Below, piece after piece: positions 1 through 64,000 of a stretch of 64,000 nucleotides of DNA (within the stretch, counting starts at the first letter, position 1; each line of letters opens with the position of its first letter). Source of the DNA: Macrostomum lignano (lineage: Eukaryota). The position numbers were made by a program, and so were the translations under genes. The notes below the pieces were generated by a model that made no database searches, was not told the DNA's origin, and worked only from the letters and a program-made list of their open reading frames with translations. The stretch spans positions 62,001 to 126,000 of the forward strand of contig NIVC01002967.1 in NCBI GenBank assembly GCA_002269645.1. The letters are read 5' to 3'.

Positions 1-371
1 TAGGTAGAGCTTTACCAAATTTGGCAACTCGGTTATATTTGAGGATATCAGTATATAAAAATTTAAATTGCATACACTCTAAGCATATTAAAATTACATT
101 TTGTATGATATTTGTGATTTTGTATGACAATATAGCACTTCAACCAACTGTCAGCAGTGGCTAAAATTTAGGAGTGCAAATATATATTAAAATAGGTAGA
201 GCTTTAGCAAATTTGCCAACTCACTTATATTTGAGGATATCAGTATATGAAAATTTAAATTCCATACACTCTAAGCATATTAAAATTAGAATTTGTATGA
301 TATTTGTGATTTTGTATGACAATATAGCACTTCAACCAACTGTCAGTAGTGGCTAAAATTTAGGAGTGCAA

Positions 372-402
<31 letters not shown>

Positions 403-1830
403 TAGGTAGAGCCTTAGGCTTAGCAAATTTGGCAACTCAGTTATATTTGAGGATATCAGTATATGAAAATTTAAATTCCATACACGTTAAGCATATTAAA
501 ATTAGAATTTGTATGATATTTGTGATTTTGTATGACAAAATAGCACTTTAACCAACTGTCAGTAGTGGCTAAAATTTAGGAGTGCAAATTTTTATATATA
601 TATTAAAATAGGTAGAGCCTTAGACTTAGCAAATTTGGCAACTCAGTTATATTTGAGAATATCAGTATATGAAAATTTAAATTCCATACACTCTAAGCAT
701 ATTAAAATTAGAATTTGTATGATATTTGTGATATTGTATGACAATATAGCACTTCAACCAACTGTCAGTAGTGGCTAAAATTTAGGAGTGCAAATATATA
801 TATATATATATTAAAATAGGTAGAGCTTTAGCAAATTTGGCAACTCGGTTATATTTGAGGATATCAGTATATGAAAATTTAAATTCCATACACTTTAAGC
901 ATATTAAAATTAGAATTTGTATGATATTTGTGATATTGTATGACAAAATATCACTTTAACCAACTGTCAGCAGTGGCTAAAATTTAGGAGTGCAAGTATA
1001 TATATATGTATATATATATATTAAAGTAGGTAGAGCTTTACCAAATTTGGCAACTCGGTTATATTTGAGGATATCAGTATATAAAAATTTAAATTGCATA
1101 CACTCTAAGCATATTAAAATTACATTTTGTATGATATTTGTGATTTTGTATGACAATATAGCACTTCAACCAACTGTCAGCAGTGGCTAAAATGTAGGAG
1201 TGCAAATATATATATTAAAATATTAAAATAGGTAGAGCTTTAGCGAATTCGGCAACTGAGTTATATTTGACGACATCAGTATATGAAACTTTAAATTCCA
1301 TACACTCTAAGCATATTAAAATTAGAATTTGTATCATATTTCTGATATTGTATGACAATATAGCACTTTAACCAACTGACAGCAGTGGCTAAAATTTAAG
1401 AGTGCAAATATATATTAAAATAGGTAGAGCTTTAGCAAATTTGCCAACTCACTTATATTTGAGGATATCAGTATATGAAAATTTAAATTCGAGACACTCT
1501 AAGCATATTAAAATTACAATTTGTATGATATTTGTGATATTGTATGACAATATAGAACTTCAACCAACTGTCAGCAGTGGCTAAAATTTAGGAATATTTA
1601 GGAGTGCAAATATATATATATATATTAAAATACGTAGAGCTTTAGCAAATTTGCAACTCACTTATGTTTGAGGATATCAGTATATAAAAATTGAAATTCC
1701 AGACACTCTAACCATATTAAAATTACAACTTGATGAGCATATAGAAATACTAATTTGATATTGTATGAGATTGTGAAACTTTAACCATCTGCCATTGGTG
1801 CCCAAAATTCAAGAGTCGCAATATATATTT
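1..1830. repeat. AT-rich tandem satellite, ~190-215 bp unit, ~9 copies (array runs off the left edge)
   Basis: Unit TAGGTAGAGCTTTA..GTGGCTAAAATTTAGGAGTGCAAA recurs at about 1, 193, 400, 610, 817, 1028, 1229, 1422 and 1631. Length varies through an internal (TA)n; the last copy is degenerate. Confidence 0.95.
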
Positions 1831-1956
1831 ATTAATTTAATAAGCCTATCAGAAGGCCGAATGTATATTCGAAATGAGTTTTCAAATGTAGATTGATTGC
1901 AATATTTAATTATTTTACATTCCTTGCCGCACATAACTTTCTCTTAACTATTGCAG

Positions 1957-4900
1957 AATGCAGTTGATTGCTTCAGATTTTGCTACCTAAAAATTTGGTA
2001 CACTGCGTGCGTATTAAATTTAGAATGTAAACCCTATTATATTTTACAGCCAACGGCTCAACTCTCGCATGAAGAAAAAGTCCGGCGTTGACGTAGACGA
2101 ATCATCCGATGCAGAGGAAGTGTCCGACGAGGATGACAAAGATTATCGGCCGTCAAATGAAGATAGAGTCCAGCAGGAGGTTGACTTCGAAGAAGACATT
2201 GAAGGTGAAAACTCTGAGGTTGAGTTGGACGAAGACTCTGCCAACGAGGAAGCTGCCGACGAAGATGATGCTGAAGAAGGCGTTGCCGTAGAACCCGTTG
2301 ACGGGCCTGCAGGCCGAAGGAAGAAGTACAGGCCTCGTAAGGTAGATTCCAAAGTGGCTTTGATCCATAAAGGCCCCATGCTTCGAAAGGTTCGGCTGAC
2401 CTTCCAAGAGGCCCCGTCTCTGACGTGTCCCAATGGGCTATTCGCCCAGTGGGTCGAGCTAGGCGCCGTGAGAGCCGATGCTCAGAACCTCTGTCCGTGT
2501 TTTCGAACCAATAACGTCAAAAGACACTGCTTGGCAAATGGCAGCATTTGGAAAGGCGAGACCGCTCCGCCAAAGGACGCTTGGTATCAGCCGATAACCG
2601 AGGAAGAGAAGGTGGAGCTGGAGCGGATCGGTAAAACAGCCGTCGTCGAGCTAGCGGAGTCCACGGCTGCGCTCATCAAGCGCCAGTTCCAACACTACAA
2701 CAAGGCGAAGCCCAGTCGCCTGGCACCGCCCGTCGACCAGCTGCCAGAAACGCCGGTGCCGCGCAAGAAGAAGCAGTCGGCGGATGACGGCACGGACTCG
2801 TCTCCAGAAGCGCAGTTGCCTGTGAGTAAAGAGTGAAGTTAAAAATTTCGTGCTTTTTTTAATGCATTTTTTAATATATAAGAAATATATATTAAGTCAC
2901 TCATAATATTTCCACAGAAAACGGTACAGTTCCAACCGCTAAAGAAGCCCAAGGCGGCGGCAGCAGCTGCAGGATCAGCCCCTGCCAAACGCAGGTCGTC
3001 GGATGAGGAGTCGCCATTGGCGTCCATCGCGGCTGGCGTCGCGGCCCCACTTGAAGGGGTAATTTTTACTGTAATATTTAGTTGTTCATTTACGGCAAAA
3101 TTCAATGCGTATTATGTGTGGCAAACCAAAAACTGCTGAAGGTTCCTTAACCAAATCTATTATTTTACAGCAATATTCCACACGTTATATACATAGTGAA
3201 AACAGAGAGTATGGAAATCCAAATGCTGTAAATTCCGTTAATTTAATATTCACCTACAGTTTAACACGTCCAATAGGCTGTAAATTCAAGAGTATTAAAA
3301 TCGACACGTACAAGTTACAGTATTTTACTACATAATCTAACTTTAACCGTGAAGTAGGTTCGTTACATGTACGTTGCAAATTTACTTTTGACTATAAACT
3401 TAATCGAACTTCTCAAATACTTCATTTGAAATTTTTTATTTGAAAACCAACTACCATTCTCTTTCACAGATGGATTCGTCGTTGCCGCCTTTCGTCAGCG
3501 TCCACCGGCAGCTCCCAGCACTAGCCAGTTTCGGTGTTCCGGTGGTGGCACCGGCTAGTTTTGCGGATGCCGCATTGCCCTCGGACTGGCTCCTCCTCAC
3601 CAGGCTCATGACGGCGCCGGATGCCGACCAGGGCGCTGATTCCCTGGCCGCTCTGAATGCCTCGTTTGACAGCAGCACCCAGAACGGCCGAGATGACCTG
3701 GCCATTCTGGCTGGCGCCCTGAACAGCCTAGATAAATGTGACCTATTGGCGGTTCTTTTTAATTTTGCTATCCGCCAGAATGGAAACATCAAGGAACTTC
3801 AGAGCTGCTTATTTGATTATATCAACGCTGGAAAGGACCACCGGACCTATGGCATGCAGCGGATCAACTTCGGCGGCATCACGGAGCGAGACGCGATTTA
3901 CACCGAAATGGTGTTTGACCGGGAGTTAAACTTAGGTCTGTTGATCCACAGGTTGAACGGTCTCAGCCGACGTAAAAGCGCTCCGCCCAATCTAGGAGAG
4001 GAATCGGAGGACAGCGTGGTCCAAAGACCAATGACAAGACAAATGGATGCGTCGACAAAGCCAAAGCATGCTGCCACCGCTGCTGCCTGCATCGTCTGTC
4101 CCAGTTGCTGCCGAGCCGGAGACAACTGTCGTGCGCTCTAAGAGCGCCATCGAGGTAAGAGACTAAAATTCGAAATTCGCAAAATACTGAATTTCACTAG
4201 GTATTCAAATTTCCACACGTTCACAACGTAGTAATATACCCCCACAATCACTACACACAGGCTGCCGAGTCGGCTTTATGCGCCGACACTGCTGCAACAA
4301 CCACCGCTTCGGGTGCCGGCACTGCCCCAGCAGCAGCAGCAGCAGCAGCAGCAGCCTCAACTATTCCGAAGGCCAATAAAAGGCGCGGCAAGACGGCTGC
4401 TAGGGGCGCCGCCGCTTCCGATTCCGGTGCGCCGTCTTCCCCGGGAGGTCGTACTGCGGAGACACCGGCCGTGCCTTCTAAGAGCGCTATCGATGTAAGA
4501 GACTGAAACTCGAATTTCGCAAGATATTAAATTTAACTACGTATTGACATTTCCACACGTCCGCAACGTATGTAAATTATAGTGTACCAAAATTCAATAC
4601 CCTTTAAAATTAGAACCCTGCAAGATAGAAACATTTTACGATATTCCTAAATTCAACTTGTAATATACCCCCACAATCACTACACACAGGCTGCCGAGTC
4701 GGCTTTATGCGCCGACACTGCTGCAACAACCACCGCTTCGGGTGCCGGCACTGCCCCAGCAGCAGCAGCAGCAGCAGCAGCCTCAACTATTCCGAAGGCC
4801 AATAAAAGGCGCGGCAAGACGGCTGCTAGGGGCGCCGCCGCTTCCGATTCTGGTGCGCCGTCTTCGCCGGGAGGTCGTACTGCGGAGACACCGGCCGTGC

Positions 4901-5663
4901 CTTCTAAGAGCGCTATCGATGTAAGAGACTGAAACTTTTTCGCAAGATATTAAATTTAACTACGTATTGAATTTCCACACGTCCGCAACGTATGTAAATT
5001 ATAGTGTACCAAAATTCAATATCCTTTAAAATTAGAACCCTGCAAGATAGAAACATTTTACGATATTCCTAAATTCAACTTGTAATATACCCCCACAATC
5101 ACTACACACAGGCTGCCGAGTCGGCTTTATGCGCCGACACTGCTGCAACAACCACCGCTTCCGGTGCCGCCGCTGCCTCAGCAGCAGCAGCAGCAGCAGC
5201 AGGCTCAATGAATACGAGGGCTGCTACAAGGCGCGGTAACACGGCTGCTACGGACACCGCCGCTTCCGGTGCCAGTAAAACGCCCGCCGACATCGCCGCT
5301 GGCGCCCCTGCTGGCGCCTCTGCTGGCGCTTCCGCTGGCGCCTCTGCTGCCCGCACCTCCGCTGGCGCCTCCGCTGGCGCCTCCGCTGGCGCCTCCGCTG
5401 GCGCCTCTGCTGCCCGCACCTCCGCTGGCGCCTCCGCTGGCGCCTCTGCTGCCGGCACCTCCGACGCCTCCGCTTCAGAAAGCGCTGCTAGGGGGATCAC
5501 GATACGCAAGAGGTCTGGTTCTGACTCGGTGCCACAAGTAACGGAAAAAAAGGAGGCGCGAGTTTCGCACCATGAAGGGAAAAGAAAACAAAAGCAACTC
5601 AGTAATGGAAGAAGGAGAGCATGTAAGAAGAGTGCTTCGGGGCGGAAAAGTTTACCCCAGTGA
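1957..5663 (+). CDS. Multi-exon orphan gene: acidic N-terminal region, unknown central domains, Ala/Ser-rich repeated C-terminal exons; one +1 frameshift near 4085
   Basis: Phase-compatible AG/GT-bounded exons 1957-1997 (tentative), 2050-2821, 2918-3058, 3470-4154, 4261-4494, 4690-4920 and 5112-5663 join ORFs 2069..2836, 3440..4141 and 5208..5663. Exon 3470-4154 is 685 nt (one base too long), and its 3' end reads ETTVVRSKSAIE in the shifted frame, matching the ends of the next exons. Confidence 0.7.
4155..5200 (+). repeat. Tandem intron+exon duplication, ~425 bp unit
   Basis: CACACAG|GCTGCCGAGTCGGCTTTATGCGCC at 4261, 4690 and 5112; donors GTAAGAGACT at 4155, 4495 and 4921; near-identical introns. 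Confidence 0.9.
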
Positions 5664-5869
5664 CTCGGACAGTTCGACATCAAAGATTTAATTTAATTTT
5701 TCTAATTTGCTTACAAGTTCTCCACTCTGGGCAACTCTGCGTGACAAGTTTTGTTCTAATTTCTGTTTTAAAAGAAAAAAATACATTAGAAAAAGAATTC
5801 CAGCAACTTTTCGTTCTCAAAGAAAAGAATGGAAAGAAAAAACTACGAACCGGTAAATCGAACTTGACC

Positions 5870-7520
5870 CTCGTGTCTACTGCTTCGTGACAGTCTATTT
5901 TTAAGAAACTTCTGAGATTCGAACAGTAAAAAAGTATGGCACATCGAATTTCAGCACGTCAACAAGATATGTAAATTTGAATTGTGTAGTAAATTCGAGC
6001 ATGCTAAACTGTAGAATTTCACTACGCATTGAAATTTCCACACGTCCACAAGATATGTAAATTACACAGTACCGAAATTTGAACGTCGCAAAATGTCGAA
6101 TTTCACTACGCATTGAAATTTCCACACGTCCACAACATATGTAAATTAGTCAGTACCAAAATTCAAACGTTGCAAAATATTGAACTTCACTACGCATTGA
6201 ATTTAGCTACTGGGAATAATTTCCTATGGAAATAAGTTACCCACCCCGACTGCTTGGCGGCCAATGTGCAGTTGCGAAAAACTGACGCGGATTGGTAAGT
6301 CGAACTCAGATTTTGGCGAAGTCTGTGAATTCAAGAAAATTAAAATTACCCGGCGACTAACTCAATCGACTGGATATCAGTCCAGCAGGCTCTACTTTGA
6401 GTGGCGCCGGTCAAAGTACTTCCCAGAGGTCTCACGGACGAAGAAGAGTATTTTGGTACCTTCCGAATTTCATACACATCTTATGTAGCAAACTCTATGG
6501 GTAGTAAAATGATTTTGCTACGTATGTGAAATAAATACACACCCAGTGTACCCAACTCTTAGCTAGGAAATTCAATTTTGGCCTAAAAACTCTTCAGGCG
6601 CCGAAAAGGTCTCCATCGTAATCAGCGCATTGAATTTAGCTATTGTGACTAATTTCCTATGGAAATAAGTTACCCACCCCGACTGCCTGGCGGCCAATGT
6701 GCAGTTGTGAAAAACTGACGCGGATCTGCAAGTCAAACTCGAATTTTGGCAAAGTCTGTGAATTCAAGAAAATTAAAATTGCCCGGCGACTAGCTCAATC
6801 GACTGGATATCAGCCCAGCAGGCGCTGCTTCGACTGGCCCCGCTTAAAGTACTTCCCTGAGGTCTCAGGGACGAAATAGGATATTTTGCTACGCTTCAGA
6901 ATTTCGTACACATCTTGTGTAGCAACGTGTATGGTAGTAAAATGATTTTACTATGTATCTGAAATAAATACACACCCAGTGTACCCAATTCTTAGGTAGG
7001 AAATTCATTTTTGGTCTACACACAAATTCAGACGCCGAAAAGGTCTGCATCGTAAGCAGCGCATTGAATTTAGCTAGTGTGAATAAAAAATACATAAAAT
7101 TCCAACTTGACTCTCGTGTCTACTGCTTCCTGATGCTTTTTTTAAGAAAGTTCTGCGATTGCAACATTAAGAAAGTACTGCACATCGAATTTCAGCACTT
7201 CAACAAGATATGTAGATTAGACTTGTGTAGTAAATTCGAGCATCGTAAATTGTAGAATTTCACAACGTTTTGAAATCATCCTACGTCAAGCAGGGACGTA
7301 AGGTAGAGGGTAGCAAAATATTGAATTTAACTACGCATAAAAACATTCATACGTAAAAGACATCGTCAAAAGAAGGGTAGCAAAAAATAAACGTAGTAAA
7401 TTGCATAATTTTGCTACGCAACAAGATTTTCATACGTAAAAGACATCGTCAAAAGAAGGGTAGCAAAAAATAAACGTAGTAAATTGTATAATTTACTACG
7501 CATCAAGATTTTCGTACGTC
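5870..7520. repeat. Complex repeat block: two ~433-bp direct copies (6193-6625, 6626-7059), flanking ~150-bp direct repeats (~5870-6025, ~7110-7265), and ~83-bp subrepeats
   Basis: CGCATTGAATTTAGCTA at 6193, 6626 and 7060; CTCGTGTCTACTGCTTC at ~5870 and ~7113; CATACGTAAAAGACATCGTCAAAAGAAGGG duplicated at ~7348 and ~7431. Confidence 0.85.
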
Positions 7521-7529
7521 AAATGGTAT

Positions 7530-9100
7530 TTAAAGAAGAGAGTAGCAAAATTCGCGAAAAGAAAAATATTGAAAATACAGCGACCAGTTCATCCCAATTC
7601 TGCTACTGTTAAATCCACGGAAACGGTTGGCATTGGAAACGATAAACAAACGCATTTCCCGAATATTATTTTCCCCTATTAGGGCCCTTCTTATCCCAAA
7701 CAGAATCCCAAACAGATAGACACTTGTTTTCTGGATCGGGATGAATTTGGTTATGCAGATTAACAATGAAGCTATAGTCGTAATCACTCACTCCAAGTAC
7801 ATCCGAGTAATTATATTCCACCGATTTAGTAACGTAATCGTCGTATCTATACTCGCGAAACTCACCTGTAGCGAGATCATTTACTCCATCGTTAAACCCT
7901 AGCAAATTCCATTTCATATCGAATTCAATTTCATTGTTAGTAAACCTCTCTTTGAACAAAGTAGTTACCTGTTTGAGCTTGTTGGCTCCTTGTATTGAAT
8001 TTATATTCTTCATTGTACTCTGTAGTTTCTTTTCAAGTGCTTTTAACTTCTCTTTATCATCAGCCGCCTTCTCAATTGCAATTTCGAGTCTAGTCTTTCG
8101 GTGGTTTAACTCACTGCTAACAAGGTCTGATATTTTAAGAAATATGTCATTTATACTACTTAGTTCTCTCCACTCATCATCATCAAAATAGTAAATACCA
8201 TCGCTATTGTAAATTATATTATTTTTCTTATATTCATAAACAAAGTTGGTTATGTTAACGTCAGTGAAATTATCATCAAGATACTCAATTCTACCATAAT
8301 AATCATATTTGCTTTTCCATTCCTTATATTTGTTATAGTTTTCTTCACTTGCCCATTTCTTTAGTGTACCGATAGTAAGTCTGTCCTGTGCATCAGCAGA
8401 GCTGGCACTGGTGCTATTCCACAGCTTCTCACATGCCTCGGAATCGAACCTATTATAATTTGCTTTTGACCAATTAGTGAATACTTTGTACATTTCATCA
8501 CCACTGTCTATGTCGCGGAGTATAAGTGCTACCTTGTACCAAGAACCATAGTCTTGGTTTTTGTGTTGTATTATACTTAACAACTTTGAAGCTCCTTCAC
8601 AAGTGGGGGGTGGAACGGTGCTTTTTAGTGCCTGTTTATCGGGTTCTTGGTTTTCTTTTTTATCCTGTGGCTTAATTAATCTATTTATCTCATCAAGAAT
8701 TACATCTGTCCCTCGCACTTTGTACGTTTGTATTCCTTCATTTCACCATCCACATAATAGAAACCTGGTGGAGCAAATACTAAAGCCGGAATATCAAAAC
8801 CCACACTTTGTTGAATCGTTACTTTTAATCCATCTACCTTGTTAAAGTAAAAGTGATGACCCTTGTTTGTCTGAACAATCCAATCACAATGAGTCATACA
8901 CAGTTCAATCAACTCAGGGCATAGGTCAGCATTATCAATATCGATTACGGTTATATTTGAGATTTTCGTATCTATCCAAATCATGTTGTCTGCCTCTGGT
9001 CGAAATGGTGGGGAGGTTGAATTCCTATCTGCTTTGGTTGGCATTCCTGACGGTATTTTTTTCTTTGTTTTACTATTCCATGTTATACTGCAACTTCCGA
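7530..9100 (-). pseudogene. Viral-type primase-helicase remnant (AEP/Prim-Pol + PriCT-2 + D5_N), frameshifted and truncated before the SF3 ATPase
   Basis: ORF 8700..9044 has AEP motifs ITVIDID and QTNKGHHFYF. After a frameshift at ~8720, ORF 7666..8718 has PriCT-2-like YGSWYKVALIL..FTNWSK..CEKLWNS..TIGTLKKWA and D5_N-like NLLGFNDGVNDLATGEFR..DDYVTKS. A third frame gives ALIGENN, but no Walker A follows. Intronless. Confidence 0.8.
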
Positions 9101-10160
9101 ATCTAAAATTAAGTTCTCTATAGAGATTAATTAGTTAATCGTAAGATTTTGTTTGTTTTAAATTTGTCAATCTTGGTGGTGGGGCATCATGGTTTTGAAG
9201 CGGATCCTGTACGATCACAGGAGAGACACTTGAATCATTCTGATTTTTTCTTTCCATTTTATTAAAAATAAATTTAACAATATATTGTAATTTATCGGTT
9301 TCAATGTACTTCTCACGGGTTATGGGGAGTTTAAAAATGTTCAGTTTCAGCATGACGAAAAATTCATCATTCCTTATGTGCTGTCTCGAAATCAATGCCC
9401 ATTTATCAACATGTGCAAGATATACTCTGAATGAATACAATTATGGGGGGCATTTACAATCGGTGTGTTTTAATATTTCTACTTTATATTCATCGTAAGC
9501 TTTATCAATTTCTTCAATTAGTCGAGCCTTTCGAGTGGGTGTTTTATTTGAGAGAAACTTACAATAGAATCATAGTATTTTTGTGGCAGAGCATTTCGAA
9601 CATTTGGGTTATTAGCTTCCAATTTTTCTAAGAAAAATTAGCAGTTACAATCTGGTTTTTGAATTCTGGTTTCGCTGATTGAGAGATTGAGACTGACTCA
9701 CACCACACTCCGCTGCCACTCTCCGAGACTCTCACAGGAGTTCAGTGTTTTTTCATCTTCATCAAACCCCCTTATTCAACCCATAAAAGACACTAGGGGC
9801 ACCCCTCATGCTAGCTGTCTTTCACAACAATTTATAGGCTGATGCAGGACTGGCACACTCACCAACTCTCAAACGTTATGCTAGTTATTTGTGTGTGTTT
9901 ATTAAAAGATACTCTCTATCTCAACTCGCACAACGAACGCGTGAGTAATTGTTAGAGATTCTTTGTTGAAACAAATACACTCACACACATATCAAGTTTA
10001 ACGCATGGCTCACACCCACACACTTTTGCTAGTTGTAACCTGTTATCGGCTGACTGCGACCCTCCCCTCCATCGCTATATTAGTTTTATTTAGCTTAGCA
10101 AGCAAGAGCAAGAGAAAATTTACTTTAGGTCTAGAATTCTATCTATACAACATATTTCAA

Positions 10161-10455
10161 ATGGCTTCTTCCAGCGATAGAAAGCTTCCATCTAAGATAG
10201 TTTCCACGATTAAGAGTATTAGCTCAAAAGACCAATCAAGTTCAGCAGTTGCAGTTAGTCGCTTGTCTAGCGAGGAGCAGAACTCATTACTGGAAAAACT
10301 GCGAAAGATTGAATGTGAGTCCTTCAAGAAGGATAAGAAGGAAGAGAAGAGCAAAGAGAGCGATTCTAAATCTATTAGAGAAAGCCGATTTATTGGACGC
10401 CTTATCGAAAAAATGAGAGGAGTGACAAACGAAGTAACAACTATCAAGACTCGGT
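10161..10455 (+). CDS. First coding exon of an orphan gene, now fused in frame to the LINE ORF
   Basis: ATG at 10161 (MASSSDRKLPSK...EVTTIKTR), not homologous to retroelement domains; ends at the left target-site duplication. Confidence 0.6.
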
Positions 10456-13400
10456 GTCTTGTTGCCTCGGTTTATATCCCAGGGGACAGAGACCCTGCTC
10501 CTGAGAGTTTACTGCGCCTCGCGCAGTACTGCGAGTCCCAGAACGCTGAGCTGTGCTTAGGGGGCGACCTTAACGCGCACCACAAGCACTGGGGCAGCAA
10601 AGATACCAACACTAGAGGAGAGGAGCTTCTGGCCCTCATCTTTAACACAAACCTCATGCTCTGCAACCGCGGCAGCACTCCTACCTTTAATAATGGCAGA
10701 TGGACCGAGGTCCTCGACGCCACACTCGTTACCCCAAGACTCTTTGACAGAGTTGAGGAGTGGAGAGTCTGGTCTGAGGAGCCCTCCCGGTCTGACCACT
10801 GCTTTATCGCCTTTAACATCGCGGACACTAAAACCCAGTCTCCGATCACTTGGAGGCGCAATATCCGCAACACTGATTGGGCGGCCTACAAGGCTGCCCT
10901 TGATCTGCACCTGCAGGAACTCACGGACTTACGTCCGATTGAGACCTGCGAGGATGTGGATCATATGGCTGAGACGCTGACAGGTTGCATTATTGCAGCC
11001 TACGTAGCGGCTTGTCCTGCTCGCGCCTACAAAGGCAAGACCTCGGCGCCGTGGTGGAACCCGGAACTGGGGAAACTCAGGCGGAAGGCCAAAAGCCTTC
11101 ATCGCCGTGCCATGAAGACCGGAAACCCGGAGGACATGGAGCTTTTCCGGCAAGCCTCCCGCAACTTCAAATCTGAAGTGCGCAAGGCCAAGGAATGTAA
11201 GTGGCGCCAATTCTGCAATGAATTAGATCAAGACAGACCTACTTCTAGGCTTGTCAAGGCCCTTACAATGGACAAAATGTCCAAATTAGCCATGATCAAA
11301 AAAGATGATGGCTCTCTTACTAAAGACCCTGAAGAAGTGCTACAGCATATGCTCAGCACATTCTTCCCGAGGGTACCTACTGCTAGACCGGAGCCCAACC
11401 ATTCGATGGATGGAGCCACCCTAGCGGCGGGCATTGTCACTGAAGACCTAATCGCTCGTGCGGTCAAAACCTTCAAACCCTTCAAATCTCCTGGACCTGA
11501 TGGTATCTACCCTGTTCTCCTTCGTGAAGCAGCCAAGATACCCTCGTTCCTGAGACTCACCCGCAATCTTATGCGGGCCTCTATCCAGCTGGGATACGTT
11601 CCCAAATGCTGGACTGAAGCTCGGGTAGTCTTTATTCCCAAACCTGGGAAGGGTGACTACCAAAGCGTCAAGGCCTTCCGGCCTATTAGCTTAACGTCAG
11701 CAATGCTTAAGCTCACTGAGAGGCTTATTCTCTGGCGGCTGCTGTCCTGCGAGCTGACAGCGATGCCCCTCAGCAATAATCAGCACGCCTTCCATACCGG
11801 GAGGTCGACTGACAGCGCCCTGCATGCGATTGTCGAGAAGATTGAAAGGGCGGTACTGGGTGACGGTTACGCTCTGGCTCTCTTTCTTGACATTGTTGGC
11901 GCCTTCGACAACGTTATCTTTGAAGCGTTTCAGAGGGCCCTTCAAAATCGCAAAGCTCATGCTACCCTCATACGGTGGATCATGTACATGATCTCCAACC
12001 GTACGGTCACTGCCCAACTTCTTGGGCAAACTGCCTCCACCAGAGTCTGTAAGGGTGGACCCCAAGGCGGAGTCCTCACCCCGACGCTCTGGAACCTGGT
12101 CATGGACGCTCTTTTGAGTGACTCCCGACCCGACCCCGTCTTCAAAGTCGGGTATGCTGATGACGTCACGGCCATTGTGGCAGGACCGTCTCCCAGCACG
12201 CTCAGGGATCTGATGCAGAGCTTTATCCGCAAAGCAGAATCCTGGGCCAATGACAATGGTCTGGAACTCTCTGAGCCCAAAACCGTTGCCATTATGTTTA
12301 CCAGCAGACTACGCTGGAACATACGTCCTCTGCAGCTCTACGGCAGAGATATTGCCTTCGCGCACCAGACCAGATGCCTCGGGGTCATACTTGACCACCG
12401 GCTCAACTGGTCCTCCCACGTGAAAGCAAAAGCCAAGCGTGCCTCAGCCATCCTGGCCCAGCTCCGACGAGCACTTGGCACTTCTTGGGGTCTATCCCCA
12501 AAGCGGCTTTGGTGGATCTATACTTCCGTAGTTAGACCTGCCATTACGTACGCCTCTGATGTCTGGATTAGCGCTACCCAGGTAAAAAGCCATGCAGACC
12601 TGCTCAACACGATCCAAGGCAGAGCGTGTAGGCTCATCTGCAACGCCACCAGGTCCACGCCCTTTGCTGGCATGGGGGCCTTCCTTAATATTCCGCCTCT
12701 TGACCTCTTCATCAGGGGTGAGGCGGCTAGAACGACGCGGCGTCTAATTGATGCCGGCGTCAAATTCATTTACATGAGAGCACCTGCTAAGCGGAACCTT
12801 GTCCCGCATAGCGATCTGTGCCTCAACTTTCTCAACGAGTGTCAGGCCAATCGCGTCTTCACCGATGGCATTGCCTCAACGCTCAACCTGAGACAGCGCT
12901 ACTCCGTAGCTATCGACTCGCGCGATAACATCAATGACCAATGGAACCCTGGTGAGCTTCATTGCTACACCGACGGTTCTAAGCAGTCAGCCAACACCGG
13001 CTTTGGTGTTGGAATCTTTCTGAACGGGAGGGTCATCGCTACCCACGCTCAATACACTGGGGTCAACTCCAGTGTTTTCCAAAATGAAGTTCTGGCCATC
13101 AGCTCCTGCACTGCAGAGCTTCTCGCCACTGGCGTTACTGGTAAGAACATCATTTTCCATTCGGACAGCCTAGCTGCCTTGCACGCCATCAGTGGCTGCA
13201 GCACCAACTCTGCTACAGTCCTCGACTGTATCAAACTTCTCAACGTGTTGGGTTCCGCCAACAAAATTACCCTTAAGTGGGTTTCGGGGCATGTGGGGAT
13301 CCGAGGAAATGAGTTGGCTGACACCCTTGCAAAAGTTGGTGCCTCCGGCTCCTCTCTCGGCCCCGAACCTCTTGTCCCGATTCCTGGCTGTGTCATCGAC

Positions 13401-13973
13401 TCGCGCATCAAAGCGTGGATCAGGACTCAGCAGACTTGGGCGAACCGCACGAACTGCAGACAATCCAGAGGCGCTGTCCCTCAGCCCTCTCACCAGCTCC
13501 GGAAGCTCCTCTTGCGCCTCTCGCGCAGAGACATCCGGGCTGCCACCATGACCCTCTCTGGTCACGGCTGCTTCTCCAGGCACCAGTACCTGCAGGGCAA
13601 CGCCACCAACGCCACCTGTAGTTTCTGCAACTCAGGTGACGAAACCGCTGAGCATTTTGTCAGCATCTGTCCCGCCTTCACGCGGGCCAGACTCACTTAC
13701 CTCGGGCCACACACATCTATTACTGAAGCGTGCAAACCCGAAAACTTTAATCAGCTCATGCGCTACCTTCGGGCCACCCGCAGGGCTGAACTCTCCTTTC
13801 CAGAGAGCACCATAGCTGCTGGCGACACTGGGGGACCTCCCTGGGCGGCGCCAACCCTCCGTCCATAGCGACGCGTCGGCCGTTCAGGGACTAGCGGAAT
13901 GGGCGCCCGCGCCTTCCCGCTGTGTCCCCTCCGGGACAGCCCTGCAGCTAAGTCAAGTCAATCAAGACTCGGT
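10443..13973 (+). mobile_element. 5'-truncated non-LTR retrotransposon (I/R1/Loa-like) with partial APE endonuclease, RT, RNase H and C-terminal CCHC; 13-bp TSD
   Basis: Uninterrupted ORF to 13868 with GGDLNAHHKHWGS, SDH, PWWN, KSPGPDG, FRPISL, FLDIVGAFD, PQGGVLTP, YADD, YTDGSK, HSDS, WVSGHVGIRGNELAD and C-x2-C..ETAEHF..C. ATCAAGACTCGGT at 10443-10455 and 13961-13973; AAGTC-repeat 3' tail. Confidence 0.97.
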
Positions 13974-14047
13974 AAGTTTCAGTTTCATTCTCCATAATTT
14001 CATTGAATAAAAGCAAATATCATAACTTGAGTCTATTTTCATTATAG

Positions 14048-14521
14048 GTTCTACAACGCAAAGGTGTGCACATCTATCATTGGCGATGATGAGACTCGCA
14101 TGATCCAACGGTTCAATCAACTGGAGGGTTTCATCGCCGACCTTGAAGTGCTGGGTTGTATTGCCAGTAAGAAGAAGCAGAAGTAATTGCTGCGTTGCAA
14201 GAAAAACTCGGACTGAGCATTGAAGGAGTTGCGAGAAAGCTAGATATAGATGTGAAGTTTGCCCAGCGACTATTTACATTCTACAAGCTAACAACAAAGT
14301 ACCCGAGTCTGGTAATTTCTGGATATTGCTTTGAGACCCTTCTGACGTTCAAGAAGGCAATTGAACAAAGAGCATCAGAAGATGAGAATTTCGCATGCCG
14401 CCTCGAACTCGACATCGTACTGCACTTTGAAGGAGAGGATGACAGCATGCTTGATGAAGAAGAGAACGACACGATTGAAGCAGCCACTAGCGAAATGGGA
14501 AGCGCTTCTATTGATGAATAA
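14048..14521 (+). pseudogene. Downstream exon of the LINE-interrupted orphan gene (frameshift at ~14169-14183)
   Basis: Donor G|GTAAGT at 13972 and acceptor TTATAG|G at 14047 join in phase 2 (IKTR-FYNAKVC...). Frame A stops at 14184, and frame B continues as ORF 14195..14521. Confidence 0.55.
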
Positions 14522-15376
14522 ACACATGACAGACAAATATCCAGAATTTTTTCTGGACGTCCAGAAAAATTGACATGCTACTACTTAAAGTGACAATTAT
14601 CATTCAAACATTCACTCCGCGCTACTTACCTTAGTATATACCTTGAAAACAACTCTTTGAAATAAAGGCTGCCTTTGTGCTCCAGTGGAGCCACCCACTC
14701 TGTGTGTCTGAGAGTCTTTTGTGTTTGCTTCATTTATTTTTTTCTAATTCTAAAAATAGACAAAAATGTGCCACGTTAAGGGGTTCTGATACATCATCAG
14801 CATTGTGAGTCAGAGCTGTTGGCTTGCAAAAGAATACCCTCGTATATGAAATTCGCCAGGATACTTTCCACTGGAAAAGATGGGTGGTAGTTTTGTTATA
14901 GCTGACTGAATATCTAAGGCATTTCCTAGAAATATTGGTTTACTGAAGGCCATTTTATAATATATAAAATTTCCTATCGTTGAATTGGATGACACTTTCA
15001 TATTGTATATACCTGAAATTGCATTAAATTGACCCGTGAATCCAACTTTTCTCATGGTTTTAGAGTTGGAATCGTGAAAATTGCACTTTTTCAATTTTTT
15101 GAAAATCACAAAAAATCGCTGTTTTCAGACCATTTTCACCTGTTTTTAGTCAATTTTTCACTTATTTTTAGTGATTTTCAAAATGAGTGAGGGCATGAGG
15201 GCAAGGGCACCCCCCTTTTTAAAAAGTATAAAAATTCCGGAAAATCTGTGTTCTGTGAAATTCCACATGCCAATGCCCCCACATGCCCTCACCCTCAACA
15301 CCCTCACTCACAGATATATGTATATTTATGTATTTTTATATTTATCACACACCACTTGCAACTCTGACCTCCTGGT

Positions 15377-15476
15377 AGTAGTAGTATGTTATAAGGGGCT
15401 GAGTCATCCAGCGAGCTGGCGCGCAATGCGCCCGAGCAATCAAGTGTGGCGCAGCCCCTTATAACATACTACTACT
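15377..15476. mobile_element. 100-bp miniature inverted-repeat element with perfect 25-bp arms and (AGT)3 termini
   Basis: AGTAGTAGTATGTTATAAGGGGCTG (15377-15401) and its exact reverse complement CAGCCCCTTATAACATACTACTACT (15452-15476). Confidence 0.7.
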
Positions 15477-15782
15477 TGTACGTTAAAACATTTTATTATT
15501 ATTAGTAAAACTTGTGTTGCTAGAAATCTCATTGGTATCCTGACTCAATTCTTTAACTGTAAATACCAGAATTAGGGAAAGCAGGAAACTGGTGGCAGCG
15601 AAATCTACCAATATACCCCGAAAATCCACTAAGTTCTAAAGTAGAAAAAACCAGTAAGCCTAGACTGCGAGTACCACGCTTGTCCACCTTCGTGTACACG
15701 CATTTAATAATTATTTTCAACGTAATTTCTCCAAGGCAACCCCCAAAAACTCTGCCACACGCAGCTCCTAACGAGCAAAAGC

Positions 15783-15806
15783 AACAGCGGCATCAGCAAG
15801 ATGAGC

Positions 15807-15837
<31 letters not shown>

Positions 15838-15872
15838 GCAGCAGCAGCAACAACAGCAGAAGCAGCAGCAGT
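15783..15872. repeat. (CAA/CAG)n microsatellite
   Basis: Direct reading. Confidence 0.9.
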
Positions 15873-16618
15873 AGCGGAATGAACAGTTCTTACGAATCAT
15901 GTAGGGGCTAAAAAATGGAAACTTTGTTATACATAGATGCCAGCTGTTTGTTTAGCGCAGAAGACTAATGCAGGAGTTTACTTCGGGCGTGTCATAAGCA
16001 ATGCACTGATATAAAAGCAGACGAACTTGCAATCGTAGATAAACAAAATTGTATCAATCAACAACATCTCCCAATATCAATCACACACTGGTAGTGCTCA
16101 TAGAGCTTCTCCATCTCAGCTTGTATGTTTGTCCGTCATCTGCCAGAAACACTGCAACGCGGCCTGTTTGACCATGAAAGGTTGCTTATGACATTACTTT
16201 GACACACCCGAAGTGATTCTTCGTATTCCGTAGCCGTGGGAACCGCAATATTACCATATTGTACTGGTGTGAAGCCGTCGTCATTTTCCACTCTGCTGTT
16301 GAATGGGTCGCTGGTCTTGGGTCGCTCGTTTTTTTAGAACTGGACTCTATGCTTCACTATGTTAGCACTCCGACCTTATGTACAGCTTGAGCCTTCATTA
16401 CTAGTACTAAGCTAAAAGAGCAGAAGAAGCAGTGCATTAGGGAACAGTTAGCCAATAGTCAGCCGAATATGTACCACGACTCAGAGAGCGAATATGAGTA
16501 CGAAGATGCGGTGCAGTTTCTGCCAGTGCAACATGAAAATAATGAGCAGTTAATGCCAGTGCAAAATCAACATAATGAGCAGTTAATGCCAGTGCAAAAT
16601 CAAAGTTAGGGCAGCAGA

Positions 16619-17308
16619 ATGGAGGAAGGCGATCCGGAAGGAAGACTAGTTGTCGGCGTATATCTGGAGGAGTTGGAAAAAGAGACTGAGAGAAAGGAGG
16701 TCGAGTTTAGGGATGAGATGGCAAGATTCATGGAGGAAATTCGGCAGCAGGAGGAAGGGGTGGATCCCATCGACGAACCGGAGGAGACGGCCACAGACCA
16801 ACCGACGTGCCAGCTGGAGCAGTATCAGCCAGAGCAGTGCCAGCCAGAGCAGAGCCAGCTTGAGCCTGCATCAGATTCGCTCATAGATTATGCGACGCTG
16901 CTCAGGGTGGACTTGGGCGACAAGCCGGCCCCTGAGGAGACCAAAACCGGACGACAGGATAGCCCCGGTACACAGGCGTGGAAGTTCCGCAAGTGCCATC
17001 GCGACCTGAAACAATTTATCCTGGCCACGGGAAGAACGGGGCGGTTCGAGGCCCAGTTACCGGAGGCCTGCGTCCAGTTCCTAACCACGGCAACGCCAGA
17101 AGAGGCAATTAGGTGTTTCGAAATCACCTGCTCGTACTGCCTACAATACGCAGAAGGGAAGGCGCGGGGTCCAACTTGCATGAGGGCGACCGCCGAACAG
17201 CTCGAATTTATCGCCAGTCGGTTCGACCCCGTCCGCCAACTAATCCCAGTAAACGGACTACTTTACCTGTCTGCTCAGAATACTTTAAATCTCAGGCCAG
17301 TTAATTAA
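16619..17308 (+). CDS. Hypothetical 229-aa protein (acidic coiled N-terminus, Cys-containing C-terminal half)
   Basis: Intronless GC-rich ORF in AT-rich surroundings; no family recognised. Confidence 0.45.
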   Translation: MEEGDPEGRLVVGVYLEELEKETERKEVEFRDEMARFMEEIRQQEEGVDPIDEPEETATDQPTCQLEQYQPEQCQPEQSQLEPASDSLIDYATLLRVDLGDKPAPEETKTGRQDSPGTQAWKFRKCHRDLKQFILATGRTGRFEAQLPEACVQFLTTATPEEAIRCFEITCSYCLQYAEGKARGPTCMRATAEQLEFIASRFDPVRQLIPVNGLLYLSAQNTLNLRPVN

Positions 17309-17499
17309 GTAGACTAGGAAACCCAATCAAATAATAACCCTTCCAAGCAACATTATTAACACATGCTCGATGCCATCATATTTTCACATTTTACCATCCT
17401 TTGGAACATCTTCAAATCCGATGGTCAGCGTGGCTGACCATGCATCACTTTAGCTAAAATCCAACTCTTTATGGCCATAGACTTAACTTTTGTCTTCAC

Positions 17500-19948
17500 T
17501 TAACAGCATATCGCGAAAACCCATATGGTCAGCTTGGCTGACCATGGCTGTAAGTAGTCTATATGAAGTATAATAACGAGAAAACATGCATTCAAGCATG
17601 TCAAAAACTCAAAAATATCGTCAAAAATATCAAAAACATGAAAAAATTTTCACAAAAAACATGAATTACTAAAATTCCTTTTCTCACTCTGCTAAACGGG
17701 TGAAAGAGCATAGCTCGAAGCTGTCTGCTCAATCGCACCTGAATAGTAGGGTGCTGAACTAGTAAATAACGTTCTGTTTTCGACTTTTTGAAACTTTTTC
17801 AAGTTCTTAGTAGTTAAAACTTTGAAATGGTCTCAATATTTTGAATTTCTAGCTTCCAGATGTAGCATTGCTTTGAGTTCTTTTCTAATAAATTTTGCAA
17901 AAGATCCAGTAAATGTAGCTTTACTTCTGTTGCTATTACACTACCTAACTTTTATGCAATGTGAGGCAAGACAATAACAGGTAGTCGGCAGGAGTAAAAC
18001 GAACAACTCTCCTCTCAGCCTACGAGTGCCAGGCTCGAAAGCAGTCAGGGATGCACAAGCCGGGCTGACCCGGGCACTGCTGACAGACGAAGACGGTACG
18101 TTTGGTGATGCCATTGCGATAGCAGACTCTGCAGCGACGTGTTACTGGGCAAGTGAACAGCATCGGCAACAGGACGCGATGGGTGGACGCACCGTCTTTT
18201 TCCAGGCCCTGAGCTGTCTATCAGGGCAACGATCAGTTGTTCCATGAACTTCAGAAAAGTCAGTGAGCCGCCGGAGTGCCGGAACAAAATCCAGGCATTT
18301 TGCGACAGCTGCAATAGGAAATGAATTCCGAGCTTCTGGTGCCAGCGGTACATCTTTCTGCTTGGGTGGTAGGGCTGCAGCGCAGAGTCAAGGCGGTCGA
18401 CACCACCCATGGACTTTGAGTAGTCCGTCACAGTCACCGGCTTTCGAACAACCTCCATTTGTCCACCTCGTCTGTACCGTTGTCGCGCAGTGCTCTGGGC
18501 CGTACCGAAGGTGTCAAGCAGGTAGACTGTCTTAATACCGCTTGCTTTTCTGTCTGTCAGCTTCACTGCCAAAACATCACCGCTTCGCATGTAGCAGTGG
18601 GATGGAGGCACTGCTGGCATCTGCCGGAGCTCGACTGGAATGCCGCGGTCACAGCGAACGGTGCCTGTTAGTAAGGTACTGTGAGCTAGTAGAAACTCGG
18701 CCAGTCGTCGGGAGGAGAAATAACTGCCAACAAACACCCTGTAGCCAAGATTTAGCAGGTCCTTCGAAGCTCCACCACTATTCGCTCGCTGATGGACAGG
18801 TTGTAGTCGACGAATTCGCTGCCAAACTTGCTGTTTTCCTCAGCTGTCGAATGAACGAGGACGCTCCATAAGTAACCGGTCTTGGAGTCACAAAGACAAT
18901 AGGCCTTAATTCCATATCTAGCCCGCTTGCTGGGAATATACTGTTTGAACGCTAGTCGTCCTTTGTGCTGAACAAGCTCCTCGTCAACAGCGATGTCCCT
19001 GTCAGGCTGAAAATTCTGCTGACAAACTTCCTTTACTGAGTTCAAGAACGGGCGGATTTTGCGAAGCGGATCGTCATTGTCACCAACGCGACAGTCGTAG
19101 AACCTCAGAAAAGATAAGATTTGTTGGAACCGGTTTCGAGACAGGCAGTTTTCACTCAGGAACAACTGGTTGTCATAAAACTTTCCAGTGGCCCAGTAGT
19201 TTTTTATCTCTGGCTTGCGCACGATTCCCATGTAAAATATTATTGCGATGGTCTTTTTTATCTCATCATCTGCACAGTCTCTCCAATCGGTCAATCTCGG
19301 TGGCAGCTGCTGGTCATCCTCTTCGTTCTCAAAGATTCGCAGCTCCTCCCATGCGCGAGCATTGGTGAATTCTTTCAAATGACTAATAATGTCCTTCGTG
19401 AATAAGTTGAAAAAGAGTAACGGCTCATTTGCTGGTGCTTGAACACCAGGATTCATACCGTGGACTCCGAGAAACTCGGGAAGCTGCCCAGCTCTGTCAT
19501 CTTCTCCGTCGTTGACAATTGTCCATTCGTTTTCCTCATCCTTCATCTCCAAGGTTGGCTCCTCAATTACTTCAAAAACTGAGTCCTGATCTGACTCAGT
19601 CGATGAGCTGTTGGACTCGTCGCTTGTAAGAAGTTGATGAAGACTCATTATTACTTATCCGTCGAAATAGCAAATTATATGACAATTCTTCTTAAAATGA
19701 AGAGGCAAACAATCTAGATTGAATGTAAAGGAGAAAAATCTTTCTAGGGATAGTGACTTAGTAGGTACGAGGAAGGAAGGGCAGAAGCAGTCCACAGTGA
19801 TAGGTTCTATGGCTGAAACCCCAAAGCAGGTCACAGAGTGTTCCAAACACACTCTCTCAAGTAACGGGTTTTGGCGATGTTAAAGCAGCACTATAATTTT
19901 ACATAGCAGTAGTCTATGGTCAGCCTGACCATACGGGTTTTCGCTTAA
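17500..19948 (-). mobile_element. piggyBac-superfamily DNA transposon (defective)
   Basis: Imperfect inverted ends GCGAAAACCC(A/G)TATGGTCAG..GCTGACCAT at 17513-17545 and 19916-19944, with TTAA at 17500-17503 and 19945-19948, bracketing the transposase. Confidence 0.8.
18020..19648 (-). pseudogene. PGBD4-like piggyBac transposase, two frameshifts (~18770, ~18145), second catalytic Asp lost
   Basis: DDE_Tnp_1_7 motifs LSRNRFQQILSFLRF, VDEELVQHKGR..KQYIPSKRARYGIK and YSKSMGGVD. The DNxF/Y motif reads VGSYFSS. A third frame gives the Cys-rich tail RRCRVCYRNG..VFVCQQCPGQPGLCIPDCFRAWHS-stop. Confidence 0.92.
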
Positions 19949-19971
19949 TGTAGAGAAAATGCGCGGTCCAA

Positions 19972-20095
19972 ATTATTTGTTCACTTATAATCTGCCCATT
20001 ACATGCCCTTTGGACTGTACAGTTAACATTTTTGTTCACTTATAATCTGCCCATGACATGCCCTTTGGACTGTACAGTTAACATTTGTTCACTTA
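19972..20095. repeat. ~55-bp tandem repeat, ~2.3 copies
   Basis: TTGTTCACTTATAATCTGCCCA(T/TG)ACATGCCCTTTGGACTGTACAGTTAACATT repeated. Confidence 0.8.
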
Positions 20096-20127
20096 TAAAG
20101 CTGTTGTGTGAGTTAAAAATACACCAG

Positions 20128-20166
20128 ACCCTGAAGATGGTCATTGTTGGGCCGAAACGCGTCAGA
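20128..20166 (+). ncRNA. Minimal type I hammerhead ribozyme-like motif (stem I degenerate)
   Basis: CTGAAGA-T-GGTC attgtt GGGCC-GAAA-CGCGTC at 20131-20163; the core and palindromic stem III match, but stem I does not pair. Confidence 0.5.
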
Positions 20167-20554
20167 AGAAAGAATTTACTATAATCTATATTGATTTCAA
20201 CTTTTGTAATTGTAATTTTTTCTTACATTCTCTCAATGATGAACGTCAATACAAGCTCTTCACCATTGAAATCAACACCCATCACATCCCTGATTGCAGC
20301 GCATGGGCATTTTGGCGGACGGCGTCCGGCGCGGATCAGCCTGCGCGGCGCAGCATTGGTGCGGCGCGGCGCGATGTGGCGTGGCGCAACTGGGAGGTGC
20401 GGCGCGGTGGGGGGTGCAGCGCGGTGGCGAGGTGCGGCGCGGTGGGAGGCGCGGCGCAGTGGGAGGTGCAGCGCGGCGGGAGGCACGGCACGGCAAGGAG
20501 GCACTGTGCAGTGGGAGAGGTGCGGCGCGGTGTGTCGGAAGTTGCAGCACCGTG

Positions 20555-20650
20555 CTGCTGCTCACGGTGCAGGCACCCTACCGGCGAGGACAGGCGCGTA
20601 CTCAACGCTACATCGACTGCCTGCTGACTGATGCTGTAACGGAATCAGAA
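20555..20650 (+). mobile_element. Short 3' remnant of an RTE-like LINE
   Basis: LLTVQAPYRRGQARTQRYIDCLLTDA resembles the C-terminus of the remnant at ~60110 (LLTLQAPYQRRQTRTQR). Confidence 0.5.
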
Positions 20651-20820
20651 TGAATCGTAGAGCAAAGGCGGTGGTTTTTGGTCGTTCATTAATCGTATGA
20701 TTGAGCGACGAGAAGGAAAGGAAAAGAGCCTTGGAGGTTGCACGCCTTGGCTACGTGTATTTATAGTGTCCAACGGAAACTTCTGGAAAGTTCTATTGAA
20801 TTATAACAAAGTTAACATTC

Positions 20821-22600
20821 GGGAATGAATATGATGAAGTTGACCTGGCCTTTTTTGACGTCGTGTGGGATCCGCCGCACTGGTTAGACCTCATGGTACG
20901 TGATGTGCTGCGGTTGAGCCCAGCAATGCAGCGCACTGTAGCCGCCCTTCGCTGGCTACACAAAAAGTTGCAGCGCGGCAAGATGACCGTGGCAGCCGAC
21001 CAATTTGCGGCCATGTTGGAAGATCGCAAGGCGCGAAAGACGCAGTCCTTCAGCGCCACGCGCTTTGCGTCTTCAAACTTTGCAGTGGTCGAGAAGACCG
21101 TGTCGGAGCTGCCCATTTGGTTGGCAACCCTTTCCGGGACCAGCCGCCGACTGTCGAGAAAAGATCGCGACCGCCTGGCCTACCTGCAGTCGGCCCCATG
21201 CATAGTTGAGCTGCTCGTGCTGCATGATGTGCTAAAGCCGATTTGCGCAGTCATGCTGCGTGGGCAAAATCTTCAGCTGCCCGGTTGGCACGTAATCGGC
21301 GACCTGTCGGCACTGGCTGTTACGCTGGAGCAAATAAAGATAGGAATGCAGGGCCTGAACCAGCCCGACGCGAATCACGGCAATCAGTTGCACTTACACT
21401 ACATCGGCCCATCGGCCGTCACCTGCAAGAGCTGCGGAATGGTCGCTTCCGTAGCCTGGAGGTTACCACTTCGGCGGTCATTCCATTCCCCACCACTGGC
21501 AACGACGTCGACGGCGAAGAGTCGGCAGATTCGGATACAGAGTCCACCGACTCCGAGGACGCTGCGGACGCAGGTAAGTGAGGCAGTGTGTGGCACTGTG
21601 GTGTATTACTGTAATGATTAAATTTTTACCGTAAATTTTCCGATTCGACCGCAACTTCCAGGCTCCCATGATGAAGGCCAGTCTTGCGAATCTTGCGACC
21701 ACACGGTGGAAGCAGCCCTCAAGGCGTCGCTGGCCATGGTGAACAGACTTTGCGAGTCTTTAAGCCGCCGGAGCTCGGAATCCGTGCCGAATTTTCTTCA
21801 CCTGTTAGAGGCGTCTTTCGGGCTCCACGGCTACCTGCGAGCACTTTGCGGCAGTCGGCGGCAAGGAATGGTGCGGCTGCGCTTCGAAGGGGCCTTCCTT
21901 GTCCACGGCCAGCAGGCCTTCTGCGCAGCGGTCGGCGCAGCAAGAACAAGGCAATGCATTCGCGAGCTGCTGGCCGACTCCAACGCACTGCAGCTCCATC
22001 GGGCCTGGCGTGACGCCCTGTGGGCCATAGTCTGGGAAGATGACGCTGCTGCCAGGTGCTGCCGGCAGGTGAAAAAAGATATATTATTATATTTTGGTTT
22101 TTTAAATTGTTTTGAATTCCGATCTAGTCTCAGCTCAGCTTTACTACATCTCACAGGCAATATTCGGCACAGATTGCCCAGATGACCGCGTAATGATGAT
22201 GTCGGCCTCATCAGATTCCTCCGAGTCCGACTTCATGGTAGATTTCGGCGATGGTCCAGTGCCTTTACGAGTTAGTGAAGGAGCGTTCTGTGCTGCTATT
22301 TATCGAGAGCCCGCCGTCTACGAAAAATTTGGGACGAAGCTGTGCGCCCTATACGACTGGGCATTGGCGAAGCGCGGTCCCGAGGCAATCGTTGAGAGCG
22401 TCTACACCAGCATGAAGCGCCAGTGCCAGCAGGGCGCCATTCAGCTGGACGAGACGCTGGAGCTGCGGGCAAGGCTGGCGTGGCATTTGCCGCCGTCCGT
22501 CAGTTCAATGCCACAGACAGTGACTGCGATAGCCAAGGAGTGGCTGCGAAAAGCTAGTGGCGTTTTTCGTAAGACACCGGCAATCAGTGCAGCTACTTAA
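20821..22600 (+). pseudogene. Intron-containing hAT-like transposase, frameshift near 21390
   Basis: Exons ~20821-21573, 21662-22068 and 22157-22600 join in phase (CAG|GTAAG..CCAG|, CAG|GTGA..ACAG|). Motifs WDPPHWLDL (CxxH-like), SATRF (TRW-like), DVLKPI..MLRGQ and GPEAIVESVYTSM (hAT C-terminal ER/ES motif). Confidence 0.7.
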
Positions 22601-22619
22601 GTCTGGCGTACTTAAGCCA

Positions 22620-23252
22620 TGCGCTGCAATAGGGATCACATCTTCAGTCTGGAACTGTAGCACAATCTCGTGAATCTCCTTATTACTCGTTTCGCTTTCC
22701 CTTAATATTCGTTCGCTTTCCCGTAAAAAAACCCAATCAAGACTGAGATTACTTCTGATTCGAATATTCAAACCTTTTACAATGTCTGCAATATTGGGTG
22801 CTAAGAACAAACCGCTTACACTTTCCCGGGCCATGCTAACAACCCACGATGATTCTGGCGCTTCAGTTCCAGTCCGCGCCGTGGATTCTACCCTAAGCTT
22901 TCTGCTCAAATCCCAATTCCCTATACCAAGTGTCATCTTTAAACTCAACCTCCGCATCTTTGTGAACTCTCATTACAGTGAGATCATAGGCTAGTTTGAC
23001 AGGGAACAGTTCTGGCCTACTCAGATCAGGTGTCTTAAAATGGCCTCTTTTAGTAAAGACGTTTTCTAGAAAGTAATTGTAAATATCCACACTTTGCGTG
23101 CTCACAGGGAATACCACAGCTTCTGCTGCCACACCTTTCCATTTGTAATAAAACTTATTATTTGCTGCCGTCACATTAAGAACGTTTGACCAACCAGTGA
23201 ATCTTATTTCGCAAGGATCAATACCCCCGAAGACGTTGCAAAAACAGTTCAT
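22620..23252 (-). pseudogene. Polinton minor capsid (penton)-like protein, frameshifted
   Basis: WSNVLNVTAANNKFYYK and YRELGF, continuing in another frame as PNIADIVKGLNIRIRSNL; resembles the NI..xNNkFxY / LGF / sxDI pattern of Polinton pentons. Confidence 0.6.
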
Positions 23253-24067
23253 TTTCCTTATATTGCGGCTCGTCTTCTTGAAGAAATACTTCCATATTTA
23301 TCCTTCTTAAGTCAGATTTTCTGTGGCTGGATGTGGGGGGGGGTATAAGTTTACTTCTTTGTTTCTGTTTCAATGCAACAATGCGTTCCTTGAGAGTCGA
23401 AAGAGACGGCATGTTTTGGCAGAAGAGACATGCACAATTCTTCCTTGAATTTAATAAAGAAGACTATAGAAAGTTCTAGAAGAAAAAATTGCTGTCATGA
23501 CTATTTTTAAATATTCATAGAGGCAAACTAGGCGGACCAAATTCCGAGGCTGAGGCCGAATAGGCAGGCCAACTGGCCTCGCAATTTGGCCAATAATCAA
23601 TATCAGTCAAGGAGAGAATCCCAACATACACAGTCCATGCATGCTAATGGCGGCGAAGCGGTTGATTTTTTCCTTTTCTGCTTTTCTGGGAGAATGAGAG
23701 AATCCCTATTGTGCGCAACTCTTTAGGGAATAAAAAACTGTCCTTACTCAAATCCACACTTGGCACCCCCCCCCCAACATATTCTCCATCTGCTCAACTA
23801 AGCATAATTTGTACACTGCTTAAAAAAGCATTTGCACATAGCAGGCTACAACAGCGACAGCTATGTTTAAGCAGCTCACATTCTCTCAATGATCAACATC
23901 AATACAAACTCTTCACTGTTGCAGCAGTCTGCCTGTTTTTTTACTGGGCGCGTGCAATAGAAAACCTAACCTTTCTCCCAAACACCCCTCCAATCCAAAA
24001 AAATGAGCCCTATTTTTTGGCTTGAATAATTCTGCTCTTTCAACCCCCAGCTCTCTCAGCAGTCTTC

Positions 24068-24478
24068 CTAGTTCTTCATTAGGAGCATGCAATACAAAAC
24101 CCACCCCTTCTCCCAACAGCCGCCAATCCCCAATCCCAGATTTGTCCCACGAAAAATAACAGCTTTAACTAGCTTCCGAGTGATCGATTCCATCCACCCG
24201 CTTGAAGTCCCCATATTGTCTAGTCTCCTAAGCATTTCTTTGTCCCAGCAATTCTTCTCTGAAAAATCCCTATACTTAACGTCGTGCCACATGCAGACAG
24301 AGTCTAGCTTGTTCACCGGCTCATGCCCAGGATTTTGATTATTGTTTTTATCTAACTGAATTTCAAGCGGATTCAAAGACTCGCAATATTTGTAGCTGGG
24401 AATTGTCCAGCCTTCGTTTGGATGAGGAAGCTTTTCTATCAGTCCATGTGAATCTAAGTTACCACCAGAGCGTTGCAT
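24068..24478 (-). CDS. Parvovirus-VP1-type phospholipase A2 domain protein (Polinton/adintovirus PLA2)
   Basis: IPSYKYCESLNPL..EPVNKLDSVCMWHDVKY matches the PGYKYxGPGN..EPVNxxDxxAxxHDxxY signature; the HD dyad is kept and the Ca-loop glycines are lost. Confidence 0.85.
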   Translation of the reverse strand: MQRSGGNLDSHGLIEKLPHPNEGWTIPSYKYCESLNPLEIQLDKNNNQNPGHEPVNKLDSVCMWHDVKYRDFSEKNCWDKEMLRRLDNMGTSSGWMESITRKLVKAVIFRGTNLGLGIGGCWEKGWVLYCMLLMKN

Positions 24479-24502
24479 TTTATTAAAAATCTTCTTTAAA
24501 AA

Positions 24503-25358
24503 ATGACAGAGCAGAGACTTTAAAAGCTCTACTACAGCAACAAAGCATTCTTTTTAGGAAAAAATGCAGTCACCAAACTCGCAGAACTAAGTAATGAATC
24601 AAAGCAAATAGTTAAAAGATGGCTTTCCAAGCAAGCAGTCTACCAAGAAGTCTACTTCCTACCTCTTCAATTTACAACACCTCACTTTAGCATTATAAAC
24701 CTAATGAGGCGTACCAAGCAGATCTTGTTTCTCCCCAATGACTGAGGCTACAAGTATGCTCTCATAGTTATATACATTGCCTCCAGATATAAGGAAGCGA
24801 GACTACTCAAGACAAAGAAGTCAGAAGCAGTTGCAGCTGCCCTCCAAGAAATTAAAACTCTCCGCTCACATACCCCCAAACCTTTATGACTGATCCTAGA
24901 AAATAATTCATGGGTGCAGTCAAATCTCTTTTGGAAAAAACAATACGAAAATGTGCTACAGAAGAACTGAGCTCTACAGAGACCAGGCTTTTGTGGAAAG
25001 ATCCTATACCAAGTGGACAGAAAGACTCCCCACTGAAATAAATCAACTGAACAATGAAGCATCTCAAGTGACAAACCTGAAACCAATTACTGCCATCAAA
25101 CAAGACACAGTTAAATCAAAACATCAGATAGGAATATATTCTCCAGAAATTCTTACTTACTCTGAATTCGTTCGCCTCCTTTACTTACCAGGAGAGCTAG
25201 AAAAGGACACAAAGAGAAGAGCAACATACCCATACTTAAGTCTTGATGTACATAAGATAGATAGGAATTTCACATCAGCATCCAGTGATTACTATTTTCT
25301 ATCCCAAGCCTTAAATTCAAAAGCCCCACATGATCATTCACAAAGGCTGAGCTTCTAG
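24503..25358 (+). pseudogene. Polinton-type retroviral-like integrase (rve), multiple stops and frameshifts
   Basis: Across frames: KLYY..KRWLSKQAVYQ, PNEAYQADL, YKYALIV..ASRYKEA, FMTDP, QAFVER, LNNE..LKP..AIKQ, VRLLYLPGELE..RRAT. Confidence 0.9.
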
Positions 25359-25400
25359 TAATTCCACATGATACAGAAATAAATACTTTTTTTAAATAAA

Positions 25401-25808
25401 ATGATTGAAACCAGATCCGTGAATAAAATCAACAGAATTATCGAATCAAAGAAGCCAGGTGTTGTGTCAATTAAAGGTGTTAATGTCAAAGTAGATCCAA
25501 CACATAATATCACTGATGAGAAGACTGGCAAGATTCTTCCTTTGGCAACTCTAATCCCCATCCTAGTAGGCGCTCTTGGTTCCGCAGGAGGTGTAGCCAG
25601 CAGAGTTGCATCAGCTGTGAAGGCTTCCAATGACAGTGCACATCAATGAGAGATGGAGAAAATTGCTAGAAAAAAAGGAGTGAGAATTGGAGAAGGAATG
25701 GGTAGTTGTCCATCAGTTGATGAATCTGTTGACGAAATTAGCAAATCAGAAATTGTTAAAGCCATCATGACACTGCATAAAGCAGGATTTACAATATTTT
25801 GGATGTGA
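25401..25808 (+). pseudogene. Small Polinton core/pX-like protein with a premature stop at ~25647
   Basis: KTGKILPLATLIPILVGALGSAGGVASRVASAVKA hydrophobic Gly/Ala helix; the frame continues open after the stop to ~25808. Confidence 0.5.
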
Positions 25809-26879
25809 ATACAAAATAGAACAGAATCTGCTTCTTATTACAGCAGTAATTCCTTATACTTTACACGTCACTTGAGAGTGACCACCCTAAAATTTTTGTT
25901 AGTTTTTTAATTTTCATTTAAAATGTCTAAAGAAAATCCTGAAAAAAAATTATCGAATCTATCTTTCAAAATAATTATCCTTAAGCTCAAAAGTTTTAAC
26001 AAAAAGTAATGTTCTGCAAGATCTGTGCTAGAAGGCTTGGACAAAAATTGATTTTAGTCCAGGAGTAACATTGTAACAAATTTATAAAAAGCATTTTTAA
26101 CTATTCCAAGCACCGGCATATGGTATAACAAAAAAATTGTTTTAGTGCATGGTGCATTAGAAAAAAATGGGAGAAGTTTATTCTAGCGCACATGGTATAC
26201 CTTCCTGACTATGGTATTTTATTAGGTATATTTCCGATTTTTATAAAACCTAATATTGAGTAATTTATTCTCAAAGTTGCACATATATTTGTTTTTATAC
26301 AATTTTTACCTTATGGTATTCTCACTAAAGTCCCTATGCTATTTATTGCTTTAAAATTGCCAAAAATGAATTTGAAAAAACTTGCCCGGTTAATTTTTGG
26401 ATTTTGCCTTCTTTTAGGGCAGGCCCTAATTAAGGACTTCAATAAGATTTTGAAAGTTGAAAATGATATAGAAAAAATAAAAATTTATAATTCTAACACT
26501 CTCCTCTGGCTTTATCAAATGTATGTATAAAAATACAAAAAAAACTTTCAAAATCTTAGTGAAGTCCTTATCCTAATAAAGAAGTTGTAGACTACTTCAA
26601 GTTACAATAATTTTCATAGAATGAATTATAATAAACAAGCTGTTGAAACCCGCGGATTTTGAACCCGGGGAACTCCATTTCCCGGAATTATTTTTGCATG
26701 TATTCTAAAATCTAAGGTAAAACTTAAACAAAAACTTGTTCCCTTGTTAATAGTTAGGATAGAGTTAAACATAAAGTAGTGCACATTCATGTAAAATTAG
26801 GATTTGAGGCAAACATTGATATTGTTGGCTGGGGTGCTGCGCAGAATGTCAGGCAAACTCTGGCCTTTACGTACCTCTG

Positions 26880-28345
26880 CCTCTCCCTATGTCCTTTGCA
26901 TCCTTTGAAACTTCCATCTTCTTTTCTGTTTCTTATCTTCTCTCTCGTCTCTTCTTTTTCTCCCCTCTTATCTCTTCTTTCTTCTCTCCTCTCTCGTCTC
27001 TTCTCTCATCTCTTCTCTCATCTCTTCTCTCATCTCTTCCCTCTCCACTCTATTCTTTTCTCTCTCTTCTCTCTTCGCTCTGGTCTCTGGTCTCTCATAT
27101 CTCCTTTCTCCTGTTTTATCTTTTCTCATTTCTCTCTGCTCTCTACTCTCTCTTCCCTCACCTCTCTTCTCACTCCTTACTCTACCCTCTCTCAACACTT
27201 TCCTTATCTCTACTCTCTCCTTTTTCCTCTCTTCTCTCAACTCTTTCCTCTCCTCTGTCCACTCTCTCCTCTCATCTCTCTGCTCTCTCCTATCCTATCT
27301 CTCTTCTCTCTCTTCTCTCCCCTCTTTCCTCTCCTCCCTCGTCCTTTTCACCAATTTCCCCTGTCCTCTCGATTCTCTCCCTTCCCCTCCTCTCTCCTCA
27401 CTCACTTCTCATCTCTCCTCTTTTCTCTCTATTCCCCTATCTCTCGTCTGTTCACTCTCGTTTCTGCTCTCATCTCCCCTCTCTTATCTGTCATCTTTAC
27501 TCTCATATGTTCTCTCACCTCTCTTCCCTTGTACTCCTCTCTTTCCCCTTTTTGACTCAGGAGGACTCGATCCTTTCTTCTTTCTTCTCATCTCTTCTCT
27601 TCTCTCTTCTATACTCTCCCTCTCTTGTCTTCTCTCTTCTCTCTCACTCTCCTCTCTCCTCTCTTATATCGTCTGTTCACTCTCATCTTTGCTCTCTCAT
27701 TTCCCTCTCTCTTCTGTCATCTCTACTCTCCTCTCTACTGTGTACTCTTCTCTTTCCCCTCTTCTGACTCCTCTCTTTCCTTACTCCTCTCTTCTCTTCC
27801 CTTTTCTATACTCTCTCCCCTCTATTCTCTTTTCTTGTCTCTCCGCACTCTGCTCTCTCTTCCTTCATCTCTCATCTCTACTCTACTCTCTCATATTTCC
27901 TTTCATCTCACTCATCTCTACAATCTCATCTCTTTCCTCTCTCCTCCTCTTCCCTTTACTCTATCATCTCTCCTTTGTCCTCTCTTCTTTCTCAACTCTC
28001 TCTCTCTCTCATCTCTATCTTCTCTCTTCTCACTCGTCTCTCCCCCTTTTATCTCCTCCCCTCTATCCTTTCTAATCCCCCTCTCGATACTCTCATCTCC
28101 TCTTTGTTCTCTCATCTCACTCTTCTCTACTCTCCTCTCTCATCGATCCTCTGTCTCATCTCTCCCCTCTTCTCACCTTTACTCTTTCCTCTCCCTCCTT
28201 TCTCCCCTCCTCTCGCTTCTTCCTCCCTTCTTCTCTGCTCTCTCCTCACCACTTGTCTCTCCTCTTATCTTCCATGTTTTCTCTTATCCCCGTCTTGCCT
28301 CTCCTCTCTTCTAATAGTCTATTCCTTCCTTTCCACTCTCATCTG
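26880..28345. repeat. ~1.45-kb polypyrimidine (CT-rich) low-complexity tract
   Basis: Degenerate CTCT/TCTC/CTCTT runs with very few purines on the + strand. Confidence 0.95.
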
Positions 28346-29039
28346 GCCCGCACATAAGCTGGATTCTTTATCTGGCTTTTGAAGTAAAAGTCTGCCGATC
28401 CCTGCTTTCAAAGCCAGTTTGTGGGACGTACTACTCTCATCGTTATTCTCATGCTTTGATCACGTCATCTTTCTTGCCAATTTGCAGCCCTGAAAGGAAT
28501 TTGTGTATCTTCAGCTCCACTGCAGTCTGCATCAGTCTAACAACAAATGAAATACGCATTTCTTAGGCCATTTAAATTTCAAAGTACTTTTAAGAGAAAC
28601 TTAAAATTTCAATGGTGTGCCTAATTTAGTAGGGTTGTATTTCATTGCATTGCATTGCCTTTTCATAAATCTTTCGCTTTTACAAACCATGCTGGATTCC
28701 CTCGATTTGCCAATTGCCATCCAGTGTTAAACTGCTGCAGAGTTTGCCAATACAGAGGGGAGGGCAGTGGTTAGAATTTCTCACTAAAATGTTGTGGCTA
28801 AACGTAGCCTCTCCACTCTTGAGGTGCAGAGAAGGCTATAAATAAAGTTATTCCAAAACACTGTACATTTGCTATGTACATTCAGTCCTATCGCCTGACC
28901 CTTCGTCTGGGCTGGGGGAATGAGTGAGTGAGAGGCACAAACAACAGAAAAAGCAGACAAAATTCACATGCTTTCAGTTTCTGTCCTGATTGAGATACAG
29001 AGTTGAGACTTTACATGTAGGCAGAGAATGAGTCAATAA

Positions 29040-29546
29040 AGAATTGTGTCAAATTTGAAGTCAATCACTTAATTTGGAGCAAACTTATGGCAGCCGAAAG
29101 TTAGTCATTTTAAAACCCATTTACACCCTTTGCCCAGATCGGGAAAGAGGCAGGCGGGCGGAGGTTGGGGTGGCTGTCTCGCTGAAAAAAACAGCCAAAC
29201 TTTAAAAGTGCACAGCGCCGTTCAGGATTAACTTTGAGACTCGAAATTTTACACGATTGTGTCAAAATAGTTGAAAATTGATTGTGTCAAATTTGAAGAG
29301 GATCGGTAGAAGTGGAGCGGTGCTAAGGAGGCTTTAGTAAAAAAAATCGCGCATTTTGAGCAGTTTTTTGCACTTTTAGGTAGGAAGACTCAAATTTAGG
29401 AAATTTAAAGGTAGCCTAAGACATTCTCCGTAGTGAGTTTAGGGTGGGTGTAAAATTTGGTGTCATTTGGTTGAGCGGTTTGGGAGTCCATAGCGATCAA
29501 AATTGTCCACACACAGACAGAGTTTTGACTTTTATAGGTAGAGATT
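29040..29546 (+). mobile_element. Probable non-autonomous Helentron/DINE-1-like element
   Basis: 3' architecture AAAATTTGG..GGTTGAGCGGTTTGGGAG..ACACACAGACAGAG..TTTTATAGGTAGAGAT resembles HINE/DINE-1 ends; boundaries approximate. Confidence 0.4.
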
Positions 29547-29596
29547 ATAGTAAAAAGGTAAAAAGTTACTAAACATGACTGTATAGTAACTTGAAA

Positions 29597-30034
29597 GGCA
29601 ATCCTGAAGATTCCCGCGTTGAATTATTTTACACATTTTTATACACATTTCAGCCATAGAATTATGGCAGGGCAACCTCCAGCACCCCAGACAATCGTGG
29701 ATCCTCAAGAAGTTACACTGACTATTGAACTAGCTGAACTTAGCATCAACCATTGTGAATTGATGGCTCTAACTAATGAGACAGGCATCCAATGGCTGGC
29801 CAAGTATGGGCTGCTATGAAATTCCAGGCCATGCACGGGACTTCGGATGCCTTTTTTAGCACATACCTGCAATAGTTCATGTGGCGCCGGGCCTTCCTAG
29901 ACCATCAGTTTGGCAATATCCTATACTGGATTAGATACTATTACCCGTGCCAGTAGTGTAACACTGACAGACTTTTTTTATTGGATTGCTTTAATTCCAT
30001 AAAATAATTAAATGTGGGAATCTTCAGGATTGCC
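29597..30034 (+). mobile_element. Non-autonomous Merlin (IS1016-like) element, 35-bp TIRs, 8-bp TSD
   Basis: GGCAATCCTGAAGATTCCC(GCGTTG/ACATTT)AATTATTTTA inverted at both ends. Flanks are ACTTGAAA and ACTTGAAT. The internal remnant IQWLAKYGLL*NSRPC resembles a Merlin transposase N-terminus. Confidence 0.75.
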
Positions 30035-32334
30035 ACTTGAATTAGCATATAAAATTAATGCAATAGAATAGATAGATGGCTAGGCCCAGTTTATTTATAG
30101 GCCTAGGCCTAGACTTAAGAGAAGTCTAGCCCAGTGTTAGTCCTACTTTATGCTAGTAGCACTTAGGTCTTAGTAGCCTACTATGGTACTGTGAATTAAA
30201 GGATTAATGTAAATGACAGTGTAGAGTTAAGAGTAACCAAACATTTTGATGCTTATGCTTAGTCTTAACGGCTAACGCCTAGTCGCCTAACTGCTAATTG
30301 ACTTGCACCTTGGTAGGCTAGGCACCTTAGGTTAGACTTGCAAATTAAGCTAGTCCGAAGACTTGAATCTTAGGATGGCCTGATGGCCAGAATTAGTCAC
30401 AAATAAGACAAATTCATTTGAGAAAGAAAACTTACCTGCAACTGTGAACTGTAACGAATGAAAGCAAAAGCTGCGAGACTACTGTCGAGAGAAAATAAAA
30501 GCAACCTCAACCTCGGACGCTTTTTGCGGTCTCGTCATGAATAGGAGACGATATTTTTTTCATTCAAAAACACATCGCGAGAAATTAATAATCCAACGGG
30601 TCTCCCTCTGTGGCAGGTGGCTGCCCCTTTATCAATTTGGTCTATTAAATTTTACATTAATATATAGTTATTATTTTAATAAAACTTTAAATCGGTTTAC
30701 CTTTACGTGATCGTGTTGTCCCAACCCGGAATTGTTCTCCCACGCCGGGACGTTTTCCGTCACGCTCCCCGTCCCGTAATGGGAGTGCTAATCTCCCTTT
30801 TGCGTATAATTTTTTCCAGTTGCTTATTATACTTCGTAAGACCCTTAATTCAATACTTTTGCTTTTCCTACCGCGGCTGGTCCCTGTGCGTGTTTAATTT
30901 TTCCTTTTTGTGGTCCAGCCGAGGTAGAGTTTGAGGCAATTATATATTGATGTTCGTTTCGGTGTAAACTGCATCCTTCTCCGCCTCCTCGTCCTTTTCT
31001 TAGTTTTCTGTTTCTAGTTTTGTCATTCGATTTACTTGTGCGCCTATCCAGTTTATTTATCTTAATTAGCCGTTAGCACCGCGCGGCCCGCAGAATCAAC
31101 TCGACGTAAACGATTAACAACATCAATTTAACATTCTCTCCGTTATATTAATAAAGATACTAATAAATCAATAAACGTAACAGCCATATTTATTCGTTGA
31201 CGTTAAGCCATAGCCTATCTTGAGTTATTTGCCCGTGGGGCGTAAAACAACCAATTAAAGTTCTCAGCTCAAGAAAGCTCAGAGACCTATTCGTTCCATA
31301 ATACGTAAATTACGGTGGTGGCAGCTCTACCCTACTGGAATTAACAAGCTTAGAAAAATCGACACGCTCAATTTCGGTGTCTGAATCTACGGTGTCTTAT
31401 CATTTGAACGACCGCGCCGCTACACGACCGCGCTCCGGCCGCTACGATTACGACTATACCCTCCCCCGGACTTGAGGACCCCGGCAGTCGGAGTAAAACA
31501 GGAGAAAAATTCCGTTGTGATTCGTCTGCGCGATAATTTCCGGCTTTATTCGTGCGAACGCAACGTCGACCGGTTTCGAAGAAACCCCAATTGAAAACCC
31601 CAAGTTTTATCAGTTTCCAATTTTATTTTTTCTTTCTCCGCCCCACCTCACCTCAAACACGCCCCGCTCGCCTTTCACATTACACATTAAAACAAATTGG
31701 ACATAACTGAAGACAGTTCAAAATGTGTTTTCTGGTAAGCTTCAATTGATGAGGACGCACTTTTTCCCAAATCCCGCGCTAGCACATGGGCTCTGAACTT
31801 ACTAGCCTACTGACAGCAGGCTAAGGGCATTTTTATTCTTTTTCTGCGAATTGTCCTAGAATCTATACTAGATATAATGTTTGGTCATACTAGTAGTCAT
31901 AATAACATAGGCGCAGCTTTTTGGGTCGTAAATCATCGCTTTCAAAGTTTGTCTGACAGCCACTGCGCCTCACTCAGTGTTGAGGCTGGCGCCAGATGGC
32001 CTGAGGGGATGCGAATAGCAGCTTTTTTCTTATCGTTTTGACAGGCCATCAAGATTTATGAGGTCAGAGCCTATTGTTCGTGTTCACTCAAGCGTGTGAC
32101 AGCTTTGACAGCTATGCATTTTACCCCTAGGCTAAAAGTACTTTGGGATTAGCGATTAGTGATTTCTCTTCATTATCTTCACTTTCTATTTAATAAGAGC
32201 TTTCTAATGTATATATTTCATTAATTTCTGTCAATCCTACGCGAAAAGTCATAAATCATTTTGTTGCGATTTTGATTGATTTATGACCGCACCTGTCATC
32301 TTTTTACGACCCTGTAAACCCTGTAAGGATCTCC

Positions 32335-32475
32335 CGGTCACGTGATTCTGGGTAGCAACAAGCTTATAGCCAATCAAAAAATTCGGCACTCATTTTAACA
32401 AAACGGCTCAGCCAATCAGAATCGACGTCTTCCATTATAACAAACTGCGGTCCAGTTGGCGGTTATTTAAACCGG
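32335..32475 (+). promoter_or_regulatory. Compact Pol II promoter-like cluster (E-box, two CCAAT boxes, GACGTC, TATA-like)
   Basis: CACGTG ~32339, GCCAATC 32369 and 32411, GACGTC ~32424, TATTTAAA 32464; probably element-derived. Confidence 0.3.
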
Positions 32476-32851
32476 TGTTTTTGGCCCGCTCGGACCTCAA
32501 CTTTCCTGGTTCCTGCTCCACCGGCCAGGAACTGACCGTCGTTTCTTGATCCCCGCGGATTGCGACTTCCCCCCATCATCATCAAGGACGAATCCCCCGG
32601 TCATCAGCAGCGAACATCAAAGTTAAGATCATCACCTGCTAGCTATCTGCGAAGACTGTGACAGCATCATCCTGAGTCTACAGCTGCAGAGCATCAAGCC
32701 TGTTAGTCTGGGGACCGGGAAGGCCAGCGCAGAGTGCGCAGCTGTAGCTGTTCCTTCAGTTGACTAACAGCATCGGCTTGGTGTGGCGGCGTTGTTCCTG
32801 GGCTTGGGTCTGCTTAATGTCCAGGCCTGGACCATTAAGCAGACCCAAGCC

Positions 32852-33345
32852 ACCCCCAAGCGGCAATAAGCTTTGCGCGTCCCCTGAAAAAATAATTTCG
32901 CTTAGTGGGGTAGAACTTTTGACTGTTGCTGAGTAGTTGCTCCAACTGCAAACCCGAAGAGCGCGCTTCAAAGTCATTGATCAATGCTCATTTGACTCCA
33001 AACTCCAGATACGTGAAGCGTTGTACATTAAAGCGCATTCCCCCCAACCTCAACACTCAACTCCAACACAGTGGCGCGGGACATGTTCTCCGTGTGTTCT
33101 GAGGGAGCTGGGGACACCGGATGTTACATTATATACTTCTAACTATATCGCTATCATTCCATCCCTGGACATTGCCTCTTGACTTTTAGACCAACAAACA
33201 TGTACTTCAAATATTGATTTACACCCCAAAATTTTGTATTTATTTACTGCCGATCTCACTCTCGTTTCTTTAGCTCAAAAATAAACCTGAAGATGCACAG
33301 TATCGTGCGAAACGCGTCGTTCAAATTAATTAATTTAATATTGAT
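32852..33345 (+). mobile_element. Penelope-like retroelement 3' remnant (GIY-YIG C-terminus plus pLTR with hammerhead)
   Basis: FKVIDQCSFDSKLQIREALYIKAHSP, then after a +1 shift NLNTQLQHSGAGHVLRVF-stop (33102): the typical PLE C-terminal EAxxI..PxLNxQ pattern. Confidence 0.75.
33284..33321 (+). ncRNA. Minimal type I hammerhead ribozyme
   Basis: Stem I AAC(33284-86)/GTT(33319-21); core CTGAAGA 33287-93; stem II GCAC/GTGC with a 6-nt loop; GAAA 33309-12; palindromic stem III ACGCGT; GUC cleavage triplet ending at 33318. Confidence 0.75.
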
Positions 33346-36300
33346 TTTTGCCTTCCTATTCATCGTACTTGCCAAGCCAGCAACTTACCTGCAATTTAGT
33401 TAAAGTAGAGAATTTCTCTAAGAATCTTATATTTTTAAGGTGGGACTTTTTAATTTAAACTTTTTTCTCTCAATTTTCTCGCTATATAGCTCGTAATAAT
33501 TTTTACTTAATATTGAAAACAATTAAAAAAGCACATTTTCTTAAGAACCAATTTCTTCTTCACTTTTAAAAATCACCTTACGAGCGTATTCGTGTAAACT
33601 TGTCACGGACAAAGATGTTTGCTATGAATCACTTTTTCTCTAAAATTAGTTAGCGAAATTGCCAGCAGTGCAAAATCGGCGCTAGTGATGCGCTAGTGGC
33701 TCGGGTAGTATAATCACTATGCGATCTCTAAAATTTCAGGTTACATGTAGTCTATCATCAGTGCTACAAGAAGGCTGGTTAGCAAGTTGCAGGCTAGAAT
33801 TGTACAATATCTTTCTTATTTAGCAAATTAATAGTACATGTAGCTAGTCTCGCCAGCGTAAGAACCCTCTGCACAAGTCCCCTCTGTCCCCGCATGGCCA
33901 ATACGATCGAATCCCAGCAGTGTCCCAATTATCATCGGCTATGACTTCGAGAATGACGACAAAAAGGCACTAGTTGGCAAGTAAGTGCAAAGCCCCCTTT
34001 CTAGTCGGAAGCCCGATTTCGAAAGCTCCGGTTTGGTGAGCCGGTGCACGGGCTGGTGCATGGCGGCGGGTCAGTTATCTGTGGATTAGCCAATCTCTAC
34101 CTTTAAAATTCTCCCTGCTTGTCTCTCGCTGTCCCTCTCTTAGCTATATGACCTAGACTGCTCGCCACAGATCAAGCTACCTTGGGGCTGACCATCTGAC
34201 AGGAGTGGAGAGGTCAGGACTCTAATTGATTCATTTCTGAGGCCTGAGGCCCTGAAGCTTTAATGCCAAAAAGATCGAAACCCATCACTATCTATCTGCT
34301 TCCAAAAAAGCTAGGTATGTAACAGTCAAGGACCACTAGCATAAAGTTAAGTAGTTAAGTAGTCCTTGGTAACAGTTTTTTTGTGCCGCAGAAAAATAAT
34401 TAATTTCCTTTCTCTAAATTGCCTTCTTCACAAATCTGGTCCTGAAAATTTTATTAAGAAGAATGTTTCGCGTCCTACTTAATCAAGCCGTCCTTTATTT
34501 TACCGTTAAAAATATTATTTCTACTGCAGCCCCCAAGCGTTAGCTACTCGTATATGGGCTATAGTCTATCATCAATAGAGCAAAAATGTATAGATGTACG
34601 CAGAATACGACGTAGCTGCTTATACTACTCTAGGTGTATCTATCTACATGTACATATCATAATTGTATACCATAGCATAGTTGAAGATACGCAAACATTG
34701 TTAGAACGCTGGAACATGAAATTTACAATTAAATATTTAACGCTTTCAGTAAAGGCAAATATGAGTACTTTATTAATTATTTGCAAAATCATGTCACCTA
34801 CTGCCCCATTTTATTTATGGATAGTAGCATGCAAAGTTTAACAGGCGAATAAAATGACTGGCAAAGTAACATAACAGATCTCGTGAAAATTTTGACATTC
34901 AATAGTAAAGTAATCATTATTGAGCATGAGCAATTACCAAGTTTTTACAAAATTTTCAGTCTATATGAGCACAGCTTTCAGTGATGCATAATATTTAGAC
35001 GTTTTATAAAATAGCCAAGCCTATATATATGCGTTTATACCATATATAGATATAGACCTTGTGCCATTGATCAAGAAATTGCATCTCGATGGCGCAGATT
35101 AATATTAATAACAAAATACTAGTAAAGCAAGTTGTCTGTCAACAATATGTAAAATTACTACTACAAGTAAAAGGATGAAAAGTTATTGTTTCTTAGAATT
35201 TTAAATGAATCAATTATTGTCTCATGCTCAAAAAAAGATTTACATATGTGCAGTGAAAATTCAAAAAAGTATTAATGTGCAAATTTAAAACAACCAGCAA
35301 GCTTTCAAACTTTTTTCAAGAAAAAGAGCGCTTCATTCTTCAACTTTTAAAATAAGTATAAATAGCTATTTTTAGAATATAAACACCCGAAAGTCATCGA
35401 AAATTAGAAAATAATTTTTGTTATACGTACAACGAAAGCTGTCTTAATTTCCAGTCAACTACTGAATATGAAAAAGCGAAAAGAAGTAGGCTATCACGGG
35501 TATTGCTATCGTCTTTTGTCATTCAGAGAAAAAATAAGTCCTCAATATTTCAATCAAAAAAGGAAATTCTAGACACAAATAACTAAAGTTTGAAGAAACC
35601 AGTGCGTGAAAGGCACAACTCAGGTTTTACATGCAGACATGGCGAAACACAGCTGTGTTGAAAATAGTATTTTAAGCCAGCTAATATTGAATAAATAAAT
35701 AAAAAATTCAAGAAAGTAAAAAGCTTTAAATGGTCCGTATACTTTCCTAGGCATTTATAATAAAACGTTCTCTTGTCATAATAGAAACATAAATATAGTT
35801 ATAACAAATCTGAAATCCTTTTGTAAAAGTTTCAAACAACACCTATTGAACCTGAAACTACAAACATTTCGATGTTTTAAACTATCGCAGTATCCATTAA
35901 TTAAAAGTGGAGATTAAACAAATTGAGGTCAAAATGGTGAAAAAATAAAGCTACTTTAAAACATTACATTGTCGAATAAACTAGCTAAGAAAACGGTGCC
36001 TAAATTATTAGACATGAACACAGAAACTTCACAGAATGCTCAATAGTTTCTATTTACACCATACTATTAGAATAAAAAAGCATTTGCGCTTAAACTACTC
36101 TTTGGGTGAAGAAAGGGAACAGTAGTATGTGCCATAGACAGAATTGCTTGAGCCTTATCTATTCATCGGGGCTAGGAAAACTTTTATTTTACCTCAGATG
36201 GAGAACCCAGCCTATGACTACGGGCCAGAGGAGGGGAGAGAAGAGAGACAAGAGTGAGAACAGAGATGAGAAGAGAGCAATTACCTGGAACCGTGAAGTT

Positions 36301-36595
36301 TCAAAGCACCCGAGGGCAGCATGTGACTCGTGGGCCGGAATTCGCTAACCCCTGATTCACATCAATTTACTAGCATTCCTACTAATTCCTTTCACCAGAG
36401 AGCAGTAGGCTGCTTAGCATTTTAATTTTAACTTTAATTTCAACTTAGCATTCTGCGGATTTTCTGCTAACATTACCAACAACTATAGTCAAAAATTTCA
36501 AATTGAATACAAAAACTTTCAGTCAGAGGTAAGAAAGTGACACGCGGACCACCGACACAGGTAGAAGCTGAACAAGGCACAGAGTTGAAATCGGG

Positions 36596-56982
<20,387 letters not shown>

Positions 56983-59779
56983 CTGTATGGGGGAACAGAG
57001 GGGGTGAGGATTGGAATATTGATCATTTTTGCTGATCTTTTTGCGCTGTAGATTGCAAGGCTAAATGTCATGAAAGGCATTGACTTAACAAAGAATTCAC
57101 CGAAGTCTTCGCAATTGCTCGTAAAAATTTCTCTGTTTTAAGCGCAGCTTTATGAACACTTCGCAATCACTTACCAGTTATTGACTAAGGGTAGAAACAG
57201 AGATATAGAATCTGTGATCGGTGTGTTCTCCTGGGATTTATCTAGCTGTCTTAACTAAGCCTCATGCTGGTTGAAGAATATTTGACCCAGATTTTTTAGC
57301 TTGATGACCGTTTATTGGAGATGTCAACGGAGAGACAGTTCAAAATTATATACCCAACCCGTTGTACCTGCCTCTGGGCTATTGGAGACTTTCGCATGGG
57401 AAAAGTGAAATATTCCCTAGCCGGTAGGAGTGATTTAGTCAACTGAAGGTTCCCACTGGGCCGTTCCATCCCCCTCAAGGAAGGGGACGCACGCGTACCG
57501 CGAGAGCGCAGAATCCTTGAATGTACACTCCTTTCCCCCTCAAACATGGCAATTGCTGATCGCCTTCGCTGATGATGGCTGTGCAGAACAGCATCGACAT
57601 CCACTGCCGTTTCCCATAATTTCTCCTTCTCCCTCTACCCGGGATAAGCCAGCCAATGCGTCTCGGGGTAGGACGGGACTGGGGATCTGGCAAAGTTTCC
57701 AAGCACCGCACGTTCGAACCAACCGAACGCAACGCCCACCGAGTTTTCCCTTCCAAGCCGATGCTTATAGTTCAAGGCAGCGGGGAGTGTAAGATATAGG
57801 CGGCGTTGGTGATGCTGGTAGATGGAGCAGATAATCCCAAGAAGCAATTCTGCGTATTGACGCTGCAGTCAAGTCAACTTGCATGCATCTCCGCAGATTC
57901 TATTTTTGGCTGCCAGTTCTGCGCAAGCTCTTGTTTATGCAAAACATTTCTAGTGGTACTATACAAGTCTATTTAGGCCTGAAAGCTTCTAGTATTTCAG
58001 CTTTCAACTGGGGAATGGGAATAAATGCTGCCCAGAAAGGTTTGACTAACTGACTAGCTTTAGGATGGAAAATTTTATAAAATTTGATTGCTTTTAATAC
58101 TCATTTTCAGTCGACTTAGAAGTTTTTGTCTTCAGGCACTGCTTTTGACACTAGCTTAAAAACTTGTTTTCAGTGGTCAGTGGTCCTTGATTTATAGTAC
58201 TACACAAGATGGAACGCCATTTTTCCTAAAGTTTCGAAATTTCGTCTAAAAATCATTTCTATCAAGGCTAAAAGGAGTGAAATTAGTTTAAATCGAATGC
58301 TTCTTCTGGATTTTGAAGCTTTGATTCGAAAATTTGCGAATACTACTTGTGACAGTATGTGTCTTACTAACATAATTTTTCTTATTTAAAGTCTTACTAA
58401 GATGTGACCCCCAGACAGACAAATGTGACCCCTCAAACCGACTGATTGATCCCCAGACAGAACTGTTGCATTAGACCATTGATGAAATGCGTAGGAAAAA
58501 TGTGAATGTGCAATGTTTTCTTAAAAAGCTTACGAAAAGATTATGTTTTTCTCGCAATTTATCCTTGAATTTAATACACCCATTGCCCCATTACATATAC
58601 GGTTGTGTAGCGTTGTTCACTCACCGAATCACCGTAGCTTCTGCCGTACATGGTTTCGAAAAATTAGCCACGGATAAAACTTGGACGCTGCTCTTTTCAG
58701 GTGCTACGAAATTATTCTGGACCGAAAATCGAGGAATTAATCGGTAGAAGCGAAGAGGACACGGACGTCCTCTTAGCGAAGGATTTTCTCTCCCTTCAGG
58801 TCGCTTTATGTATCACGCTGGACCAGCGAGCGATATGCCAGTAACGTTTCCGTCGAACCAGGAAGCTTATTGTACAGTCTTCGATTATGACTGGACGAAG
58901 TAACGGGTTTCTGAGGCTCGTTTCGATGTACACTTTTAAGTATAGTTTTAGCTTGCAGAACAAAATGATGCAGAAAAATTTCTTCAGCAAAACAAAAATA
59001 TCAGATAGGATTGTATAACTGCTAGCCAGAAATGCTTCGGATCGAAACAGAATGCTTTTGTTTAGAAAGTTAATAAAACAAAAATACCAATTTCAAGCAG
59101 AACTCTTAACTAATCAAAGTCTAAATGATTCAGCCTTTCTAGCTAGCTCTGAGAGGTTGTACGCAAGAAGGGTATATATACTGTATGCAAGCATCAATCC
59201 CGCATATTCATTCTAGCGCGTTCGCAAAAAATCAAAGACAAGAGGGAAGTAACACCAATAGAAAGTAGACGGAAACTTCTGGAAGAAGTACGTGTAAGAT
59301 CGGTAAGACCAAGTGTACCTTCGAACACCTCTGTTCCTTCTAACAGATCTTTCTCTTTTCTTCCTCTCTCTCTTCCACTTTCTCTTTAGCATAGAAACTT
59401 TGCTGCCGAAAACTTTCCTAATTTCTCCTCCCATGTACCGAAATAGAAGCCAATATGCCACTCTACCTTTACTGAACCCTAACATGTACCTATTCGTTCG
59501 TCCGTACTGTAGGCTTTTTCTGTAGGCATTTACAGGTTTCTATCACACCAATTTGCTTTCTGGTTTGTTGGCTAACCAATCAAAATTATGATTCCATGTA
59601 AAAAAGACTACAGTTTAACCGCATGTTCGAAGCGTACTTTGACATTTGATGTTACAGGCGCACTCTGCACTGCCACTAGAGGTACTACTGTACCTATACT
59701 GATCAATATCAGGATATCCATCGATTCTATCTGTATCGATCATATGTGCCTTCTAAGCGAACTTTACAGCTAGCTAAGA

Positions 59780-60230
59780 CAGTCTTCAGAACTTAACTTG
59801 TGCTCGGGCTCACTAGACTGCCTTTCGTTCTGTAGACGGCAGTTCTAGCTGTACTCCGAGGCCTAACTTGACACCAGAAAGCGGCGTTCTTCCTAGCAAT
59901 GGTCGAGACTGTCCTGCTGTACAACTCGGCCGGGATCTGGATGCTAACGGACTCGCTCAAATAGTAAGTTGACGCGGCGCACACTGGCTTCAAGATCTGC
60001 GACGAGTAAGTCAACATCGCCACACTGCATCGGTCCATTCAAAAACCTGTTGCTCCGTCGGCGACTCCAGCTGGCAGGCAACTTTCTCCGCGCATACAAC
60101 CGGTGCTACTGACTCTTCAGGCACCCTACCAGCGAAGACAGACGCGAACTCAGCGTTCTTCCTGCTGGCTGACGCCCCAGATTCGGTCAGTCACGCCCAG
60201 ACCTTGATGAGGCACGACCTGTGAGGCTTC
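59780..60230 (+). mobile_element. Degenerate RTE-like LINE 3' fragment
   Basis: KAAFFLAMVETVLLYNS..WMLTDSL..VDAAH and LLRRRLQLAG across frames, with many stops. Confidence 0.65.
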
Positions 60231-62136
60231 TTTCTTTAAGAACTAACTGACTTGCTAACTTACTAACACTAAGCACGCACTGTTTTACGTTGCCTAGCAA
60301 ATTTATACATGTACTGTACGGGGCTGTCAATGATTTCCTCCATTTTTGACTATTTAAATCTAACTGCCGGAAAAAATATGATGCTAATTTTTTTCATATT
60401 GTAATAAAGTAATTACTAACTACGCGAAACATATTACTTATCAGAGTGTACCGATAGAACTTTGTACCAAATATGTATTTTTTCAGTTTAAAGTTTGCAC
60501 TGGACAGTTTTTAAATTTAAGAAGAGGACAGTCAGATAAGTTAGAAGAGAATAAAGTTGCAAGTTCATGAATTTATAAGCTCAAAAACTTTACTGCTATC
60601 CACAGTTTAAAAACTGAGGCCCCTAAAAAACCGAGATAAAAATTATAAAATAAAGTATGTTGGATCTGAAATTAAATATTAAATAAAAGCAACTGTGTGC
60701 TGCACTGCTATTAACTAGCAAACAAGCTTAACCACAGATAGCAAAACACTAAAAGTTATAGTGCAGGGTATACACTCCTACCTTAAATTTACATCTAGAA
60801 ACGATAAGCTCGAGAGACGTCACTGAAGCAGGCGGATATAACTAACTAGAACACTTGGCTATTGTCAAAACGACCGAGGCAACGAATTTGATTGTGCGCT
60901 CCTCCTGCACTGTAGAGTGCTGTCAGTAACGCCCACGTAACACCAAGTAAAGAATAAATGCACGCACATTTTTCTTGGAATAGCCCAATAAGCACATAAA
61001 ATCCGTCCCTTTGCACCAAGCCTGCCAGAGTATAAAACTTTGCTTGGATAATTTAAGCTAAAGAACGTTTACATTTTACGCTCGTACCCTTGCACACTAC
61101 TGCTGCTTTTATCTACGAAATCTTGCCAAGCAGCAGGCTGAAGCAGCGCAATTAATACGTACAGCATAGAACGGCTCTTTTTTACAAGTTTCGCAAGGTA
61201 TAGTTTACTGTTTCTCTTCTGTGACTGCTTTGTAAAAACTCAAATATAGAATAGGCTCGGATAGAAAGCTGAGCATAGGATTCTAAATGAAATTGAGTTA
61301 CTTTGATTTATTTAATTTATTTATTAAATATTTCATAAGCTATCCTGTTATCACTAGCAACGATAAACTTCCTCAAAATTAATTAAAGAATAGCTCTCCT
61401 TTGCCTAAATCTACTATAAACTGTCAATATAATTAATTATACAATAAGTGTTAAATCCTTAATCATTCAGTTTGTCACAATTGAAAGATGTCGGCCATCG
61501 TAGCATTTGAATTTACGCCCATAATAAGCACTATGGCGCAGTTTTAAGCTGTGGTTTACCTATTTTCTTTTAGAATTCTTATACTTTTGTGACATTGTCA
61601 CCAATACTACCACTTGCAACACTGCTAAATTTGGTAAATAATTTCCATGGCGTCTTTGAGAAGTCTTGATGGGTCGCTAAACCATGTGATAGGGTCTTCT
61701 GAACAAATTAATAGCGCAGTTTAGAGAATATGCAGCTTTGGCCGTCACTTTGATTCAATGATTTTCTGTAGGAATTTAGTTAAAAGTTAAAAAAACTTTA
61801 TTTGCGTGACTGTTTCCTTTGCGCTGCAGTAGCTCGTAATGGCCGCCACGGATTATGTTAGGCTAAAATAATGACATTATGTACAATGACGTTGCATGAT
61901 ATGCATGATATACATACACGTGATTCATGTGCATTCGATTGCAAGTCTAAGTCTTCCGAAACCTAAAATAGGCATAAGTGCTAGTATTTTCGACACATAA
62001 AACAGTTTAAAACTATTCTTACGATGATCAACCAACGTTTCAAACATTTTTTTATTTCAGAACCGAGCGAGCGGCTGACTTTTTCTCATAACTCAATTCT
62101 TAAAGTGCACGAAAGAGTTGTAGCTGTCATCTGTAT

Positions 62137-63689
62137 ATGATGCAACAGTCTGACGGCAGTTTTTCCTGTTCTGACATTACAGAGATATCAAATATTCATC
62201 CCATCCAGCATTCCCACGGTATATTTCGCTGCGAAGTGCTTCGAGAAGCCACAAACGGTGGCAGTCATTCTGCAATGAAGTCCTTTGCTAAGAGCAGAAA
62301 AATGACGAAAGAGATCTTGCAGAACTGCAAAGAAACAGAGATGCATTTAGGCGCGAGTACGAACTTCTAGCAAGCTTCAAGGATGCGAACTCCAACACGG
62401 CGCATCCCCACATTGTTTCGGTCACTGCCTACTTTGAGGTGTATCTCGATTACGGACCGTTGTTTTTGATGGAGCTTGCCGAATGCAGCCTGTTTGACGT
62501 CCTGAAAGACGAAGTAGCCTATCAAACTGATGATGCCGAAGGCAAATACTCTTTTAGCCACTGCATCAGCTTTCTGTTTCAAATTTCTACAGCACTAAAA
62601 TACTTGCACGGAGGAATTCGCTTCAACAATGAGGTAAAGCCGGTCATTCACAGAGACCTGAAAAGTTGCAATGTATTGCTGTTTAACCAGGGCAGACTAT
62701 GCAAGCTTTGCGACTTTGACATCAGCAGACCGGTAGAAAATATCATGACTGGAGGCGTCGGAACTCCCGGCTGGAGAGCACCGGAGCTGATGCCGCACAG
62801 TTCCGACAGACGGCTGGCATACACCGTCGCAGCCGACTGCTTCTCGTTCGGTGCACTCTGTCTGGAAGCGCTGTTCCGCGAAATACCAGATAAAATAGGA
62901 AAACCTTATTGTCCTACAGATTATCAAAGTGCTGACAGTATTATCTACTTCTGCGAGCGTACAAGATTGGTGGCACGTCTGAATGACTCGAAGTTCAAAG
63001 ATTCTGCCGCCTTCGGCCTCCAAATGCCGGTAATCAAAGATTTGCTATCGGGTTTGCTTGACGATGAGCCCGATAAGAGAATCACAGCCAGTCAAGCATT
63101 TGAAACTCTGAGGAGTCTCGCTCCTCAAAGCGTCTCTCCTCTATACGGACCAGAGATTCCCCACACCTCAATCGGAGTTGGACAACGCGAGGTTAGTGAA
63201 CCCATCGTTCTGGAGTCCACCGTTGAACATCCGCGCATCAGCACCAGTGAACCGAACGAGTTCGTTTCCGTATTCTACACAGTTAAGCAAGCCAATTCAA
63301 ATGCTGAATTTAACGATAATGACAAGAAAAGAATTCAAAAAGTGATGGAAGTGATGATCGAGACACTGAACACTCTTGCTAGCCCAACTGAAACGCCTTG
63401 CACCGCAAACTTCTGCATCTGCTTAACCACAGCCGATCTAGCCAATTTGATTCTAGAAATCAAAATAAAACAAAGCAACAAAAACGAAGTATCGGTGCTT
63501 GAGTGGTGTCAGAATAACGAGAAAAAATGTTCTGAGCAGTTCAGTAAATTTTTTTCAGAAGATCCAATCGTTAAGCTGCAAGATCTGGTATTCGGCATGA
63601 GGATTCCAATCAGTTTATGCCCGACGCCGATGTCGAAAGAGAAGACACGCCTGCGCCGTCGATTACGTCAAGAGCTTGCGCATTTCTAA
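62137..63689 (+). CDS. Divergent TAK1/MAP3K7-like (TKL) protein kinase; frameshift at ~62338-62340; possibly a pseudogene
   Basis: SAMK (subdomain II) in ORF 62137..62370. In the shifted frame: AFRREYELL, HPHIV, YSFSHCISFLFQ..YLHG, VIHRDLKSCN, LCDFD, GTPGWRAPE, ADCFSFG and DEPDKR. Confidence 0.8.
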
Positions 63690-64000
63690 GAGAATGCTTG
63701 TGCGCTCATGTGAGTTAGTATACGAGCGCAGATAACATTCTGTTCGTTACGGATATGTTCTGATTACGGATTCCCTACAATATTTGAAGAGCTACTTCGT
63801 ATATCTTGTGGAAGTGGCTAGCTATTTGAGTTTAACTTTAAAAAGTTTGCTAATATGCTAATATTTTTCGTAATATTTGTTGATACTTATTTGTATTTGT
63901 ATTTCTTATTATGAATAAGAAACTAACATAATTTTCCTATCAAAAAGCTTTATGAATATCAATAGAGCTATAAGAACGGCACAACATATCAAAAGATGAA

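Follow-up and report, generated by a model that had tools for sequence, protein, structure and literature searches.

Does the long open reading frame that joins a resident exon to a retrotransposon in a 64-kb stretch of the Macrostomum lignano genome (contig NIVC01002967.1, positions 62,001 to 126,000 of the forward strand; hereafter, the window) represent a newborn fusion gene, or has a transposon landed by chance in a compatible frame? The chimeric ORF (10161-13868) encodes 1235 aa, of which 98 come from a resident protein, while the rest corresponds to the remainder of ORF2 of a non-LTR retrotransposon (LINE). The original prediction, made from the letters of the DNA, held that a 5'-truncated LINE had inserted on a splice donor and created an in-frame ORF from ATG 10161; that ORF is indeed open throughout. 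When delimited mechanically it opens at another ATG (10005), and the homologues of the resident protein begin with MASSSDRK at 10161. We consider it highly probable that the locus is a young, dead-on-arrival LINE insertion in a resident gene, and that its fused frame is incidental and non-functional. The coordinates of the features are collected in Table 1.

Table 1. Features of the LINE insertion and of the interrupted resident gene (positions in the window; a slash marks an exon-intron junction).
Feature	Position	Strand	Details
Resident gene exon 1	10161..10453	+	97 codons + 2 nt; MASSSDRK to ...TIKT(R)
Left target-site duplication	10443..10455	+	ATCAAGACTCGGT; 10454-10455 = copied donor GT
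5'-truncated non-LTR retrotransposon (LINE)	10456..13960	+	3,505 bp, 55% GC
APE endonuclease, C-terminal half	10458..10808	+	GGDLNAHH and SDH present; N-terminal catalytic half missing
Reverse transcriptase domain	11634..12386	+	Pfam RVT_1, E-value 4.9e-27
RNase H domain	12957..13343	+	Pfam RNase_H, E-value 1.3e-9; TDGS, NEVLAI, HSDS, NELAD
C-terminal CX2CX8HX4C zinc knuckle	13617..13670	+	C1153, C1156, H1165, C1170 invariant in alignment
LINE ORF2 stop TAG, also end of chimeric ORF	13866..13868	+	103 nt upstream of displaced donor
LINE 3'UTR	13869..13960	+	aligned with 3' end of relative L001
Right target-site duplication	13961..13973	+	with 13974-13977 restores original strong donor TCG/GTAAGT
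Resident intron 1	13972..14047	+	76 nt, 25% GC, acceptor ...TTTTCATTATAG/G
Resident exon 2	14048..14521	+	tblastn with P0053/P0054, DNA alignment with L002

The 13-bp direct repeat ATCAAGACTCGGT occurs exactly twice in the window (10443-10455 and 13961-13973), the left copy being followed by GTGTCT and the right copy by GTAAGT. By itself such a repeat is little proof, since about nine chance pairs of direct 13-mers at a spacing of 1-7 kb are expected in a comparable window. It is convincing as a target-site duplication (TSD) because both copies match three independent boundaries to the base. The first is compositional: the GC content rises from 40% to 55% at the LINE start, with the step exactly at 10455/10456, and falls to 25% beyond the LINE. 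The second is the onset of homology to the LINE relatives at aa 98-100 of the fused ORF, and the third is the 3'-terminal block of the LINE, CCCTGCAGCTAAGTCAA, which ends at 13956 and is common to a relative with 57% identity. The same boundaries bear on the possibility that a mis-join, or a long read that was itself chimeric, put a LINE copy into the gene, which deserves attention in a genome that is more than half repetitive and difficult to assemble (PMC5730564): a mis-join would not place a perfect 13-bp duplication exactly where the LINE 3' end lies and where homology begins, and we regard an artefact of this kind as extremely improbable.

The inserted element is devoid of the 5'UTR, ORF1 and ~104 codons of ORF2, and what remains of ORF2 has no stop before its natural one. 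Pfam searches, structure matches and motif alignment agree in what had been proposed for the encoded protein, namely half of an APE domain without the N-terminal catalytic motifs, followed by intact RT, RNase H and CCHC regions. For the Exo_endo_phos family of Pfam the match is confined to profile positions 124-225 of 225 (Exo_endo_phos_2 also matches). Among endonucleases in the PDB, TRAS1 (1wdu) matches best, and there too only chain residues 147-242 of 245 are covered. The RT region matches the structures of R2 and LINE-1 ORF2p and exhibits the catalytic box YADD (12153-12164, aa 665-668), and the D-E-D-D residues of RNase H (D938, E976, D1002 and D1054) are invariant in the alignment with the relatives. 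Alignment of the 3'UTR with L001, a full-length relative, revealed the conserved blocks TAGCGGAATGGGCG and CCCTGCAGCTAAGTCAA (13940-13956), followed by GTCA; the 3' end has no poly(A) tail and the conserved block adjoins the right repeat. The RT with YADD, the APE remnant and the TSD with a family-typical 3' end together identify an APE-type LINE, descent from which is sufficiently shown by the presence of the APE remnant; a complete endonuclease, ORF1 and a 5'UTR promoter, as in an autonomous copy, are absent. No other copies of this LINE were found within the 64-kb window by self-BLAST or tblastn.

Relatives of the LINE ORF2 (1208-1235 aa) align with their residue ~100-105 to residue ~100 of the query and extend ~104 aa further towards the N-terminus, where they carry the catalytic half of the APE endonuclease with the motifs CLQINLHH and LVQEPW; in the window copy the resident exon 1 takes the place of these motifs. 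In L001, ORF1 (525 aa) precedes ORF2 (1232 aa). As the relatives possess the upstream APE half, and L001 also an ORF1, the window copy is 5'-truncated, and the comparison with them, including the full-length L001, bears out the truncation put forward earlier, with ORF1 and ~104 codons of ORF2 missing. The relatives were also checked for the 98 N-terminal aa of the chimera, which would be native to the LINE if other copies carried them; these residues are absent there, and the APE motifs are present instead. The rival reading, in which the 98 aa belong to the LINE family and chance explains the 13-bp repeat, has the open frame as the one observation in its favour. Against it, the N-terminal APE half occupies that place in all relatives, the 98 aa find their match in a non-LINE family with a second exon directly after the insertion, the position of the intron is conserved in the genomic homologue L002 and the GC step falls exactly at 10455/10456. 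On these sequence comparisons the reading is already refuted by the relatives, the resident family, exon 2 and the L002 intron, and its probability is practically nil. The assignment of the N-terminus to a resident protein, as originally made, is borne out by the match to a non-LINE family whose downstream exon directly follows the insertion.

The 1,137 LINE codons contain no stop, both copies of the TSD are identical, and pieces of the LINE found within M. lignano gene models have 93-100% identity to the window copy, which together suggest that the insertion is young.

The resident family is represented in M. lignano by A0A1I8FXA3 (P0053), A0A1I8IZ36, A0A1I8FQV7 and relatives (~240-255 aa); it also includes P0054. 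The window copy has the start, the intron position and the conserved C-terminal block in common with the family. The product of exon 1 exhibits 66% identity to aa 1-97 of A0A1I8FXA3, and a model composed of segments E1, E2 and E3 exhibits 63% identity to the same protein over 100% of its length. The spliced 143-aa E1+E2 query found no match in the word-indexed search; the family was recovered once the downstream open frame (E3) was joined to it. Among 1.84 billion proteins, 12 representative clusters belong to the family, and a Pfam search revealed no significant domain, with weak HTH hints only. The window copy has full-length homology to the family, including the C-terminal block, and an intron after ...KTR; unlike the A0A1I8FXA3-like members, it is interrupted by the LINE and carries a 1-nt deletion in exon 2. 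Judging from these matches, the resident gene is a small, flatworm-specific member of a real, lineage-restricted family. A primase fragment is located adjacent to the resident gene, and a search for terminal repeats that would link the two into one element gave nothing convincing.

The TSD had been predicted to consist of the end of the exon plus the GT of the donor, with the right copy running into GTAAGT, and both the positions of the repeat and the intron of a homologue confirm this. The homologues and paralogues are continuous across the junction (...IKTR/F.NAK...), the genomic ORFs of the homologues P0061 and P0062 stop at the same ...KTR, and in L002 an intron falls at the identical codon position and phase (AAGACGCG/GTAAGC), which makes the exon-end-plus-GT reading right. 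By comparison with these sequences, the LINE sits exactly on the first splice donor of the resident gene. We also considered an intronless gene of 98 aa ending naturally at CGG-TAA; it was ruled out by the homologues that read through and by the L002 intron. All structural details of the original prediction are correct.

As the TSD includes the donor GT, a GT persists at the original end of the exon (10454), and a splice from 10453 to 14048 would recreate the wild-type junction of the homologues. The insertion could therefore be tolerated, with the LINE spliced out within a 3.6-kb intron, a normal resident mRNA made and the fused ORF never translated. However, the left site TCG/GTGTCT has only 4 of 9 matches to the consensus CAG/GTAAGT, versus 7 of 9 for the displaced right site TCG/GTAAGT, and further donor-like sites within the LINE (11197, 12582 and 13141) are stronger than the left GT site as well, so we consider a tolerated insertion unlikely.

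Exon 2 has a 1-nt deletion at 14175/14176 in comparison to P0053, P0054 and L002, which brings a stop codon into frame at 14184-14186; from 14171 on, the homologous frame is open as far as a stop at 14519-14521, with AATAAA at 14517. The frameshift interrupts the frame of exon 2 and removes the conserved C-terminal half. In tblastn searches with P0053 and P0054 the frame switch leaves no space for an intron, and the DNA alignment of exon 2 with L002 contains one single 1-nt gap. The frames of E2 and E3 overlap without any spare base and L002 shows no break there, which rules out a tiny intron between them. To judge from these alignments, the resident copy is probably a decaying gene copy, provided that the frameshift is real. 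The M. lignano assemblies are PacBio-based (PMC5730564), so a long-read assembly error could account for it; if so, the LINE may have struck a gene that was still active.

We propose that the locus arose by recent retrotransposition of an RNase H-bearing LINE, presumably through target-primed reverse transcription. A staggered break would have straddled the final 11 nt of exon 1 together with the GT that opens intron 1, with reverse transcription taking place there. Either reverse transcription or the joining of the 5' end would have stopped early, which explains why the 5'UTR, ORF1 and the initial ~104 codons of ORF2 are missing; repair would have produced the 13-bp target duplication. By chance (sense strand, one frame in three) the remainder of ORF2 continues the frame of exon 1. 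The inserted copy is unable to nick DNA and lacks a promoter of its own, and is therefore dead on arrival as a transposon. For the resident gene it amounts to a splice-site insertion, which has moved the strong donor 3.5 kb downstream and left a weak GT at the old end of the exon.

The original prediction went further and saw in the locus a candidate newborn fusion gene for an endonuclease-less RT. On this reading the resident promoter would transcribe the fused exon, and the translated 1235-aa resident::RT-RNase H protein, without endonuclease activity, would be retained for some function. Consistent with it are the 1235 open codons with their intact RT, RNase H and CCHC motifs, an N-terminus and start codon that come from a real gene family, and a candidate TATA-like element (TATATTA) ~80 nt upstream of the ATG. 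Yet one third of sense insertions would be in frame anyway, an intact ORF2 remainder is expected in any young copy, and the resident copy is frameshifted in exon 2. Moreover, if the displaced donor is used, the stop codon lies 103 nt upstream of the exon junction, so nonsense-mediated decay (NMD) would be expected. No protein covering both the resident and the LINE parts was found among 5.8 billion proteins. Exact look-ups of the ORF, started at either ATG, gave no contig matches in a collection apparently without contigs or transcripts of this genome, and those of ORF 14195-14521, P0053 and P0054 gave no contigs either; neither a transcript nor a second copy of the chimera, nor an empty allele, came to light in this collection. 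On account of the frame chance, the frameshift, the NMD-prone stop and the lack of a similar chimera, this part of the prediction was not upheld, and we find it very unlikely that the fusion protein is really made from the resident promoter, or that it is retained for a function; we infer the lack of function of the fused ORF from absence of evidence. If the protein were made, the locus would be a natural, very young case in which a captured RT is transcribed under the control of its host. This RT could use existing DNA breaks to reverse-transcribe RNAs, its own or others, or provide a starting point for domestication.

LINE-1 can undergo endonuclease-independent retrotransposition, and domesticated reverse transcriptases exist, such as telomerase and the rvt genes. 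The protein encoded by the chimera, if made, would resemble them as an RT without a working endonuclease; those cases are backed by demonstrated activity or long-term conservation, unlike the chimera, which is a single copy.

According to Pfam and motif reading, the element has an RNase H domain and a C-terminal CCHC, and it may belong to the RNase H-bearing LINEs of the I/R1/LOA/Tad1/Ingi/Nimb assemblage, of which the Drosophila I factor and Bombyx TRAS1 are examples. It shares with them the order APE, RT, RNase H and C-terminal CCHC, as well as the two ORFs seen in the full-length relative, but ORF1 of L001 has no zinc knuckles on reading, and the 3' end in the window is CCCTGCAGCTAAGTCAA(GTCA) instead of poly(A) or (TAA)n.

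Gene-disrupting insertions of 5'-truncated LINEs in exons or at splice sites have been catalogued in reviews for human and mouse L1 (PMC4859970, PMC6466679). Such dead-on-arrival L1 insertions have in common with the window copy the 5' truncation, the intact 3' end, the short TSD, the sense orientation in a gene and the disturbed splice site. The window copy differs from them in being a flatworm LINE of a different group, with RNase H and without a poly(A) tail. In addition, its breakpoint falls within the donor, which duplicates the GT, and its truncated ORF2 continues the frame of the exon before it. It is an ordinary gene-disrupting insertion, one more dead-on-arrival LINE in a repeat-rich genome, and leaves existing knowledge unchanged. 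Nonetheless, it provides a clean, base-resolved example of gene remodelling by a LINE insertion, in which the donor GT was duplicated because the staggered break straddled the exon-intron boundary, the strong donor was moved by 3.5 kb, and ORF2 joined the frame of the host gene. In a flatworm capable of transgenesis, the locus could serve as a natural test case for the choice of splice sites after insertion, for NMD of long chimeric exons and for the fate of endonuclease-less RT proteins.

The resident gene (see the table for its pre-insertion structure) was recognised through its paralogues. A spliced 143-aa model of exon 1 and exon 2 returned zero matches as a query. Beyond the exon 2 stop there is a third open frame, devoid of an ATG, and a query composed of exon 1, exon 2 and this frame identified P0053 (A0A1I8FXA3, a 254-aa M. 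lignano protein; 63% identity with 100% query coverage) together with P0054, another paralogue. The alignment is unbroken across the proposed splice junction (window TIKTR/FYNAK-VCT, P0053 TIKTRFDNAKEVCT, P0054 VIQTRFNNARELCT), P0061 and P0062 (members called on genomic contigs) stop exactly at ...KTR, and L002, a genomic homologue, reads ...GTT AAG ACG CG/GTAAGC, then an intron of ~91 nt, then TTTTAG/A TTT TAC GAC GCC AAA, with intron position and phase identical to those in the window. Because these observations agree, the original prediction that the 13-bp target-site duplication (TSD) comprises the end of the exon and the splice donor's GT is correct. The alternative of an intronless 98-aa gene that stops at CGG-TAA was rejected on the same grounds. 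In an exhaustive HMMER search against 1.84 billion proteins P0053 retrieved just 12 representative clusters, and no significant Pfam domain was found in this family, which is small and lineage-restricted. One 239-aa member, P0055 (A0A1I8IZ36), carries the source name "Endonuclease-reverse transcriptase" with no such Pfam domain, and the name looks misleading.

The duplicated sequence, ATCAAGACTCGGT, is present at 10443-10455 and 13961-13973, with no further copy in the window; GTCTTG... comes after the left copy and AAGT after the right one, where TCG/GTAAGT is thereby reconstituted. A 13-mer repeat at 1-7 kb spacing is not rare by itself: when the window is simulated as a first-order Markov sequence, ~9 chance pairs are expected, and the satellites push up the real count. 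The TSD, proposed from the outset to flank the LINE, is confirmed; it is convincing because it matches three independent boundaries to the base. The GC content steps at the TSD copies (exon 1 40%, insert 55%, intron 25%). Nearly all BLASTP alignments of the ORF to ~40 LINE ORF2 relatives start at query residues 98-100, codon 99 being 10455-10457. The 3'-terminal block CCCTGCAGCTAAGTCAA, common to the window copy and the full-length relative L001 (57% identical), ends at 13956, and four bases separate it from the right TSD. The LINE tail AAGTCAAGTCA is also similar to the target sequence immediately to the left of the TSD (AAGTAACAACT; 10432-10455 vs 13950-13973), and TCAAG is common to this tail and the start of the TSD; this single case of likeness may represent priming microhomology.

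The insert belongs to the LINE type that carries an RNase H and, at the C-terminus, a CCHC. The match to the general Exo_endo_phos model of Pfam is confined to profile positions 124-225 of 225, and that of the endonuclease remnant to its closest solved structure, the TRAS1 endonuclease (1wdu), to residues 147-242 of 245. The window ORF was aligned with seven relatives of 1208-1321 aa. Upstream of the ASVY.PGD block common to all, the relatives exhibit CLQINLHH ... LVQEPW ... PRAC ... DLC, which in the window ORF is replaced by an unrelated K/E/S-rich sequence. The Logan contig L001 encodes a 525-aa ORF1 directly 5' of a 1232-aa ORF2. Because the upstream motifs are absent and L001 has ORF1 before ORF2, the window copy lacks the 5'UTR, ORF1 and ~104 ORF2 codons, a loss of roughly 2.4 kb if L001 is taken as the model. 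The remnant thus corresponds, as anticipated, to half an APE domain without its N-terminal motifs, retaining GGDLNAHH and SDH. The RT, RNase H and CCHC motifs are intact, as had been claimed, with YADD in the RT, all of the D, E, D, D residues in the RNase H, and a CX2CX8HX4C zinc knuckle.

The identity of the two TSD copies, 1,137 LINE codons with zero stops, and 93-100% identity of ORF segments to LINE pieces within the M. lignano UniProt gene models P0005, P0007, P0018 and P0038 indicate a young copy. By these last identities, the source is M. lignano or one of its very close relatives, and the family is multi-copy there; no second copy was found within the window. P0007, P0018 and P0038 each join the same three family pieces (ORF aa 253-346, 637-712 and 846-993), of which the first ends at a donor-like AAT/GTAAGT, 11197. 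Either LINE transcripts are recurrently spliced at cryptic sites, or the same artefact of gene prediction arose repeatedly.

Such an insert would arise by target-primed reverse transcription in which termination was early or 5' joining occurred; this anatomy is its standard outcome in LINEs, and the end product alone is observed. Lacking promoter, ORF1 and endonuclease active site, the copy is dead on arrival as an element. The insertion has moved the strong donor (7/9 consensus matches) 3,518 nt downstream, and a weak GT (4/9) is kept at the old exon end. If the strong donor is used, exon 1 is predicted to be 3.8 kb long and the ORF to end at the LINE TAG; with this stop 103 nt upstream of the resulting exon junction, the transcript would usually be an NMD target. 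If the weak GT is used, the LINE is predicted to leave with the intron, giving a normal mRNA. The donor-like sites within the LINE (11197, 12582, 13141) would each join exon 2 out of frame.

The truncation is indeed in frame with exon 1, yielding the 1235-aa ORF, and this led to the proposal of a candidate newborn endonuclease-less RT fusion gene. We do not accept this proposal and regard it as very improbable: one sense insertion in three joins in frame, any recent copy is expected to keep the rest of its ORF2 open, no protein combining the resident and LINE parts was found among 5.8 billion proteins, and the host copy of the resident gene is frameshifted. TBLASTN with P0053 and P0054 places a frame change between 14177 and 14171, where an intron has no room, and the DNA alignment contains a single 1-nt gap (window AAGAAG-AAGCAGAAG vs L002 AGCAAGCAAGCGGAG). 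Relative to both paralogues and the genomic homologue, window 14171-14186 thus carries a 1-nt deletion, and therefore the assembled resident frame ends at a stop at 14184-14186, after 143 codons. The part lost is the best-conserved C-terminal half (VKF.QRLFTF ... SGY..ETLLTFKK.IE ... DENF), whose frame stays open to 14521. The resident copy is either a pseudogene already or affected by an assembly indel error. The M. lignano assemblies are PacBio-based, and over half the genome consists of repeats, with large duplicated blocks (PMC5730564).

The locus most closely resembles a well-known class, the 5'-truncated LINE insertions that disrupt genes (reviews on human and mouse L1: PMC4859970, PMC6466679), of which it is a further instance. 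No more than two details are unusual: the donor GT is duplicated because the break straddled the donor, and the frames agree.

Features of the resident locus and its surroundings
Feature	Position	Strand	Remarks
Exon 1 of resident gene	10161-10453		pre-insertion structure
Intron of resident gene	now 13972-14047		76 nt, 25% GC; pre-insertion structure
Exon 2 of resident gene	14048-14521		AATAAA at stop; pre-insertion structure
Exo_endo_phos_2	in 1235-aa ORF		Pfam
RVT_1	aa 492-742 of 1235-aa ORF		Pfam
RNase_H	aa 933-1061 of 1235-aa ORF		Pfam
AT-rich 202-bp satellite (8.6 copies); distinct tandem arrays of 84 bp and 433 bp	1-1736; 5855-7550
D5-type primase fragment	7666-9044	minus	Prim-Pol (weak), PriCT_2, D5_N
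piggyBac-type transposase	18045-19648	minus	DDE_Tnp_1_7; broken into two ORFs
FHOD-like formin exons	39433-51764	minus	FH2, FH3; 4- to 45-bp tandem repeats interspersed
21-bp tandem repeat, 35 copies	40524-41264		translated ORF matches Pfam LbR_Ice_bind (E 2e-18)
Protein-kinase-domain ORF	62439-63689	plus

Satellites, tandem repeats and pieces of transposons make up the window as a mosaic, in which a formin gene and a kinase ORF also lie. D5-type primases usually occur in mobile elements and large DNA viruses; the fragment found here, which lies 1.1 kb upstream of the resident gene in divergent orientation, comprises two overlapping ORFs without the helicase half and adjoins tandem repeats. 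No evidence was found in the window for a unit made of this fragment and the resident gene. The LbR_Ice_bind match is probably repeat-driven and not a real antifreeze-like protein. The extreme strand asymmetry of 27001-28000 (GC skew -0.84, AT skew -0.69) is indicative of a simple-sequence tract rich in C/T.

Follow-up and report, generated by a model that had tools for sequence, protein, structure and literature searches.

A broken and rearranged gene block in animal DNA, likely a fragment of an integrated Polinton/adintovirus-type virus

Does a compact cluster of virus-like reading frames in an animal genome derive from an integrated double-stranded DNA virus, and what is left of such a virus at the locus? 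We address this question for a block within a stretch of 64,000 nucleotides, analysed at its full length and referred to here as the window. A spliced FHOD-type formin gene, a LINE, a piggyBac-type transposase and many tandem repeats identify the window as animal DNA. A sequence-only reading had placed a decayed Polinton/adintovirus block with penton, PLA2, integrase and pX-like genes at positions 22,620 to 25,810. Our analysis supports this proposal, and all four gene calls stand, the pX-like call being the weakest. Remnants of four viral genes lie close together at the locus, and all but the PLA2 are broken. We put the probability at about 0.88 that the block represents a fragment, now broken and rearranged, likely from an integrated Polinton/adintovirus-type DNA virus, in a copy that is predicted to form no particles and to be unable to move by itself. 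The earlier conclusion that these genes point to an integrating double-stranded DNA virus is likewise strengthened, since both the penton assignment and a partial co-occurrence of the genes elsewhere survived as far as the tests could be run.

The body of the penton, a single jelly-roll minor capsid protein, lies at 23,201-22,635 on the minus strand. Its first ~56 codons are absent, at least one frame break falls near 22,820-22,900 and ~20 residues are missing near 22,700. Consistent with the truncated start, the body aligns with the intact relative P0005 (tblastn E 8e-41) from residue 57 of the latter onward. The fragment 23,252-22,896 retrieved six relatives among 1.84 billion representatives, and P0005 used as a query retrieved 13 others, 11 of them new. 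The predicted model of P0005 (pLDDT 81) has the mavirus penton as its top fold match (Foldseek E 4.8e-10), followed by the adenovirus and Sputnik pentons. In a wide structure search the best match is again the mavirus penton (PDB 6g41, 6g42; 12-14% identity, Z 12.4, rmsd 10.1, 232 aligned), with chains of PBCV-1 (6ncl_a6, Z 12.3) and Sputnik (3j26_N, Z 11.7) tied with it. Because of these ties the fold of P0005 is that of a penton, not specifically that of a virophage. Judged from this model, which is of the intact relative and not of the window pieces, the earlier penton assignment passes at the structural level, and the single jelly-roll penton that characterizes Polintons/Mavericks (adintoviruses) is represented at the locus. 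Searches by sequence were less informative: the penton profile gave two matches among solved-structure sequences (E 1.4 and 2.2, one of them the adenovirus penton), none of three penton queries found a true relative in the viral contigs, and a metagenome scan with the penton alignment gave no relative among 158 candidates.

The last 21 codons and stop of the penton are found at 20,288-20,223 (-), 2.35 kb to the left of the start proposed before and past a 2,346-bp insertion. This tail matches P0008 (tblastn, 77% over 22 aa, E 1.8e-7) and P0005 (64%, E 5.5e-4) and is recovered by a profile match with E 4.7e-4. Of the limits first given for the block, the right one agrees with the end of the pX-like frame at 25,808, while the left one has to be moved, as 22,620 falls within the terminal repeat of the inserted element and the penton continues in its tail at 20,288-20,223. 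The sequence at 19,949-20,222, between the penton stop and the end of a piggyBac-type element, is high in depth, contains a 55-bp tandem repeat and may belong to the viral family. The piggyBac-type element itself (17,513-19,948) has a frameshifted transposase (PF13843), 20-bp inverted ends and a TTAA on the right side only.

The insertion that separates the penton body from its tail (20,289-22,634) is bounded by imperfect terminal inverted repeats of ~18 bp and flanked at either end by the same 8 bp in direct orientation (20,281-20,288 and 22,635-22,642). An 8-bp target duplication combined with short terminal inverted repeats is a trait of hAT elements, and the insertion, which carries both, is likely a hAT-type DNA transposon. 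Its ORFs look spliced and are without a clear Pfam family, and no hAT family was matched by Pfam in the insertion. In Atlas searches, in which scores under 0.9 are leads only, the top matches of these ORFs were unnamed (0.92), followed by two hAT-related ones, FAM200/GTF2IRD2-like (0.88) and a cluster with 25% Dimer_Tnp_hAT (0.86). We aligned four sequencing runs from four studies (X1, X2, X6 and X11) to 19,700-26,900 at 80% likeness. The insertion shows single-copy depth inside and high depth over its GC-rich left end, which contains a 17-bp minisatellite. Contigs in two of the four runs (X1, X11) join 20,284 to 22,639, with just 28 letters on the short side, so copies without the insertion exist.

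The parvovirus-type PLA2 is an open frame of 136 codons at 24,478-24,068 (-) and the only one of the four frames that is free of stops and frameshifts. Its match to PF08398 (E 1.2e-7, 32.3 bits) exceeds the curated cut-off of 23.9, as the earlier call would have it, and is the sole match within the block in a six-frame Pfam scan. The translation retains the HDxxY catalytic motif and lacks the YxGxG calcium loop (motif definitions from PMC3626588), and because this loop is absent the copy is likely inactive, as far as its sequence indicates. The ORF has no pX tail, and Pfam gave no Adeno_PX match in it at E<=1. Comparison with solved-structure sequences returned just two weak secreted-PLA2 matches. 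The single locus found with the PLA2 query in the viral contigs was rejected as a 12-residue match inside an unrelated gene.

The undamaged frame and the preserved HDxxY motif would fit a gene that was co-opted and kept open by the host while its neighbours decayed. However, the calcium loop is missing, the end of the PLA2 runs into a duplication, and a frame this short may plausibly stay open by chance; we regard co-option as very improbable. The duplication at the PLA2 end is an imperfect direct repeat within 23,922-24,129 (23,922-23,996 and 24,057-24,129, 77%). An 83-codon open frame at 23,913-24,164 (-), which contains a segment repeated twice, 45 codons apart, overlaps the PLA2 end and may derive from a gene that once followed PLA2.

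The integrase is an rve (DDE) pseudogene at 24,503-25,399 (+) with five frame breaks, three in-frame stops and a 24-residue gap. Its largest open piece retrieved four proteins among 108 candidates, all four of 326-333 aa with PF00665, which cover 24,503-25,384 spread over three frames. The remnant shares 188 of 287 aligned residues with P0001, which passes PF00665 with 33.2 bits against a cut-off of 32.6. This match to intact rve proteins confirms the integrase call and provides, through a pseudogene, the retrovirus-like rve integrase of Polintons/Mavericks (adintoviruses). The integrase query had no true relative in the viral contigs. The breaks within 24,574-24,838 and 25,014-26,458 are real, because gap-free contigs match the window there (X2 and X11, and X6 to 24,803, over the first interval; X1 over the second). 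Contigs from the four studies show the same breaks as the window wherever long pieces cover them, and assembly error was rejected as their source in these parts; the breaks at 24,858, 24,904 and 24,950 and those in the penton body lie outside the gap-free contigs listed.

The PLA2 and integrase genes are divergent with start codons 24 bp apart, in line with the ~25 bp estimated before. In contrast, the gap between integrase and pX-like ORF is 1 bp and not ~40 bp: the last integrase frame stops at 25,397-25,399, directly ahead of the pX-like ATG, and the larger value came from a shifted-frame stop at 25,358.

The pX-like ORF stands alone at 25,401-25,808 (+); its 135 codons are interrupted by a single stop at 25,647-25,649. 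Read with X at this stop, it retrieved one protein among 21 candidates, the intact 144-aa P0022, which is 42% identical (61/145) over nearly the whole length. While P0022 matches Adeno_PX with E 8.8e-4, its 19.6 bits are below the cut-off of 25, and the first 82 aa of the window's own ORF have no Adeno_PX match in Pfam. The pX-like label, drawn from one 42% relative with a below-threshold domain match, is plausible and the weakest of the four. P0022 has no match among solved-structure sequences, and the pX-like query found no true relative in the viral contigs. Haemagglutinin-repeat leads for this ORF from Atlas, with scores below 0.9, were rejected.

Other copies of the family to which the block belongs were examined through the contigs of sequencing runs. 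Part of the block is present in 20 of 24 listed runs, all from one organism (host organism A), and the four aligned runs are among these 20. In the following, depth is a sum over contigs and not a copy number, and the joints and contigs reported are among those listed. Over 20,664-22,591 the depth is flat (X1 20-33, X2 24-32, X6 206-317, X11 10-18); X11, perhaps RNA, also covers this single-copy flank evenly. Over the penton it reaches 6,123-9,074 (X1), 575-2,309 (X2), 39,092-68,606 (X6) and 133-438 (X11), over PLA2 5,924-7,996, 2,360-2,753, 47,058-88,658 and 339-356, and up to 25,242 in the integrase the values are 1,736-3,252, 415-1,275, 6,999-25,165 and 116-172 in the same order of runs. 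In all four runs the penton, the PLA2 and the 5' part of the integrase therefore have roughly 6 to 400 times the depth of 20,664-22,591. A single X2 contig alone has a depth of 840, compared to ~25 for the flank, and many family contigs are at 95% identity or more. The family thus seems to be abundant in the host organism, and the block is one of many related copies in it. In three of the four runs (X1, X2, X6) a joint from 22,636 to 24,925 links the penton to the integrase in another, deleted copy. The expectation that the ORFs co-occur in other copies therefore holds for the penton and the integrase in at least one of them, while none of the contigs listed spans all four genes in another copy.

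Two parts of the block are close to single-copy depth, the middle of the pX-like ORF at 25,484-25,724 (X1 44, X2 37, X6 223, X11 17) and 23,315-23,555 (X1 58, X2 55, X6 365, X11 24). The depth profile might reflect the recent spread of a short non-autonomous derivative, with the block as one copy of it; such a derivative would retain parts of penton, PLA2 and integrase and be mobilized in trans by complete elements. The raised depth ends at ~25,240 and resumes at 25,725-25,965, and several deletion joints exist (22,636 to 24,925; 20,281 to 22,966; 22,814 to 23,137), as expected for such a derivative. Yet no terminal repeats flank the block, and the junction at 23,315-23,555 is near single-copy, so that the exact arrangement in the window is not the amplified one. 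We consider this derivative unlikely, and note that the best explanation and its rivals partly overlap.

The region between penton and PLA2 (23,202-24,060) consists of a low-copy stretch, a second penton tail and the duplication, whose repeats are spaced by 135 bp. The stretch at 23,202-23,875 is unassigned and has no Pfam match. The second tail (23,876-23,920, minus strand, 14 codons and stop) is 90% identical over 42 bp to 20,222-20,263 and matches P0008 (tblastn, 86% over 14 aa, E 0.017). Three X2 contigs track the window up to 23,201 and then continue into sequence that the window lacks. Given the loss of the penton 5' end, the second penton tail, the duplication and the unassigned stretch, the block does not correspond to a single collinear segment of its parent. 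The two penton tails, which differ by 10%, and the low-copy stretch imply at least one junction between different copies, and the central part of the pX-like ORF does not share in the amplification. These features would also suit a chance mosaic of at least two separate insertions, for example a virus-derived piece with a capsid gene combined with a Ginger-like integrase transposon and its neighbour. Such an origin is improbable in view of the gaps of 24 bp and 1 bp among PLA2, integrase and pX, the penton-to-integrase joint of another copy in three of four runs, and the description of all four genes from adintoviruses. A mosaic from two copies within one family would leave the verdict of a Polinton/adintovirus-type fragment unchanged.

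In agreement with the earlier observation that pPolB, major capsid, ATPase and protease are absent from the window, none of them was detected by Pfam in 155 of 206 filtered ORFs, which is a weak test in that it also missed the broken integrase and penton. Repeats, the LINE and the piggyBac element had been filtered first, and the Pfam search omitted 51 ORFs, every one of them past 38 kb in the part that carries host genes. When 72 ORFs from the environmental rve-integrase elements L002-L013 were compared with the window for these four genes, integrases alone matched. No pair of terminal inverted repeats with (AGT)2 or (AG)3 termini, accompanied by a 6-bp target duplication, flanks the locus. 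A 100-bp hairpin at 15,377-15,476 with 30-bp arms (93%) opens with (AGT)3, closes with (ACT)3 and has no 6-bp target duplication. Its (AGT)/(ACT)-type motif is the commonest Maverick end motif among those reported in PMC8097293. The hairpin is located 4.7 kb from the penton tail and may represent two element ends that have collapsed together.

Other features of the window lie apart from the block. An AT-rich, broken virus-type primase-helicase at 7,666-9,134 (-), 11 kb away, matches PriCT-2 (E 1.5e-11), D5_N (E 7.4e-12) and, below the cut-off, Prim-Pol (E 0.001); Pfam found no helicase domain after D5_N, and the primase query had no true relative in the viral contigs. An intact-looking LINE ORF of 1,288 aa with endonuclease, reverse transcriptase and RNase H occupies 10,002-13,868 (+). 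The exons of the host FHOD-type formin (GBD, FH3, FH2) span 39,436-53,858 (-), with several tandem arrays in the introns, and a single-exon protein kinase ORF of 465 aa is located at 62,292-63,689 (+).

Because polymerase, major capsid, ATPase, protease, terminal repeats and the 6-bp duplication are all missing, the parent could be another rve-integrase virus of MELD/PLV type. Bearing on the choice between the two, the integrases of L002-L013 are 36-42% identical to P0001, and these 12 rve loci have no PLA2 or pX-like match and one marginal penton match (E 0.046). L002, L005, L006 and L008, metagenome contigs 8-15 kb long in which large AT-rich ORFs accompany an rve integrase, are probably viruses of the MELD/PLV type.

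Penton, PLA2, pX and rve integrase are described as adintovirus genes in sections 3.1 and 3.2 of PMC8502044, and PLA2 is named in a figure legend on polintons and related viruses in PMC3671162. With the virion module of Alpha (Mayetiola-class) adintoviruses, as presented in PMC8502044, the block shares an animal host, the rve integrase, the single jelly-roll penton, a pX-like segment and a PLA2 that the PF08398 match shows to be of parvovirus type. In Alpha adintoviruses PLA2 and pX form one gene (PLA2X) according to the same source, whereas in the block they are separate, on opposite strands and with the integrase between them. The pX-like segment occupies its own ORF, as in P0022, and this separation, which appears to hold for P0022 as well, is the one notable difference from what is known. 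The block also resembles the degraded vertebrate Mavericks/Polintons described in PMC8097293 in its stops, frameshifts, large insertion, lost terminal repeats and many defective copies per genome, and in combining integrase and minor capsid in one element. In the vertebrate elements of that account these two genes are in a same-strand module, while in the block they face apart with PLA2 between them; the eight core genes given there for vertebrate Mavericks do not include the PLA2 that the block has.

We therefore file the locus as a fragment of Polinton/adintovirus type and neither as a complete member nor as Alpha class, because it lacks the terminal repeats and the PLA2X fusion. Formal family membership is withheld because the polymerase and the element ends are absent, and the locus is placed in neither Alpha nor Beta because searches yielded no PolB, hexon, FtsK ATPase or adenain. 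It is a dead piece of a Polinton-type family present in multiple copies, a genomic fossil of an ordinary, already known type.

By analogy with section 3.2 of PMC8502044, the parent element would have relied on its rve integrase for insertion into host DNA and on the penton for its capsid vertices; the pX-like product would have served as a processed core protein, and PLA2 would have assisted membrane crossing during entry. After integration, the replication and major capsid genes and the ends may have been lost from this copy. The copy may then have suffered a cut and a partial duplication in the interval from penton to PLA2 and accumulated stops and frameshifts, and a cut-and-paste transposon would have entered its penton.

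By itself the locus carries little weight, as decayed Polinton-type pieces are a common state, with 96% of the vertebrate Maverick loci surveyed in PMC8097293 being degraded. We hold it possible, though doubtful, that this host harbours a strongly amplified and as yet undescribed Polinton lineage in which PLA2 lies head-to-head with the integrase and a free pX follows behind, with some copies complete and particle-competent. Two aspects could have limited use: the apparent abundance of the family makes this host a place to seek complete elements, and the separation of PLA2 from pX, which departs from the published PLA2X fusion, bears on how the viral entry module was assembled.
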